A stretch of 64,000 bases of DNA from positions 13,054 to 77,053 of the forward strand of contig CAZNSG010000329.1 in NCBI GenBank assembly GCA_964575715.1, written 5' to 3'. Source of the DNA: an uncultured Hyphomicrobiales bacterium. Its GTDB lineage: Bacteria; Pseudomonadota; Alphaproteobacteria; Rhizobiales; Xanthobacteraceae. How positions within the stretch are numbered: position 1 is the stretch's first letter; every line of letters begins with the position of its first letter. Below, in pieces: positions 1-64,000 of the stretch. The notes beneath the pieces were generated by a model, which was given only the letters and a program-made list of their open reading frames with translations, made no database searches and was not told the origin of the DNA. The position numbers and the translations under genes were made by a program.

Positions 1-222
1 GTTTGCCCCCTTGCTGGACGAGTCCGCTCTCGATCCCCATGCGACCGCATTTGCATGGGCGCCTGATGGGCGCCTGCATGACTTGGGATCGTCATGCCGG
101 CTCAGGCTGCACTCGATCATCGCGACGGTGGCCAGGTCCCGCGGGGGGTAGGCCTGGAACGAATGCATCGGTAGATAATCTGATGGACAGCTAAGGAGGA
201 AATATCAGTTGCACATTGGCGC

Positions 223-239
223 GATAGCCGATCGCTATC
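223..239. promoter_or_regulatory. Dyad GATAGC-N5-GCTATC (ATAG-N7-CTAT, T-N11-A type), copy 1, upstream of the DUF302 gene
   Basis: Read directly: gatagc-cgatc-gctatc. It lies 158 nt upstream of ATG 397. Confidence 0.5.
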
Positions 240-396
240 GCCGCGCTTGGCGTGACGATTTCGTTATTCATTGCCTTCGATACGCGTCAGCTATTGATAT
301 GAAAGTCCGCGTGTGATTTCGAATTCGCCATTCCTGATGCATTCTGAAGTCGAAACTTGCGCAATGACGCGCAAGTCAACGCAGAGGAATGGATTC

Positions 397-879
397 ATGT
401 TCACCAAAGCAAAATTCTTGCGCTTTCCCGCCGCCGCGGTGATTGCGCTCACGCTGGCATTTGCGGGTGACGCAAGCGCTTCGTCCAAGGACGGTATCGT
501 CCGCGTCAAGAGCGCCTACAACTTCACCGATACGGTCGCTCGCCTGAAAGCTGACATCGCCGCAAAGGGCATCATGTTCTTCAGTGAGATTGATCAGTCA
601 AAGTTGGCGGCCGATGCGGGCATCAAGTTGCAGCCATCGACACTGCTGGTGTTTGGCAATCCGCCGCTTGGGACGCAATTCATCACGGCGAATGCAAATT
701 CCGGCTTGGACTGGCCCGTGCGGTTGCTGGTTACCGAGGATGATTCGGGTACGGTGAGAACAATCTATACCGATTTCAATTGGATTGCCGTCCGTCATGG
801 AATCAAGAATCGGAAGGCGCAATTCAAGAAAGCATCCGAGGTCATCGCGTCCATCACGTCGAGCGTGAAGACGAAATGA
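397..879 (+). CDS. Exported DUF302-domain protein
   Basis: ORF 313..879. ATG 397 is preceded by AGAGGA. Signal peptide MFTKAKFLRFPAAAVIALTLAFAGDASA. DUF302-like core (LLVFGNP..G....DWPVRLLV). Confidence 0.75.
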   Translation: MFTKAKFLRFPAAAVIALTLAFAGDASASSKDGIVRVKSAYNFTDTVARLKADIAAKGIMFFSEIDQSKLAADAGIKLQPSTLLVFGNPPLGTQFITANANSGLDWPVRLLVTEDDSGTVRTIYTDFNWIAVRHGIKNRKAQFKKASEVIASITSSVKTK

Positions 880-962
880 GCGGCCGTTCGCGGTGCCGGC
901 TCCGAGCCGATGGGCCATGGTCCCGTCATTTGGAGCCGGCGCCTGCGGACTTCGAACAAGAA

Positions 963-979
963 CATAGCGCAGCGCTATC
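963..979. promoter_or_regulatory. Dyad CATAGC-N5-GCTATC, copy 2, upstream of the cupin gene
   Basis: Read directly: catagc-gcagc-gctatc. It lies 99 nt upstream of ATG 1078. Confidence 0.45.
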
Positions 980-1077
980 GAGTCGAGAGCAACCAGGTAT
1001 TTCCTTCAAAAACACGCGTGGTCCATGATCGCAATTACTGCGGCGGCCAGAAGTGAAGCTGCAGCGAAACAGAGGAG

Positions 1078-1569
1078 ATGAAAATGTTCAATCGCAAGAT
1101 CAACAGTGGCTGGCTTCGTACAATCGCCGCCGTCGCTTTCGTCGCGTCCACCGGATTCGCACTCAACGCTCAGGCCGGTGAATGCCCCGTAGACAAAAGG
1201 AAGGTCGATGCCCGGCAACCCGTGAGCCTGCCTGCCAATGGCGTGACCGATACGACGCTGGGATCAATCGATCTCGGCAAGGAAATGGCAAAGATCACGG
1301 GTCGCGAATTGCGCTTCCGGAAACTGGTCATCAAACCGGGCGGCGTTGTGCCATGGCACAGCCACGACGATCGTCCTGCGCTCATCTTCGTTGCGCGGGG
1401 CACGATCCTGGAATATGCCAGCAATTGCGCGGCGCCGATTGTCCACAAAGCCGGCGAGGTCAGCACAGAGACCCTCGGAACGTCGCACTGGTGGAAGAAC
1501 CTTGGAAACAAGACGGTCGTATTGTACGTCGCCGACGTTCGCCGCGACCCGAATGACAAACATATGTGA
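1078..1569 (+). CDS. Exported cupin-domain protein
   Basis: 163-aa ORF with an N-terminal signal peptide. Cupin motif PWHSHDDRPALIFVARGT...HWWKN. The start could be the second ATG at 1084. Confidence 0.7.
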   Translation: MKMFNRKINSGWLRTIAAVAFVASTGFALNAQAGECPVDKRKVDARQPVSLPANGVTDTTLGSIDLGKEMAKITGRELRFRKLVIKPGGVVPWHSHDDRPALIFVARGTILEYASNCAAPIVHKAGEVSTETLGTSHWWKNLGNKTVVLYVADVRRDPNDKHM

Positions 1570-1768
1570 CGGTTGCTGTCCGCCCCTCCCCCAGCCCGTC
1601 GCATCGTGACGCCCCGTATCCCCCCATACGGGGCGTCCCCCTTTGGCAATGGCCGTTATATTTTTTGCTCCTGCAAAGCCCAGCCTTGCTGCACTCAAAG
1701 GGCTATAATTAATAACATTATCAATGTCTTATTGATCGTCACCGCCGCATTCACTAAAAGTCGCATAT

Positions 1769-1785
1769 CATAGACCATCGCTATC
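1769..1785. promoter_or_regulatory. Degenerate dyad CATAGA-N5-GCTATC, copy 3, upstream of peroxiredoxin-like gene 1
   Basis: Read directly: cataga-ccatc-gctatc. It lies 83 nt upstream of ATG 1868. Confidence 0.35.
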
Positions 1786-1867
1786 ATCCCAGCGCATATA
1801 TTAGAGGCGGTATCGATTTTTCGTTGTGATTCATCATACGGAGTTCCGGAGAAAGGGCCGATCGCAT

Positions 1868-2569
1868 ATGACTTCCCATATTGTGGCTGCCGACATACGT
1901 CAGGCCTTCGAACAGGTCCGCGATATGGATGCATCCATGGGCGAGCGTCTCAAGGCCTTTGCCGATGCTATCCGTAATCTGCATCCGAGCGCGGCGGCGA
2001 TCGCCGATCGCATAGTCAATCGCCTTAAGGAGCACGGTGCCGGCGATGCCGCTCCGAAGGTCGGCGATTTAATGCCACCGTTCATTCTGCCTGATGAATC
2101 AGGTCGATTGGTCAGTCTGCAAGAGATGCTGGCCAATGGACCGGTGATTGCGACGTTTCACCGGGGGCATTGGTGCCCATATTGCCGCATCAGCATCAAT
2201 GCCTTGGCCGAAGCACAGGAGAAAATCAAGAATCTCGGCGCACATATGGTAGCAATTATTCCGGAGCGCGGTCAATTTGCCGCCGAAATGAAACTCGACT
2301 CCAATGTAAGGTTTCCCATCCTGACCGACATGGATAATGGCTATGCGCTCATGCTGAATCTTACTTTTTGGGTCGGTACCGAGGTGCAGCAATTTATGAC
2401 CTCGCTCGGGCGAGATCTGCCTGAATATCAGGGCAATGAAAGCTGGATGCTCCCGATACCGGCAACATTCGTTGTCGGCAAGGACGGGCGCATTAAAGCT
2501 CGTTTTGTCGATCCCGATTATCGCAAGCGTATGGCGATTGAAGAGTTGATCGGCTGTCTGAAACAATAA
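1868..2569 (+). CDS. AhpC/TSA-family (peroxiredoxin-like) thiol oxidoreductase with a WCPYC motif, paralog 1
   Basis: ORF 1826..2569, using internal ATG 1868. Motifs PPFILPDESGRLVSL, FHRGHWCPYC, PATFVVGKDG. No signal peptide. Confidence 0.75.
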   Translation: MTSHIVAADIRQAFEQVRDMDASMGERLKAFADAIRNLHPSAAAIADRIVNRLKEHGAGDAAPKVGDLMPPFILPDESGRLVSLQEMLANGPVIATFHRGHWCPYCRISINALAEAQEKIKNLGAHMVAIIPERGQFAAEMKLDSNVRFPILTDMDNGYALMLNLTFWVGTEVQQFMTSLGRDLPEYQGNESWMLPIPATFVVGKDGRIKARFVDPDYRKRMAIEELIGCLKQ

Positions 2570-2596
2570 GTATTCCGTCGGCGGTCGCATTGACTC

Positions 2597-3484
2597 CTAT
2601 GCGGACTTGCGAGACCAGTTTGCCGCGCGCAGCAGTTTCATTAATGTCGATGCCACGGTCGTCCGCTGCCGGCCGGCGACGCCGTACAGATAGACCGTTC
2701 GATGCAAGTCCGCGCCCTTGACGGGCGCGCGTACTATACTTTGCGGGCAGGTAATGCTCCTTGGAAGGAACCCGATTCCTATATTGGCTTCCAACAGCGC
2801 AATCAAATCCTGGTCCGACGACACTTCATGACTGTGATCTGCGTTAAGACCATTATTACGCAGGATCAGCATGAGCTCAGCGTAATTTTCCCAGTGACTC
2901 CCCATAAGAAATCGCTCGAGCTTGAGATCCTCAAAATGAATGCCCTCTTGGTTGGCTAGCCGATGCACCCGGTTAAATGCCACATCGAAAGAATCGTCGA
3001 AAAGTTTCCAACGATCGAGACGATCCCAGGTATCGCCGATCGAGGCAGCAATAGCGAGTTCAGCATCGCCGGACTTAAGATACTCGACAATTTGCGGTCC
3101 AGTGCCTCGTAGAATTTTCAACTCGATGTCGCTGAGATTTTTCTTGAGTTCGCTCACTTGAGACAAGATCTGGCCAAGCTCAATAGTATTCGATACCGCG
3201 ATTTTGAGCGCACCAACTTCGCCCTTATTGACCAATGTCGCAAGCGATCGCGCACTCACGGCACTCTCGTAACATTGCTTCAGATGTGGAAAAATTTGTT
3301 CTCCGAGCGGAGTCAGCATGGCGCGCGGCCGCTCACGGCGAAACAAATCGCCACCGAGTTCGCCCTCAAGCAGCTTGATGGCGCGCGTCAGCGATGGCTG
3401 TGCGACATTGCATTCCTCGGCAGCCCGGGTGAAATTCAACGTCTGGGCGACGGCCAAGAAATATCGGACTTGATGCATTTCCAT
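2597..3484 (-). CDS. LysR-family transcriptional regulator
   Basis: 295 aa. N-terminal HTH MEMHQVRYFLAVAQTLNFTRAAEECNVAQPSLTRAIKLLE, followed by a LysR substrate-binding region. Confidence 0.9.
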   Translation of the reverse strand: MEMHQVRYFLAVAQTLNFTRAAEECNVAQPSLTRAIKLLEGELGGDLFRRERPRAMLTPLGEQIFPHLKQCYESAVSARSLATLVNKGEVGALKIAVSNTIELGQILSQVSELKKNLSDIELKILRGTGPQIVEYLKSGDAELAIAASIGDTWDRLDRWKLFDDSFDVAFNRVHRLANQEGIHFEDLKLERFLMGSHWENYAELMLILRNNGLNADHSHEVSSDQDLIALLEANIGIGFLPRSITCPQSIVRAPVKGADLHRTVYLYGVAGRQRTTVASTLMKLLRAANWSRKSA

Positions 3485-3510
3485 TCGCCGGCCCCCGCCC
3501 CCAGTGAGCC

Positions 3511-4833
3511 TTAACTCGCCCTTGAACGCAACTCTGGCTTCTCATGCATACGCATACTGTCCAGATGCGGCGTAGACAATCCCGTGATGAGCCGGCTGCC
3601 GCGTTGAAACGTAACATAACTCCAGACCCAGTTCAGGGCGACAACAAATCGATTCCTAAAACCGATCAGGAAGTAGATATGGGCCAAGCTCCAGAGCAAC
3701 CAGGCCGAAAATCCCGAAAGGCGGAGCCGGCCAAACTGAGCAATGGCGCGTTTGCGCCCAATCGTGGCCAAAGTACCAAAATCGCGATAGCGAAATGCAT
3801 GGATGGGCAGGCCACGAGTGCGCGCAATCAGCAGACGGGCAACATAATTCCCTTGCTGTTTAGCGACGGGAGCAACGCCCGGCAACGTGGCTCCGTCGCC
3901 GGTCGAAACGGAAGCCGTATCGCCGATCACAAACACATGGGGGTGGCGGGGTACCGACAAATCAGGATTGACCTTGACCCGGCCGGCGCGGTCGGTTTCC
4001 GCGCCAAGCCAGCGCCCCGCCGGCGAGGCCATCACGCCCGCGGCCCAGATGATCGTCCGGCTCGGAATGAACTCGCCGGCAACGCGGACACCTTCGCAGC
4101 TGCATTCACTGACGGCGGTGCCAAGCCGAACTTCGACACCGAGCATCTCAAGCGAGCGCCGTGCTGACTCTGACAATGATGGATCAAACGGTGTCAAAAC
4201 TCGCGGCGCGGCTTCGACCAAAATAATCTTGGCACAGCGTGGATCGATGGAGCGAAAATCGGAAGCAAGCGCGCGACTGGCCAATTCCGCGATTGCGCCA
4301 GCCATTTCAACTCCAGTCGGACCGCCGCCGACGATGACAAAGGTCAACAACCGGCGCCGCTCAACTGCATCATCCTCGGTCTCGGCTTTTTCAAAGGCGA
4401 GCAGGATTCGGCGACGCAAGTAGGTGGCGTCGTCAAGCGTCTTCAAGCCGGGCGCATAGGTCGCCCAATCGTCGCGACCAAAATAGGCATGCCGGACTCC
4501 GGTCGCGATGATCAGGTAATCGTACGAAATCCGTCGTTCATCCGCGAGCACTTGTCTTCGCTTTAAATCGACTCCGGTCACATCGGCGAGAATAACCTTG
4601 ACGTTCTCCTGGCCACGCAAGATGGCTCGGATTGGCGAAGCAATATCGGCCGGCGATAGGCCTGCGGTTGCCACTTGATAAAGCAGCGGCTGGAACAGGT
4701 GATGATTGTTGCGGTCGATCAGCGTGATTTCGAATGGCTGCCCGGCTAGCCGCTTAGCCGCCGATAGACCGCCAAATCCTCCTCCAACGATCACTACATG
4801 AGGTTTGGAATGAGATTGCTGTGCGCTGTTCAT
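3511..4833 (-). CDS. ndh: Type II NADH dehydrogenase (NDH-2), FAD-dependent
   Basis: 440 aa. VVIVGGGFGGLSAA dinucleotide fold, LFQPLLYQVATAGL, a second GGGPTGVE fold, and a C-terminal membrane-anchor-like segment. The start overlaps the upstream stop as ATGA at 4830-4833. Confidence 0.85.
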   Translation of the reverse strand: MNSAQQSHSKPHVVIVGGGFGGLSAAKRLAGQPFEITLIDRNNHHLFQPLLYQVATAGLSPADIASPIRAILRGQENVKVILADVTGVDLKRRQVLADERRISYDYLIIATGVRHAYFGRDDWATYAPGLKTLDDATYLRRRILLAFEKAETEDDAVERRRLLTFVIVGGGPTGVEMAGAIAELASRALASDFRSIDPRCAKIILVEAAPRVLTPFDPSLSESARRSLEMLGVEVRLGTAVSECSCEGVRVAGEFIPSRTIIWAAGVMASPAGRWLGAETDRAGRVKVNPDLSVPRHPHVFVIGDTASVSTGDGATLPGVAPVAKQQGNYVARLLIARTRGLPIHAFRYRDFGTLATIGRKRAIAQFGRLRLSGFSAWLLWSLAHIYFLIGFRNRFVVALNWVWSYVTFQRGSRLITGLSTPHLDSMRMHEKPELRSRAS

Positions 4834-5651
4834 GGTTTTGAACCGGTTTGTGCGGCGACCGCAGGCCTATTGGACCAGCCGAAACCAATGACAATTTCAG
4901 ATGAGATGAGCGTCGTAAGACTGGCTGCAAGGTCGAAGTTAGCCGCTGTTGCCACGGCGCATTCGATGGCAGATGCGACCGTCCTGCCCTGGGAAAGCGC
5001 GTTCAGGAACTCATAATCTCCATCGGACAGCCGCCAGACCACAACTTGCAGATAGGGTCGCGCGATAAGGGCCGACTCCGGTGCCCATTTTTGAATGTCG
5101 TTGGTGTCCCCGTAGTAGTTGGATTCCCAGATGCTAACGAAGGGGAAGCGTGAATTGAGCAACACCACAGATGGATGAAGATTTATCGTCAGCTCCGCGA
5201 GTTGATCTGGGGACAGTGAAGCGAACGCGCTCTTGCCGATCGGCTTTGCATCGGCGGCGTGATAGGCGCGCACGCGGGCTGCCTCCAACTCCGCGATCGT
5301 GGCGAGATATTCCGCCGCAGCGCCGTGCCCGACACTGCGAATGAATTGCGGGAAACTTTTGCCATACTCAAGCAGGATCGGCGATTTCGGGGGCTCTGCC
5401 GTTACATAGAGGCGCACAACCCCGTGAAACGAGTCATCGCCCAGGAGTTTGCGCACAACGGGATATTTTGCCGTGACGGCATTCATCAGCCCCCCGATGA
5501 CGTTATTCCGATAGACGCCGAAGCGGCTTGCGGTTGTCGAGAGCGAGCGGGATTTGAGAAATGCAGAAATTGGCGAGACATCGGAAAAAATCGCGTGCGA
5601 AAACAATCGCTGAATGTCTGCAAGACCAAGCGTGTCCTGAAAGGCATTCAT
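4830..5651 (-). CDS. DUF2063-family protein (BufC-like partner of an MNIO enzyme)
   Basis: ORF 4830..5852. ATG 5651 lies 5 nt after the DUF692 stop. Its position directly downstream of a DUF692 gene is the canonical pairing. Confidence 0.7.
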   Translation of the reverse strand: MNAFQDTLGLADIQRLFSHAIFSDVSPISAFLKSRSLSTTASRFGVYRNNVIGGLMNAVTAKYPVVRKLLGDDSFHGVVRLYVTAEPPKSPILLEYGKSFPQFIRSVGHGAAAEYLATIAELEAARVRAYHAADAKPIGKSAFASLSPDQLAELTINLHPSVVLLNSRFPFVSIWESNYYGDTNDIQKWAPESALIARPYLQVVVWRLSDGDYEFLNALSQGRTVASAIECAVATAANFDLAASLTTLISSEIVIGFGWSNRPAVAAQTGSKP

Positions 5652-5655
5652 GACG

Positions 5656-6567
5656 TTACGCCGCAGCCATTTCTTCGCCGCTTTCGGCATTCGCCAAAAG
5701 AAGCGAGCGAGCGCGTGCCGCCTCGGACGCCAGCACTGCAAATGGCGGGACGTTATTGTCCCACTCGACGAGCGTTGGCGCGAGGTATTGATACGCCAAT
5801 ACCCGACGGTAGAGATCCCAGACTGAACCGCTGATTGGCTTTCCGTGATCATCGATCAGCAGGCGCGCCCCGGAACTGTCGCGGTCCTCGGCAAAGCCAG
5901 CAAGATGAAATTCACCGACAAATTCGATGGGAAAGGCATCGATGTAAGCGGCGGCATCGAAGCCATGATTGACAGCGGAAATAAAAACATTGTTGACGTC
6001 GAGCAGCAATCCGCAGCCGGTCCTGCGCGCAACCGCGCGCAGAAATTCGGTTTCATCCATCGTGTTTGCTTTGAATGTTGTGTAGGTCGATGGATTCTCG
6101 AGCAGCATGCGCATTCCGATGGAGTTCTGCACTTCATCGACATGAGCGCAGATATGCGCCAAGGTTATTTCGTTGTAGGGCAAGGGCAAAAGATCGTTGA
6201 GAAAGGTGCCCTCATGCGTTGACCATGCCAGATGTTCCGAAAACAGTGCTGGCCGATATACGTCGATAAGTCCCTTCAACCGACGTAGATGATCGCGATC
6301 AAGCGGCGCGATGCCGCCAATTGACAAGCCGACGCCGTGAATTGAAATCGGATAATCGGCCCTGATACGGCGGAGCAGATGATGTGGGGGGCCGCCGGCG
6401 CCCATGTAATTCTCCGCATGAATCTCAAAGAAATCGACGCGCGAATGAGCACTAAATATCTCTTCGGCATGCTCGTGTTTGAGCCCGGTTCCGACCGACA
6501 TTGCGCCAAGTCTTGGTGCGTCCCGTCCTGGCGCTCCGGCTTTTGTCGATTTTGATTGCGCTCGCAT
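5656..6567 (-). CDS. DUF692 / multinuclear non-heme iron oxidative enzyme (MNIO; MbnB/BufB-like)
   Basis: 303 aa. TIM-barrel UPF0276-like motifs: GLKHEH, VDFFEIHAENYMG, ISIHGVGLSIG, FSEHLAW, LLLDVNNVF, EFHLAG. Confidence 0.8.
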   Translation of the reverse strand: MRAQSKSTKAGAPGRDAPRLGAMSVGTGLKHEHAEEIFSAHSRVDFFEIHAENYMGAGGPPHHLLRRIRADYPISIHGVGLSIGGIAPLDRDHLRRLKGLIDVYRPALFSEHLAWSTHEGTFLNDLLPLPYNEITLAHICAHVDEVQNSIGMRMLLENPSTYTTFKANTMDETEFLRAVARRTGCGLLLDVNNVFISAVNHGFDAAAYIDAFPIEFVGEFHLAGFAEDRDSSGARLLIDDHGKPISGSVWDLYRRVLAYQYLAPTLVEWDNNVPPFAVLASEAARARSLLLANAESGEEMAAA

Positions 6568-6663
6568 AACTCACCAGCGGTCGATATTGCGGTGCGGGCA
6601 GGGGGAGAAACTGGCGCACATTTTGCGCCGGCTCTCATCGGGATCTATGGACCTTCCGCGCGA

Positions 6664-6954
6664 TCAGGGACGTGCGATCTCCTTGAGGGAGCCGACGCCG
6701 AAGGGAGTCTGCGTGGTCATGCAAGTTCCCTTGTTGACGAGCTTCCAGGCGTTGCCCTGGTAGTCCACTGTCGCGGTCGCGGCACAGGTCGTACCTGCGC
6801 CGGCGGCGCAATCATTTTCACCCTTCAGAGAGATGCCGTAGCATTTCTCCTTGGACGCTGCTTCTGCCGTCGACAATGTGCCGGCCGCTGCAAGCGCCGA
6901 ACCCAGGGCTGCCGCGATCGCCAACGATAATGCAGGATTGAGTCTGTTCGACAT
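6664..6954 (-). CDS. DUF2282-type secreted precursor peptide (bufferin BufA1-like), 4 Cys
   Basis: 96 aa. AAGGAG lies 7 nt upstream of the ATG. Sec signal peptide ends ...STAEA. Core [43 protein letters not shown] matches the DUF2282 Cys pattern. Confidence 0.75.
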
Positions 6955-7051
6955 TTGACTTCTCCTTAATACCCTAGATCGCTTCCCATGAGCGTCGCCG
7001 TATTGTGACGCGCTTCGCTACGATTATGAAATATCATCCGGCAATTGATGC

Positions 7052-7068
7052 GATAGCGTTTAGCTATC
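7052..7068. promoter_or_regulatory. Dyad GATAGC-N5-GCTATC, copy 4, upstream of the precursor gene
   Basis: Read directly: gatagc-gttta-gctatc. It lies 98 nt upstream of ATG 6954 on the minus strand. Confidence 0.5.
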
Positions 7069-7071
7069 CAT

Positions 7072-7281
7072 TTACCGAAGAACCGATTGCCCGTTGATGG
7101 CATGTGCCGATTGCCGCGATGCCTTGATGACGGACTGATCGGCGGTCAGCTTGCTGCCATTACGAAGAGAATCGATCCGTGCGTTGATGCCCGCGATCAT
7201 GACGACGATCCCGGCAATCAAAGAAACTGCTACAATTCGGATATGCGTGTAGCGATCTGCGCCTCGCATTGAATGGTTCAT
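7072..7281 (-). CDS. Small single-pass membrane protein, hypothetical
   Basis: Internal ATG of ORF 7072..7518 with an AAGAGGA RBS. One hydrophobic helix IRIVAVSLIAGIVVMIAGI. I recognise no family. Confidence 0.4.
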   Translation of the reverse strand: MNHSMRGADRYTHIRIVAVSLIAGIVVMIAGINARIDSLRNGSKLTADQSVIKASRQSAHAINGQSVLR

Positions 7282-7514
7282 GGCAACTATCCTCTTAAAG
7301 TCGGAGCAGGCCGAGGTTCGTGGCAAAAATTTAAAATCATCAGGCTCAATTGTATAATGCCGTCTGGCTATTGAACCGATAGAGCGCGGAAATGGTCTGG
7401 TTCGGTGGTCACAGAAAGCCCGTATCGCATTCATGATTTGCCAATGCCGGAGGTATTTTAGACCTTCTCGCACCACGACAATTTGGCACCAAAGAGGGCT
7501 GGATTCGAAAACTT

Positions 7515-8234
7515 TCAACGGCGTTTTTGCAGCTTTTTGAGCCCCGCGATGATTGCCTCGGGCTCCATGCGCTCGCGAAACTCGACGTTGAGCTGCCGCG
7601 CTTTCACCATTCCATCCTGGTCGACAATGAACTTTGCGGCAATTGGAAGAAAATAACTTTGATTGCCGTGGTAGTGCTCCAATTCAATCCCAACATCATC
7701 GTAAAGTCGCTTGATTTCAGCGCCAACCCAATGGACCAATCCAAGCGAAAGCGAATAACCCAGATCGATGTCGCTCAGGATCGGGAATGGAAGATCGTTA
7801 AGTTCAACGGAACTTTTGGTGAATTGCGCATTGTCCGGCATGATAGAGACAATCTGCGCGCCCAGCTTCTCGATTTGTGGATGTATCGCGGCGAGCGAGC
7901 GAAGTTCCAATTTGCAGTACGGGCACCAGTGCCCGCGATTGAAGCTGACGACGACCGGTCCGGATTTCAGCAGTGAATTTAACGATACCAGGCTGCTTTT
8001 CTCATCGGGCAAAAGAAATGGCGGCAATTGCTCGCCGATTTTCGGTCCGATTTCGCCGCGATCAAGCACGCCGAGACGGGTTATCAGCTGTTCGTAAGGC
8101 TTGACGAATTGGGGTCGCAGCCGACTGCTCTGCTCGCGATAGGCTGACAATCGGAGATTGAGCGAATCAAATTGGTTTCCGTTTCGCGTAAATACGTCGG
8201 CCGATGTTTCCGAAGGGGTATCAGGTTTGCTCAT
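7515..8234 (-). CDS. AhpC/TSA-family (peroxiredoxin-like) thiol oxidoreductase with a WCPYC motif, paralog 2
   Basis: ORF 7515..8285, using ATG 8234. PPFLLPDEKSSLVSL, FNRGHWCPYC, AAKFIVDQDG. Collinear with the 1868..2569 protein. Confidence 0.75.
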   Translation of the reverse strand: MSKPDTPSETSADVFTRNGNQFDSLNLRLSAYREQSSRLRPQFVKPYEQLITRLGVLDRGEIGPKIGEQLPPFLLPDEKSSLVSLNSLLKSGPVVVSFNRGHWCPYCKLELRSLAAIHPQIEKLGAQIVSIMPDNAQFTKSSVELNDLPFPILSDIDLGYSLSLGLVHWVGAEIKRLYDDVGIELEHYHGNQSYFLPIAAKFIVDQDGMVKARQLNVEFRERMEPEAIIAGLKKLQKRR

Positions 8235-8299
8235 GTACGCCTCGTGCGTGCGACCAGCAGATAGCGTTGCTGCGAAAAACAGCAAGTATCACGACGGCG

Positions 8300-8316
8300 G
8301 ATAGCAAGGGGCTATC
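8300..8316. promoter_or_regulatory. Dyad GATAGC-N5-GCTATC, copy 5, in the divergent spacer between peroxiredoxin-like gene 2 and the 663-aa membrane protein gene
   Basis: Read directly: gatagc-aaggg-gctatc. It lies 66 nt upstream of ATG 8234 (minus strand) and 211 nt upstream of ATG 8527 (plus strand). Confidence 0.5.
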
Positions 8317-8526
8317 AATTCGATTTGGGTATCTGGCGCACTTGGATTTGACTAACGCTTTGTTGACGGCAGGCGCAAAGAACCAGAATTAACCCTGTAC
8401 GGCTTGCCTTGCAGAAGGCACCGTGTCTCACAGGTCCCAAGTGTGCAAATGCGCGTAAGACATCCTGCGGCACGGCAAGCTATATCCGTTGAGATGAATT
8501 TATAATGAGCCTGGGGTCTGGATTCG

Positions 8527-10518
8527 ATGGCATCGGCTGCTAATGCTGCTTTATGCGCGATAGTGGCGACAGCGTTTTGGACGTTGTTGGGCTATGCCAT
8601 CGGCCGCCATATTTTCCCGCGTATTCTTGCAATCGGCACGGCAGCCATCATTGGCTGGGCGGTCTACAACTCAGTCACACTGCCGATCTTTGGTCTATTC
8701 GGCTTCTCTCCGGTCACAGTAGCGAGCGCTATCGCGCTCTGCGTGATCGGAAGTTGCACTTCGATATTTGCGCTATCGGGGAAAAGCGATACCGAACCCG
8801 CGCCGGCCATAGCCATGTGGGTTTATCTTGCTGCCGCTGTTCTTGCGCTGGTGCCAGCCGCGGCCATCTTGCCGAAGATCGCCGCGGACTCGGTGCAGCT
8901 TGCAAGTCCGATATTCGATCATTCCAAGGTGGCGATGATCGATGCCATGGCGCGGCTTGGCTTACCTCCAGTAAATCCCTTCTTTGGCGAAGACGGCACG
9001 CCGGGCCGCCTCGCCTATTACTATCTCTGGTATTTCAGCGCCGCTCAGCTTTCGCTCGTGCTCGGCGTGAGTGGATGGGAAGCTGATATCGGACTGACAT
9101 GGTTCTCCGCCTACGCGTCATTGACATTGATGATGGGCCTTGCGGTATGGCTTAGCAAACGCTCCGCCGCCGCGATCTGGGTGGTGCTTCTCGCCGGTGC
9201 GACGTCGCTTCGCGCGACGCTCATAACCATTTTTGGCACCAACAATCTCGAGCCGTTTCTTTTGTCTTCGACAGGCTTTGCTGGCTGGATGTTTCAAGCG
9301 ACGTGGGTGCCCCAGCATCTCACATCGGCATCGTGTGTCGTGGTTGCGATGCTCCTGCTGAGCCAATACGCGGTTCAGCAGAACATCGTGCTGCTCGCGG
9401 TACTGATCCTGGTGGTTGCCGCCGGATTTGAAAGTTCGACCTATGTCGGCGGCATCACTTTTTCCGTCGCCGCACTGATCGCCGTGCCAATTCTGCTTTT
9501 CAGCATTGACAAAGTCTTCCGGCTCCGTTTTGCGATTGGATTGTTGACCGCAGCCGTGCTCGCGGCGGGTCTTGCTGCTCCATTTTTGTTCGATCAGATC
9601 GCAACTGTCGGCGCACGCGGCGCAGGCGCGCCGATCGTGATTGATCATTTTGCCGTCCTTGGAGAAATGTTTACGCCGTTTCTTCGCCGTCTCCTGGATC
9701 TGCTCGCCTATTGGCTCATTCTAATGCCAATCGAGTTTCCGGCCACCTATTGCGCCGGCGCTCTTGCGCTAGTGGTCATGTTACGAGCTTTTGCGGCATT
9801 GCCGGAAAAATTCGCAACAGCTGCGTTCGCGTCACTTACGGTGGCGGGATTGGCCGTTTCATGGCTGCTTGTCAGCACACTCGGTGGAAACAACGATCTC
9901 GCCCTGCGCGCCGTCATAGCGCCTGCCATGATTCTGATCGCGAGCGCGGCGGCGGGGATGGTGCTCCGACCCCGACGTGCTGTGATAATCGCGGCCGCGC
10001 TTGGCGGTCTGCTCCTGAGCCTGCCGGATGCCGTGCGCATGATTCATTACAACTTCGCCGGCGATGCGACCCCGGCCGGCCAAGCGTTTGCACAATCGCC
10101 GCAGATGTGGGCTGCCGTGCGCCAGCATGCAACACCAAACGCCCGGGTCGGCAACAACCCGCTATTCTTGCAGGACATGACGCCTTGGCCGGTCAATATT
10201 TCCTGGGCTTTGCTGGCCAATCGCAGCTCGTGCTTTGCCGGCCTTGAGCTGACTCTCGCCTACGCGCCGCTTACCCGCGAACGCCGCGAGACGATCAACG
10301 CGCAGTTTATTCGCGTGTTCGAAGGCCAAAGCACAGCAGAAGATATTTCGGATTTGGCGAGCAAATACGGCTGTGAAGTTGTTGCCCTCACAGTGCATGA
10401 CAAGGCTTGGGATGCAGACCCGTTTGCTTCAAGCGCAAACTATCGCCTGGCCGAGGCCAAGGAAGGCCAGTGGAGGATCTATACACAAGTGCCCGCGACC
10501 GCTCCGGCAGTTCGGTAA
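8527..10518 (+). CDS. Large polytopic membrane protein with a C-terminal soluble domain (GT-C-like architecture, family unrecognised)
   Basis: 663-aa ORF. More than 12 hydrophobic segments are followed by about 140 hydrophilic residues. Confidence 0.65.
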   Translation: MASAANAALCAIVATAFWTLLGYAIGRHIFPRILAIGTAAIIGWAVYNSVTLPIFGLFGFSPVTVASAIALCVIGSCTSIFALSGKSDTEPAPAIAMWVYLAAAVLALVPAAAILPKIAADSVQLASPIFDHSKVAMIDAMARLGLPPVNPFFGEDGTPGRLAYYYLWYFSAAQLSLVLGVSGWEADIGLTWFSAYASLTLMMGLAVWLSKRSAAAIWVVLLAGATSLRATLITIFGTNNLEPFLLSSTGFAGWMFQATWVPQHLTSASCVVVAMLLLSQYAVQQNIVLLAVLILVVAAGFESSTYVGGITFSVAALIAVPILLFSIDKVFRLRFAIGLLTAAVLAAGLAAPFLFDQIATVGARGAGAPIVIDHFAVLGEMFTPFLRRLLDLLAYWLILMPIEFPATYCAGALALVVMLRAFAALPEKFATAAFASLTVAGLAVSWLLVSTLGGNNDLALRAVIAPAMILIASAAAGMVLRPRRAVIIAAALGGLLLSLPDAVRMIHYNFAGDATPAGQAFAQSPQMWAAVRQHATPNARVGNNPLFLQDMTPWPVNISWALLANRSSCFAGLELTLAYAPLTRERRETINAQFIRVFEGQSTAEDISDLASKYGCEVVALTVHDKAWDADPFASSANYRLAEAKEGQWRIYTQVPATAPAVR

Positions 10519-10543
10519 TCGGCCCTGCAAGTTTAGCGCGACA

Positions 10544-11335
10544 TCAAATCCCAGCGAACCAGTTGAAACCCTGCTTGTGCCAAAACGTGTCAGGAAAGCT
10601 GTTCGTCACTTCGATCGCGGTGATCCATTTCGCATTTTTGAATCCGAGTTTCGTTGATGTGCGCAGGCGCAGCGGATACCCGAACGGATCGGCAATAATT
10701 TCCTTGGCATACTTGGTCGCCAATATCGTCTGCGGATGGAGCGCGGTCGCCATGTCGATGCTTTCGGTATAGTCGTCCGCGCATATGAACGCGATATATT
10801 TGGCGGTCAAATCAGCGCCAATGCGCTCCAGAAAGCTCCGCAGATTCGGTCCCGACCACTGCCCGATGTAATCCCATCCTTCCACGCAAATGTGGCGGAT
10901 GATCAGCTCTTGCTCGGGAAGCTCGTAAATCTGCCGTGCGGTCCAGGGCCGCTTGTCCGCGATGCGGCCGGACAATTCCAATTTCCAGCTCGCGCCGTCC
11001 ACCGGCTTTACATCCTCGATATCGTAGTAGGCATTGAAACGCGGTGGCTTGACGACCTGGGTTTCCGAATATGTCTGCGCGAGATGATTGGGCCTGAATA
11101 TGGCGGCCTGCACGCCGTCGTTCCACGCCGAAACGGCGCGCAGCACGGCCTGCACGGCATTTGAGTCCGAGACGTCGCAGCCCGTGAGCATCGTGAGACC
11201 ACCGAGACTCAGCGCGCCACGCAGTAGATTGCGGCGATCAATTTTCTCGATTAGCGCGCGGTTTTCCCGGAGCACGCTTTGATCGATTGGCTTTGCAGGT
11301 CGAAAGATCGATGGCGAGGGGGTTTTGATTGGCAT
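10544..11335 (-). CDS. Molybdopterin-dependent oxidoreductase (sulfite oxidase / MsrP-like fold) with a Tat signal
   Basis: 263 aa. Twin-arginine DRRNLLRGALSLGGLTMLTGC. Motifs HICVEGW and RLRTSTKLGFKNAKWI. Confidence 0.8.
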   Translation of the reverse strand: MPIKTPSPSIFRPAKPIDQSVLRENRALIEKIDRRNLLRGALSLGGLTMLTGCDVSDSNAVQAVLRAVSAWNDGVQAAIFRPNHLAQTYSETQVVKPPRFNAYYDIEDVKPVDGASWKLELSGRIADKRPWTARQIYELPEQELIIRHICVEGWDYIGQWSGPNLRSFLERIGADLTAKYIAFICADDYTESIDMATALHPQTILATKYAKEIIADPFGYPLRLRTSTKLGFKNAKWITAIEVTNSFPDTFWHKQGFNWFAGI

Positions 11336-11347
11336 CGTCGATACCGT

Positions 11348-12028
11348 CTAGTTGGTTAGTTTGGCTTCGATTGACGCTTTGTCGGCAGACGTCGACTGAT
11401 TGTCTGTTTTAGGTCCGCCAGTCAGCATGGCGAGCAGCGATTGCGGCACCAGCAACGCCAACGCCACGTGCACGGCCAGAAACAGCACAATGGCCGCCAT
11501 GCACAGAAAATGCACCAGTCGTGCGGTCTGGAAGTCGTAGAACAAAGTCGCCAACTCAGAGAACTGGACCGGCTTCCAGAGTACCAGGCCGGACATTACT
11601 GTTAGGATCCCCACCAGCATGATGCCGAGATAGAGAATCTTTTGAACGGCGTTGTAACGCGACAGATCGTCATGCTTGAGGCGAAATCGTAGGGCGTCGC
11701 CGACGGTTGCGAGCAACTCGCGCATTGTGACCGGGAAGAGCTTTTGCCGGAAGCGACCGGATACAATTCCGTAGATCAAATAGAACAATCCATTGAACGT
11801 GAAAATCCACATTCCAAGGAAATGCCACTGCAGTCCGTGCTGGGCCCACTTTCCGAGGGTGAGGAATTCGGGAAAATGCAGCCAGCCGAAGATCACTTCG
11901 TCATTGTAGATCTTCCACCCGCTTGTGATCATAATCAGCACCGCAAGTGTATTGATCCAATGCATGATGCGCACTGGCAGCGGGTGAAGGCGTTCGCGAG
12001 CATCCGATTTGACTTCAACATCCGCCAT
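11348..12028 (-). CDS. Cytochrome b (b561 / Ni-Fe hydrogenase b-type family) membrane subunit
   Basis: 226 aa. RIMHWINTLAVLIMITSGW followed by further TM helices with His residues. Sits 12 nt upstream of the Mo-oxidoreductase gene. Confidence 0.75.
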   Translation of the reverse strand: MADVEVKSDARERLHPLPVRIMHWINTLAVLIMITSGWKIYNDEVIFGWLHFPEFLTLGKWAQHGLQWHFLGMWIFTFNGLFYLIYGIVSGRFRQKLFPVTMRELLATVGDALRFRLKHDDLSRYNAVQKILYLGIMLVGILTVMSGLVLWKPVQFSELATLFYDFQTARLVHFLCMAAIVLFLAVHVALALLVPQSLLAMLTGGPKTDNQSTSADKASIEAKLTN

Positions 12029-12181
12029 ATAGAATACTCCGCAGTTGTTGGAAGCCTTCAGTGCAAATTACATCGCTTGCGTTGCGTTTTTGAAGCCTGC
12101 AAAATACCTTTGCCAGAACGCCTTCGCAAGAAGGACGCGCTACACATCTTCGTGTAAGAATCTTCGTCTGGGAGACTAGGG

Positions 12182-12664
12182 ATGTTCTTCAAAATCATCG
12201 CAATTATATACGCCGCCACTCTCATTGCGTCCGCACCGGTCGCGGCGAATTTTGATTCGCTGGTTGTCTTGGCGGCGAGCGTCGAAACGCCGAAGGGTAC
12301 TTCTTCGGATAACGTGCTCACACCGGAAGAGAAAATGCGCCGGCGCTTTCCGCAGCCGGCGCTGGTTGGCGACCTCATCGGTCTGCGCCTGCTCGACGAT
12401 GATGATATTACCATCGGCCGCGTCCGCCAGGTGGTGCGCACGCCGGAAGGCAAAATCAAGCTGATCATCTCCTATGGCGGTTGGTTTGGCTGGGGGGCGC
12501 GACCGGTTGCCGTGCCCATTGAAGCGGTCGCAATCTTGGGGCGTCAGATAGCCGCACTCGATATGCCGCAGAGCGAATTCGCGACCGCGCCGACGTGGAC
12601 CGGCACCGGTGCACAGGTCTTGCCGAATGGTGAAATCATTCAAATTGCGCTCGGAAGACGCTGA
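12182..12664 (+). CDS. Exported PRC-barrel domain protein
   Basis: 160 aa. Signal peptide, then a PRC-barrel-like segment GDLIGLRLLDDDDITIGRVRQVV...VAVPIEAV. Confidence 0.6.
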   Translation: MFFKIIAIIYAATLIASAPVAANFDSLVVLAASVETPKGTSSDNVLTPEEKMRRRFPQPALVGDLIGLRLLDDDDITIGRVRQVVRTPEGKIKLIISYGGWFGWGARPVAVPIEAVAILGRQIAALDMPQSEFATAPTWTGTGAQVLPNGEIIQIALGRR

Positions 12665-12820
12665 TTCCGAGTTGCAGCGGTCACAAGTAATTGAAGAGGT
12701 AACTTTATTGTGTCGGCGAGCGAATTTGGGGGTCAGGAACGGTTCATGTGAGTTTGTGTACGGTCGCTCAAGCTGCACTTTTGACTGCATCATATATGAT
12801 TGTACCATTCGGAGTACAGC

Positions 12821-13660
12821 ATGCGTGGACCCAACGGATTAACAGTTAAACGTAAGTCTGTCAGTGCTTGGGCAGGGCAGAATTATTTTTCTTTATCGGA
12901 GACTCAACGCTGTGGCATTGCGATCATGGCGAAGGCTTCAACGCCAGGGCGCACCAAGACGCGGTTGGCGCCGCCACTGAATTTTGAAGAAGCCGCAGAA
13001 TTCAATACTGCATTTCTGCAAGACATCACGGAGAACGTGCTGCTTGCCGGGCATCAGGTTAGCCTCGCCGGCTATGTGGCATTCGGTCCGCCAGGGTCCG
13101 AGGAGTTTTTTCGCCGCACGCTGCCGGCCGCGATCGGACTCATCGACGCGTCGTTTCCGTATTTCGGTGACTGTCTGATCTTCACGATCGATGAAATTCT
13201 TCGGCGCGGTCATGACTCGGCCGTTGTGCTCAACTCCGACAGCCCTACGTTGCCAACGTCGCTCCTTGTCGAAACTGCGGAGATACTCGCGCGGCCCGGC
13301 GATCGCGCGGTGCTCGGTCCCTGCAGCGACGGCGGATATTATTTGTTGGGCTTAAAGCGAACTCACCATCGCCTGTTCGAAGATATCGCCTGGAGCACAG
13401 AAAAAGTCGCGAAACAGACCTTGGCACGTGCCCGGGAAATCAATCTTGATGTTCACGTGCTGCCGGTTTGGTACGATGTCGATGACTTCGAGGGTCTGAG
13501 AACACTCCACGGCGAACTTCCCAGGATAAATTCTTCCAAGGTTCGGCTCGTCCCTTATCATGCCGCCAAGACGGCCGCACTGATGGAGCGGCTTTGGCGG
13601 GATGCCGATTTCGTGCGCCGTGTCGGCCGGCTCCTGCAACTTGAAAAACTCGGTGCTTGA
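12821..13660 (+). CDS. DUF2064 / TIGR04282-like nucleotidyl- or glycosyl-transferase-fold protein
   Basis: ORF 12800..13660 (TTG at 12800, ATG at 12821). Signatures IAIMAKASTPGRTKTRL, VLNSDSPTLP, GPCSDGGYYLLGLK. Confidence 0.7.
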   Translation: MRGPNGLTVKRKSVSAWAGQNYFSLSETQRCGIAIMAKASTPGRTKTRLAPPLNFEEAAEFNTAFLQDITENVLLAGHQVSLAGYVAFGPPGSEEFFRRTLPAAIGLIDASFPYFGDCLIFTIDEILRRGHDSAVVLNSDSPTLPTSLLVETAEILARPGDRAVLGPCSDGGYYLLGLKRTHHRLFEDIAWSTEKVAKQTLARAREINLDVHVLPVWYDVDDFEGLRTLHGELPRINSSKVRLVPYHAAKTAALMERLWRDADFVRRVGRLLQLEKLGA

Positions 13661-13704
13661 TACTGCTGTATTTTCCATGCGATCAGTACAACGGATGAAA
13701 TGCC

Positions 13705-14769
13705 ATGGATGGAACTGCCTCTGACCGCATGATCGATCCTCAGCGCTACTTCGAAAGTGTGCAGACGCGCGGTGAGGTTCCGGCGCAGGAACCCGTCTGC
13801 CTTTATCTGGAGACGACCAATCGCTGCAATCTGTTGTGCACGACCTGCCCGCGAACCTATGAGGAGCTGGAGCCCCCGGCGGATATGAGCTGGGAGCTGT
13901 TCACATCGATCGTCGATCAGATTCCGAAACTCCAGCGGGCGGTGCTGCACGGCGTCGGTGAACCGATGCTGGTGAAGAATCTGCCGCGCATGGTGCGATA
14001 TCTCAAGGATCGCGGCACTTACGTCCTGTTCAACACCAACGGCACGGTTCTTAACGAGCGTAACGGCCGTGCCTTGATCCAAGCCGGATTGGACGAGCTG
14101 CGCGTTTCGTTCGACGCCTCGAATCCCAAATCCTATCTCGCAGTTCGCGGCAAGAATTATTTCAACCGAATCCTGAAGAATGTCCGCGCCTTCCGCGCGC
14201 TGCAGGAACGCGAAGGCCATGCCAAGCCGCGCGTGTCGGCCTGGCTGACGGGCTTGCGCGAAACCATCGAAGAACTGCCGGACTTTGTGCGCGTGGCCGC
14301 CGAGATCGGGGTGAAGGAGGTTTACCTGCAACGGCTGGTATTTTTCAATGATCATGCGATCGGAAAGGCGCGACCGGATCAAGCGTTATATGAGCAGCTA
14401 TCGCGCGACGAGGCGATTTATATCGACCGGGCCACCGCGCTCGCCAAGTCCCTGGGCATTAAGTTCAGCGCATCGGGCGGCGCCTCCGAACCCGGCATGA
14501 GTCTCAAACGCAGCGATAATGGATCGCCCTGGTCGCTATGCCGCCGGCCCTGGACGGTCATGTATTTTACCGCCAATGGGCGCGCGCTTCCCTGTTGTAT
14601 CGCGCCATTCTCACAACGGGGCTATGAAAATTACACACTGGGCGATGCGACCCAACAAACGTTGCGCGAGATCTGGATCGGTCCGGCTTACGGCGATTTT
14701 CGCAAAGCATTATTGTCGAACAAACCACAGGCGGCCTGTGCAAGCTGCGGTCTGCGGTGGAGCCTATGA
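13705..14769 (+). CDS. Radical SAM enzyme with a C-terminal SPASM/twitch Cys cluster
   Basis: 354 aa. CNLLCTTCPR (CxxxCxxC), GEPML. C-terminus C..PW......NG...PCCIAP ... ACASCG. Confidence 0.85.
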   Translation: MDGTASDRMIDPQRYFESVQTRGEVPAQEPVCLYLETTNRCNLLCTTCPRTYEELEPPADMSWELFTSIVDQIPKLQRAVLHGVGEPMLVKNLPRMVRYLKDRGTYVLFNTNGTVLNERNGRALIQAGLDELRVSFDASNPKSYLAVRGKNYFNRILKNVRAFRALQEREGHAKPRVSAWLTGLRETIEELPDFVRVAAEIGVKEVYLQRLVFFNDHAIGKARPDQALYEQLSRDEAIYIDRATALAKSLGIKFSASGGASEPGMSLKRSDNGSPWSLCRRPWTVMYFTANGRALPCCIAPFSQRGYENYTLGDATQQTLREIWIGPAYGDFRKALLSNKPQAACASCGLRWSL

Positions 14770-15509
14770 AGATGACCACGGTTGCCGTGAAGTTAGCGCA
14801 ACCGGCAATGCGTGTTGCGGTCGTCATACCGACTTTAAACGAAGCGGAATCTATCGGATCTGTCGTCGCTTCGCTTCCCCGCAGTGTCGTCGACCGCGTT
14901 ATCGTGGCGGATGGCGGCAGCGAGGACAGCACTGTGGATCGAGCCAGTCGCGCCGACGCCCAGGTTATCGCCGCCGGTAGAGGATATGGCCGCGCATGTC
15001 TTGCGGGCGCGCTCGCCGCCGAAAGCGCGGACATCATTGTTTTCATGGACGGTGACGGCGCTGACGATCCTGGCGCCATCGCGGACATGGTCGCACCAAT
15101 CCGTTCCGGTGATTACGACTTCACCATTGGCTCGCGTGCGCGGGGCAAGCGAGAACCAGGCAGCATGGCCTATCACCAGATTCTCGCCGGCTTGTTCGCC
15201 GGCTGGCTGATATGGCTGCTCTATGGCGTGCGCTTTACCGACATGTGCGCGCTGCGCGCCATCCGCCGCGATACGCTGCTCGCACTTGGCATGCGGGAAC
15301 TCACTTATGGCTGGAATCTCGAAATGCAGATGCGGGTCGCCCGCGCAGGGTTTCGCGTGTTGGAAGTGCCGGTCCCGTATCGGCGCCGCGTCGGCGGTGA
15401 ATCAAAAGTAGCCGGCAGTCTGCGAGGGACAATCGTTGCGGGGTTTCGGATCATGACGACATTCATGCGCATTGCATTCGAGCCCGCGCACAAACGCAGC
15501 TTAGGCTAA
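14766..15509 (+). CDS. Glycosyltransferase family 2 (polyprenol-phosphate-sugar synthase-like)
   Basis: ATG 14766 overlaps the rSAM TGA as ATGA (a GTG at 14757 is also possible). VVIPTLNEAESI, ADGGSEDST, FMDGDGADD. Confidence 0.8.
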   Translation: MKMTTVAVKLAQPAMRVAVVIPTLNEAESIGSVVASLPRSVVDRVIVADGGSEDSTVDRASRADAQVIAAGRGYGRACLAGALAAESADIIVFMDGDGADDPGAIADMVAPIRSGDYDFTIGSRARGKREPGSMAYHQILAGLFAGWLIWLLYGVRFTDMCALRAIRRDTLLALGMRELTYGWNLEMQMRVARAGFRVLEVPVPYRRRVGGESKVAGSLRGTIVAGFRIMTTFMRIAFEPAHKRSLG

Positions 15510-15615
15510 TGTCGGATTAAGTAGCATTGGATCAGACCGTAGCGCCATTCGTCATCTGCGCGAGTGGGTGCGGCGATCGAAGCCATTCGTGCCGCATATT
15601 ACTTATTACTTGCGC

Positions 15616-16176
15616 TCAACGCGATATTCGTGAAATTTTCGAGCCCTCCAAGGTCAAGTTATACATCAGCCCTTTTTCGTCGAGGATGAACCCGATCACG
15701 GGCTTGGTAATCTGGTTGGTGTCGAGCGAGCCGCCAGCGCCAAGCGTGACCAGCGCGACCGATCCGTCGACGCCGACTTTCCAGCCGTCCTTGCGCCTGA
15801 AGCTGGCAAGGGAATCCTCGGTCATGAACATGATAACGACCGAGCGTGCTTGCACGCCGAGCTGAAAGCCGACGGATGCCGAAATCGAATTGTAATAGCC
15901 GGCAGTCTTGCCTTTAATCCGCAATGCGCCCTCGCCGTACTCGCCGCCAATTCCAATCCCCGCCTTGACGATGGATGGGAATACCAAGACCCCTGCCGCC
16001 CGGTTGGCGAGATCACGCGCGCCGTTCACTTTCAAGTAGAGTCGTTTAAGCGTTGCGTTGACGTCGACTTCGATCTCGGCAGCGGACGCTGTTTCGCCGC
16101 GTTGCGCCGTTGATGCGATCGCAAGCGCGGATACGATGAGCAGACATATTGCTCGACGTGCAAATATCATGGACAT
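15616..16176 (-). CDS. Exported SYLF (YSC84-like, DUF500) lipid-binding domain protein
   Basis: 186 aa. Signal peptide. Core GVLVFPSIVKAGIGIGGEYGEGAL...GFQLGVQ...GVDGSVA. Confidence 0.7.
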   Translation of the reverse strand: MSMIFARRAICLLIVSALAIASTAQRGETASAAEIEVDVNATLKRLYLKVNGARDLANRAAGVLVFPSIVKAGIGIGGEYGEGALRIKGKTAGYYNSISASVGFQLGVQARSVVIMFMTEDSLASFRRKDGWKVGVDGSVALVTLGAGGSLDTNQITKPVIGFILDEKGLMYNLTLEGSKISRISR

Positions 16177-16350
16177 GGAGCTCTCCTTAAACCTCTATTC
16201 GCTGCCGATTTTTACGCGCGGTGTTACGGGTGACAATTTACATGTATAGCACGAGCGGATGATCGACTTCCAAGCCGACATGTTTCCAAGGCGGCATGGT
16301 GAGATTCGCAGCGAAGATGATCCGCCATTCAACTTTTTGCGCCGCACACG

Positions 16351-16974
16351 TTATGCAGCCAAATCGAGCTTGCTCGCGACCGTCGCATCGGCGTTGAGCC
16401 GGTAGATCATCGGCACGCCGGTGCCGAGTTCGCGCTTGACGATCTCGTCGGGCCCGAGCCGGTCGAGCACCATGACCAGCGCGCGCAAGGAATTGCCATG
16501 GGCGGAGAGCAGCACGCGCTCGCCGCGCAGCACGCGCGGCAGAATTTCCTGCAGGTAGTAGGGCAACACGCGCGCGGTGGTATCCCTGAGGCTTTCGCCG
16601 CCGGGGGGCGCGACATCATAGGAGCGGCGCCAGAGCGCAACCTGCTCGGCGCCCCATTTCGCCCGCGCATCGTCCTTGTTGAGGCCGGAGAGATCGCCGT
16701 AGTCACGCTCATTGAGCGCCTGGTTCTTGATGACGGGAATGTTCTGCTGCCCCAGCTCCTCGAGCATGAGATCGAGCGTGCGCTGCGCACGCACGAGCGC
16801 CGAAGTGTAGCCGACGTCGAATTTCAGCCCTTGGCCTTTCAGCTTGCGGCCGGCGGCGCGCGCCTCCGCGATGCCGGCCTCGGTGAGATCGACATCGCGC
16901 CAGCCGGTGAACAGGTTTTTCTTGTTCCAGTCGCTTTCGCCGTGGCGCACCAGCACAAGGAGACGGTCGGTCAT
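16351..16974 (-). CDS. gpmA: 2,3-bisphosphoglycerate-dependent phosphoglycerate mutase
   Basis: [20 protein letters not shown] and [10 protein letters not shown]. Internal ATG 16974 is used because the upstream part of the ORF is repeat-derived. Confidence 0.9.
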
Positions 16975-16996
16975 TGCTTTATTCCTGGTGTTTGAA

Positions 16997-17091
16997 CCGT
17001 CACCCTGAGGCGCGAGCGAAGCGAGCCTCGAAGGGTGGCGGCCCGTCATCCTTCGAGGCCCTCGCTACGCTCGGGCGCCTCAGGATGACGG
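16997..17091. repeat. REP/MITE-like palindromic element, family 1 (termini gtcaYcctgagg ... cctcaggatgac)
   Basis: Terminal inverted repeats plus an inner cctcgaagg/ccttcgagg dyad. Related copies at 19626, 21672, 36909 and 61974. Confidence 0.8.
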
Positions 17092-17097
17092 ATAGAG

Positions 17098-17907
17098 TCA
17101 GAAATCTTTCAGACCTAGTACGTCAGCCATCGAATAGAGCCCCGGCGCTTTTCCGCGCGCCCAGAGCGCGGCGTGCAGCGCGCCGCGCGCAAAGATCATG
17201 CGGTCCTCGGCCTTATGCACCAATTCGATGCGCTCAGCGTATCCAGCGAAGATCACGCTATGCTCGCCGGTCACCGTGCCGCCGCGCAGCGTCGCGAATC
17301 CAATGTCGCCGGGCTTGCGCGCGCCGGTATGGCCATCGCGGCTCTTGACCGCGCGCCTGTCGAGATTGATGCCGCGGCCTTCCGCCGCCGCGCGGCCGAG
17401 CATAAGTGCAGTGCCGGAGGGCGCGTCGACCTTCTTGTTGTGGTGCATCTCCAGGATTTCGATGTCGAAATCTTCGCCCAATGTCATCGCTACGCGCTTG
17501 GCAAGCGCCGCAAGCATATTGACGCCGAGGCTCATGTTGCCGGATTTGACGATTACGGCATTCTTTGCCGCCGCTTTGATCTTGACCTCGTCTTCGGGGA
17601 GAAGACCGGTGGTGCCGAGCACATGCACCTTGCCGCTTGCGAGCGCGGCAAGCGCGACGCTCGCCTGGGGCGTGGTGAAGTCGATGATGCCGTCGGCCTT
17701 GGGCAGAAGCGGCCCGGCATCGGCGACGAGTGCGAAGCCGTTCTTGGGCAGGCCCGCCAGCATGCCGGAATCCTGGCCCAGCAGCGGAGAGCGCGCGTCC
17801 TCGATCGCGCCCGCGAGCGCAAGCCCCTTGGTTTCGGCGATCGCCTTGACCAGCGTGCGCCCCATGCGCCCGCCGGCGCCGGCGATGATCAGCCGCATGT
17901 CAGGCAT
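17098..17907 (-). CDS. dapB: 4-hydroxy-tetrahydrodipicolinate reductase
   Basis: 269 aa. GAGGRMG NAD fold, [15 protein letters not shown]. Confidence 0.92.
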
Positions 17908-17970
17908 GGATTGATCTCCAAGACTTGAAGGCAGCGCTATAGCGGGACTATCCGCGCTTGTCAGCGGTCT

Positions 17971-18273
17971 TTAGGGTTGCGGGCCGTCGTAGCCCTCGAC
18001 CAGCACAAAGTCGGCAGAGGCCGCGGGCTTGCGGATTTTGATCGCCTGCTGATAGGCGGGGGAATTATAGCAAGCCACCGCCGCCTCGTAGCTCGGGAAT
18101 TCCACAATCACATTGCGCGAGCGAACGGTGCCTTCCACACATTCGCACTTTCCGCCGCGCGCGAGGAATCGGGCACCGTATTGCTTGAGCGGTGCGGCAT
18201 TGGCAACCTGATAGGCCTTGAGACCTTCCGGGTTGCTCACATCAAGACGACCGATCCAATAGCCTTTGGGCAT
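17971..18273 (-). CDS. DUF1330 domain protein
   Basis: 100 aa. MPKGYWIGRLDVSNPEGLKAYQ...FPSYEAAVACYNSPAYQ. Confidence 0.75.
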   Translation of the reverse strand: MPKGYWIGRLDVSNPEGLKAYQVANAAPLKQYGARFLARGGKCECVEGTVRSRNVIVEFPSYEAAVACYNSPAYQQAIKIRKPAASADFVLVEGYDGPQP

Positions 18274-18285
18274 GTTGTCCTCCGA

Positions 18286-18990
18286 TCATTGTTTCGTAGA
18301 TGCAACGATCTCGGCAACGATGGCCTCGGCGGCAGCTTTGGGATCGTGCGCCGCCAATATCGGCCTGCCGACAACAAGGTAGTCGGCGCCGGCGGCGATG
18401 GCGGAAGATGGAGTCATGGTCCGCTTCTGATCGTCGCGGTCGGTGCCCGCGGGCCGGATGCCCGGCGTCACCAGCACCATGCGCGAGCCTACGATGGGAC
18501 GCAGACTGGCCGCCTCGGCACCCGAACATACCAGCCCATCGACGCCGATGTCGTGCGCCTGCGCCGCCCGCTCGGCGACAAGTTCCGGGACCGTAAAATC
18601 ATAGCCCGCCGCCGCGAGGTCGGCGTCGTCGTAGGAGGTTAGCACGGTGACCGCGAGAATGCGCAGGTTCGTGTCCGCGCGCGCGTCGACCGCCGCGTGC
18701 ATGGTCTGCGGATAGGCGTGCACGGTGAGGAAGGTCGCGCCCAGGCGCGCGATGCTCTCCACGCCCTTGGCTATTGTATTGCCGATGTCGTGCAGCTTGA
18801 AGTCGACGAACACCCGTTTGCCGGCGCCTGCGAGCTTTTGCGCGAGCGTGAGCCCGCCGGCAAAGCCCAGCTGATAGCCGATCTTGTAGAACGAAACCGA
18901 GTCGCCAAGCTTGCCGGTCATCGCTTCCGCTTCGGCGACGGAAGGAAGATCGAGCGCCAGGATCAACCGTTCGCGCGGGGGAATCGTCAT
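18286..18990 (-). CDS. pyrF: Orotidine-5'-phosphate decarboxylase
   Basis: 234 aa. [26 protein letters not shown]. Confidence 0.92.
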
Positions 18991-19003
18991 GCCAGCTCCA
19001 TCA

Positions 19004-19582
19004 TCATGCCAGCTCCTGTGCCATTTCGATCAGCCGCTGCACGACACGCAAGAGCTCGGCCTTTGCGCGCTCGTCCTTGAGCTCGTCCATCTCGTCGAAC
19101 GCTTCACTCGCGCGCGCAAGCGCGATCTGCTCCGGAATGACCAGCGCGCCGGCGCCGATTTCAAGCACCTGGCGCAACGCGAGTAATGCGTATATTCCGC
19201 CGGTGCTGCGATCGGAGGCCGCGGCGAGCGCAAACACACGATTTAAGTAGGCGGCAAGCGGCGGCTCGTTGCGCTCGCGCACGCGCGAGATCCAATCAAG
19301 CGTGTTCTTGAGCAGCGGCGGGATTGAGGCGTTGTATTCCGGGGTCACAATCAAGATGCCCTGATGAGTCATCATGAACCGTTTGAGTTTGAGCGCATTC
19401 TCGGGCGGGCCGGAATTGGCTTCGAGTTCACCGTCATAGAGCGGCATCGGATAATCGAGCAATGAAATCCAGGTGACCTCGGCGCCGGCTTGGAGCAATT
19501 CCTTGACCGCGCGTGCGGCAAGACGGCCGTTGAACGAGCCGGTGCGCAGCGAGCCAGCAAAGACCAGGATTTTAGGTAGCAT
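19004..19582 (-). CDS. NADPH-dependent FMN reductase family protein
   Basis: [32 protein letters not shown] 19582 is preferred over TTG 19594. Confidence 0.8.
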
Positions 19583-19625
19583 CGGTGGTCCCAAACGGTC
19601 CCCTCCTCATAGCACAATGTATTCC

Positions 19626-19795
19626 GTCATTCCGGGACGGCGCCAACGGGTCCGCGCATCGCAGCCAAGTGTACGCAGGCTGCGCCTGCTATGGCGCGGC
19701 CTGATGACAGGCTCCGCGCCGAACCCGGAAGCCCGAAGAGTATTCTATGTTGCTGGATTTCGGGTTCGCGAGCTTTGCTCGCGCCCCCGGAATGA
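19626..19795. repeat. Family 1-related palindromic element (termini gtcattccggg ... cccggaatgac)
   Basis: Terminal inverted repeats. The internal module cgcatcgcagccaagtgtacgcaggctgcgcctgctatggcgc is the reverse complement of 36935-36975. Confidence 0.75.
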
Positions 19796-19805
19796 CAAGA
19801 GGGTA

Positions 19806-20411
19806 TCAGCGCCGGCGATAGATCCATACGCGCGCCGGCGGTAAATTCATCCAGATGCGCTCGGAGAATTCCGCGGCCACGCCATTTGCCGGCTTGGTCG
19901 GGATCGGCGATCCCACCATCGCGTAAGTGAACTGAACGAAAGGCGCGCCCGGCAACATCAGGTGAAAGGCATCCGCAATCAACCGCAGCCGCTGCCGCAG
20001 CGGCTTGGTGACCAAGGGGAGCCCTGAGACCACCGCCGCCGCCGGCTGGCGCAAGAAATCACCGAGCATGCGGCGCAGACCATAGGCATCACCCTGCACG
20101 ACGGTCGCCTCCGGATAGCGCGAGCGCAGCAGGCGGCAAAAGACGGGATTGAATTCGACCAGCACCAGGCGGCCGGGATCGATCCCCTGCTCCACCAGCG
20201 CCTCGGTCACCGCTCCGGTGCCGGGGCCAAGCTCGATCACCGGCCCCTCCACTTGTGGATCGACATAGCGCGCCATGGTGCGCGCAAGCACCTTGCCGGA
20301 AGGCATCACCGCGCCGGTCGCTAATGGCTTCTCCAGCCAAGAGCGGATGAACTGCACCTCATCGAGGCGCAAGCTCTTCTTCGCGACGCTAACGGAGGAT
20401 TGTAACCGCAT
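19806..20411 (-). CDS. pmtA: Phospholipid N-methyltransferase (class I SAM methyltransferase)
   Basis: VIELGPGTGAVTEAL SAM motif. The position immediately downstream of dnaKJ matches Bradyrhizobium pmtA. Confidence 0.7.
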   Translation of the reverse strand: MRLQSSVSVAKKSLRLDEVQFIRSWLEKPLATGAVMPSGKVLARTMARYVDPQVEGPVIELGPGTGAVTEALVEQGIDPGRLVLVEFNPVFCRLLRSRYPEATVVQGDAYGLRRMLGDFLRQPAAAVVSGLPLVTKPLRQRLRLIADAFHLMLPGAPFVQFTYAMVGSPIPTKPANGVAAEFSERIWMNLPPARVWIYRRR

Positions 20412-20500
20412 ATGAAAACGAACACTGCCCCACTGAGAACTGCCGCCCAGTTCACAAGAGTCACCGGTATAGGGACCAAATGCAAGGGTCAAGCCGCAGA

Positions 20501-21634
20501 TCAAGGCGACTCGGCGCCGGTGCCAAAAAATTCCTTGACTTTGGCAAAAAAGCTCGCCGATTCAGGGTGGGTCTCCTGGGATGAGAGCTTTTCGAACTCC
20601 GCCAGCAGCTCACGCTGTTTCTTGGTGAGGTTCTGCGGCGTCTCGACGATTACCTGCACGTACATGTCGCCGGTCTGCTTGGTGCGCAGCACCGGCATGC
20701 CCTTGCCCGCCAGGCGGAAGCGTCGTCCGGCCTGGGTGCCATGGGGCACCTTCACGCGGCTCTTGCCGCCGTCGATGCAAGGCACTTCAACCTCGCCGCC
20801 GAGCGCCGCCTTCACCATCGAAATGGGAACACGGCAATGCAGGTCCGCGCCATCGCGCTGGAAAAAGGCATGCCCGCTCATGCTGAGAAAAATGTAGAGG
20901 TCGCCCGCAGGTCCGCCGCGCACGCCGGCTTCTCCTTCGCCGGCCAACCGGATGCGCGTGCCGTCCTCGACACCCGCCGGGATGTTGACCGAGAGCGTGC
21001 GCTCGCGCGTCACGCGTCCGGCGCCCGAACATGAGGCGCATGGAGTGTCGATCACCTGGCCGCGGCCGTGACAGGTGGGGCAGGTGCGCTCCAGCGTGAA
21101 GAAACCTTGGGTCTGGCGAATCTTGCCATGGCCGCCGCAGCTGGCGCAGGCCTTGGGCTTGGTGCCAGGCTTGGCGCCATTGCCGGAACACACCTCGCAA
21201 GTGACTGACGTCGGCAGCCGCACTTGCGCGGTCTTGCCGGCAAACGCCTCCTCCAGAGTGATTTCCATATTATAGCGCAAGTCGGTGCCGCGCTCGCGCC
21301 CGCCGTCGCGGCGGCCGCGGCCCATGCCGAAGAGATCATCGAAGATGTTGGAGAAGGTGGAGGCGAAGTCGTCGCCGAATCCGTGTCCCGAATTTCCGCC
21401 CGTGCCGTGCTCGAACGCAGCATGTCCAAAACGATCGTAGGCCGCGCGCTTATCGGCGTCTTTCAGAATGTCGTAGGCTTCGTTGATCTCCTTGAAGCGA
21501 TGCTCGCAATCGTTGTCACCGGGATTGCGGTCGGGGTGGTGCAGCATGGCGAGCTTGCGGAATGCCGCCTTCATGTCGGCTTCGCTGGCGCCGCGCTGCA
21601 CTCCCAGAATTTCATAATAGTCGCGCTTGCCCAT
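20501..21634 (-). CDS. dnaJ: Molecular chaperone DnaJ
   Basis: J domain DYYEILGV...HPDRNPG, four CxxCxGxG zinc repeats. Confidence 0.96.
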
Positions 21635-21671
21635 CAGCCCCACCCTAAAACATCAGTTGTTTCATGGAGTT

Positions 21672-21753
21672 AGGATGACTGGCGGCGGCTCGAAGGGCGC
21701 GGGCAAAACAAAGGCCACCATCCTTCGAGACGCATTGCGCGCTCATCAGGATG
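21672..21753. repeat. Partial family 1 repeat in the dnaK-dnaJ spacer
   Basis: Contains aggatgac, the ctcgaaggg/ccttcgag dyad and catcaggatg modules. Confidence 0.6.
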
Positions 21754-21780
21754 GGGGCCATATCTAGGCTCCGCGCTGCG

Positions 21781-23730
<1,950 letters not shown>

Positions 23731-23870
23731 GGTGTTACCTTTCTTTCACAGCAGGTCGGCCAGGCCCCTTGCGGCACCCGGGAAGTGTTCTCTGCAGCCC
23801 AGCTGCGAAGCCCCTCGTCCGACCCCTTAAAAAACTAGTTCCACACCGCTCCCAACGGCGTTCCTGGCTC

Positions 23871-23898
23871 ATATAGGAGGGTATGGTGAGCCTGCAAG
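23871..23898 (-). promoter_or_regulatory. RpoH (sigma-32)-type promoter candidate for dnaKJ
   Basis: Minus strand reads CTTGca-N-CCTATAT, with 17 nt between CTTG and CCTATAT. This matches the alphaproteobacterial CTTG-N17-CCTATNT consensus. Confidence 0.5.
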
Positions 23899-23975
23899 GA
23901 CTTGACGGGTGAGTTTCGAATGTCACGGTCGCGGGCCTGTTGCTGGTTAATCGAATCCTTAGCGACCGGCGCTTA

Positions 23976-24596
23976 TCAGGGGGCGGCCGAACCGGAATTG
24001 TCGTTCGCGGGCGGCTCCGCTTTTGCCTCGCTCTTGGCTCCGCTCTTGGCGATAGCGACCAGCGCCGGGCGCAGCACCCGGTCGCCGATCAGGTAGCCGG
24101 CTTGCATCACCTGGACCACGTGGCCAGCGGGCACCGACGCGTCGGGTACTTCGAACATGGCTTGATGGTGGTTGGGATCGAATTTCTGGCCGATCGGCTC
24201 GAGCTTCTTCACCCCATGCTTTTCCAGCACGTTCAAGAGTTCGCGCTCGGTCAACTCGACCCCATCGAGCAGCGCCTTGATGCCGGCATCCGCCTGCTCG
24301 CGCAGTTCCGTGTCCAGCGCACTGAGCGCGCGATGCATGTTGTCCGCAACATTTAGGATGTCGCGCGCGAATGTGGAGATGCCATAGAGCCGCGCGTCGG
24401 CCACTTCGCGCTCGGTGCGCCGGCGCAGATTCTCCATTTCGGCGAGCGCGCGCAGGAGCTTGTCCTTTAACGAGGCGGTCTCCTGCAATGCGGCCGCTAA
24501 TGGATCGATATTCGGAGTGGCACTAGCCTCTTGCGGGGCGGCCTGCTCTTCGGTCTGGGATGCAGCCGTGTCGGGGCGGGCACTCGTGTCCGTCAT
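23976..24596 (-). CDS. grpE: Nucleotide exchange factor GrpE
   Basis: 206 aa with a GrpE C-terminal core (F.P..H.A......GYL..DRVLRPA). Confidence 0.93.
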
Positions 24597-24629
24597 CCTG
24601 ATTTTCCCATTTGTATATTGTCACACCGG

Positions 24630-24658
24630 ATATCAGGGTTTAGCGGACAAAAATCAAG
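24630..24658 (-). promoter_or_regulatory. Weaker RpoH-type promoter candidate for grpE
   Basis: Minus strand reads CTTG-N18-CTGATAT, about 30 nt upstream of the grpE ATG. One mismatch in the -10 element. Confidence 0.3.
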
Positions 24659-24667
24659 GTGGCGGGC

Positions 24668-25744
24668 TCAACCGCCCAGCAGCTTGCCGACCACCTTGGC
24701 GGTGTAATCGACCATCGGAATAACACGGGCATAGTTGAGACGGGTCGGTCCGATCACCCCGATGACGCCGACGATGCGGCCGGCGCGGTCATGATAGGGC
24801 GCGATGATGGTGGAGGAGCCGGAGAGCGAAAACAGCTTGTTCTCCGAGCCGATGAAGATGCGCACGCCCTCGGCACTTTCCGCCCGGCCGAGCAGATCGA
24901 CCACCTCGCGCCGGGTTTCGAGATCGTCGAACAGGAGCCGCACGCGTTCAAGGTCTTCGAGCGCATGGAGATCGTCGAGCAGATGGGCCTGGCCGCGCAC
25001 AATCAGCCGGCGCTCATCGCTCGCGCCGCCCGACCAGCTCGCAAGCCCGGCCTCGACGATTTTTTGCGTGAGCACATCGAGCTCGGCGCGGCCAGCGTCC
25101 AAGGCGCGTTCAATCTCGACCTTGGCCTCGAAGAGAGTCCTGCCGCGGATGCGCGCGTTGAGGAAATTCGTCGCCTCGGTGAGCGCCGAGGTCGGTAGCC
25201 CGATCGGCAACTGAACGACGCGGTTTTCGACCTGGCCATCCTCGGCAACGAGCACGACCAGCGCGCGTTCCGGCTCCAGGCGAACGAATTCGATATGCTT
25301 GAGCCGCACGTTGGTCTTGTCGGTCAGCACGACACCGGCGGCGCGCGTAAGGCCGGAAAGCAGTCCAGACGCTTCGGCCAGCACGCTGTCGACGGACTTG
25401 CCGGCGCCGGCGACCTGCGCCTCGATCTGCTTGCGATCGTTCTCGTTCAGATCGCCGATCTGCATGAGTGCATCGACGAAGAAACGCAGGCCCAGTTCCG
25501 TCGGCAACCGGCCGGCAGACGTGTGGGGGGCGTAGATCAAACCAAGCTGTTCGAGGTCCGCCATTACGTTGCGCACGGAGGCGGGCGAGAGCGGGGTCGT
25601 GATCAGGCGCGAGAGATTGCGCGAGCCGACCGGCTCGCCGGTCGCAAGATAGCTCTCGACGATCTGCCGGAAGATCTCGCGCGAGCGCTCGTTGAGCTGC
25701 GCGAGGCTTACCTGGTTTGCACCGATCGGGACATCTTGCGACAC
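24668..25744 (-). CDS. hrcA: Heat-inducible transcription repressor HrcA
   Basis: 358 aa. Winged-helix N-terminus ([21 protein letters not shown]) and an HrcA C-terminal domain. Confidence 0.93.
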
Positions 25745-25852
25745 AGTGGGGGAACTCCGTTCACCGCAGGTGGAGAATTGTCCAATCGGACGAATGAGTC
25801 AAAGCCGGATAATCCCCAACACAACAGTCCCAAGTTCGACATGACCGGTATC

Positions 25853-26749
25853 TTAGGCGCGCGGCGCGTTGGAAAATCCATAGAGCCGCGCCGGGTTATC
25901 GACCAGAATGCGCCGACGCGTTGCGGCGTCGGGCGTCCATCGCTGGAACAGATCGAACAGGCGGCCTGCGTCCGGCATCTCGCCTTCGATCCGCGGGTGC
26001 GGCCAGTCGCTTCCCCAAATCAGGCGCTCCGGGTTCGCGCGCACGAGCGCTTCGTGGAAGGGTCGCACGTCGGGATAATCGGGCGCGCGACGAGAGAGCC
26101 GGTGAGCGCCTGAAAGCTTGACCCAGCACAGCCCGTCGCCGAGGAGACGCAAAAGGCTTTGGAAACCGGGGGTCGCTGTGCCGGCGGCGGCGGCGGTGCG
26201 GCCCATGTGATCAATCACCACTGGCAGGCCGAGTTTTTTCAGAACCGGGATTGTGTCCGGCAAATCTTTCACATCGATCCAGAGCTGCAGATGCCAGTCG
26301 AGCTCTTTCATCTGCGGGGCGAGCGCGTGCGCGACATCGAGCGCGATGCCGCCGCGGTAATGCAATTGCCCGTCACGAAAGAAGTGGTTGAAGCGCAAGC
26401 CGCGTACGCCAGTTAAGGCCCAACGGCGTAGTTCGGCCGCCGGCACCTTTTCGTCGGCAACCGCAACACTGCGTAATCGTTCGGGATGCAGGGTAAGCGC
26501 ATCGAGCATCGCCGAATTGTCGCGGCCGTGCGCGCTGCCTTGCACCAGCGCGCCGCGCGCAAAGCCGACGGTGTCCAGCATCCTTAAATATTTTTCGAGC
26601 GGCGCATCGGGCGGCGTGTAGCTGCGATCGCCGGCGTAGGGAAAGCGCGCGGCCGGGCCGAACACATGGGCGTGGGTGTCGCACGCGTCTGGCGGGGGTG
26701 GGGTATTAGGCCGGCTCGGCTCACGCGGCGCTGGGCAGGAGGGGATCAT
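25853..26749 (-). CDS. Amidohydrolase-2 family (LigI/2-pyrone-4,6-dicarboxylate hydrolase-like) metal hydrolase
   Basis: 298 aa. CDTHAHVFGP, VIDHMG, WGSDWPHP. Confidence 0.75.
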   Translation of the reverse strand: MIPSCPAPREPSRPNTPPPPDACDTHAHVFGPAARFPYAGDRSYTPPDAPLEKYLRMLDTVGFARGALVQGSAHGRDNSAMLDALTLHPERLRSVAVADEKVPAAELRRWALTGVRGLRFNHFFRDGQLHYRGGIALDVAHALAPQMKELDWHLQLWIDVKDLPDTIPVLKKLGLPVVIDHMGRTAAAAGTATPGFQSLLRLLGDGLCWVKLSGAHRLSRRAPDYPDVRPFHEALVRANPERLIWGSDWPHPRIEGEMPDAGRLFDLFQRWTPDAATRRRILVDNPARLYGFSNAPRA

Positions 26750-26772
26750 CGGTGCCTAATTCTCCGGTAAAT

Positions 26773-26802
26773 TCTTGGGGTCTCTTGGGGTCTCTTGGGC
26801 TC
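26773..26802. repeat. Three tandem 10-bp units (tcttggggtc x2, tcttgggctc)
   Basis: Read directly in the divergent spacer between the amidohydrolase and Bug genes. Confidence 0.8.
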
Positions 26803-26927
26803 AATGGCCATCGCACGAACGATCAAATCTGTTATGGTATTTTAGCGCAGGTCAATAAAGCATCGGCGGATGCGAGGCCGCCACGCCGAAGACAATATCC
26901 TCGCTGTGAAACAGGGAGGTATGACGC

Positions 26928-27890
26928 ATGAAATTTTTATTGCATATTTTTGTTGCCATTTGCGCGCCGCTCCTGAGCATTGCGGCAAATGCCCAGGGCT
27001 ACCCCAACAAGTCGATCACGATCATCGTGCCATTTGGCCCCGGAAGCGGCACCGACACGATTACGCGTATCATCGCGCAACATCTCGGGACCGCGCTCAA
27101 CCAGAGCATCGTGATCGAGAACAAGGCCGGCGCGAACGGAGCCATTGCGGGTATTCAAGTCGCGCGCGCAGCGCCGGATGGTTATACGTTGTTCATGAGC
27201 ACCAATTCGCCGCATTCGGCCGCTCCTAGTCTCAACAAAAATTTGCCCTACGATCCGGTAAAGGACTTCGCGCCGATCTCGCGCGTTGGAAGCTTCACGC
27301 TCATGCTGGCGGTGCATGCAAATACCCCGGCAAAATCTATTCCGGAACTCGTCGGCTACGCCAAGGCCAATCCGGGCAAGCTGTCCTATGCCACCGGCAA
27401 TACCGCTGGCATCCTCGCTGGTGCAACTTTCGTGAAGTGGGCCGGCATTGACATTGTGCATGTCCCATACAAGACGGTGCCGCCGGCTCTCAATGACGTG
27501 CTCGGCGGCCGGATACCAATGATGTTCATCGATCTGAGTCCCGCGCTACCGCACTTCAACGCCGGGACCCTGCGCCCCCTCGCCAGCACGCGGCTGCAGC
27601 GCAGCACGTTGCTGCCCGAGGTTCCTACGTTGCACGAATCGGGCATCGCGAACTTGGAGGTCGACGCCTGGGCCGGGTTGTTCGCGCCCGCCAATACGCC
27701 GCCCGAGGTCGTCAGCCGGCTCAATGCCGAGGTGCGAAAAATCTTGGCCAACCCGCAGGTGAAAGAGCAGATCGCAAAAGTTGGATTTGAAACTTTCAGC
27801 AGTACGCCGGAGGAGCTGGGCGATTTCGTCAAGGTCCAATTGACCAAATGGACCAAGATGATCAAGGACGCCGGTATCGATCCGGAGTGA
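26928..27890 (+). CDS. Bug-family (TctC-like) tripartite tricarboxylate transporter substrate-binding protein
   Basis: 320 aa. Signal peptide, [27 protein letters not shown]. Confidence 0.85.
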
Positions 27891-27966
27891 CATCGGAATT
27901 GTCGTCGCCCCTTGTCGGTCCCCTCCCCGCCTCCTAAAAGCATGGCTGGAATCCAAGGAGATCGCC

Positions 27967-28680
27967 ATGCGGCCGAGCCGCCGACAGCCCGACGAGTTGC
28001 GCGCCGTTTCGCTCGAGCGCGGCGTGGTGAAATACGCCGAAGGCTCATGCTTCGTGAAGTTCGGCGACACCCATGTGCTGGTGACGGCGACGCTTGAGGA
28101 CAGGTTGCCGCCTTGGCTCAAGGGCCAGGCGCGCGGCTGGATCACGGCCGAATATGGCATGCTGCCGCGCGCCACATTGGAGCGCACCCGGCGCGAGGCA
28201 TCGGTCGGCAAGCAAAATGGCCGCACCGTCGAAATCCAGCGCCTGATCGGGCGCAGCCTGCGCACGGTGGTCGATCTCGTATCGCTCGGCGAGCGGCAGA
28301 TCACCATCGACTGCGACGTGATCCAGGCCGACGGCGGCACGCGCACCGCCGCCATCACCGGAGCGTGGGTCGCACTGCATGACTGCGTGCGTTGGATGAA
28401 AACGCGCGAGATGATCAAAGGTGATCCGCTGCGCGACCATGTGGCCGCGATCTCCTGCGGGATATGCGAGCATGTGGCGGTGCTCGATCTCGACTATGCA
28501 GAGGATTCGGAAGCCGACACCGACGCCAATTTCGTCATGACCGGCCAGGGCAACATTGTCGAGGTGCAGGGCACGGCGGAAAAGACGCCGTTCACGGAGG
28601 AGCAATTCCTCGGGCTGCTCGCGCTGGCGCGCCGCGGCATCGGGAAGCTGGTCGATCTGCAGAAAATGGCGGTGATGTGA
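27967..28680 (+). CDS. rph: Ribonuclease PH
   Basis: 237 aa. [37 protein letters not shown]. Confidence 0.96.
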
Positions 28681-29369
28681 GCGCCGATCCCGCAACACCC
28701 ACAAGCACGGCTCAGCATCGATTGATCACTGGGCGGCTGGTGATCGCCACGCACAATCCGGGCAAGCTCGCCGAGATGCGAGAATTGCTCGCAGGCTACG
28801 GCATCGAAGCGGTGTCGGCGAGCGAGCTTGGGCTGGCGGAGCCGAATGAGACCGGCGCGACTTTTCGCGCAAACGCGCGGATCAAGGCGCAAGCCGCCGC
28901 CCAAGCCAGCAGTCAGGCGGCGTTTGCCGACGATTCCGGACTTGCAGCCGATGCATTAGGCGGCGAGCCCGGCATTCACTCGGCGCGCTGGGCGGGAGCG
29001 GGCAAGGATTTTGCGATCGCCATGGAAACAGTCGAAGCGAAACTGCGCGAGCGCGGCGCCGCCACGGCGGCCGAGCGGCGTGCGCATTTTGTCTCTGCGC
29101 TATGCGTGGCCTGGCCCGACGGCCATGTGGAGGAATTCGAGGCGCAGGTCCACGGCACGCTGGTATGGCCGCCGCGCGGGACGAAAGGTTTTGGCTACGA
29201 TCCCATGTTCCTGCCCGATGGCCATGCGCGTACCTTCGGCGAGATGGAGAGCGCGGAGAAGCACGGCCTGCCGCCGCGCGGTAGAGGTTTGTCGCATCGC
29301 GCGCGCGCGTTTCTCACATTGGCGGAGGCCTGTCTTATGCACGCAGCGCGCCCGGAAAGGAATACATGA
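28677..29369 (+). CDS. rdgB: dITP/XTP pyrophosphatase (RdgB/HAM1 family)
   Basis: GTG 28677 overlaps the rph stop. [27 protein letters not shown]. Confidence 0.85.
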
Positions 29370-30553
29370 GCCCCCTCCCCAACCCTCCCCCGCAAGCGGG
29401 AGAACAGCTCAGCAGCGCCTTCGGCGTCTACGTGCATTGGCCGTTCTGCCTCTCGAAATGCCCCTATTGCGACTTCAACAGCCACGTGCGCCATGCCGCC
29501 GTTGACGAGGCGCGCTTCCTACGCGCGTTCGTGGCCGAGATCGCGACCACCGCCGAGCGCGTTCCCGGACGCATGGTCTCGTCGATATTCTTAGGCGGCG
29601 GCACGCCGTCGCTGATGCAGGCCCAGACCGTGGGCGCCATACTCGACGCCATCGGCAGGCACTGGAGCGTCGCGCCCGATGTGGAGGTCACGCTCGAAGC
29701 CAATCCATCGAGCGTGGAAGCGACGCGGTTTCGCGGCTATCGCGCGGCCGGCGTCAACCGGGTCTCGCTCGGCGTGCAGGCGCTTGACGATGGCGCGCTC
29801 AAGGCGCTCGGCCGATTGCATAGCGCGCGCGAGGCGCTCGACGCGGTGGCGATTGCGCGCGCGACGTTCGAGCGTTATTCGTTCGATCTGATCTACGCGC
29901 GGCCCGATCAGACGCCCGCGACCTGGAAGCCGGAACTGTCGCGCGCGCTTTCCGAAGCGGGCGAGCATCTCTCGCTCTATCAATTGACCATCGAGGCCGA
30001 TACGCCGTTCTTTACTCTGCACGCCAGCGGCAAGCTGGTCATTCCCGATGAAGATACCGCGCGCGAGCTCTACGACACCACGCAGGAACTGTGCGCGCGC
30101 GCAGGACTTCCGGGCTACGAGGTTTCCAACCACGCGCGGGCGGGCGGCGAGTGCCGGCATAATCTCGTCTACTGGCGCACGCACGAATACGCCGGCATCG
30201 GACCGGGCGCGCATGGCCGGATCGACATCGCGGGGCAGCGCCACGCCACCGCGACGGAGCGGCGGCCGGAGGCCTGGCTGATGCAAGTGGAAGCGCAGGG
30301 CCATGGACTGGTGACCGACGACGTGCTGCTACGCGAGGAGCGGGCGGACGAATTTCTGCTGATGGGATTGCGGCTCTCAGAAGGCGTCGACCTTGCGCGT
30401 TATGCCATGATCGCAGGCAAGCCGCTCGATCCGCTGCAAATCGGCAAGCTCGCGGAGCTGGGCTTCATCGCAACCGACGGCGCGGGGCGGTTGCGGGTCA
30501 CGCAAGCCGGTTTCCCGGTGCTCGATGCGGTGGTCGCGGATTTGGCGGCGTGA
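29366..30553 (+). CDS. hemW: Radical SAM heme chaperone HemW (HemN-like, oxygen-independent coproporphyrinogen oxidase family)
   Basis: [16 protein letters not shown] and a HemN C-terminal domain. The first ~12 codons overlap a repeat-derived 20-mer. Confidence 0.88.
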
Positions 30554-30768
30554 AAGCGTGCGGATCAGCAAGATTGGCCCGGCCAAACTTTGATTAGGCC
30601 AGTCGGGACGCTTGCAGGCTTGAAGTCAAATGGGGCAATGCCAGCAACACTTCCAGGATTGTGCGCGAGGTCCATTGGCACTTCGCGTCGCCGCGCACTC
30701 CGTCCGCTTCCAGAGCATAGCGGCGGTTGTCGGTTGCTTCATGTATCGGCAGCGCGAGGCAGCCCGAC

Positions 30769-32007
30769 TTAGCGCCCGGCCGCGAAGGCGCGCGGGGCCT
30801 GGCTGATGATCTCGCCGCCGGCGGTCGAGACGCGCATGACCGCCAGGCCGCGCTCGTTGGTGCCGTCGGGACGGAAGCGAAAAATACCGTCGACGCCGGC
30901 AAAGCCCGCGCTGCTGGCCAGCACTTCGGTAGCGAACCGCCGTTCGCCTTGCGTCTTGGCCAAAGCAATGACCAGCGTGACCGCGTCATAGGCAAGCGTC
31001 GCCGCGCGCGCCGGATCGGAATTGAAGCGGGTGCGGTAGCGGCCGGAGAAATTACGAAAGCCGGCGGTGTCGGGGGCGGCATACCAGGCGCCCTGCAACG
31101 CGGGATCGGCGAAGGTGCGCGTATCGTCCCACAGGCCGGTGCCGAGAAGCTGCAGCCGCTTGAGATTGACTCCGCTCGCGCTCAAGGCCTTGACCACCGC
31201 GGGGACGGCGTCACTGCCATCAGGAATGAAGATCGCGTCGACCCGGCTTGCCGCCTGCGCGACGGTGCGGACCGAAGCCTGCAATTTGGCGGTATCGAGC
31301 GGATAGCGTTCGAGCGCGACGATACGGCCGCCATGGCGTGGGACAATCTGCTTGAACGCCGCCTCGACCACGGTGCCATAGGCATTGTCGGGAAGCAGCG
31401 CCGCGAACGAGCGTTTGCCGTTGGCGGCGGCAAATCCGACGATGCGATCCACGTCGGATTCCGGCAGGAAGCTCAGCAGATACACTCCGCTGGCGGCGAC
31501 ATCGGCGTTGGTGGAGAAGGCGATGACCGGCACGCCCTTGCCGCGCGCGAGCGCGGCGACGCTCCCGACCGAATGTCCGAACAGCGGCCCGAGAATGAGT
31601 TCGGCCCCTTCATCGAGGGCCTGTTGCGCCGCCTGCTGCGAGCCTTGCGCGGTGCCGCCATCGTCCTTGACCAGCAACTTGATGTTTTGTCCGTCGCGCT
31701 CCGCGATCGCCATTTCGGCGGCATTTTTCAGGGATTGCGCGGCGGCGCCGGCGTTGCCGGTGGCCGACAACGGCAGGATCAAACCAATCTTGATCTGGCC
31801 GGTGCCAATCTCGCTCGCGGAGGGCGACGCGGGCGGTGTTTCACCGGGCGGCTTGTCGCCGAACAGACTCCCGGGCATGCCCGAACACGCCGTAAGCCAT
31901 CCCATCGCCGCAAGCATGAGGGCGACGCGCCACGTGCGGCGCGGGCTCACAGATCGCAATCGTGCTGCTAGCCGCCGGACCATGGCCAGTCTCCTCGACG
32001 CCGACAT
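30769..32007 (-). CDS. Penicillin-binding protein activator (LpoA/LppC-like) lipoprotein with a Leu/Ile/Val-binding-protein fold
   Basis: Lipobox LAAMGWLTAC and a type I periplasmic binding fold. Divergent from rsmI, like E. coli yraL/yraM. Confidence 0.7.
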   Translation of the reverse strand: MSASRRLAMVRRLAARLRSVSPRRTWRVALMLAAMGWLTACSGMPGSLFGDKPPGETPPASPSASEIGTGQIKIGLILPLSATGNAGAAAQSLKNAAEMAIAERDGQNIKLLVKDDGGTAQGSQQAAQQALDEGAELILGPLFGHSVGSVAALARGKGVPVIAFSTNADVAASGVYLLSFLPESDVDRIVGFAAANGKRSFAALLPDNAYGTVVEAAFKQIVPRHGGRIVALERYPLDTAKLQASVRTVAQAASRVDAIFIPDGSDAVPAVVKALSASGVNLKRLQLLGTGLWDDTRTFADPALQGAWYAAPDTAGFRNFSGRYRTRFNSDPARAATLAYDAVTLVIALAKTQGERRFATEVLASSAGFAGVDGIFRFRPDGTNERGLAVMRVSTAGGEIISQAPRAFAAGR

Positions 32008-32060
32008 ACTAACGTCGACGTTAGACCATGATCCGATTCAATTGAATCGGATCATGGTCT
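32008..32060. repeat. Two overlapping perfect palindromes: 16 bp ctaacgtcgacgttag and 40 bp tagaccatgatccgattcaattgaatcggatcatggtcta
   Basis: Read directly at 32008-32023 and 32021-32060. Confidence 0.9.
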
Positions 32061-32072
32061 AGTTTATTGTTT

Positions 32073-32121
32073 GAGCATGATCTTTTCCGAAAACCGGTTC
32101 CCACTTTTCGGGATCATGCTC
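32073..32121. repeat. 49-bp MITE-like element, family 2 (gagcatgatc ... gatcatgctc)
   Basis: 10-bp terminal inverted repeats. A near-identical copy is at 45730-45778. Confidence 0.85.
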
Positions 32122-32195
32122 TAGTGTCCCGAATCCGAAGTTCGCCTGAATTCACAGCGCCAGCGTAAGCGAACTTCGGATTCAAAGGGACACTA
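32122..32195. repeat. Hairpin element (arms tagtgtcccgaatccgaagttcgc / gcgaacttcggattcaaagggacacta)
   Basis: Imperfect ~24-nt inverted arms read directly. Confidence 0.8.
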
Positions 32196-32208
32196 TCAAT
32201 GTACAATT

Positions 32209-32287
32209 CTAGTGTGGTTTTGGTTCAGAAGTTCCCTTGACGGACTCAGCCGCGGGGATGAAGGGAACTCCTGAACCACCACACTAG
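32209..32287. repeat. Hairpin element bounded by ctag (arms ctagtgtggttttggttcagaagttccctt / aagggaactcctgaaccaccacactag)
   Basis: Imperfect ~28-nt inverted arms read directly. Confidence 0.8.
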
Positions 32288-32397
32288 CCCACGCCGATAA
32301 TCTGGCATATTGTCGGTGAATAGTTAACTAAATGAAAAGGATAACGAATTTGCCGGCGCCCGATGACGCCATGCCTGCGCGCGGCTAAAGTGCGAGC

Positions 32398-33354
32398 ATG
32401 CAGGAAAGCGACCAAGCCTCGTCCGCCGGCCGACCGGGGCGTAGAAGCCGCGGCGATCGGCATTACGTGCTCGCCGGGAATGAGGTCGAAGCTCCGGCGC
32501 TGGCGAGCGGGCTGCATCTTGTCGCCACTCCGATCGGCAACTTGCGGGACATAACCTTGCGCGCGCTCGAAGTGCTCGCGAGCGCCGATGTGATCGCCTG
32601 CGAGGATACGCGAGTGACGCGCAAGCTGCTCGATCACTATGGCATCGCGACGCCGATGACACCCTATCATGAACATAATGCAGCCTCCGCACGGCCAAAG
32701 CTGCTGGCGCGGCTAGCGGCCGGGCAAGCCATCGCACTGGTGTCGGACGCGGGCACGCCACTCATTTCCGATCCCGGTTATAAGCTTGTGCGCGCGGCGC
32801 GCGATGCCGGTCATCATTTGACGCCATTGCCCGGAGCATCGGCGGCGCTGGCGGCATTGATCGTCACCGGGTTGCCGACCGACCGGTTTTTCTTCGAAGG
32901 GTTCCTGCCGGCCAAGGAGGGGCAGCGCCGCACGCGCATTGCGGAGCTGGCGCACATTCCGGCTTCGCTGGTGTTGTTCGAGACGGGTCCGCGGCTTGCG
33001 CGCGCGCTTTCCGATCTGGCCGCGGGTTTGGGCGCGCGCGAGGCTGCGGTTTGCCGCGAACTGACCAAGCTGTACGAGGAAGTACGGCGCGGCGAGCTTG
33101 CAGCGCTGGCGCGCGACTATGCCAGCGAGACGCCGCCGCGGGGCGAGATCGTCGTCATCATCGCGCCGCCGGCGGCTAAGTCCGGCGAACTCGATGCCGT
33201 TGCGCTCGATGCAATGCTGCGCCGCGCACTTCTACGCGCGTCGGTCAAGGACGCCGTCGCCGAAGTCACCGCCGCGACCGGGCAGCCGCGGCGCGAAATC
33301 TACCAGCGCGCGCTTGCGCTCAGCGATGAGAACGAAGATGGCGCGGCGCGCTGA
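32398..33354 (+). CDS. rsmI: 16S rRNA (cytidine1402-2'-O)-methyltransferase
   Basis: [40 protein letters not shown]. Confidence 0.88.
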
Positions 33355-33745
33355 CGGCCGCGGCCCACCCCGCAAAGAGCCGCGACCGGAACGCCAAGTT
33401 GCGTTTCGCCTAGGGCTTTCGGCGGAAAGCCGTGCGGCCGCCTACCTGATCGCCAAAGGCTACCGCATCGTGGCGCGGCGCTGGCGCAGTCCCGTGGGCG
33501 AAGTCGATATCGTCGCGCGCCGCAGGCAAGTGCTGGTCTTTGTCGAGGTCAAGGCGCGGGCGCGGCTTGACGACGCGGCCGAGAGCGTGACCGAACGCCA
33601 GCAGCGCCGGATCGCAGCGGCCGCGGCGGCCTGGCTCAGTGAACATCCCGACGATGCGATGAGCGATATCCGGTTTGACGCCGTGCTGGTCGCCCCCGGC
33701 CGGCTGCCGCGTCACATCGTTGCGGCGTTCGACGCGGAAGGCTGA
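33338..33745 (+). CDS. yraN: YraN-family (UPF0102) endonuclease-like protein
   Basis: The ATG at 33338 overlaps the rsmI 3' end. [25 protein letters not shown]...GEVDIVA...VFVEVKAR. Confidence 0.75.
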
Positions 33746-33857
33746 GACGCGGAGCGGCAGACGTTTTCCAACATGTACCGTCCGGCGCTTATGGGCAGAT
33801 TGACGATTAGATGTTAAGTCCTCGCATTCGTAGCATATCTTTTCTCCGAGATTCACC

Positions 33858-34802
33858 ATGAAGCTAAACGTCGCGGTGCAGATGGACCCGATCGAGCGGA
33901 TCAATATCCGCGGCGATTCGACCTTCGCGCTGTTGCTGGAAGCGCAGGCGCGCAAGCACGCACTCAGCTATTACACCCCCGACCGGCTGGCGTTCCTGGG
34001 GAAGCGACTGTTCGCCACGGTGCAGCCGCTGCAAGTGCGCGACAAGCCGGGCGACCACTGCACGCTCGGTGAAGGCAAGCGGGTCGAGCTTTCCGTTTTC
34101 GACGTCATCCTGATGCGCCAGGACCCGCCGTTCGATCTCGCCTACATCACCGCGACGCATCTGCTCGAGCACGTCCATCCCAAGACGCTGGTGATCAACG
34201 ACCCGGCGCAGGTGCGCAACGCGCCGGAGAAGGTTTTCGTCACCGAATTTCCCGAGCTGATGCCGCCGACGCTGCTTACGCGCGACCTTGCCGAGATCAA
34301 GGCCTTTCGCAAGGAGCACGGCGACATCGTGATGAAACCGCTCTACGGCAAGGGCGGCGAAGCGGTGTTTCGGCTGGCGGTGGAGGATCTCAATTTCGGC
34401 TCGCTGTACGATCTGTTCGCAGCCACGTTCCGCGAGCCCTGGGTGGTGCAGAAATTCCTCCCCGCGGTGATGCAGGGCGACAAGCGAATTATCCTGGTCG
34501 ACGGCGAGTTCGCGGGCGCGGTGAACCGCGTGCCGGCACCGGACGATCTGCGCTCCAACCTGGCGCGCGGCGGCGTGCCGAAGGCGACCGAGCTGACCGC
34601 GCGCGAGCGCGAGATTTGCACGACGATCGGACCGGCGTTGCGCGCGCGCGGCCTCTTGTTCGTCGGCATCGATGTGATCGATGGCTTCCTGACCGAGATC
34701 AATGTCACCTCGCCGACGGGAATTCGCGCGATCAAGAACCTGGGCGGGCCGGATGTGGCTGCGCTGGTGTGGGACAAAATCGAGGGGAAGCGGCGACGTT
34801 GA
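33858..34802 (+). CDS. gshB: Glutathione synthetase
   Basis: 314 aa, ATP-grasp fold. [27 protein letters not shown]. Confidence 0.93.
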
Positions 34803-34814
34803 ACTTCTCGTCTG

Positions 34815-35390
34815 TCATGCTGCGAGTTCTTTGGGGATAGACCTAAGAAAATCGATCGTCACAAGAACTTTTCCGAAAGGTGTGTTTACTTCAACCGTGT
34901 TTGATTCACGCGGATCGAATGTGAGATCGATTCCAAATCGGTATTCAACTTGCTGGCCCTGTACACCTTGAACAAGCCAGACCCCCGGTGGCACCGTGAG
35001 ATTCAGACGAATATCGATGCCATCTGGGTGAGTTTGGCTGGGTTCATATGACCCATCATATTCGACGCCAGCGGTGTCCGACCCAAATACGATGCCGCCG
35101 CTAAGCACTATTACTCCGTTACCTTGACCGAATTTCCCTGCAAAGTTTACCGCATACATTCCATCAAGCATGATCGAGTCCTCCTTTTTGAGGCGAGTCA
35201 TTTCCTGTGCCTGTAACGCTTTGGGCAACGAAGCGAGCAGTCTTAAATAAGCCTGAACTGGACCTGGTACTTCTCGTGCGCCATTGGCCCACAAACTCAC
35301 CGCTCTTGGTGTCACGCTGACAAGACGCGCCAGATTGACTTGTGAAATGCCTAGATTTTTTAGCGCTTCACGGAAATCTGCTGTGTCCAT
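34815..35390 (-). CDS. XRE-type HTH protein with a C-terminal beta-rich domain that resembles the GrlR-like lipocalin fold
   Basis: Sits in a low-GC segment. HTH LGISQVNLARLVSVTPRAVSLWANG. C-terminal DGMYAVNF..G.GVIVLSGGIVFGSDTAGVEYDGSY. ATG 35390 is preferred to 35483. Confidence 0.55.
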   Translation of the reverse strand: MDTADFREALKNLGISQVNLARLVSVTPRAVSLWANGAREVPGPVQAYLRLLASLPKALQAQEMTRLKKEDSIMLDGMYAVNFAGKFGQGNGVIVLSGGIVFGSDTAGVEYDGSYEPSQTHPDGIDIRLNLTVPPGVWLVQGVQGQQVEYRFGIDLTFDPRESNTVEVNTPFGKVLVTIDFLRSIPKELAA

Positions 35391-35491
35391 GATAAACTTA
35401 TAAACCTTTTGTTCTGTTTTTGCAAGAACTATTTGTACCTTTCTGAGAGGAACATCGTGCGCAAATAATAATCTATCGGCCATAGGCGTAG

Positions 35492-35511
35492 TTTTGTTTG
35501 AGCAATGCTAG
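35492..35511. repeat. Collapsed remnant of a family 2 repeat (ttttgtttgagcaatgctag)
   Basis: Compare ttttgtttgagcatgatc...gatcatgctctag at 32063-32124 and 45721-45778. It contains the ATG at 35505. Confidence 0.45.
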
Positions 35512-36869
35512 TCCCTTTGGACCGGTTGTTCCCTAAACGTTCTTGCGCAGGCCATCGCGCGCTCTACAACATGATCGGCTGCAATCTCTCGCGCTTCTGC
35601 CTGATGATCGGCGAGAAGCCGTTGGATCACCCGCTCAAGGCAGTGCAAGCGCTGCAGCGGAAATTGGGGCGCAAGATGCCGCCGCGGGAAGTTCCGGCCG
35701 AATCCGCCATCTGCAATCAAAATATCGTCAACGGTGAAGCGATCGACATTCGGATATTCCCGGCGCAGCGGATGTGGCCGCTCGACGGCGGGATGTATCT
35801 CGGCACCGGCGACGCCGTGATCACCAAGGATCCCGAGACCGGCCGCATCAATGTCGGCACCTACCGCATGATGATCAAGGGCCCGCGCGAAATCGGCGTC
35901 TACACTTCGCCCGGCAAGGACGCCGGCCTCGACCGCGAGAAATACTGGAAGATGGGCAAGCCGATGCCGATCGCGGCGGCGTTCGGCATCGATCCGCTGT
36001 TGTTTCTGGTGGCCGCGACCAGCCTGCCGAAGACCGAGAGCGAGTATGAATATTATTCCGGCATCAACGGTGCGCCGATCGATCTCTTCACCAGCGATCT
36101 GACCGGCCTGCCGCTGCCGGCGCGCGCGGAAATCATCCTGGAGGGCTTCGTCTATCCGAACGAGACCTTCGCCGAAGGGCCGTTTGGCGAATTCACCGGC
36201 TATTACGGCCGGCCGAGCGGCGCCACCCCGTTCATGCGCGTCGAGCGCGTGCGCTATCGCAATAATCCGACGCTCACCTGCGCGCTGATGGCGGAGAACG
36301 CCGCCAATGAAGCCGGCCTGTTCTGGGCTTGCCTGCGCGCGGCGGGCATTTGGGCGGACTTGCAGAAATTGGGCGTGCCGGGCGTGCAAGGGGTGTGGTC
36401 GATCCCGGAAGCCGCCGGCTGGGGCATCACCGTGGTTTCGATCACGCAGATGTACGCCGGCCATGCCGCGCAGGTGATGGCGCTTGCCGCGCAATGCACG
36501 GCGGGCGCCTATTTCGGGAAATATGTGATCGTGGTCGACGATGACATCGATCCGAGCAACGTGCATCAGGTGCTGTGGGCGATGGCGACGCGCTCACGCC
36601 CCGCACAATCAATCGATATCCTGCGCGAAACCTGGAGTACGTTTCTCGACCCGAGCCAGAATCCGCCGGAAATCCGCCCCTGGGGATCGAAGTGCCTGAT
36701 CAACGCCTGCATGGAATATAAGTTCATCAAGAGTTACTCAAAGCGCGCCAAACTCTCGAAGAAAACTTATGACAAAGTGGTCAGCCGCTGGCAGGAGTTG
36801 GGATTGAGCGGTTCGGCGCCCGTCATTTCGGTGTTCGAGGACGAGAGCGGGCCGACCAAAACCGATTGA
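35505..36869 (+). CDS. UbiD-family (prenyl-FMN-dependent) decarboxylase, apparently 5'-truncated
   Basis: 454 aa. UbiD core motifs (GTYRMM, EGPFGEFTGYY, VVDDDID). Lacks the roughly 45-50 N-terminal residues typical of the family. Confidence 0.7.
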   Translation: MLVPLDRLFPKRSCAGHRALYNMIGCNLSRFCLMIGEKPLDHPLKAVQALQRKLGRKMPPREVPAESAICNQNIVNGEAIDIRIFPAQRMWPLDGGMYLGTGDAVITKDPETGRINVGTYRMMIKGPREIGVYTSPGKDAGLDREKYWKMGKPMPIAAAFGIDPLLFLVAATSLPKTESEYEYYSGINGAPIDLFTSDLTGLPLPARAEIILEGFVYPNETFAEGPFGEFTGYYGRPSGATPFMRVERVRYRNNPTLTCALMAENAANEAGLFWACLRAAGIWADLQKLGVPGVQGVWSIPEAAGWGITVVSITQMYAGHAAQVMALAAQCTAGAYFGKYVIVVDDDIDPSNVHQVLWAMATRSRPAQSIDILRETWSTFLDPSQNPPEIRPWGSKCLINACMEYKFIKSYSKRAKLSKKTYDKVVSRWQELGLSGSAPVISVFEDESGPTKTD

Positions 36870-36908
36870 GCGGCGCGCGCCGCTTATACCAACGGCGCTA
36901 AGTAATGA

Positions 36909-37167
36909 CCGTCATCCTGAGGTGCTCGGCGCCATAGCAGGCGCAGCCTGCGTACACTTGGCTGCGATGCGCCGAGCCTCGAAGGATGCACGGCCACCAA
37001 TCTCGGGTTTACCCGAGATTGGCATTTCAAGTGCGCAAGTCGGCTATAGCCGACTTGCGATGCCGTCGCCCACCGATCTCGGGTTTACCCGAGATCGGAA
37101 TTTGGATGCGCAAGTCGGCCAAGCCCGACTTGCGATGGCTCGCTTCGCTCGCGCCTCAGGGTGACGG
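36909..37167. repeat. Composite 259-bp family 1 element with nested hairpin modules
   Basis: Termini ccgtcatcctgagg / cctcagggtgacgg. Internal atctcgggtttacccgagat x2 and gcgcaagtcggc(tat/caa)agcccgacttgcg x2. Confidence 0.85.
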
Positions 37168-37199
37168 GAAAAGTGAGTCATCCATTCTCGCCGTTGGTA

Positions 37200-37499
37200 T
37201 TATTTGCAATTCTGATCGGTGTAGCTCCAGGTGATATTGTCCAGCACGATACCCTGCTGACAATAGCTGAGCTTCCGGGTCGGCGTTCCGGTCAAACGGA
37301 TGGCGCGCTGGCCGATCTCGGGGCGCTGCCTTGCTCCGCTGATGTTGTAGGTCTTGTTGTCCGCCCCGCGCAGCACCATGCAGTTGGCCTCGACGCCGGG
37401 CGTCGGGCAGCCGATCACAGTGACCCGTTGCTGCGCATTCGCCAAAACTCCGCTCATGGCCAGCAGCGAAGCGGCGGTAATTCCCGTGCTGATTTTCAT
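37200..37499 (-). CDS. Small exported 4-Cys protein, hypothetical
   Basis: 99 aa. Signal peptide MKISTGITAASLLAMSGVLANA. Cys pairs in GCPTPGVEANC and SYCQQG...QNC. Confidence 0.5.
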   Translation of the reverse strand: MKISTGITAASLLAMSGVLANAQQRVTVIGCPTPGVEANCMVLRGADNKTYNISGARQRPEIGQRAIRLTGTPTRKLSYCQQGIVLDNITWSYTDQNCK

Positions 37500-37790
37500 T
37501 TGCGCTACTCCCCTGGGCGTTTAGCGGCTCGATTGATGGTCGCCGCAACACATGATTAAGCGCCGGTGAATGCCTTTGGTCTGCGTCCAAAAGAAGGCTT
37601 TGACTATGCGGCGAGCGCTCAATTCCTGCCGCCAGCGGTATCGCAGGCCGATTTCTTCAAATTCGATCATTTCCATTAGCCTGGCGTCAACCTTGCACTC
37701 GAAGCGTCCGCGTATGGGAAGGGGAATGGCAAGATTCAGCGGCCAAAATCACCCTGGAGAATTCCGGGAAATGCAGAATCCGGCGTCAAA

Positions 37791-40076
37791 GTGGTGGCGC
37801 CGAAAACTGCGGAACTTAAGGGACAGGCGTCGATGCGGGGTCGTCCTGACAGCGCGGGCAGACTGCATAAATATATTGGGCTTTCCGGCCGCGTGTTCCT
37901 GCACGCGCTGCGCTGGACATTTCTGGCGCTCGGCACGCTCGCGGCCAGCACCGTGCTGTTCCTCTATCTCTATGCGGTCAATGAGACGGTTTACGATCCA
38001 TCGCTGTTTGCGATCGGCGTCGGCGGCCTGTTCGCCGCCTCATGCGGTGCGATCTTGCTCTTGATCTCCTCGCGGAGCGCGTTGCGCGCTGAGCTCCTGC
38101 GCAGCGAAGCGCGCTGCGAGCACTTGGCCGATCAAAATTGGGAGCTGCAGGAGGCTGAGGAGCGGGCGAAGAGCTTGCTTGAGGCGCAAGGCGATCTGAT
38201 CATGCGGCGCGACGCGGACGGCCGCATTACTTATGCCAATGATGCTTTCTGCGCACTCGCCGGAAGGGCGCAAGCTTCACTGCTCGGCAGCACCACGATG
38301 CTCGATGTTATCGAGCAAGGCAAAAGCACGCCGCTCCCGGACGGCACTCGCCTGCACGATCAGAAGATCATGACCGCAGCCGGCGCGCGCTGGGTCGCTT
38401 GGCGCGAAGTGATCGTGCGGGTGGAAGCCGACGATTGCACCGAAGTGCAGAGCGTGGGCCGCGACATCACCGATCGCGTCAATGCCGAACGCGCGCTCGC
38501 GGAAGCGCGTGATGCGGCTGAAGCGGCCAATCGCGCCAAATCGCGATTTCTTGCCATGGTCAGCCATGAAATCCGCACGCCACTCAACGGCATTCTCGGC
38601 ATGGCTGACCTCCTGCTCGATACGCCGCTCACACCGGAGCAGACCACTTATGTCCGGGCGGCAAAAACTTCGGGCGGGACTTTGCTCTCGCTGATCTCGG
38701 AAATTCTCGACTTCTCCAAGATCGAGGCCGGCAAGCTGGAGATGGCGTCGCGGCCCTTCAACCTCATCACGCTGGTCGAGGAGGCAGTCGAGCTGCTCGC
38801 ACCGCGCGCGCAGGCCAAGGGACTTGAGATCGCCTCCGACGTGGATGAGCGGCTACCGGCCTGCGTTTTCGGCGACGATGCGAGACTTCGCCAGGTGCTG
38901 CTCAACCTTGCCGGCAACGCGATCAAATTCAGCGAGACCGGCGGGGTGAGTTTGATCGTCGAAGCTGGGAGCAAGCCCGATGAGGTGATCTTCCTGGTCC
39001 GCGACACCGGCATCGGCATCGCAGCGGAACAGCAGGCGCGCATTTTTCTTGAGTTCGAACAGGCCGATACCGGCTCAACCCGCAAATTCGGCGGCACCGG
39101 GCTTGGACTAGCCATCTCCAAGCGCATCGTCGAGCGCATGGGCGGAAACATCAGCGTCGAGAGTGCGCCGGGCCAAGGCGCGACATTCCGCGTGGCGATG
39201 ACGCTGCCGTGTGCGCAGGCGGAGGAGCCGATTTTCATTGCGCCGGAGCTTGCCGCCTCCAATGTGCTGATCGTCGCGCCGGATTCGATCGAAGCCGCGC
39301 TGCTGGCGCGGCGATTGACGCGCTGGGGCGCGAGCATCCGTATCACCGATGAAAAAACCGCCGCCGCTCTGCTGGACGAGCGGCGGTGGAATGCGGTGAT
39401 CGTGGACCACGCGCTTGGTGCCGCGGTGACGGCTTCATTCGCGGCGTCCGTCGGCAACAGGATCGCGCGTCGGATTGTGCTGATCACACCGAGCGAGCGG
39501 CCTGGGCTTGCCGCACTCAAGGATGCGGGATTTAACGGCTACCTGGTCAAACCGGTGCGCGCGGCCTCGCTCAAGACCCAACTTGTGGCCAGCGATACAT
39601 TCGAGAGTGAAGCGCAAGCCGAAGCGGGAGAAATCAGCGCGCAATCCGAAGTGACAAAGGTCGATGCAGGCAAAGGCCTCAACGTCTTGATCGCCGAGGA
39701 CAACGAGATCAACGCGCTGCTCGCCCGTTCATTGCTCGCGAAACTCGGCCACCGGCCGACGGTAGCCGCGAATGGCATTGCCGCGCTGGAGGCTTGGCAA
39801 GCGGCGAACACGGCCGGGGTGCCATTCGACCTCGTCCTGATGGATCTCCACATGCCCGGCATCGACGGGCATGAGGCAGCGCGGCGTATTCGGACCGCCG
39901 AGGCAGAGACGAGCTGCCGCACGCCCATTATCGCGCTCACCGCCAACGCCTTTAGCGAGGATCGCGAGGCCTGCTTGGCGGCGGGAATGGACGGCTTTCT
40001 GGTCAAGCCGCTTGACCGCGAACACCTCATTCCCATGCTGAATTTGCTGTTAAAAACCGCCTCCCTGGCAGCGTGA
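37791..40076 (+). CDS. Hybrid sensor histidine kinase/response regulator (TM-PAS-HisKA-HATPase-pseudo-REC-REC)
   Basis: 761 aa. H-box [18 protein letters not shown] boxes [10 protein letters not shown] and DTGIGI, C-terminal receiver [10 protein letters not shown]...[10 protein letters not shown]. Confidence 0.88.
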
Positions 40077-40206
40077 TTGCTGGGTTCCACCCCATTGTCA
40101 TATTCTCGCAGCTAGCTCATGCTTTGCGTATGGCGTGCCTGGATATTGACGAATCACCGAGCGATGCGCTGATCGAAGGCCGCAGCCGGAAACAGGGGTA
40201 CGATTA

Positions 40207-41154
40207 ATGCTTAGTCGCACTCACACCACGTTGCCGCGGCGTCTGCTCGACAGTTTCTGGTCAACTCCGGGGGCCGTTGCAGGCCTGCTGCCGACCTTGC
40301 GCGCCTATAGCGGCCTCGTAGTCCACGAGCGGAGCAGCGAACACCCGCAGACGCTGGGATGGCTCGGTTCGCTGGAAGTGAGACTCGCGCAGACGGCCGC
40401 GGAGGTGCGGCGAGCGCAAAAGTTGCGCTATCGGGTGTTCTACACGGAAGGCGGGGCGATTGCCGACGCGGGCGCGATGCTGGCACGGCGCGATGTCGAT
40501 GCGTTCGATCCGCTCTGCGATCATCTCCTGGTGATCGACCATGCCGCGCAGATGAAGCGGCTGGGGCGAGCGCCGGCCGTGGTCGGAACCTATCGGCTGC
40601 TGCGTCAGGAAGTGGCGGAGCCGCACGGCGGATTCTACAGCGCTAGCGAATTCGACATCAATGCGTTGGTCGCACGCCACAACAAATATAAATTTCTCGA
40701 ACTTGGCCGCTCCTGTGTGCTTGCGCCTTATCGCAACAAGCGGACGCTGGAGTTGCTCTGGCATGGCATTGCCGCCTATGTGACGCGAACCCAGCCGGAC
40801 GTGATGATTGGCTGCGCCAGCCTCGATGGTACCGACCCAAATCGACTGAAGCTCCCCCTCTCCTTCCTGCATCATTTCGCCAGCGCGCCGGAACCATGGC
40901 GCGCAACCGCGCTCGCTCATCGCCATGTCGAGATGAATCGGATGCCGAAGGCGGCGATCGATCAGAAGGCGGCATTGCGCGCGCTACCGCCGCTGATCAA
41001 GGGCTATCTGCGGCTTGGCGCCTTTATTGGCGAGGGCGCGGTGCTCGACTATCAATTCGGCACTACGGACGTGCTGATCGTGCTGCCGATTGAAGCTATC
41101 AAGGCGCGCTACTTAGCGCATTTCTGTCCGAGCGGCCTGCGCGAAAGGGCCTAG
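40207..41154 (+). CDS. GNAT-family N-acyltransferase (OlsB / hemolysin-like)
   Basis: 315 aa. RYRVFY, GTYRLL, ELGRSCV..YR. Confidence 0.7.
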   Translation: MLSRTHTTLPRRLLDSFWSTPGAVAGLLPTLRAYSGLVVHERSSEHPQTLGWLGSLEVRLAQTAAEVRRAQKLRYRVFYTEGGAIADAGAMLARRDVDAFDPLCDHLLVIDHAAQMKRLGRAPAVVGTYRLLRQEVAEPHGGFYSASEFDINALVARHNKYKFLELGRSCVLAPYRNKRTLELLWHGIAAYVTRTQPDVMIGCASLDGTDPNRLKLPLSFLHHFASAPEPWRATALAHRHVEMNRMPKAAIDQKAALRALPPLIKGYLRLGAFIGEGAVLDYQFGTTDVLIVLPIEAIKARYLAHFCPSGLRERA

Positions 41155-41202
41155 AGCCTTATCGGTCTTGTTGAAATCAGAGTCGGCTCTAGCTTTTTGT
41201 TT

Positions 41203-41339
41203 GAGCATGATCCCTCGGGTCAAGCCCGAGGACATGCTTTTCCGACCTTCCTTCGCCCGCCGAAGCGGGCTACGCGAAGGCGGGAAACCGGTTCCAACCC
41301 CGGATCAAGTCCGGGGCAGGCTTTTTCGGGATCATGCTC
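41203..41339. repeat. 137-bp family 2 element with nested inserts
   Basis: Same gagcatgatc / gatcatgctc termini as the 49-bp copies. The interior carries two extra hairpins (cctcgggtcaagcccgagg; gcccgccgaagcgggc). Confidence 0.8.
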
Positions 41340-41342
41340 TTA

Positions 41343-42296
41343 TCACAGCCGTCGCAGCGCCACTTCCTCCACCAGGTGGCTTTCGCCTTTCTTGAGGATA
41401 AGATCCGCGCGCTGGCGGGTCGGCAGGATGTTTTCGTGCAGATTGACGAGATTGATGCGCGACCAGATCGAGGTCGCGGTCGCGACAGCTTCGTCGTCGG
41501 ACAGGCGCGAATAGCGATGGAAGTATGATTTTGGGTCGGCAAAGGCGGTGCCGCGCATCGCGAGGAAGCGATCGACATACCAGCTCTTGAGCACCTCCTC
41601 GTCAGCATCGAGATAGATCGAGAAATCGAAGAAGTCGGAAACAAAGGGAATGGCCTTGCCGTCCTTCGGCAGCCGGCCGGTTTGCAGCACGTTAAGCCCC
41701 TCGACGATCAAAATCTCCGGCCGGTTAATTTCTATCGATGCGCTGGACATCACGTCGTAGATCAGATGCGAGTAAACGGGCGCGCGCACCGGACGCCGGC
41801 CGGCCTTGATGTCAGAGAGAAAGCGCAACAGCGCCGGCAAGTCATAGCTCTCGGGAAAGCCCTTCTTCTCCATGAGATGCTCACGTTCGAGCACGGCGTT
41901 GGGAAACAAAAATCCATCGGTGGTGAGGAGATCGACCTTGGGCACGTTGGGCCAGCGCGCGAGCAGCGCCTGCAGCACGCGCGCGGTGGTGGACTTGCCG
42001 ACCGCGACCGAGCCCGCAATCCCGATGATGTAGGGCATTTTCGCGTCCTCGGTGCCGAGGAAGCGCTGCTGCGCCCGGTGCAGCCGCTGGGTCGCCGCGA
42101 CGTTGAGAGAGAGCAGGCGCGAGAGCGGAAGATAGATTTCCTCAACCTCCGCCATGTCAAGCCGATCGTGGACCGAACGCATGCGCGCGACTTCGGCCGG
42201 CGTGAGCGTCATCGGCGTGTCTTCGCGCAACACCGCCCAATTCGCCCGCGTGAAGATGCGGTAGGGCGAAAGTCCGTCGTCTATGCGTTGTTCCAT
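41343..42296 (-). CDS. coaA: Type I pantothenate kinase
   Basis: 317 aa. P-loop [23 protein letters not shown]. Confidence 0.92.
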
Positions 42297-42313
42297 CGAC
42301 CTTCTTGTCCGGC

Positions 42314-42637
42314 TCAGATGCTCTTGCGCGCGGCCTTTTCGTCAAGGCCAGACTGGCTTACGCGCGCGCCGAGCGCAGCGTCGACCTCGGCAAGCGTAAC
42401 GCTGCGCGCCTGCAGCACCACGAGGAGATGGTAGAGAAGATCGGCGGTCTCCGCGATCAGCCGCTCGCGGTCCTCGGTGACGGCGGCGATGGTGGTCTCG
42501 ACCGCCTCCTCGCCAAGTTTCTTGGCGCAATGCGCAATCCCGCGGTCGAGCAGCTTGCGGGTATAGGATTCTTCGGGATCGGCCTTGGCGCGCGTATGCA
42601 CGCGCTTTTCAAGGTCGTAGATCGTGAAATTGCTCAT
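42314..42637 (-). CDS. hisE: Phosphoribosyl-ATP pyrophosphatase
   Basis: 107 aa. SYTRKLL..G......[19 protein letters not shown]. Confidence 0.9.
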
Positions 42638-42682
42638 GGTGTTTTCCCCATATCACCTCTTTCTACCGCGCGGGAGGGAAAG

Positions 42683-43459
42683 TTACGGGTCAAGCCGCAT
42701 CGGCAGCCCGGCGCTCGCCATGTATTGCTTGGCCTCTCGCACGCTGTGCTCGCCGAAATGGAAGATCGAAGCCGCCAGAACCGCGGTGGCGTGACCCTCG
42801 CGGATGCCTTCGACCAGGTGTTGGAGCGTGCCAACGCCGCCCGAGGCGATCACCGGCACGGTGACGGCATCGGCCACCGCGCGGGTGAGCGCGATGTCGA
42901 AGCCCTGCCGTGTGCCGTCGCGGTCCATGGAGGTGAGCAGGAGTTCACCGGCTCCGAGCACCACCACTTCCTTGGCATAAGCGATGGCGTCGAGGCCGGT
43001 GGGATTGCGGCCGCCATGGGTGAAGATTTCCCAGCGGTCGGGCGCGCCCGGCTTCGACACCTTTTTGGCGTCGATCGCGACCACGATGCACTGATCGCCG
43101 AATTTTTCCGCCGCCTCCTGCACGAACGCGAGCCGCGCAACCGCCGCGGTGTTGATCGAGACCTTGTCGGCGCCGGAGGCAAGCAGCTTGCGGATGTCTT
43201 CGATGGTGCGCACGCCGCCGCCGACGGTGAGCGGCATGAAGCAGGCTTCGGCCGTGCGGCGCACGACGTCAAGGATAATCCCGCGGTTTTCGTGGCTCGC
43301 GGTAATGTCGAGAAAGCAAAGTTCATCCGCACCGGCGGCATCGTAGGCAATCGCCGCTTCCACCGGATCGCCGGCGTCGCGCAAGTTGACGAAGTTGACG
43401 CCTTTGACCACACGGCCGTCCTTGACATCGAGGCAGGGAATGACGCGAACCTTGAACAT
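42683..43459 (-). CDS. hisF: Imidazole glycerol phosphate synthase cyclase subunit
   Basis: 258 aa. [22 protein letters not shown]. Confidence 0.96.
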
Positions 43460-43465
43460 GGCCGC

Positions 43466-44203
43466 TCACTTCTTTCGCGCATTGCGAATTAGCTGCAACG
43501 CTTGCGCCGGGTCAAGCCGGCCATCGTAAAGCGCGCGGCCGGCGATGGCGCCTTCGAGTATTTGTGCGCGGGGCTCTAAAAGGAGCCGAACGTCATCGAT
43601 AGATGCAAAACCGCCCGAAGCGATCACTGGAATCGAAATCGCCTCGGCGAGCGTGATGGTTGCGTCGAGGTTGAGACCTTCGAGCATGCCATCGCGCGCG
43701 ACGTCAGTATAAATGATCGCAGCGACGCCGGCATCTTCGAATCGTCTGGCAATGTCGAGCGCGGTGAGTTCAGAAGTTTCCGCCCAGCCTTCGACGGCGA
43801 CCTTGCCGTCGCGCGCATCCAAGCCGACCGCGACGCGCTTGGGGAATTTTCGCGCCGCCTCCTTTACGAAGGCTTGATCGCGCACCGCCGCGGTGCCGAT
43901 GATGACGCGGTTGACGCCCTTTTCAAGCCAGGCCGCGACGGTCGCCATGTTGCGGATGCCGCCGCCGAGCTGCACGCACAGTCCAACGGCTTTGAGAATC
44001 CGTTCGACCGCGGCGCCGTTCATCGGCTTGCCCGCGAACGCACCATCGAGGTCGACGATGTGGAGATGCCGGAAGCCTTGGGACTCGAACGTATACGCCT
44101 GTTCCGCGGGATTGCGGTTGAACACGGTCGCGCGCGCCATGTCGCCCTGTTCGAGGCGCACGCACAGGCCTTCCTTGAGATCGATGGCGGGAAATAGAAT
44201 CAC
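43466..44203 (-). CDS. hisA: ProFAR isomerase
   Basis: GTG 44203 gives [17 protein letters not shown]. The rest of ORF 43466..44272 upstream of it is repeat-derived. Confidence 0.9.
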
Positions 44204-44471
44204 GAGTGGCCTCGTGCTCCCTCCCCCAGTTCGCGCTGGCGAGCCCATAAGGCGAGCGGCCAGCGCGAACACCTGAGAAGTTTGCCGCGCCGGACCCTCG
44301 CCTCGCTCGGCGGCGCGGCGATGGGGGAGGGTTGGGGAGGGGGGTAGCCAAATATTGTGCGCAGCGATCTACCCCCCTCCCGGTCTGCGCCGGAAAAACG
44401 GCGCAGACCGACCTCCCCCACAAGGGGGGAGGTGAAGTAGGAAAGCGCGGTGGGAAATAGAATCACGGGTG
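44189..44471. repeat. About 243-bp inserted repeat element flanked by a 20-bp direct duplication of the hisA start (gggaaatagaatcacgRgtg)
   Basis: Direct repeats at 44189-44208 and 44452-44471 with 1 mismatch. The interior carries G/C-rich hairpins and the 20-mer gggggagggttggggagggg. Confidence 0.75.
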
Positions 44472-44546
44472 TCTCACAAACCTTTCATAGGCCATTGGCC
44501 TACACGCCATTCTATCGGTCAACGGCCGAGAATCATGGGCCGAGAA

Positions 44547-45197
44547 TCACGGCTTCCATTTCAGAAAATTCGCGATCAATGCAAGGCCCAGCCGCTGGCT
44601 CTTTTCCGGGTGGAATTGCGTGCCCGCCGCCGTGCCATGGGCGACGATCGCGGTGATCGGACCGCCGTAATCGGTCTCTGCCACGAGGTCGCCGCGCTCG
44701 GCCGTGTTGAGATGGTAGGAGTGCACAAAATAGGCATGCAGGCCGGCCGCTCCAAGCGGGATGCCGTCGAGCAAGGGGTGGCGGGTGAGCGCATGCAGCG
44801 TATTCCAGCCCATGTGCGGGATTTTCAGGCTTGGATCGGAGGGCGCGATCTTGTCCACTTCGCCGCGAATCCAGCCCAAGCCTTCCGTCACCTGGTATTC
44901 GCGGCCGCGCTCGGCCATGAGCTGCATGCCCACGCAGATGCCGAGGAACGGCCGGCCCTTGCCGCGCACGGTTTCGTTGAGGGCGGCGACCATGCCCGGC
45001 ACGGCGTCGAGGCCGGCCCGGCAATCGGCGAAGGCGCCGACGCCGGGCAGCACCACGCGCTCAGCGCGGCGAATGGCATCGGGATCGCTTGTCACCAGGA
45101 TCGGCTGGTCGTGCCCGCTTTCGCGCGCGGCGCGCTCGAAGGCCTTGGCGGCCGAATGCAGATTGCCGGAGCCATAGTCGACGATTGCAACGCTCAT
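44547..45197 (-). CDS. hisH: Imidazole glycerol phosphate synthase glutaminase subunit
   Basis: 216 aa. [21 protein letters not shown]. Confidence 0.96.
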
Positions 45198-45691
45198 GGA
45201 CGCGACTGGGGCTCGGGGAACAAGCCAATGATATCGGACGTGGCCGGCGGCATGCGAATTGGAAGCGACGCCGGCGGCAGGGTCGCCGGTGGCACCGGTT
45301 TATCTGCTTGCGCCACCCAAGTATCGAAGAAGCGCCGTTCGGCGGCCTCTACGTCGGTGCCGGTCACGATGCCAAGCTCGCTCCAGCCGTTGCGACGAAG
45401 CGTCCAGCGGCGCAGCGTCGCGGCCTCAAATCCGATCAGCAGCGCGATCGGCACTCCGACCGCCATGTGTGTAATTACGGGTACCCTCGTCAGCCAGAGG
45501 ACAACCTCGATCACCGATGTGCCGAGAACATAGAACAGCAACACCAGCCACAGCCGCCAGCGCAACATCCATAGCGGGGCAAATACAAAGGCCCAAAAAT
45601 GGAAACCATCGCGAACGAATACGAAGCGCTCCGCATCGGGCGCGGTTTCATCCGCATGCGGCGGCGGTGCGTGCACGGTGTAGATCGGCAT
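45194..45691 (-). CDS. DUF2628 membrane protein (conserved between hisB and hisH in alphaproteobacteria)
   Basis: 165 aa. [24 protein letters not shown]. The stop overlaps the hisH start. Confidence 0.7.
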
Positions 45692-45729
45692 GTTCGTTCT
45701 CCGGCTAAGTCCGCGGCCGATTTTTGTTT

Positions 45730-45778
45730 GAGCATGATCCTATCCGAAAACCGGTTCCCACTTTTCGGGATCATGCTC
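45730..45778. repeat. 49-bp MITE-like element, family 2
   Basis: Near-identical to 32073-32121. Confidence 0.85.
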
Positions 45779-45781
45779 CGA

Positions 45782-46444
45782 TCATCCGCCGAGCATGCCC
45801 TTGGTCGAAGGCACTTCGCCGGCAGCGCGCGGGTCGATGGTAAATGCCGCCCGCAGCGCGCGGGCGAGAGCCTTGAAGCAGGATTCGGCAATATGATGAT
45901 CGTTGGTGCCATAGAGCGTCTCGACATGCAGCGTCACCCCGGCATTCATGGCAAAAGCCTGGAACCATTCCCGCACCAGCTCGGTGTCGAAGGCGCCGAC
46001 CTTGTCGCGCACGAAGGCCGCCTTGAACACCAGAAACGGGCGCCCGGATACGTCGACGGCGGCGCGGGTGAGCGCCTCGTCCATGGGCACATGCACATCG
46101 GCGTAGCGGGTAATGCCCTTCATGTCGCCAAGCGCCTGCTTGACCGCCTGGCCGAGCGCAATGCCGACGTCCTCGGTAGTATGGTGGTGGTCGATGTGCA
46201 GGTCGCCCTTGGCTTTGACATCGATATCCATGCGCGAGTGGCGCGAAAGCAGTTCGAGCATATGGTCGAGAAAGCCGATGCCGGTCGAAATCGACGAGCG
46301 GCCTTTGCCATCGAGGTCGATGGCGACTGCGATCGTCGTTTCCTTGGTGACGCGCTTGACAATAGCCCTGCGCGCCGAAGCCTTGCGCGACTGCGCGAGC
46401 CTTCTTGTGGGTCCTTTCGCAATCCGTTTGCGGGCGCGCGCCAT
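45782..46444 (-). CDS. hisB: Imidazoleglycerol-phosphate dehydratase
   Basis: [29 protein letters not shown]. The only in-frame ATG/GTG/TTG start adds a ~24-aa Arg/Lys-rich N-terminal extension. Confidence 0.9.
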
Positions 46445-46570
46445 CGAAATCGCCTTTTCGGTATAAAACGAGGGTTCTTTTAACAGGGGCGGCGCGGGTT
46501 CGCTACTCTCGAAGTTTGCAATTGTGCCGCGCGATCCCTAAATTTTACAGGCGATTGGGACCAGAAATTC

Positions 46571-47116
46571 ATGCATAACGCGCAACCCGAAGTTTGGCAC
46601 GGCACCACCGTGGTCACCGTCCGCAAGGACGGCCTGGTGGTCATCGGCAGTGACGGTCAGGTTTCGATCGGTCAGACCGTGATCAAGTCGAACGCCAAGA
46701 AAGTGCGCCGGCTCGGAAAGGGCGATGTGATCGGCGGCTTTGCCGGCGCCACCGCCGACGCCTTCACGCTGTTCGAGCGCCTGGAAGCCAAGCTCGAACA
46801 ATATCCCGGGCAGCTCACGCGGGCGGCAGTCGAGCTTGCCAAGGACTGGCGCACCGACCGTTATTTGCGGCGTCTCGAAGCCATGATGCTGGTGGCCGAC
46901 AAGGACGTCTCGCTCGTGCTCACCGGCACCGGCGACGTGCTCGAGCCGGAAGCCGGCGTCATGGGCATCGGCTCGGGCGGCAATTATGCGCTTGCGGCCG
47001 CGCGCGCGCTGATGGATGGCGCGCTCGATGCGGAGGCGATCGTGCGCAGGTCGCTCGACATCGCCGCCGACATTTGCGTCTATACCAACCGCAATGTCAC
47101 GCTAGAGAAGCTGTGA
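46571..47116 (+). CDS. hslV: ATP-dependent protease subunit HslV
   Basis: 181 aa. [26 protein letters not shown]. Confidence 0.96.
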
Positions 47117-48228
47117 TGCTTGATGACGCGGACCTCGACGCCGCCGTCGCTGCGGGAATCGTCACCCAGTCGCAGGCCGATGCGCTGCGAACTTTCGCGG
47201 CAAAGCGCGCGCCACAAATCGCCGCCGAGCGCGCCGACGACGAACGCTTCCGCTTCATGCGCGGCTTTAACGATGTCTTCTTCGCCGTCGGGATCGTGTT
47301 GTTCGGTGTGGGGCTCATCTTCTTCTCCCTCAGTATCCCAATTGGAAACGTCGCCGCTGCCGCCATCGTGTGGGTCCTTGCCGAACTCGTCGTGCGGCGC
47401 ATGCGGCTTGTCCTGCCGGGAATTTTGCTTGCGAACCTTTTTGCGTTCTTCGTCATGCGAATGATCTATGTCGAGTGGAAATGGATCGTGCAGCAAATTG
47501 GACTGCCGTGGGAGTTGCTGCCTGGTCATGGTGCAGCGATTCCACTTTTCGGCGCTCTCCCCCTCATCGATTTGGCAATAATGATGCTTGTGGCCGCTTG
47601 CGCTGCCGGCATTTTCTATGGGCGATTCCGGTTGCCCTTCTCGCTCCTCCTGATCGCCGGCAGCCTCGTTGTTTTCGTCTTGTCGGCGCTCGCGTACCTG
47701 CATCCCGGCGATAACAAGGTCGTGTATTCGCTGGTCCTGCTATTTTGCGGTCTCGCCGTGTTCGGCACTGCCATGGCCTACGACCTCGCTGATCGGGAAC
47801 GTGTCACCCAACGCACCGACTGTGCATTCTGGCTGCACCTGCTCGCAGCGCCGCTGATCGTGCATTCACTGATCGAGCTTATCATTCGCGCCCCGATGAT
47901 CGGGCGCGGCGGCTTCACCATGACGACCGGGACCTCGGTGACGATCGTCACCGTGGTCGCGCTGCTCACCGTCGTAGCCCTGCTGATCGATCGGCGCGCG
48001 CTGTTTGTATCAGCACTGACTTACCTCGGCATCGTGATTGGCTATGCGATAACCACGACGACCGGATTCCAGTCTGGACAAGGAGGATTCGTGGTCTTTT
48101 CGACCCTGCTGATTCTGGGCGTGCTGGTTCTCGCGCTCGGTATAGCTTGGCAACCGTTGCGGCGCGCATTCGTCCGTTTGTTTCCGGCCGCCCTCACCGG
48201 CCGGCTTCCGCGCGTTGTTCCGGCATGA
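47116..48228 (+). CDS. Polytopic membrane protein, hypothetical (DUF2157-like N-terminus)
   Basis: The ATG overlaps the hslV TGA. About 9 hydrophobic helices. Confidence 0.6.
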   Translation: MLDDADLDAAVAAGIVTQSQADALRTFAAKRAPQIAAERADDERFRFMRGFNDVFFAVGIVLFGVGLIFFSLSIPIGNVAAAAIVWVLAELVVRRMRLVLPGILLANLFAFFVMRMIYVEWKWIVQQIGLPWELLPGHGAAIPLFGALPLIDLAIMMLVAACAAGIFYGRFRLPFSLLLIAGSLVVFVLSALAYLHPGDNKVVYSLVLLFCGLAVFGTAMAYDLADRERVTQRTDCAFWLHLLAAPLIVHSLIELIIRAPMIGRGGFTMTTGTSVTIVTVVALLTVVALLIDRRALFVSALTYLGIVIGYAITTTTGFQSGQGGFVVFSTLLILGVLVLALGIAWQPLRRAFVRLFPAALTGRLPRVVPA

Positions 48229-48244
48229 TCGAGAGGTCGAAAAC

Positions 48245-48829
48245 GTGAACGCCCTCAGCCGCGCGTCCTCGCGCAATTATCTGCTGGCTGGTCTGGCGCT
48301 GATCGCATTGCAGGCGCTTGTCCTGCTGGCCATGGGCCGCGTTCCCATCTGCACCTGCGGCACGATCAAGCTCTGGCATGGCGTTACGCAAAGTGCGGAG
48401 AATTCCCAGCACATTTTCGACTGGTACACGTTTTCGCATCTGCTGCACGGCGTTGCGTTCTACGCGCTGGCCTGGGTGGTGCTGCCGCGCGCGCCGCTGG
48501 CTTTGCGCCTTCTACTCGCGGTCGGGATCGAAGGCGCATGGGAAATTCTGGAAAATACCGATTTCATCATCAACCGCTATCGCGCTGAGACAATCTCGCT
48601 CAACTATTACGGCGACAGCATTGTGAACTCGGTATCCGATACGCTTGCCATGATGGCCGGATTCGTGCTGGCGAGCAGGGCCCCAGTCGGGCTGGCCGTC
48701 GCCACCGCCGTAATCATCGAAGTCGGGCTGGCCTGGCTGATTCGCGACAATCTGACGCTCAACATCATCATGCTGCTGCATCCGCTCGACCCGGTCCGCG
48801 CTTGGCAGGCCGGTGCGGGATTGCAATAG
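48245..48829 (+). CDS. UPF0314 / DUF2585 membrane protein
   Basis: GTG 48245 lies 8 nt after [37 protein letters not shown]. The position between hslV and hslU matches other Rhizobiales. Confidence 0.65.
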
Positions 48830-48857
48830 CGCGCGTGTCCGCCAATATATCCGTCGC

Positions 48858-50162
48858 ATGACCGACTTATCCCCCCGCGAAATCGTCTCAGAACTCGACC
48901 GGTTCATCATCGGTCAGAACGATGCCAAGCGCGCGGTGGCGATCGCACTGCGCAACCGCTGGCGGCGGCTGGCGCTCGACGAGAAGCTGCGCGAGGAGGT
49001 GCTGCCGAAGAACATCCTAATGATCGGCCCGACCGGGGTCGGCAAGACTGAAATCTCGCGGCGGCTGGCGCGGCTTGCGGGCGCGCCCTTCATCAAGGTC
49101 GAGGCGACCAAGTTCACTGAAGTGGGCTATGTCGGCCGCGATGTGGAGCAGATCGTGCGCGATCTGCTTGAAATCGCGATTGCACAGATCCGCGAAAGAA
49201 AGCGCAAGGATGTGCAGGCGCGCGCGGAACTCGCGGCCGAGGAGCGCGTGGTCGAGGCCCTGGTCGGCGCCAATGCCAGCGCGAGCACCAAGGATGCCTT
49301 CCGCAAGAAGCTGCGCGCGGGCGAGCTTGACGACAAGGAGATCGAAATCGAGGTGCAGGCTTCCGGCGGCGGCATGCCGCTGTTTGAAATCCCCGGCATG
49401 CCGGGCGCGCAGATGGGCGCGATCTCGATCGGCGATATTTTCGGCAAGCTCGGCGGGCGAAGCAAGACGCGCCGGGTGAGGGTGCACGAGTCGCATGAAA
49501 TCTTGATCAATGAGGAATCCGATAAATTGCTTGACCAGGAACAACTGGTGCAGGAAGCGATCAAATCGACGGAGAACAACGGCATCGTCTTCTTGGATGA
49601 AATCGACAAAATCACCGCACGTGACGGCCGCGTCGGCGGCGACGTGTCGCGCGAAGGCGTGCAGCGCGATCTGCTGCCGCTGATCGAGGGCACCACGGTT
49701 TCGACCAAGCATGGCTCGATCAAGACCGACCATATTCTGTTCATCGCGTCAGGCGCATTTCACATTTCCAAGCCGTCCGACCTGCTGCCGGAGCTGCAAG
49801 GGCGATTGCCAATCCGGGTTGAGCTCAATCCGCTGAGCCGTGACGATTTGCGGCGCATTCTCACCGAACCCGATGCCGCGCTGATCAAGCAATACATCGC
49901 GCTGATGGCGACCGAGGGGGTGACGCTTAGTTTCACCGAGGATGCCATCGACGCCATCGCCGATGTCGCGGTCTTGGTCAATTCCAGCATCGAGAACATC
50001 GGCGCGCGGCGCCTGCAGACGGTGATGGAGCGCGTGCTGGATGAAATTTCTTTTTCCGCCACCGACCGCGCGGGTGAGACGGTGAAGATCGATGCCGAAT
50101 ATGTACGCAAGAACGTGGGCGATCTCGCCAAGAATGCGGATTTGAGCCGGTTTATTCTCTAG
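48858..50162 (+). CDS. hslU: ATP-dependent protease ATPase subunit HslU
   Basis: [36 protein letters not shown]. Confidence 0.96.
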
Positions 50163-50554
50163 GTTTGCGATTGAGAGCGCGCACTCAGCAGATAGCACGC
50201 GAAGAGCACGACCCAAACGAAATCGATCGCGACGGCAATTCCCGCCTGGTGGCTGAGATAACGTCCACCGTGCGAAAGCACCAAGGCAACAAAGATCAGC
50301 TTGCTAGCACCGGCGATTATCAAGGCGAGAGGGCGAACCGCCGGGGTGAACGCGCCATAGATCAGCATCGCTCCCATCAGTGTAATCAGCACGCCCCAAT
50401 TTCGCACGACGATATGGGCAAGCGGGCTATCCAGCGTCTCCCCGAACATGGAGAGAAGCGCCGTTTGTGGCGCGATTGCCGCGTATACCATCGTGCAGGT
50501 CAGCGCGCCCGACACGAGCATGATCCATTTGATTTTAGCTGCGATGAAGTTCAT
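50159..50554 (-). CDS. Small 4-TM membrane protein, hypothetical
   Basis: Internal ATG 50554 of ORF 50159..50611. Four hydrophobic helices. Confidence 0.5.
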
Positions 50555-50647
50555 AGCGGTCCTTTGGCGATCCTTTGGCGGTCCTTTCGTGAGCGAGCGT
50601 ATGGCGCGCAAACGCCATGAATGAACATGAATGAAAATGTCGCAGGA

Positions 50648-51211
50648 TCACTTCGACTTGCGCAGACGCACATAAAGCGCGCCCTGCCCGCCGTGGCCAA
50701 CGTGCGCGTCCTCGAAGCCGACGACTAGGCTGCGGAACTCCGGGAGTTTTAGCCACATCGGCACTTGACGCTTGAGCACACCGCGCTCGCCATCGCCGCC
50801 ACGCGCGCCCTTGCCGGCGATGACAAGGACATTCTTGGCGCCTTTGGCTTGAGCGGCGCGCAGAAAGCGATGCAAGGCATCGTGCGCCTGCGCCTGGGTG
50901 CGCCCATGCAGGTCGAGCCGCCCGTCGATTTTGTCGGTTCCGCGCGCCAGGCGCTGCTTCATGCGGCGGGAGAGCGGCGCGAGCGCAGGCGTCGGCGCGG
51001 GCTTCACTGCGGGTTTCACCGGCAAAGTTGCAACGGCAACGGACCGGGCTTTGACCGCAGCTTTACGTGGCGCGCGATCGATGGCCGCAGATGCGGGCTT
51101 AGATTCTTTTTGCGGTTCTTTTTGAGGCCGCAGCGGCGCAATCGAACGGGTAATACCCGTCCACAATTCGCGTTCATCGTCTCGGAGCCGCCGGTCCGGC
51201 CCGCCGCTCAT
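50648..51211 (-). CDS. Smr-domain (MutS2 C-terminal-like) protein
   Basis: LDLHGRTQAQAHDAL...VIAGKG...GVLKRQVPMWL. Confidence 0.8.
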   Translation of the reverse strand: MSGGPDRRLRDDERELWTGITRSIAPLRPQKEPQKESKPASAAIDRAPRKAAVKARSVAVATLPVKPAVKPAPTPALAPLSRRMKQRLARGTDKIDGRLDLHGRTQAQAHDALHRFLRAAQAKGAKNVLVIAGKGARGGDGERGVLKRQVPMWLKLPEFRSLVVGFEDAHVGHGGQGALYVRLRKSK

Positions 51212-52584
51212 GGCGCGGACTCAGGCTTAGTCTCGGGTTTGGGCCCGGCGCCGGATTGCTGCTTTTGCTCGGCAGCGGGTTTCTCGGAGAATTTATCCGG
51301 CTTGTCCTCGATTTTGTTTTCGATCTTGGCAAACACTGGCCGTGGGCGTGGCAAGGGTGTACGCGCGCCGGCTGTAATGGGATCGATGTCGCGTGGGATC
51401 AGCATGGTGAATTCGCCCGGATGACGAATTCGCCCCGCGACGCTCGCCGCCAGATCGCCCGCGCCGAAATAGAGGTCGGCGCGGGCCGGACCGAGGATGG
51501 CGCCGCCGGTGTCCTGCGCCACCATCAGACGGCGGAATTTGGTCCCGGGTTTTTCGCTTGCGATCGGCAGGTCCGCATCGATGAAAAACGGCGTGCCGTA
51601 GACGTGGAGGAACCGATCGACCGCGATCGAGCGGCCGGGCGTGAGCGATACGCCCTGCGCGCCGGCCGGCTCTTCGTGATCGGCAAGACCGGTCTCGCGA
51701 AAGAATACGAACGACTTGTTGCGGCGGCGCAACTCCTTGCCCTCGGCCGGATTGGCCTGCATCCACTCACGAATGCGGTCCATCGACATCTCGTCTTTCG
51801 GCACGATATTGCGTTCAATGAGGACGCGGCCGATCGGGGTATAGGGCCAGCCGTTCTGGCTATCGTAGTTGAGGCGCATGATCGAGCCATCCGGCAGCTT
51901 TATCCGCGCCGAACCCTGGATCTGGGCAAAGAACAAATCGGTCGGGTCCTTGACCCAGGCGATTTCAAGCTGCCGGCCAGCGAGCGCGCCTTCTTCAATC
52001 GCGGTTCGGTCGTAGAAAAAGCCCGTTTCACGGCGGGCAAATTTGCGCCAACCCGACGCGCCGAGTGATGCGCTTGCCACCTTCCGGCGCGGCGTGCGCA
52101 GGGCGAGATTGGGCGGCGTGCGATAGACCGGCACGTTGAATTCGGCGCTGGCCACCCGCGAGCCCAGAACGATTGGTTCGTAATAGCCGGTGAGAAATCC
52201 CTTGCTCTCGCCGAGCGGGGCGATGCGCATCGGACGGAAATTCCGCTCGAAGAAGGCGCGCGCCATTTCCTTGTTGTGCGGGTGCGCGGCGAGCGCGCGG
52301 CGGCAAGCTGCTTGCAACGCGGCATAGAGCGCGCTCCCCTCGCGACCGGGAGGCGTGCCGCGAATCATTACCTTGCAACTGTTGAGAAAGGTGGAAAAGG
52401 AAGCAGCGTGGTCGTCCGTTGCCCAGCCGCCGATCTCGGACCACTCCACCGTTTCGAGCTGCGCGTTCGAAATCTGTATCGGCCCGTGCTCGGCTACCGA
52501 CACCGCCGTGCCGGCAAACAAGCTCATCGCGGCTCCCGCGATCCGCCAGCAGCTAGCGTGAAAAGGCCATCGCAATCCGTTCAT
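51208..52584 (-). CDS. mltA: Membrane-bound lytic murein transglycosylase A
   Basis: ATG 52584 forms an ATGA overlap with the Tim44-like stop. MltA and 3D-domain motifs (GYYEP, AQDTGGAI.G..RADLYFG). Confidence 0.8.
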   Translation of the reverse strand: MNGLRWPFHASCWRIAGAAMSLFAGTAVSVAEHGPIQISNAQLETVEWSEIGGWATDDHAASFSTFLNSCKVMIRGTPPGREGSALYAALQAACRRALAAHPHNKEMARAFFERNFRPMRIAPLGESKGFLTGYYEPIVLGSRVASAEFNVPVYRTPPNLALRTPRRKVASASLGASGWRKFARRETGFFYDRTAIEEGALAGRQLEIAWVKDPTDLFFAQIQGSARIKLPDGSIMRLNYDSQNGWPYTPIGRVLIERNIVPKDEMSMDRIREWMQANPAEGKELRRRNKSFVFFRETGLADHEEPAGAQGVSLTPGRSIAVDRFLHVYGTPFFIDADLPIASEKPGTKFRRLMVAQDTGGAILGPARADLYFGAGDLAASVAGRIRHPGEFTMLIPRDIDPITAGARTPLPRPRPVFAKIENKIEDKPDKFSEKPAAEQKQQSGAGPKPETKPESAP

Positions 52585-53297
52585 TGTCCGGCTTCGGTGG
52601 CGATCAGTTTCCAATTGGGATCGTTTGCGGCGATATCGCGCGCGAATGTCCACACGTCGGTGACGTCGCTGACCTTGTCGGGGCTGCCGTCGATGATGGC
52701 GCGCGATCGATCGCGCGTAACGGTGATGAGCTGCGATACAAACCGGATCGTAATCTGTGCAGCGCGCGCGCGCATTTCGGCACCGATGATATCGGCGGCC
52801 GAAATCGCCACGAAACGGGTCTCGACGGTTTCACCGCGCGTCTCGCGCTCACGAATCGCGGTCTCGAAGCCTTCGTAGACTTCGCGCGAAAGCAGATTCT
52901 TGAGCGTACGGCGATCGCCGTTGGCATAGGCACTGACGATCATCTCGTAGGCGGCGCGGGCGCCGGCAATGAAATGCTTGGGGTCGAAGTCCTTGTCCTC
53001 GCGCTCGATGGTATCGAAACCGGCGGCGAGCGCGGAGCCTTGCTCGGCGATGCCTTTCCAACGATCCACGGGCTCGGCCGGTTCTTCGGATTTCTGCGCC
53101 GTATCCGGCGCGCGGCCAGGCAAGGCGACGACTTTGTCAGTGGTGGCGGTGCGCGCCGAATCACGCGCGGAAAAAGGATCGTAGGGCGGCCGTTCGCGGC
53201 CGGTGCGCTGGCCAAGAACGCTGCGCAGCCGGAGGAAAATGAACACCGCCAAGGCCAAAAAGATAATGGTATAAATATCGAACATAACGTTTCGCAT
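52581..53297 (-). CDS. Tim44-like domain membrane protein
   Basis: N-terminal TM helix and a C-terminal Tim44-like domain (WTFARD...DPNWKL). Confidence 0.8.
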   Translation of the reverse strand: MRNVMFDIYTIIFLALAVFIFLRLRSVLGQRTGRERPPYDPFSARDSARTATTDKVVALPGRAPDTAQKSEEPAEPVDRWKGIAEQGSALAAGFDTIEREDKDFDPKHFIAGARAAYEMIVSAYANGDRRTLKNLLSREVYEGFETAIRERETRGETVETRFVAISAADIIGAEMRARAAQITIRFVSQLITVTRDRSRAIIDGSPDKVSDVTDVWTFARDIAANDPNWKLIATEAGQ

Positions 53298-53489
53298 GCT
53301 CCCGACAGCCGAGACGGGACAGGCACTTCGCGGTCTTTACATCCGCGATACTGAAGGCCGGTTCCGCTTTAATGGTTCCGCTCTAATAATGTAAGCATAC
53401 GACTTTGGCCAACCGGAGGCGCGTCGGAGGACCTGTCGTACCGCGGGGCAACCATAAACGATCCCTACCGCTACGCCAACCTCGCTGCT

Positions 53490-53975
53490 ATGGGAATGAC
53501 TGCCATGGTAAAATGGATTTTTATTGGGCTTCTGGCTGTACCCATTGCAGAAATCGCCGTTTTCATCCTTCTTGTCGCCAATATTGGGCTTGCCTGGACG
53601 CTAGGGTTGATGCTGGCAACGACAGCGGCCGGGCTCCTTGTGCTGCGTTGGGCCGGCCAGGGACGGATAGCCCTTTTCCGCAGCGTCTCCGATGGCGGGA
53701 TGCGCGGGATCGAGGCCGGAATTGAAGCCAATCCCAATGGGTTCCTGGTTATTCTGGGCGGAATTCTGCTGGTGCTGCCAGGATTCATCACCGATGCGAT
53801 TGGAGCACTCCTGCTGCTGGTTCCGATCCGGCATTGCTGTGAATGGGCCTTTCGCCGCATGGCTGCTCCGCACGGAAGGAGCAAGGATCCGGTGGTCGAT
53901 CTGAATGCCGGCGAGTGGCATGAGCTGCCGGACCGAGAACTCGATAACCGGCACGGTAATTCCGGCAGGCAGTGA
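53490..53975 (+). CDS. fxsA: FxsA-family (UPF0716) membrane protein
   Basis: LLAVPIAEIAVFILLVANIG, VLPGFITDAIGALLL. Confidence 0.75.
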   Translation: MGMTAMVKWIFIGLLAVPIAEIAVFILLVANIGLAWTLGLMLATTAAGLLVLRWAGQGRIALFRSVSDGGMRGIEAGIEANPNGFLVILGGILLVLPGFITDAIGALLLLVPIRHCCEWAFRRMAAPHGRSKDPVVDLNAGEWHELPDRELDNRHGNSGRQ

Positions 53976-54038
53976 GCTGTTCTTGTCCAGCCGGTGGCGC
54001 TGTGTTAGCCAAAACGCCGATTATGAGCGGCGCGCAAC

Positions 54039-54572
54039 ATGTCGCCGGAGGATCGTATGAGCATCACCAATGGCGGCCAAGGCGACGGACAGGCTGCAAA
54101 TCCCGCGCAGAATCAGGCGCAAAATCCCTTGCCGCAGCTCCATGTGCTGGCCCAATACATCAAGGATTTCTCCTTCGAAAATCCCAATGCGCCGCGCTCG
54201 CTCAGTCCCGGCCAACAGCCGTCCGTCACTCTTAATATCAACGTCAACGCCAATGCGCTGCCCTCAAACGATGTCGAGGTGGAGCTCAAACTTGAAGGCA
54301 AAGCGGAAGCCGCAGGTACCGTCATGTTCAGCTTCGATCTTGCGTTCGCCGGGATATTCCGCATTCAAAATGTCCCGCAAGATAGTATGCATCCGCTGGT
54401 CATGATTGAGTGTCCGCGGCTCTTGTTCCCGTTCGCGCGTGAAATTGTCGCATCGGTGGTGCGCAGTGGCGGGTTCCCGCAGTTTCTGATCGAACCGATC
54501 GATTTTGTCGCGCTCTATCGCCAGCGAACGGCGGCGCAGATGCCGCCGCAGCCAGCTGCTCCGGCAACGTAA
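54039..54572 (+). CDS. secB: Protein-export chaperone SecB
   Basis: [31 protein letters not shown]. The start may be ATG 54057. Confidence 0.9.
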
Positions 54573-54581
54573 TTGCTTTTT

Positions 54582-55304
54582 TCAGGTCTCGGTGGTTTTG
54601 TTGGCTGAAGGCGCAGATAAATAATCCCGCCACAATACGTTCGGCCCCAGCCTTGCCACGAAGTCACGGTGCAGCGCGCGCTCGGCCGAAGTGATGCGCG
54701 GCGCCAGCGGCTGAGGACGATCGCGCTGGGTCGCGCTTTGACCGCGCGCTTCCACGACATTGTGGGCCGCTTCGGCCAACCCGAGCAGCGCCTGGCGCGC
54801 GCCAATCAATTCCAGATAGACTTCGGCGAGCAGCTCGGCGTCGAGCAGAGCGCCATGCTTTTTTCTGCGCCTGTCGTCAATCTTGTAGCGCGCACAAAGA
54901 TCTTCGAGCCGGTTCGCGCTGCCCGGGTGCTTGCGGCGAGCCAGCATCAGAGTGTCGATGAGGCGATCGCGGGCAAGCGTTGGGCGCGCTGCGCGTTCCA
55001 ATTCGGCGTTGAGAAAGCCAAGGTCGAAGAGCGCGTTGTGCGCGACCAGCGGATCGTCGGCAAGAAACACGAGCAAGTCGTCGACCACGACCAAAAATGA
55101 AGGTTTATCGTTGAGAAATTCGGCGCTCAGCCCATGCACCGCGAATGCCTCCGGTGGAATATCGCGTTCCGGATTAAGATAGCGATGGAAGGTGTTGCCG
55201 GTGGGTATTCGATTGACCAGTTCGATGCAGCCAATCTCGATCATGCGGTGTCCCTGCGCCGGATCGAGGCCGGTCGTCTCGGTATCGAACACGATTTCCC
55301 GCAT
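54582..55304 (-). CDS. dnaQ: DNA polymerase III epsilon (3'-5' exonuclease) subunit
   Basis: MREIVFDTETTGL, AHNALFD, HGALLDAELLAEVY. Confidence 0.93.
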   Translation of the reverse strand: MREIVFDTETTGLDPAQGHRMIEIGCIELVNRIPTGNTFHRYLNPERDIPPEAFAVHGLSAEFLNDKPSFLVVVDDLLVFLADDPLVAHNALFDLGFLNAELERAARPTLARDRLIDTLMLARRKHPGSANRLEDLCARYKIDDRRRKKHGALLDAELLAEVYLELIGARQALLGLAEAAHNVVEARGQSATQRDRPQPLAPRITSAERALHRDFVARLGPNVLWRDYLSAPSANKTTET

Positions 55305-55329
55305 CTATTTTAAAATCCCTAATCGCGAA

Positions 55330-55926
55330 TCATTGCTGCCGCATAGGCATATTCGCAATGGCGGCAAGAATGTCATGCACCTGGGCGCGGGCGGATTCAA
55401 TGCCGCGCGACGTATCCACCACAAAATCCGCCCGGCGGCGCTTTTCGGCGTCGGGCAACTGCCGGGCCAGTAGCGCTTCGAACTGGGCCTTCGCTATGCC
55501 GCGTTCAAGCACACGCGCGCGCTGCACGTCCGGCGGTGCCGTGACAACGACCACCGCGTCGACGCGCCGATCGCCACCGGTCTCGAATAAGAGCGGAATG
55601 TCGAGAATGGCGAACTTGGCACCCGCCTTTCCGGCCTGTTCGAGAAAACTGGCTTCAGCCTGGCGCACCAGCGGATGCACGATCGCCTCAAGCCGCCGCA
55701 ATGCCTCGGGGTTGCCCACAATGCACCGGCCGAGTGCCGCACGATCAACCTTGTGGTCCTTCGTCGTGCCGGGAAATGCCGCTTCGATCGCCGCCACCGC
55801 CTCGCCCTCGTAGAGTCGATGTACACACGCGTCGGCGTCGTGCACCGGCACGCCGGCATTGGCAAACAGTTTTGCCGTTGTGGTCTTGCCCATTCCAATC
55901 GAGCCGGTCAGGCCGAGCACGAACAT
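55330..55926 (-). CDS. coaE: Dephospho-CoA kinase
   Basis: ATG 55926 gives [16 protein letters not shown]. Confidence 0.9.
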
Positions 55927-55951
55927 GGATGCCTCTTGGATCCTTGTTGCA

Positions 55952-56572
55952 TCATCTTGCGAGCATTCCATGCTGGCGCAGCCAATGCAGCAACGGCAAC
56001 AGCGGCAGGCCAAGAATGGTGGAATAATCACCTTCAATCTTATCAAACAACTGGATGCCGACGCCTTCGAATTGATAACCGCCAACGCTCGTCAAGGCCG
56101 CGTTGCCAACGGCATGAAGGTAGCTATCGAGAAACGCGTCGGAGAAGTCGCACATGGTCAAGCTTGCGGAGTCGACATGCTCGAACAGAAGCTTGCCGTC
56201 CTGCGCCAGCGCTATGGCGGAATGCAGCATGTGGGTCTTGCCGCGCAGCGCTTCAAGCTGTGCGCGCGCGCCGGCGCGATCAACGGACTTGGAGAAGCGC
56301 CGCTCGCCCAGCGCGAGTGTCTGGTCGGCGCCGAGTACGATGCGTGAGGGATTGTCGACTGCGACCGCGCGCGCCTTTTCACGGGCAAGCAGCAACGCGG
56401 CAGCGCTTGATCCGATCGCGCCGGCCTTTGCCTCGATCGCGCGCTCGTCGATGGAGGCAGGCTGTACCGTGACTTCCACACCCGCAGCCTCCAGCAGCTT
56501 ACGGCGTATGGTGCTTTTGGACGCAAGCAGCAACGGATGGGGCGGAAGCCAGAGCGGCATGATCATGTTCAT
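55952..56572 (-). CDS. maf: Maf-like nucleoside triphosphate pyrophosphatase
   Basis: [24 protein letters not shown].....G..G.Y. Confidence 0.85.
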
Positions 56573-57408
56573 GTCGCCGGCATGCGACGGCGATCAGCGA
56601 GCAGCGTTATTACCGCGGCGGCGGTCTCCTCAATGGAGCGGCGCGTGACGTCGATGCTTGGCCAATTGTGCTTGGCGAACAACTTGCGCGAGAAGGCCAC
56701 CTCCGCGGCGACCGCATGCTTGTCGATGTACTGGTCGGCGTCGTGCTCGGCTTTGAGCCCCAACAGCCGGTTCTGGCGAATCTGCACAATACGCTCGGGG
56801 CTAGCGTAGAGCCCGACCACCAGCGGCTGGGAGAGCTGTTCGAGCGGCACCGGCAGCGCCATGCTGGGTACCAGCGGAACGTTTGCGGTCTTCACGCCGC
56901 GGTTGGCCAGATATATCGAGGTCGGCGTTTTCGAGGTGCGCGAAACACCGATCAACACCACATCGGCTTCCTCCAAGCCATCGGTATGCTGACCATCGTC
57001 ATGCAACATGGTGAAGTTGAGGGCGTCGATGCGCTTGAAATATTCCGCATTGAGTGTGTGCTGAGCACCAACACGCGGTTTGGTTTCGCCGCCGAGGTAG
57101 GATTGGAACAATTGCAGCACCGGCCCGAGAATCGAGAGATACGGAAGCCCGAGAGAGCGGCATTTGTTCTCGAGTCGTTTGGCCAGTTCGTGGTCGAGCA
57201 GCGTGTAGAGTACGATTCCGGGATATTCCTCGATGGCTGAAAGAACGCGATCAAGCTGCTTATGCGTGCGCACCAGGGGGTGCATATGTTCGACCGGAGA
57301 CATGCCAGCATATTGAGCCGCAGCTGCACGGCCAACCGTGATGAGTGTCTCCCCGGTTGCGTCCGAGACAAGATGAAGATGGAAATAGCTCTCGCTGCGC
57401 GCCGTCAT
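56569..57408 (-). CDS. DUF299 kinase/pyrophosphorylase (pyruvate, phosphate dikinase / PEP synthase regulatory protein family)
   Basis: ATG 57408 gives [23 protein letters not shown]-loop [11 protein letters not shown]. Confidence 0.85.
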
Positions 57409-57759
57409 CGGTTTGGGCAGTATAAACTGTGGATCAGTGGGGAGGAGGCCATGCCTTTGCGGTGAGCGCAAGCGCTGAAGGTTAATAAGGTGATTTCATG
57501 TCCACATGAGTGTCGGTGGGAGACTGAGGCGCGTAAGTGGAATGCACAGAGGGAAGTCTGAAATTTTGATATGACAAAGATTCTTTACAAGGCTCTTAAC
57601 CCTTGAAATATCGGTGTAATATGTGGTCAACCGATGTGTAGATACAAGACTTGTAATTGTGGGGAAAAGCCCGAGTATTGTGGATGCGATGTGAAGTCAC
57701 AAGCATGAGTCCTATGCCTGCATCAAAACACTACAATAAAAGAGTCTAGATATATTTTA
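57409..57759. other. Candidate chromosomal replication origin (oriC/Cori-type) between the DUF299 gene and hemE
   Basis: A/T-rich spacer with one perfect and four 7/9 DnaA-box-like motifs and three GANTC sites. The flanking genes match the conserved alphaproteobacterial origin context. Confidence 0.6.
57428..57436 (-). promoter_or_regulatory. DnaA box TGATCCACA (8/9 to TTATCCACA; identical to the Caulobacter G-box sequence)
   Basis: The plus strand reads tgtggatca. Confidence 0.6.
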
Positions 57760-58815
57760 TTGAAGAAGAGCGTCTTGACGGGAATCTCAATCCAGCAGCC
57801 GTTTTTGAACGTTCTCGATGGTGTTCATCAGGCCAGACCACCGGTTTGGCTGATGCGCCAGGCGGGGCGCTATCTGCCCGAATATCGCGAAATTCGCGCA
57901 AGCATGAAAAGCGTGCTCGAGCTTTGTTTTTCGCCAAAACTTGCGGCCGAAGTGACGCTGCAACCGGTGCGGCGCTTTGGCTTTGATGCGGCGATCTTGT
58001 TTTCGGACATTTTGGTGATTCCGCATGCGCTGGGCCGGAGCGTGAAATTCGTAAGTGGCGAAGGTCCGCGGCTTGAACCGATTGGCGAGCCCAGTGTAGT
58101 CGCGAAAATGCGCGGCAAGCTGGATCAGAATATGCTTGCGCCGATCTACGAGACGATCCGGATTGTCAAACAGCAACTGCCGTCGCACGTGGGCTTTCTT
58201 GGTTTTTGTGGCGCGCCATGGACGGTTGCCACCTACATGATTGCGGGCGAAGGCACGCCCGACCAGGCGCCGGCGCGGCTGTTTGCGTATCGCCATGCGG
58301 AAGCCTTCGGGCGGCTGATCGATATTTTGGTCGAGGCCTCGGTGGACTATCTGGTCGCTCAATTCAAAGCCGGTGTCGATGCGGTGCAGATCTTCGATAC
58401 GTGGGCCGGCGTGCTGCCGCCGGCGGAATTCGAGCGCTGGTGTATTGCGCCCACGCAGCGGATCGTCAGCGCATTGCGGCGCGAAGTGCCGGCTGCGCGG
58501 GTGATCGGATTTCCGCGTGGTGCGGGAACGATGCTTGAAAAATACGTCGACGCCTTGGCTCTCAACGCGGTCGGCCTCGATTGGATGATCGACCGTGCGG
58601 TTGCGCGCGAGCGCATCCAGAGTCGCGTGGCGGTACAGGGCAATCTCGATCCGCTGGTGCTCCTGGCAGGAGGCGCGGCGCTCGATCGTGAGGTCGACAA
58701 TGTGCTTGAGGCCTTCGCGGGCGGGCCGTTCGTGTTCAATCTGGGCCACGGCATCCTGCCGCAGACGCCGGTCGAACACGTGGAGCGGATGCTTAAGCGT
58801 GTGCGCCGTTCCTGA
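57760..58815 (+). CDS. hemE: Uroporphyrinogen decarboxylase
   Basis: [31 protein letters not shown] start at 57760. Confidence 0.93.
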
Positions 58816-59727
58816 TTATTGCTGAGCCCCCATGGGAATAAAGGGAAATAAGAATGGCATGGCGGCTGGGGCGGCACGCTGATCATGCGGACGGCGCGCA
58901 ATGCGCTGCTGGGGTTTTCGTGACCCCTGCGCCTGACAATAATTCTCGACGGCGGTTGTGACGGCCGATGCGATGAGAGATTGATGCTCTGGATTTGCCA
59001 TGAGCAGTTCTTCGTCGCGATTGATGATGGAGCCGGCCTCAAAAAGTACAGCGGGCATGTTGGTCAACATCAGCACCGCCAGATTGTCGAACCGGTAGAC
59101 ACCGGCCTCGGCGTCGACCAATTGGCGCTGTCGACGGCCCATGAACTTTTCGACGTAATGCGGGGTGTACTGCAGTTTTTTTGATTTGAGCTGAAGGCCG
59201 AGCATCCGGGCGAACGACAGGCTGGTCTTGTATTCGTTGTTGTCGTTCGAGACAAAAATGGAATGACCTCTGAACCGGTCGCAATAGCGGAGGTTACGGC
59301 CCTCGTAGACCCATTTTTCCAAGAATGAATCCGGCACGGCGTCGTGGTGGATCGACAGAAACAAGTCGCCCGGCGTGCGCTGGGCATAATTGATGCGCTG
59401 AACCAGGCCGGCCATAGCCTTGCCGGGTGTGATCAGCAGAGTGGTTTTGGAGAATCCGGCCTCCAGCAATTTTTTCTCGATGACTTGGGCGAGGCTTAAA
59501 TTGAATGTGTATTCGCCAACGCCGCGAGCGCTCAAGGCGCCGGGTATCTCGGCCGAGTGGCCAACGTCAAGGATCACGCGGAATTGCTCGCGGTCGCAGC
59601 TTGCGACGGGCGGTTTATTTTGCGCGAGTTTCGACGATTCGCCGCGCGCGGTCTGCAAGGCGCCGAACGCAAACAGCAGCGAAACAGTGAGGAGCGAAGC
59701 CGCGCCCGCGTGCCAAGAGTGATTCAT
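58816..59727 (-). CDS. N-acetylmuramoyl-L-alanine amidase (Amidase_3 family), exported
   Basis: Signal peptide. VILDVGHSAEIPGA, DLFLSIHHDA, LFEAGSIIN. Confidence 0.8.
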   Translation of the reverse strand: MNHSWHAGAASLLTVSLLFAFGALQTARGESSKLAQNKPPVASCDREQFRVILDVGHSAEIPGALSARGVGEYTFNLSLAQVIEKKLLEAGFSKTTLLITPGKAMAGLVQRINYAQRTPGDLFLSIHHDAVPDSFLEKWVYEGRNLRYCDRFRGHSIFVSNDNNEYKTSLSFARMLGLQLKSKKLQYTPHYVEKFMGRRQRQLVDAEAGVYRFDNLAVLMLTNMPAVLFEAGSIINRDEELLMANPEHQSLIASAVTTAVENYCQAQGSRKPQQRIARRPHDQRAAPAAMPFLFPFIPMGAQQ

Positions 59728-59990
59728 TGAATGCGCCCCGATCGAATGACGACGGTCTCGATGCCTTCGGCCCCAACCATCAGACTACCGAACAATAGCG
59801 CTGATCGCCAGCAGAAATGGATAATCATGCAGCGAAGGTATACGGGAGCATTCACCATGCCGGTTTCGGTGCAATGACGAATTCTTTTGCTGGTACAAGG
59901 GCCTGCCCTGCTCTAGGTTTGACCGATCCGGTCAGGTTTAGGCTATCCGCCGCAGAGATCAGAAAACAACTGATACGCGTGTAGGTTCGC

Positions 59991-60413
59991 ATGATTAAGT
60001 GGCTCACGGCATTTCATCTCATTGCCGCCATCGCTTGGATGGCGGGCATGCTCTATCTGCCGCGATTGTTCGTCTATCATTGTGAGGCGGATCCCGGCTC
60101 GCGACAGTCGGAAACCTTCAAGCTGATGGAACGGCGGCTGCTGCGGTTGATCATCAATCCGGCAATGATTGCGACATGGCTGCTCGGATTATGGCTGGCA
60201 TGGCAAGGCGGGATGTACCGCGCGGGCTGGTTCGAAGTGAAGTTCGTGCTGTTAGTTGCGCTTGTGGGGGTGCACGGCGTTTTTGTGCGCTGCGTTAAGG
60301 ATTTCGCCGCCGACCGGAATCGTCACTCTCAAAAATACTATCGAGTTCTCAATGAGATACCTACAGTTCTGATGATCGCCATTGTCATCCTGGCGGTGGT
60401 CAAGCCGTTCTGA
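59991..60413 (+). CDS. hemJ: Protoporphyrinogen IX oxidase HemJ (UPF0093 family)
   Basis: 140 aa. KWLTAFHLIAAIAWMAGMLYLPRLFVYH. 4 TM helices. Confidence 0.8.
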   Translation: MIKWLTAFHLIAAIAWMAGMLYLPRLFVYHCEADPGSRQSETFKLMERRLLRLIINPAMIATWLLGLWLAWQGGMYRAGWFEVKFVLLVALVGVHGVFVRCVKDFAADRNRHSQKYYRVLNEIPTVLMIAIVILAVVKPF

Positions 60414-60559
60414 CGTAAACGATCTGATTACGAAATTAGCGGCTCGCCTCTTGCGAAAGACCGCGCCGTTCCGTATCTTGAACGCATCCCACTGAACGTA
60501 GGCGGATGCATTCGAGTCTCGGTCCCGGCATAACCGGACCGACCGACGCATCGGGTCAA

Positions 60560-60662
60560 GGCCCATAATCAGCCCAACCCAAGATCTGCGATTTCCCTTC
60601 CCCTCCGTCCGCGTCCGATTTTTTATTAGACGCCGCCGGTCTTCCCCTCAAGGATACCCCGC
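60560..60662 (+). promoter_or_regulatory. C-rich, G-poor rho leader (candidate rut-like autoregulatory region)
   Basis: Read directly: cccaacccaagatctgcgatttcccttcccctccgtccgcgtcc...cttcccctcaaggatacccc, immediately upstream of the rho ATG. Confidence 0.4.
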
Positions 60663-61928
60663 ATGCGGGAAATGAAGCTGCAAGACCTCAAGTCAAAAAC
60701 CCCCCCAGAACTGTTGGCCTTTGCCGAGGAACAGAAAATCGAGAACGCCAGCACCCTGCGCAAGCAGGAGCTGATGTTCGCGATTCTCAAACAGCTCGCG
60801 CAAAAGGAAATCGATATCATCGGTGAAGGTGTGGTCGAAGTTTTGTCCGACGGTTTTGGTTTTCTGCGCTCGCCGGAAGCCAATTACCTGCCCGGCCCCG
60901 ACGACATCTACGTCTCGCCTTCGCAAATCCGGCGCTTTGCGCTGCGCACCGGCGATACGATTGACGGCCATATCCGCAGTCCGAAGGAGGGGGAGCGTTA
61001 CTTCGCGCTGCTCAAGGTCAATACGATCAACTTCGAGGACCCCGAAAAGGCGCGCCATAAGATTAACTTCGACAACCTCACTCCGCTCTATCCCGACGCG
61101 CGCCTGAAGATGGAATTCGAGGATCCGACCAAGAAAGATCTCTCGGCTCGCGTCATCGACATCGTCGCGCCGATCGGCAAGGGACAGCGCGCGCTGATCG
61201 TTTCGCCGCCGCGCACCGGCAAAACCGTGCTGTTGCAGAACATCGCCCACTCGATCACGCACAATCATCCCGAGTGCTACCTGATCGTGCTGCTGATCGA
61301 CGAGCGGCCGGAAGAAGTCACCGACATGCAGCGTTCGGTGAAGGGCGAGGTGGTGTCCTCGACCTTCGACGAACCGGCCACGCGCCATGTGGCAGTCGCC
61401 GAAATGGTCATCGAGAAAGCCAAGCGGCTGGTCGAGCACGGCCGCGACGTGGTGATCCTGCTGGATTCGATCACGCGGCTTGGACGCGCGTACAACACCG
61501 TGGTGCCGTCATCCGGCAAGGTGCTCACCGGCGGCGTCGACGCCAACGCGCTGCAGCGGCCGAAACGTTTCTTCGGGGCCGCGCGCAACATCGAGGAAGG
61601 CGGTTCGCTCACCATCATCGCCACCGCGCTCATCGACACCGGCAGCCGCATGGACGAAGTGATCTTCGAGGAATTCAAGGGCACCGGCAACTCGGAGCTC
61701 ATCCTCGATCGCAAGGTGGCCGACAAGCGCACATTCCCGGCGATGGATATCACGCGGTCGGGTACGCGCAAGGAGGAGCTGCTGGTGGCGCCCGATCAGC
61801 TGAAGAAAATGTACGTGCTGCGCCGAATCCTCAATCCGATGGGTACGATGGACGCCATCGACTTCCTGCTCGACAAGCTGCGCAACACCAAGAGCAACGG
61901 CGAATTCTTCGAGTCGATGAATACGTGA
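60663..61928 (+). CDS. rho: Transcription termination factor Rho
   Basis: 421 aa. GFGFLR, P-loop [39 protein letters not shown]. Confidence 0.98.
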
Positions 61929-61973
61929 TGCCTGCCTTCGTTGCCGCTTAGGTTTATCGCTGAGGCGCACTTT

Positions 61974-62137
61974 CCGCCCTCATGCTGAGGAGGCCGCGAA
62001 GCGGCCGTCTCGAAGCATGGGGCGGCCCCATCCTTCGAGACGCGCACACGCAAGTCGGCTATAGCCGACTTGCGCACTTAAGTATGCCGATGTCGGGTAA
62101 ACCCGACATCGGTGGGCGCTCCTCAGGATGAGGGCGG
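61974..62137. repeat. 164-bp family 1 element (termini ccgccctcatgctgagg / cctcaggatgagggcgg)
   Basis: Shares the gcaagtcggctatagccgacttgcg and ccttcgagac modules with 36909-37167 and 21672-21753. Confidence 0.8.
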
Positions 62138-62171
62138 TCGAGTCGTGTTGCATCGCGGCTGAAGCGTGGAT

Positions 62172-64000
<1,829 letters not shown>

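Follow-up and report, generated by a model that had tools for sequence, protein, structure and literature searches.

Among the described systems closest to the locus analyzed here, OxyR binds a tetrad operator (ATAG-N7-CTAT-N7-ATAG-N7-CTAT) with 22-bp spacing, and at oxyS its sites are located at -66 and -44 (PMC5002191). The described control of bufferin operons involves SigF/NrsF (an ECF sigma factor), BvgAS or metal induction (PMC11626156, PMC12452194), while LsrB is found in a genomic setting that differs from that of the present regulator (PMC8226930). The regulon proposed below, in which a bufferin operon and redox-defence genes are joined under one predicted LysR-type switch, was not described in the literature searched.

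The whole 64-kb stretch of DNA (the window) was searched for the strict dyad ATAG-N7-CTAT. This analysis revealed exactly five matches, starting at positions 224, 964, 1770, 7053 and 8301, compared with 0.12 expected per 64 kb; five or more matches were reached in none of 100 dinucleotide-preserving shuffles. The initial annotation had reported five inverted repeats and considered them too numerous for chance, and the sequences of all five, as well as this conclusion, were confirmed. All copies lie within 223-8316 and are intergenic, as judged both by ORF calls and by the independent gene calls of L081, a contig identical to that of the window. Their distances to a start codon (158, 105, 83, 98 and 66 nt for sites 1 to 5) reproduce the range of 66-158 nt given earlier. 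The statement that the other 55 kb contain no further copies holds for the strict pattern; however, degenerate sites exist within the first 8.5 kb (280-294, with one mismatch, and 7357-7393). When up to two mismatches were allowed in the full 17-mer, only two more matches appeared in the window (25648 and 33448), each retaining a single arm and neither fitting the position weight matrix (PWM) described below, and these were set aside as chance-like. A sixth strict dyad, ATAGCCGGCGCCTAT, is present at position 11849 of L081, 1.7 kb left of the window end. The features of the region are as follows (window positions).

1-168, minus strand: 5' end of egtD (L-histidine N-alpha-methyltransferase), continuing past the left edge of the window; likely leftward target of site 1
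199-216, minus strand: second (activation-type) half of the site 1 tetrad, ATGTGCAACTGATAT then TTC
223-239: site 1, strict dyad GATAGCCGATCGCTATC (pattern match)
280-294, plus strand: degenerate dyad ATACGCGTCAGCTAT with one mismatch, a tentative candidate for the DUF302 operator
397-879, plus strand: DUF302 protein with signal peptide (Pfam PF03625)
963-1003, plus strand: site 2, full composite operator (PWM score 47.4, the highest in the window)
1084-1569, plus strand: cupin with signal peptide (Pfam Cupin_2)
1769-1785: site 3, dyad CATAGACCATCGCTATC lacking a second dyad (pattern and PWM)
1868-2569, plus strand: peroxiredoxin-like/redoxin protein 1 with HWCPYC motif (Pfam Redoxin, AhpC-TSA)
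2597-3484, minus strand: LysR-type regulator, proposed binder of the dyads (Pfam HTH_1, LysR_substrate)
3511-4833, minus strand: NDH-2-type pyridine nucleotide-disulfide oxidoreductase (Pfam Pyr_redox_2, NDH2_C)
4830-5651, minus strand: BufC-like DUF2063 partner protein (Pfam PF09836)
5656-6567, minus strand: BufB, MNIO-family bufferin maturase (NCBIfam MNIO_BufB score 376.8, cut-off 310)
6664-6954, minus strand: BufA1-type (DUF2282) bufferin precursor with signal peptide and 4 Cys (Pfam PF10048)
7028-7068, minus strand: site 4, composite operator (PWM score 36.2)
7072-7281, minus strand: predicted membrane protein of 69 aa, its gene having a good Shine-Dalgarno sequence (gene call on L081)
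7357-7393, minus strand: degenerate tetrad ahead of the 69-aa gene (PWM score 18.9)
7515-8234, minus strand: peroxiredoxin-like/redoxin protein 2 (Pfam AhpC-TSA, Redoxin)
8300-8316: site 5, strict dyad GATAGCAAGGGGCTATC, second dyad absent on both sides

Comparative analysis was performed with 80 loci containing orthologues of the regulator (53-74% identity) from the genera Pseudolabrys, Rhodoplanes, Methyloceanibacter, Bradyrhizobium and Afipia. These loci (1.376 Mb) contain 192 strict dyads. With the five of the window included, 188 of 197 dyads are placed in the 450 nt that precede a Prx, cupin, DUF302, DUF2282, NDH2 or LysR orthologue (for DUF302, 27 instances across the related loci), and the association is kept despite differing gene order; the leftover nine are of the order of chance expectation (about 2.6).

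A second data set was obtained by an unbiased scan of metagenome contigs for exact matches to the composite operator defined below, which yielded 81 sites. They are found ahead of genes for cupin (43), DUF302 (8), DoxX (2) and DUF2282 (2), at distances of 49-114 nt. For two more the assigned gene is Prx (in one case the site overlaps the predicted start), and for another it is a LysR-family gene. In total, 58 of the 81 sites were assigned to these target families and 11 more are located at contig edges. Co-occurrence of the dyad with orthologous blocks, proposed earlier as a check, was strongly supported in both data sets. By its sequence, the dyad is a candidate conserved transcription-factor operator, and the predicted regulon recurs in many soil Alphaproteobacteria.

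The repeats might also represent DNA or RNA hairpins (terminators, REP-like elements or attenuators), or products of chance or of recent local duplications. A 6-bp stem is possible at each copy, and a simple scan flagged two of them as terminator-like stems. However, it is the sequence of the arms and not their pairing that is conserved (206 uncompensated versus 2 compensated deviations from the consensus in a covariation count), and the 5-nt spacer is free to vary. Moreover, the sites lie upstream of genes, none having a terminator-type downstream placement, and their conservation extends across genera in which the flanking sequences differ. Taken with the number of matches relative to expectation, this makes such an origin exceedingly improbable.

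The window dyads satisfy the T-N11-A rule and correspond to one half of the OxyR tetrad, as had been pointed out in the initial annotation. The dyad is unaccompanied at sites 3 and 5, but sites 1, 2 and 4 carry a second, degenerate dyad 7 nt away. Indeed, at 86% of all sites, a dyad of the form AnAGC-N5-GGCAT with the box GGCATTTC is found exactly 7 nt downstream. The box (at most two mismatches) is present downstream in 168 of 195 sites, compared with a background rate of 9%, and the distance from CTAT is exactly 17 nt for 162 of 184 box placements. Judged by sequence, the paired dyads form an OxyR-type tetrad with 22-bp spacing. In 70% of 265 composite sites, the motif nATnnT starts exactly 60 nt from the start of the dyad. 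From this fixed distance, transcription is predicted to start near +72, and the centres of the two dyads would then be located at about -65 and -43, in agreement with the positions of OxyR at oxyS and with the classic geometry of LTTR activation.

A 48-nt PWM (dyad, second dyad and box) was trained without the window sequence and had a null maximum of 0.7. The cupin and bufA sites, as well as the egtD-facing site (31.0), scored far above this value, and the degenerate composite site at 7357-7393 was found by this PWM, which had been trained on other genomes only.

Site 1 had been assigned to DUF302. Its box GATATTTC (199-206) lies exactly 17 nt past CTAT on the minus strand, and the PWM score is 31.0 leftward versus -6.9 rightward. 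This asymmetry, with the second dyad on the left, points to egtD, which site 1 would mainly face. On L081, egtD is a 378-aa gene on the minus strand with its start at window position 168, and its product scores 394 against the NCBIfam EgtD equivalog (cut-off 290.9); since the EgtD domain does not begin until residue 75, translation probably initiates downstream of the called start. For DUF302, the probable operator is the weaker dyad at 280-294, unless site 1 is shared. The weaker dyad scores 13.3 with a dyad-only 21-nt PWM and 1.4 with the full PWM, is accompanied by a box-like GTGATTTC at 313-320, and has its centre 110 nt from the DUF302 ATG (family median, 116 nt).

Site 2, whose score falls inside the range of the training sites, begins with the dyad (964-978), which a spacer of 7 nt separates from the second dyad AGAGCAACCAGGTAT (986-1000); the box is GGTATTTC (996-1003), and a -10-like CATGAT is found at 1024-1029. 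The cupin gene that follows is the most frequent target of the operator (about 60 genome loci, in addition to the 43 of 81 metagenome sites). Site 4 has the same parts in the opposite direction: the dyad (7067-7053), the second dyad ATTGCCGGATGATAT (7045-7031), the box GATATTTC (7035-7028) and a -10-like CACAAT (7007-7002). This layout is repeated ahead of DUF2282 in L001-L005, L017, L028 and L052. The tetrad at 7357-7393 has a perfect inner pair (CTAT-N7-ATAG) and a degenerate outer pair, a design that recurs at the SDR promoter on L081; an 85-aa protein similar to the 69-aa one comes after a composite operator in L059.

A second promoter design, in which one dyad covers the -35 region, coexists with the composite operator. 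At site 3, a -10-like TATATT (1797-1802) starts 12 nt past the dyad, which would therefore cover the -35 region, and this layout is common to the orthologous Prx1 promoters in L002-L008. At site 5, GATACT is found on the minus strand 10 nt past the dyad. The proposed additional role of this copy for the divergent 663-aa membrane protein gene was not supported, as this gene has no homologue in the related loci and no second dyad faces it.

The LysR gene (2597-3484), which had been named as the only regulator in the block, is the sole LTTR gene in the whole 64 kb. Peroxiredoxin-like gene 1 is convergent with it; Prx was found in 77 of the 80 loci, in most of those displayed tail-to-tail and directly downstream of the regulator gene. 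In 47 of 80 loci, the regulator gene and an SDR gene diverge at a distance of up to 800 nt, and the dyads in this spacer (at least 34 loci) have their box facing the SDR gene. In three loci the dyad overlaps the start codon of the regulator gene. The DNA-binding domain is strongly conserved across the regulator family. Distant LTTRs encoded in loci with the same operator are 73-77% identical to it in this domain, compared with 24-26% elsewhere in the protein and with 37% for the DNA-binding domain of E. coli OxyR. We consider it probable, with good confidence, that the dyads are high-affinity sites for this regulator, which by sequence is a member of an unnamed OxyR-related LTTR subfamily; no description of its members was found in the literature searched.

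Alternatively, a non-LTTR factor encoded outside the window could bind the dyads, the co-occurrence of the LysR gene reflecting shared membership of the island. At the level of at least 45% identity, the regulator was detected within the fetched DNA in 26 of 80 metagenome loci, most contigs being short, and in 9 of 20 loci of at least 7 kb; the remaining 11 of these 20 have no close LTTR homologue in the fetched stretch, as such a factor would predict. However, in several of these seemingly LTTR-less loci, more distant LTTRs that share the DNA-binding domain are encoded, the LTTR gene is the only regulator gene conserved across loci, and the T-N11-A RBS/ABS pair with 22-bp spacing and the -65/-43 positions is an LTTR hallmark, which renders this explanation quite improbable.

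Canonical OxyR, encoded elsewhere (next to katG in rhizobia), is a somewhat better candidate, in which case the island would be an ordinary peroxide regulon. The published OxyR consensus consists of ATAG-N7-CTAT units at 22-bp spacing (PMC5002191), the solved structures closest to the regulator family are those of OxyR, and peroxiredoxin-like proteins are among the targets; given the identity of the motif to the OxyR half-site, cross-recognition by the organism's true OxyR is possible. Nevertheless, the operator co-travels with the local LTTR family and its conserved DNA-binding domain, the DNA upstream of the regulator gene itself contains many of the sites, and the conserved extension GGCATTTCC is absent from the OxyR consensus. 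Furthermore, neither katG nor ahpC was found downstream of the composite operator in any of the 81 metagenome hits, and rhizobial oxyR adjoins katG, a different context (PMC8226930). We therefore regard OxyR as unlikely to be the binder in place of the local LTTR.

For the local LTTR, the mode of action proposed from sequence is as follows. A tetramer would bind ATAGC-N5-GCTAT together with the weaker dyad (AnAGC-N5-GGCAT, then TTCC) 7 nt downstream, with 22 bp between the two centres. Dyads near -65 and -43 would lead to activation in the classical LTTR/OxyR mode at promoters of the composite type, which are those of cupin, the bufA operon, egtD, DoxX, SDR and the 69-aa gene. At both peroxiredoxin-like genes, about 10-12 nt separate the single dyad from a -10-like hexamer downstream, and the dyad covers the -35 region, where repression, or a different action, is possible. 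The regulator gene is the last in the bufA-bufB-bufC-NDH2 operon (the NDH-2 start overlaps the bufC stop, ATGA) and is not divergent from a target, which suggests autoregulation via site 4. The signal is probably oxidant or thiol-reactive stress, sensed in the family by Cys198. A Cys at the position of OxyR C199 is present in 80 of 81 family members. The initial annotation noted that the OxyR redox-Cys motif is missing, which is true of the window copy: in the alignment it reads HWENY, its closest relatives HCENC, so that W198 and Y201 replace both cysteines. The redox-sensing model may thus not apply to this copy, whose response is perhaps altered or constitutive.

No fewer than 9-10 promoters, spread over about 13 kb, would belong to the regulon. 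A local regulon in the first 8.5 kb was supported as originally suggested, but it appears to extend past these limits and past the window, with egtD, DoxX, the SDR gene and the 69-aa membrane protein gene added. The proposed members encode (i) the bufferin, a periplasmic copper-chelating RiPP, (ii) the periplasmic cupin and DUF302 proteins, (iii) DoxX, (iv) two CxxC redoxins, (v) NDH-2, (vi) EgtD of the ergothioneine pathway and (vii) a 3-hydroxybutyrate-dehydrogenase-type SDR. This gene set reads as a defence module against redox, thiol and copper stress.

The predicted system resembles LsrB and the OxyR paralogues of Alphaproteobacteria, Cys-dependent LTTRs acting on thiol and antioxidant genes. 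LsrB uses cysteines other than those of the present family, and no evidence was found for orthology of the regulator to LsrB or to one-Cys or variant OxyR-like regulators. With the bufferin operons (buf1/GIG/DUF2282-MNIO-DUF2063) the locus shares the BufA1 precursor, the BufB MNIO maturase and BufC and, with those under SigF-NrsF, the stress-defence context and a nearby DoxX gene. It differs in the LTTR operator, found here and in Pseudolabrys-like genomes; the buf operons of Bradyrhizobium, 4-6 kb from the same LTTR, have an ECF-type promoter (TGTAAC-N16-CGAA) and lack the dyad.

In common with generic LTTRs (CbnR, BenM, IlvY, CynR), the system has a T-N11-A dyad and a strong RBS with a weaker ABS beside -35; most related genomes also show the divergent arrangement of the regulator gene and a target (SDR). 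In contrast to them, one regulator would serve many clustered promoters (at least nine in about 13 kb), its gene in the window ends a target operon, and the composite operator is mixed with a single dyad over -35.

The similarity to OxyR includes the half-site and the 22-bp centre-to-centre spacing, the inferred positions matching those at oxyS, the LTTR fold and domains, peroxiredoxin-type targets, and a family His-Cys that aligns with the peroxidatic Cys (E. coli C199, C. glutamicum C206). However, the NCBIfam OxyR scores (77.8-115, cut-off 329) indicate that the regulator is not an orthologue. The family lacks a resolving Cys at the C208 position, Trp and Tyr substitute for the cysteines in the window copy, the operator adds GGCATTTCC, and, instead of catalase or ahpCF, the predicted regulon contains the cupin, DUF302, DoxX, SDR, the bufferin operon, EgtD and NDH-2.

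The genes called between positions 397 and 10518 are listed below.

397-879 (+), DUF302 protein
1084-1569 (+), cupin
1868-2569 (+), redoxin/AhpC-TSA protein 1
2597-3484 (-), LysR-type regulator (Pfam HTH_1 and LysR_substrate)
3511-4833 (-), NDH-2-type oxidoreductase
4830-5651 (-), DUF2063 protein/BufC (PF09836, 76.5 bits)
5656-6567 (-), MNIO maturase BufB (NCBIfam MNIO_BufB 376.8, cut-off 310)
6664-6954 (-), DUF2282 protein/BufA1 precursor (PF10048, 80.4 bits; signal peptide; 4 Cys in the core)
7072-7281 (-), 69-aa membrane protein
7515-8234 (-), redoxin protein 2
8527-10518 (+), 663-aa membrane protein without family assignment

The initial annotation described five 17-bp copies of an inverted repeat in this region. 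All are present, at positions 223-239 (site 1), 963-979 (site 2), 1769-1785 (site 3), 7052-7068 (site 4) and 8300-8316 (site 5); each contains the strict dyad ATAG-N7-CTAT and, by the gene calls, is intergenic, 66-158 nt from a start codon, as had been described. Dinucleotide-preserving shuffles gave an expectation of 0.12 strict matches in 64 kb and no shuffle reached five, in agreement with the earlier view that the repeats are not fortuitous. The T-N11-A rule ascribed to them is also satisfied by the five strict copies, since T-N11-A is contained in ATAG-N7-CTAT. No strict dyad was detected elsewhere in the window, as inspection of the remaining 55 kb had suggested. Allowing up to two mismatches across the 17-mer added only positions 25648 and 33448, which were discarded: each retains a single arm, lacks the downstream box described below and scores low with a position weight matrix (PWM).

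For comparative analysis, one genome per species was scanned with the LysR-type regulator as the query, yielding 80 loci (53–74% identity) from Pseudolabrys, Rhodoplanes, Methyloceanibacter, Bradyrhizobium, Afipia and other Alphaproteobacteria. Their 1.376 Mb contain 192 strict dyads, compared with approximately 2.6 expected. When the window is included, 188 of 197 dyads are located within 450 nt upstream of a peroxiredoxin-like (Prx), cupin, DUF302, DUF2282, NDH-2 or LysR orthologue, and this association is kept although gene order and orientation vary among lineages. The few unassigned dyads are near the chance number or lie upstream of other genes (e.g. DoxX). The dyad therefore travels with orthologous blocks, a check that had been suggested initially; since nearly all copies are promoter-proximal to the same families, the motif is not common away from promoters in this 1.4-Mb sample, an outcome that had been named as contrary to the regulon. 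Outside the window genome, the regulon additionally takes in a disulfide reductase and a pirin.

Downstream of the dyad, the box GGCATTTC (up to two mismatches) was found at 168 of 195 sites (background rate 9%), and in 162 of 184 placements it is located exactly 17 nt after CTAT. Viewed as a 15-mer, the box forms a second dyad, degenerate in sequence (AnAGC-N5-GGCAT) and separated from the first by 7 nt (86% of sites). The whole element, here termed the composite operator, reads ATAG-N7-CTAT-N7-AnAG-N7-GCAT, followed by TTCC. A -10-like nATnnT begins exactly 60 nt from the dyad start at 70% of 265 non-redundant composite sites; from this fixed spacing, transcription is predicted to start approximately 72 nt from the dyad start, which would place the dyad centres near -65 and -43. 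Such site geometry makes it unlikely that the sites are bound by a factor other than a LysR-type regulator (LTTR).

Deviations of the dyad arms from the consensus are uncompensated in 206 cases and compensated on the opposite arm in only 2, which indicates selection on the sequence itself, and thus protein contact rather than hairpin formation. Two dyads were flagged as terminator-like by a simple scan, a reading that was rejected on the same count. The notion that the dyads are hairpins, terminators or chance occurrences is contradicted by this count and by the low number of copies expected in the window.

Metagenome contigs were scanned for exact matches to the composite operator, independently of any protein query. 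Fifty-eight of the 81 sites found lie at the same families (cupin 43, DUF302 8, DoxX 2, DUF2282 2, Prx 2 and LysR 1), 11 are at contig ends, and a few are upstream of other small periplasmic proteins. Neither katG nor ahpC follows the operator at any of these 81 sites or at any site in the 80 genome loci. On two metagenome contigs (L087:6700-6872 and L116:5750-5924), a perfect composite operator precedes a gene for a small periplasmic protein (about 88 aa; Cys residues conserved, KEDCD...SCKAGD); this protein, absent from the window, may be a further regulon member.

The window was scored with a PWM trained on other genomes only, for which the null maximum was 0.7. The cupin site (site 2) and the bufA site (site 4) scored 47.4 and 36.2, respectively, and a further degenerate site, located ahead of the 69-aa gene (7357-7393), scored 18.9. 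Site 1 scored 31.0 in the leftward direction, compared with -6.9 towards DUF302. A dyad with one mismatch, at 280-294 and centred 110 nt from the DUF302 ATG (family median 116), may be the DUF302 operator, or site 1 may be shared.

Sites 3 and 5, upstream of the two redoxin genes, lack the second dyad. At both, and at their Pseudolabrys orthologues, a -10-like hexamer occurs 10-12 nt after the dyad, which would then overlap the -35 region; this design differs from that of the composite operator and could reflect a repressive role. The Bradyrhizobium Prx gene is preceded by a complete composite operator, arranged back-to-back with the DUF302 or cupin operator. At the sites, a sigma-70 consensus scan detected no canonical promoter, and promoter-like matches were fewer than in shuffles. 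Within the first 8.6 kb, the best sigma-70-like match (7330-7358 (+), TTTAAA-17-TATAAT, 10/12) overlaps the degenerate operator at 7357-7393 by 2 nt and is antisense to redoxin gene 2.

Contig L081, which is 100% identical to the window and reaches 2.9 kb further left, contains the full copy of the leftward gene at window position 168. This gene is egtD (EgtD equivalog score 394, cut-off 290.9); tblastn of its partial ORF (window 1-168) against the related loci gave no matches, and no egtB adjoins it on L081. Past egtD are located a DoxX gene, faced by a sixth strict dyad, and a short-chain dehydrogenase (SDR) gene, whose product scores 389 with the 3-hydroxybutyrate dehydrogenase model (cut-off 307) and which is faced by an inner-pair tetrad. 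The start codon of the called egtD gene (L081:10003-11139) is probably wrong, since a -10 element is predicted just ~6 nt upstream of the ATG and the product carries a 75-residue N-terminal extension ahead of the EgtD domain.

The initial finding is real, but the proposed regulon, assigned to the first 8.5 kb, was drawn too small, with further sites at 7357-7393 and on L081. As judged from sequence, the regulon is conserved across many soil Alphaproteobacteria; here it includes a bufferin operon. One proposed member is unsupported: the 663-aa membrane protein gene, thought to be served divergently by site 5, is without homologues across the 80 loci, matches no Pfam or NCBIfam family and is not faced by a second dyad.

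The G+C content of the first ~14 kb (53–57%) is lower than that of most of positions 14000-64000 (60–66%), suggesting an island of different history. Its gene order is syntenic with three Pseudolabrys loci (L002, L003 and L005). Adjoining the island, at 10544-12028 (-), is an MsrP/MsrQ-like pair (Oxidored_molyb and cytochrome b561) without a dyad; such a pair also occurs in metagenome locus L122, near a cupin operator. Genes for a DUF2064 protein and a radical SAM/SPASM enzyme follow at 12800-14769 (+); they could form another peptide- or cofactor-maturation pair and appear unrelated to the dyads.

Bufferin is a copper-chelating RiPP (PMC11626156), and the window cluster corresponds to the Buf1 type (DUF2282 precursor, BufB and BufC). 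The genes bufA, bufB, bufC, NDH-2 and the regulator are close enough for one operon, with gaps of 97, 4 and 27 nt and a 4-nt bufC/NDH-2 overlap. The buf operons described so far are subject to SigF/NrsF, BvgAS or metal induction (PMC11626156, PMC12452194), and LysR is not mentioned in these two papers. ECF sigma/NrsF control is frequent in the family without defining it. Upstream of the window bufA, neither a sigma/NrsF gene nor a GTAAC-N16-CGAA promoter was found, and an LTTR operator is present instead, as in the orthologous operon of Pseudolabrys-like genomes. In Bradyrhizobium, the buf operon is located 4-6 kb from the same LTTR and is preceded by TGTAAC-N16-CGAA (SigF/ECF-like) without a dyad (L045:3930-3990, L048:5050-5110). 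Control of buf thus differs by lineage, and the two promoter types on orthologous operons represent a clear case of regulatory rewiring. Five Pseudolabrys loci (L001-L005) contain an extra dyad within the 3′ end of bufC, ~70 nt upstream of NDH-2, suggesting that NDH-2 and the regulator may have a promoter of their own inside the operon; the window, in which the bufC and NDH-2 genes overlap, has no such dyad.

The LysR gene, initially named as the only regulator of the block, is the sole LTTR in the entire 64-kb window, and the locus combines T-N11-A dyads with an encoded LTTR. Its family co-occurs with the operator across loci. In 47 of the 80 loci the SDR and regulator genes are arranged divergently, no more than 800 nt apart; a dyad is present in this spacer in at least 34 loci, with the box facing the SDR. 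In 39 loci a dyad precedes the LTTR start by no more than 450 nt, and in 3 it overlaps the regulator start codon. The window regulator gene is not divergent but comes last in the operon that follows site 4. Some metagenome contigs with the operator encode LTTRs that are only 29–37% identical overall to the window regulator; their first 60 residues are 73–77% identical, compared with 24–26% for the remainder. Escherichia coli OxyR shares 37% identity with the window regulator in the same DNA-binding domain. This conserved domain, tracking the conserved operator, is the best computational evidence for assigning the regulator. The sites are thus predicted operators of an uncharacterised, OxyR-related LTTR regulon, with the local regulator as the predicted binder, and on sequence evidence the initial interpretation was, as a whole, essentially correct.

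The nearest solved structures to the regulator are OxyRs, though with E = 1e-15 to 1e-25, and all NCBIfam equivalogs, OxyR included, score far below threshold; for the OxyR equivalog NF008361 (cut-off 329), the window protein, P0059 and a distant member reached 77.8, 90.2 and 114.9, respectively. In a MAFFT alignment of the family (the 80 orthologues and the window copy), Cys25 and Cys71 are invariant, and the E. coli C199 column holds Cys in 80 of 81 members, the exception being the window protein. The same Cys was found in 16 of 16 close homologues examined, and HMMER independently aligned the family HC to GHC of Corynebacterium glutamicum OxyR. The column of the resolving Cys, C208, contains S, L, M or I; some members have CxxC (HCENC) without a C208 equivalent, and distant members keep the sensor motif as RINCE. 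An AlphaFold2 model of a close homologue (P0002; 11-sequence alignment, ~80% identity) was unusable (mean pLDDT 36).

The window regulator was initially noted to lack the OxyR redox Cys, and indeed has W198 in its place, with Y201 three residues on (FLMGSHWENY), compared with FLLRSHCENC in its closest relatives (79–81% identity); the family as a whole, unlike this copy, keeps the C199-equivalent Cys. Both losses arose by single-nucleotide substitutions (TGG and TAC; window 2882-2893, codons 198 and 201 (-)), and the neighbouring LR is also altered to MG. Assembly of two different SRA runs gave the same protein, which makes a sequencing error unlikely. The window regulator may be a natural sensor-dead or locked allele, and the double Cys loss provides a natural mutant in which the sensing mechanism can be studied.

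The predicted regulon comprises bufferin, a periplasmic cupin and DUF302, DoxX, two CxxC redoxins, NDH-2, EgtD and the 3-hydroxybutyrate-dehydrogenase-type SDR. Together with the OxyR-like Cys, this content suggests a possible response to stress from oxidants, thiol-reactive agents or copper. Statistical links to chlorite dismutase have been described for subfamilies of cupin, SDR and LysR proteins (PMC9751292); for the families found here, a possible connection with reactive-chlorine stress is a lead only. A literature search (bufferin, DUF302/cupin/Prx, DoxX, ATAG-N7-CTAT, Bradyrhizobium LysR/OxyR) did not find a regulator with such a regulon; an apparent DUF302 match in an E. coli LTTR paper was in fact DUF3029.

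A joint reading of these data, put forward tentatively and as possible rather than probable, is that this OxyR-like family, which is widespread in soil Alphaproteobacteria and has an [H/N]-C-E sensor motif, a conserved DNA-binding domain and no resolving Cys, would use a thiol to sense stress from oxidants, reactive chlorine or copper. It would govern a dedicated envelope and cytoplasm defence regulon (cupin, DUF302, DoxX, CxxC redoxins, SDR and EgtD) and, in some lineages, would have taken over the bufferin operon from SigF/NrsF. The window would then carry a natural Cys-less allele (C198W, C201Y), by which the regulon would be signal-blind or constitutively set.

The operator and its promoter geometry, the regulator and some ten target promoters constitute a testable predicted regulon for families of mostly uncharacterised function (periplasmic cupin, DUF302, DoxX and PRX-like CxxC redoxins) and link these to bufferin, a recently discovered copper-binding RiPP for which only ECF-sigma, BvgAS or metal control had been described. 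Since Bradyrhizobium, Methyloceanibacter, Pseudolabrys and many soil metagenomes share the module, experiments in one cultivable Bradyrhizobium would annotate hundreds of genomes.

The mechanism is not new, as the system is of a well-known type; the regulator/operator regulon itself is uncharacterised. The OxyR operator consensus consists of four ATAG elements at 10-11 bp intervals (PMC5002191), and the local operator likewise has four ATAG-type elements, so that the motif alone does not separate canonical OxyR from the local LTTR. Canonical OxyR binding, instead of or in addition to that of the local regulator, is nevertheless disfavoured, since the regulator and operator co-localise, the DNA-binding domain is conserved, the operator carries GGCATTTCC as an extra conserved element, and catalase or ahpC targets are lacking. 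Unlike OxyR, the window regulator lacks the peroxidatic Cys (GHC context), its family lacks the resolving Cys C208, and the local regulon includes neither catalase nor alkyl hydroperoxide reductase. The inferred dyad positions of the composite operator (-65 and -43) are similar to those reported for OxyR at oxyS (-66 and -44) (PMC5002191), and its predicted arrangement would correspond to the classical RBS/ABS geometry of LTTR activators.

Follow-up and report, generated by a model that had tools for sequence, protein, structure and literature searches.

As judged from their sequences, the genes at positions 6664-6954, 5656-6567 and 4830-5651 of the window (the 64,000-nucleotide stretch of DNA analyzed here) are an intact cluster of the Buf1-type bufferin family. 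A further bufferin cluster is no novelty in itself: the family dates from a 2024 description and numbers thousands of members, and thousands of Buf1 clusters are already known (PMC12452194). What has gone unreported is the operon's apparent place in a small oxidative-stress gene set, the members of which seem to share one OxyR-type operator. The best explanation of the locus, and one that we consider very probable, is a functional Buf1-type cluster with an OxyR-type operator and the adjacent LysR-family gene as its putative driver.

The earlier note had described a bufA-bufB-bufC-like trio on the minus strand, and the three open reading frames were found where it placed them. Profile models for DUF2282, DUF692 (MNIO) and DUF2063, the searches it had proposed as a check, all matched above their curated cut-offs. 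Chance can be set aside as the origin of the arrangement, because the scores lie far above the curated thresholds and nearly all of 160 loci fetched from public genomes and metagenomes have the genes in this order, bufA-bufB-bufC.

The precursor gene bufA (6664-6954, minus strand) encodes 96 residues, and AAGGAG, a strong ribosome site, stands 7 nt 5' of its ATG. Residues 35-88 match Pfam PF10048 (DUF2282/BufA1) with 80.4 bits (cut-off 22.4). The motifs EKCYG, NDCA, TCA and KGTC noted previously are all present in the translation, and their cysteines (CysI-IV: C38, C49, C57 and C78) are invariant across 24 homologues. Caulobacter vibrioides Buf1 spaces its cysteines in the same way, 11/8/21 (Cys12/23/31/52; PMC11626156). 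Buf1 membership was defined by four cysteines (CysI-IV), a length of 80-120 residues and a PF10048 match above the gathering score. Residues 1-32 form a predicted Sec leader, with Arg4, a hydrophobic stretch at residues 8-25 (Kyte-Doolittle ~2) and predicted cleavage between AEA and AS; homologues have AQA followed by Ala, Gly or Ser at the corresponding site. The predicted core of 64 residues has a computed monoisotopic mass of 6582.18 Da when unmodified. The known Buf1 core comprises a two-stranded beta sheet, a short helix and a CysI-CysIV disulfide; the AlphaFold model of the window's BufA is unreliable (mean pLDDT 44), with strands predicted at residues 62-65 and 70-74. Two other precursor types were considered and rejected: a BufA2-type precursor, on a BufA2 model score of 20.7 against a cut-off of 60, and an oxazolin-type precursor, because EGKCG repeats were not found in BufA and the HvfB model gave 236, short of its cut-off of 360.

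The maturase gene bufB (5656-6567, minus strand) encodes an MNIO (formerly DUF692) protein of 303 residues that scores 376.8 on the NCBIfam equivalog model NF050167 MNIO_BufB (cut-off 310) and 346.9 bits on PF05114. Besides HvfB, the sister MNIO models ApyH (90 of a required 400), MbnB (66.7 of 325) and ChrH (32 of 600) also left it below their cut-offs. The 96-nt interval between bufA and the DUF692 gene, as first measured, holds for the longest reading frame; gene callers placed the start at 6501, which gives 281 residues and would widen the gap to 162 nt. Eight of the nine iron ligands listed for MbnB (PMC9060507) are kept: H77, H112, E157, D190, N193, H221, D239 and H241 align with MbnB H54, H90, E133, D163, N166, H192, D208 and H210, respectively, the ninth (MbnB E239) falling outside the alignment. 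BufB E268 aligns with a Glu of 3BWW.

The partner gene bufC lies on the same strand (4830-5651; 273 residues). It begins just after the DUF692 stop, as the note had stated: TAA at 5656-5658 is followed by an intergenic gap of 4 nt and an ATG at 5651. Gene callers took an upstream ATG (286 residues); homologues align from 5651. Residues 13-104 match PF09836 (DUF2063) with 76.5 bits (cut-off 27.2), and the HvfC model gave 45.8, below its cut-off of 142. With the AlphaFold model (pLDDT 72), the top three PDB matches were TglI (8hci_A and 8hi7_A) and NGO1945 (3dee, TM 0.60 on the target), at probabilities of ~1.0 and weak E-values of 0.01-0.05; MbnC and a lasso-peptide RRE ranked below them. The known MNIO partners carry an RRE-like domain at the C terminus.

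In the window, doxX is not the fourth gene of the operon, and bufC is followed by ndh. A doxX gene lies ~5 kb away on the opposite strand of the same contig, beyond the window edge. Its absence from the operon does not exclude membership of the family, since many accepted clusters are without it, buf2 of C. vibrioides being one. Among 80 GTDB loci sampled by BufA, a one-strand bufA-bufB-bufC-doxX arrangement was seen in ~47 and bufABC without doxX in 19. In the clade's more remote members (L011, L094-L100), doxX converges on bufC, an arrangement that makes the window's layout look as if ndh, lysR, the ahpC-like gene and the genes for the cupin and the DUF302 protein had been inserted between bufC and doxX.

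The block was noted as richer in A/T than the sequence deeper in the window, and this is borne out by GC contents of 55.1% (positions 1-8400), 57.0% (8401-16300) and 61.8% (the rest). The suggestion drawn from it, that the block is accessory DNA, fares less well and is weakly supported: the low GC extends to ~16 kb, there is no tRNA gene, and related metagenomic contigs keep the entire block in synteny, at a GC content 0-3.6 points away from that of their flanks. No integrase or transposase was matched among the genes scanned against Pfam and NCBIfam.

The palindrome ATAGC-N5-GCTAT, an OxyR-type ATAG-N7-CTAT box, occurs five times in the 64 kb against an expectation of 0.77, a count reached in none of 100 shuffles. 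All five copies sit in promoter regions inside the first 8.3 kb, and ATAG-N7-CTAT occurs nowhere else in the window. [quoted passage not shown] The bufA box (7053-7067, minus strand) lies 98 nt 5' of the ATG, with a degenerate second site 22 nt downstream at 7031-7045. Another (8301-8315, minus) precedes ahpC_up (7515-8285, minus; likely start 8234), which encodes a peroxiredoxin-like AhpC/TSA protein with a WCPYC motif (PF00578, 72.7 bits). A box with one mismatch (1770-1784, plus) lies upstream of a second peroxiredoxin-like gene (1826-2569, plus; likely start 1868), the product of which is 41% identical to the first. The remaining two precede predicted regulon members on the plus strand: a Cupin_2 gene (1078-1569), with its box 100 nt upstream at 964-978 and a degenerate second site at 986-1000, and a DUF302 gene (313-879; likely start 397), with its box at 224-238. 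Between the bufA box and the ribosome site is a short inverted repeat, ACGCTC...GAGCG (6980-6995, minus), that is kept in six loci with no covariation. Consensus scans for a sigma-70 promoter or a terminator gave none that was convincing.

The bufA-upstream box is kept in L003, L087-L090 and further relatives. Relatives also carry boxes before doxX and ndh, and the doxX gene on the window's own contig (L001) is likewise boxed. The fetched loci total 1.9 Mb and contain 30 copies of the exact box, all of them in the window's contig, in close-clade loci or in two Pseudolabrys ndh loci (L004 and L005). Its distance to the start codon is gene-specific and conserved (88-114 nt for bufA, 96-102 for the cupin gene, 67-69 for ndh and 84-139 for doxX). 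Counted together, the other members of the proposed regulon are two CxxC peroxiredoxin-like proteins, NDH-2, DoxX, the cupin and the DUF302 protein.

The candidate box-binding protein is a LysR-family regulator (HTH_1 and LysR_substrate domains) encoded at 2597-3484 on the minus strand, 26 nt downstream of ndh. We infer that it is this OxyR-like LysR, and not the ECF sigma factor of Caulobacter, that controls the bufferin operon here. That a clade of soil Alphaproteobacteria, with Pseudolabrys and Pseudorhodoplanes as its nearest named relatives, holds the operon in a compact conserved regulon under such a regulator is a proposal to which we give an even chance. The protein is classed only as an OxyR-like LysR regulator because it scored 77.8 bits on the OxyR equivalog model PRK11151, below the cut-off of 329. 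Its orthologues are 69-74% identical, and residues 1-62, the DNA-binding region, are nearly invariant. Four of five orthologues have C198-x-x-C201 (as SHCEKC or NHCEKC) and the fifth (L091) has C198 only; orthologue C198 aligns with the GHC-motif cysteine of Corynebacterium glutamicum OxyR. In the window's copy, W198 and Y201 replace both cysteines (SHWENY), so that this protein may not sense redox state or may not be the box binder.

An alternative is that the bufferin cluster is real and its link to ndh, lysR and the palindrome is inherited gene order only, canonical OxyR or a distant regulator binding the boxes while the adjacent LysR controls something else. We regard this as rather unlikely, with considerations on both sides. 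The lost cysteines and the low OxyR score are in its favor, as are the itaconate sensor ItcR being the best solved relative of the LysR protein and the boxes that stand 68 nt before ndh in the Pseudolabrys loci L004 and L005, with no buf genes and no adjacent LysR. A regulator encoded elsewhere, such as the genome's canonical OxyR, could bind, since the fetched stretch of several boxed loci does not include this LysR gene (L004-L006, L099, L100 and L104). Against this, no other regulator is conserved within the block, the LysR gene comes immediately after bufC or ndh in all close-clade loci of sufficient length, and the protein's nearly invariant helix-turn-helix fits an invariant operator. 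Furthermore, lysR has its own box where ndh is absent (L088 and L089), as would be expected for autoregulation. The ndh gene (3511-4833, minus strand) encodes a type II NADH dehydrogenase (Pyr_redox_2, 173.7 bits; NDH2_C, 33.4 bits) with homologues of 75-81% identity, and its ATG overlaps the bufC stop (ATGA, read directly), so the transcription unit probably extends past bufC into ndh and the LysR gene. It could be argued that DoxX has been supplanted by NDH-2 as a functional part of the bufferin system, giving a distinct functional variant in which NDH-2 works as a quinone-linked redox partner or reduces Cu(II) to provide the peptide with Cu(I). The overlap and the lack of doxX in the operon speak for this, as do the adjacency of bufC and ndh in L003, L087, L090 and L093 and of bufC remnants and ndh in L002 and L006. 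A Cu(II)-reducing activity of Escherichia coli NDH-2, unspecific and quinol-mediated, has been reported (PMC7558416), and LysR and Pyr_redox_2 domains appear in 11% of MNIO neighborhoods in the supplement of a survey (PMC12452194), neither term being found in its main text. We nevertheless consider such a replacement improbable. Among the eight close-clade loci that show what follows bufC, three (L088, L089 and L091) have no ndh between bufC and lysR, the rest of the block being the same, and the overlap is unique to the window among the loci compared; ndh is therefore unlikely to be needed for bufferin maturation. In relatives, the bufC-ndh gap is 110-200 nt, often with a separate box for ndh, and an orthologous ndh (76% identity) stands alone with the same box in genomes without bufABC. 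Only one of the 80 GTDB loci has an NDH-2 orthologue within 9 kb, and it belongs to the same clade; in one further locus, a match at 25% identity lies upstream of bufA. Moreover, doxX persists ~5 kb away with its own box, and DoxX of C. vibrioides is itself dispensable for modification and copper protection.

It is also conceivable that intact genes sit in a silent or decaying locus, the DUF2282 protein of which is exported unmodified. Some relatives are losing the locus (L002 has bufC only, and L006 a frameshifted bufC fragment beside ndh), the window's regulator is without its two candidate sensor cysteines, and stand-alone DUF2282 genes possibly give unmodified products (PMC12452194). Set against these are three full-length reading frames, the conservation of all eight aligned iron ligands and all four cysteines, a strong ribosome site and an intact operator, and we think decay highly improbable.

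The preferred reading, a functional cluster under an OxyR-type operator, borrows its chemistry and its copper role from the characterized C. vibrioides system. BufA would be synthesized as the 96-residue precursor, and in the cytoplasm the iron enzyme BufB with its partner BufC would oxidize C49 and C57 to 5-thiooxazole heterocycles. The modified peptide would be exported by Sec and cleaved by signal peptidase after A32, C38 and C78 would form a disulfide, and the resulting 64-residue periplasmic peptide would bind Cu(I)/Cu(II) through its heterocycles and buffer excess copper. Two features are specific to the lineage: the probable continuation of the operon into the NDH-2 and LysR genes rather than doxX, and the OxyR-type operator at the bufferin promoter, with its degenerate repeat 22 nt on. 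Through that operator, the adjacent LysR may drive the operon within a small regulon for stress of an oxidative, thiol or metal kind. Bufferins would then serve against oxidative or thiol stress, or against copper sensed by way of thiol chemistry, and not solely within the ECF sigma-F metal pathway; DoxX, counted as a 'core' bufferin gene, would be one more stress protein under the shared control and not a partner in biosynthesis. The context supplies a regulatory model for bufferin expression in bacteria without SigF/NrsF, with a predicted operator of 37 bp and a candidate regulator. By way of the common operator, the peptide is connected with DoxX, NDH-2 and the peroxiredoxin-like proteins, and this could help to explain why doxX travels with bufferin genes though it is dispensable for modification.

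The closest characterized relative is buf1ABCD of C. vibrioides (CCNA_03363-03366; PMC11626156), which likewise encodes, in the order A-B-C, a DUF2282 precursor with a Sec leader (predicted here), an MNIO that passes the BufB equivalog cut-off and a DUF2063 partner. The precursors also agree in their 11/8/21 cysteine spacing, in the Asp that precedes CysII and in the Ala that follows CysIII. The Caulobacter cluster differs in its core of 68 residues (64 predicted here), in having Lys rather than Ala after CysII and in its co-directional fourth gene doxX, in place of which the window has the NDH-2 and LysR genes. Control is SigF-dependent there, whereas the window has a LysR/OxyR-type operator, and no ECF sigma or NrsF gene was present among the family-scanned genes, which cover ~6.7 kb to one side and 11 kb to the other. 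The three core families are also those of the canonical bufABC-doxX operons of Pseudomonadota (the 'gig' operons of Cupriavidus and Legionella; PMC12452194), unlike which the window's doxX is distant, opposite in strand and under its own operator. HvfABC of Haemophilus influenzae and MbnABC would be similar in that an MNIO and its partner modify precursor cysteines into copper-binding groups, and MbnB has iron ligands in common with the window's BufB; the window's precursor is without either EGKCG repeats or an MbnA-like arrangement of leader and core. With the OxyR system, the locus shares the operator sequence, its 22-nt periodicity, peroxiredoxin-type targets, a LysR-family regulator and, in the orthologues of that regulator, a cysteine at the OxyR sensing position. 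Unlike OxyR, the window's regulator falls outside the orthologue group by its HMM score, the second cysteine of its orthologues comes 3 rather than 9 residues after the first, and the window's copy has neither. The set of targets differs as well, with a RiPP operon, NDH-2, DoxX, a cupin and a DUF302 protein among its members.

Three successive minus-strand open reading frames, located in both the ORF list and the sequence, reproduce the bufA-bufB-bufC architecture that had been proposed for this stretch. The precursor gene bufA (6664-6954, minus strand) encodes 96 amino acids and has AAGGAG 7 nt before its ATG, bufB (5656-6567, minus strand) encodes an MNIO enzyme of 303 residues, and bufC, on the same strand, starts at 5651. 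The spacing of 96 nt claimed between the bufA stop and the bufB start holds for the 303-residue frame; public gene callers chose an internal ATG at 6501, giving 281 residues. The close adjacency of bufB and bufC was also found, with the measured start of bufC lying 4 bases after the bufB TAA (the earlier note had given 5 nt). Family HMM searches, which it had proposed as a check, assigned all three products to the DUF2282, DUF692-type and DUF2063 families: with Pfam models, BufA scored 80.4 bits against DUF2282/BufA1 (cut-off 22.4), BufB 346.9 bits against MbnB_TglH_ChrH, and BufC 76.5 bits against DUF2063 (cut-off 27.2). Among NCBIfam models, BufB passed the BufB equivalog (376.8, cut-off 310) and fell below the cut-offs of the sister models HvfB, ApyH, MbnB and ChrH.

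The N terminus of BufA looks like a Sec-type leader, as judged from Arg4, a hydrophobic stretch and an AEA|AS site. The four core cysteines (C38, C49, C57 and C78) that had been pointed out are invariant in an alignment with 24 homologues of 68-79% identity, and their spacing of 11, 8 and 21 residues equals that of Cys12/23/31/52 in C. vibrioides Buf1 (PMC11626156). In that peptide a disulfide joins the two outer cysteines, and the inner two are converted to 5-thiooxazoles and bind copper (PMC11626156). For the predicted core of the window's precursor, ASKEKC...IARP, the calculated monoisotopic mass is 6582.18 Da; two changes of -4.03 Da and one disulfide would lower it by 10.08 Da, to ~6572.10 Da. 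A protein search gave 5,617 relatives of the precursor at E <= 1e-5. The AlphaFold model of BufA (pLDDT 44) was too poor to be of use.

BufB aligns to 3BWW, a DUF692 protein of known structure (E 6e-50), as well as to MbnB, with H77, H112, E157, D190, N193, H221, D239 and H241 occupying the positions of the MbnB iron ligands H54, H90, E133, D163, N166, H192, D208 and H210 (ligand list from PMC9060507). For BufC, a sequence search of the PDB gave no match. The three best neighbors of its AlphaFold model (pLDDT 72) are, at weak E-values, TglI, an MNIO partner, and NGO1945, the prototype of DUF2063; MbnC ranks lower. The earlier bufferin interpretation is thus supported: this is an intact Buf1-type cluster, another member of a known and very large family. 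By homology with the published mechanism, BufBC would most likely install thiooxazoles on C49 and C57, the peptide would be exported via Sec and carry a C38-C78 disulfide, and the product would buffer periplasmic copper.

The block is indeed A/T-rich, as claimed, with a GC content of 55-57% over 1-16300 versus 62% in the remaining 48 kb, and GC3 climbs from ~0.58-0.70 to ~0.80 where the genes for a histidine phosphatase and dapB lie (16351-17907). The suggestion that it is accessory DNA is nevertheless weak. No tRNA gene adjoins the low-GC stretch, no integrase or transposase family match was found among the scanned genes, and relatives keep the block in synteny, with a GC there that lies within 0-3.6 points of the flanks.

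Downstream, the operon probably continues into ndh, whose start shares an ATGA overlap with the bufC stop at 4830-4833 (minus strand) and which encodes a 440-residue NDH-2 with Pyr_redox_2 and NDH2_C domains; 26 nt beyond it lies a LysR-family gene (2597-3484, minus strand). The surroundings also include genes for a DUF302 protein (313-879) and a cupin (1078-1569), and two for peroxiredoxin-like paralogues with WCPYC motifs, the first at 7515-8285 (minus strand) and the second at 1826-2569 (plus strand), which are 41% identical to each other and each bear an N-terminal extension of ~80 residues. ECF sigma factor and NrsF genes were absent among the scanned genes, which reach ~6.7 kb to one side and 11 kb to the other. 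Between the first peroxiredoxin-like gene and bufA lies a 69-residue frame (7072-7281, minus strand) with one predicted membrane helix and no family match. It was rejected as an extra component, being judged not conserved because a counterpart occurs solely in the related locus L003 (43% identity) and L087-L090 have no room for one.

Farther out, a plus-strand gene (8527-10518) encodes a 663-residue protein with many hydrophobic segments and no match in Pfam and NCBIfam scans. A molybdopterin oxidoreductase gene (10544-12028, minus strand), MsrP-like below the cut-off and without an upstream operator box, adjoins a cytochrome b561 gene; such pairs occur near some oxazolin clusters in the MNIO survey (PMC12452194). 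What looks like a small cluster of its own at 12800-15509 (plus strand) begins with a match to TIGR04282, "arsenosugar biosynthesis glycosyltransferase" (137.6, cut-off 134), and goes on with a radical SAM/SPASM protein and then a family-2 glycosyltransferase.

When the bufA upstream regions of six loci were aligned, they shared an invariant palindrome, ATAGC-N5-GCTAT, ~90-100 nt before the ATG and followed by a conserved element with the sequence ...GATATTT. With one mismatch permitted it occurs five times in the 64 kb versus 0.77 expected, and none of 100 shuffles gave five. All five copies are intergenic, lying upstream of the DUF302 gene (224), the cupin gene (964), the second peroxiredoxin-like gene (1770), bufA (7053) and the first peroxiredoxin-like gene (8301), and the window holds no further copy of ATAG-N7-CTAT. 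The exact palindrome was found 30 times in 1.9 Mb of fetched loci, in every case in the window's own contig, in close-clade loci (BufC at least 50% identical to that of the window) or in L004 and L005, two ndh loci of Pseudolabrys. Its distance to the start codon is 88-114 nt for bufA, 96-102 nt for the cupin gene, 84-139 nt for doxX, 67-69 nt for ndh (including some loci without any buf genes) and 100-163 nt for lysR in loci lacking ndh. A consensus of 46 sites reads ATAG-N7-CTAT with a degenerate AT(C/T)G-N7-(A/G)TAT 7 nt later. In the window, neither ndh nor lysR has a box upstream, and both probably rely on read-through from the bufA promoter.

A short inverted repeat, ACGCTC-loop-GAGCG (6980-6995, minus strand), which lies past the operator and ahead of the bufA ribosome site, is kept in six loci, with Ts after it in relatives; as it shows no covariation, it could act either as an RNA hairpin or as a site for a protein. 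An Rfam search of 1-13 kb found no known RNA, and promoter-like (3 vs 3.9 expected) and terminator-like (6 vs 7.2 expected) consensus sites were not above chance.

Comparison was made with 80 loci from GTDB genomes, collected with a BufA alignment, and 80 from metagenome contigs, collected with a BufC alignment; scans of genome and metagenome contigs with the single BufC sequence had given no matches, and alignments were required. In ~47 of the 80 GTDB loci, bufA-bufB-bufC-doxX lie on one strand, 19 have bufABC without a doxX match, and 10 show an Erythrobacter-type divergent layout. The buf operon of the window lacks doxX, which in the Logan contig containing this stretch lies outside the window, ~5 kb from its start, on the opposite strand.

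That NDH-2 replaces DoxX here was considered and rejected as the main reading, since ndh is optional in close relatives and elsewhere has its own operator, including in genomes lacking buf genes. An NDH-2 orthologue lies within 9 kb in only one of the 80 GTDB loci (L011, of the same clade); the match in L041, which lies upstream of bufA, is unrelated (25% identity). Within the close clade, which the metagenome loci supplied, bufABC-ndh is common to L003, L087, L090 and L093, lysR directly follows bufC without ndh in L088, L089 and L091, and L011, L092 and L097 are arranged cupin(-)-bufABC-doxX(-). The bufC-ndh gap is 110-200 nt in relatives; an overlap was seen in the window alone, where the BufC tail is longer. 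In Pseudolabrys contigs the orthologous ndh (76% identity) is solitary. In two related contigs only bufC (L002, 7036-7839) or a frameshifted fragment of it (L006, ~7300-7870) remains directly upstream of ndh; with bufA and bufB lost, some lineages thus show decay of the bufferin cluster. The variable presence of NDH-2 marks it as a neighbor that is easily gained and lost and that the pathway does not require. Of the downstream genes, lysR is the most constant.

We predict that the bufferin operon is under OxyR-like LysR control within a compact stress regulon that includes doxX and ndh. LysR orthologues are 69-74% identical, and the near-invariance of residues 1-62 fits the invariant operator. 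Judged by its HMM score (77.8 bits vs 329), the window protein is no orthologue of OxyR, and its best solved relative is ItcR. C71 is invariant, and C198-E-K-C201 is present in four of five orthologues, L091 retaining only C198, which aligns with the sensing (GHC-motif) cysteine of C. glutamicum OxyR. Residues 196-201 read SHCEKC or NHCEKC in those four orthologues and SHWENY in the window copy; the replacement of both cysteines by W198 and Y201 weakens the assumption that the regulator senses redox state in this organism. The term "LysR" is absent from the main text of both bufferin papers searched, and the MNIO survey just tabulates LysR and Pyr_redox_2 domains, in 11% of neighborhoods (PMC12452194). 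It is the predicted LysR control, with its regulon, that goes beyond the literature searched.
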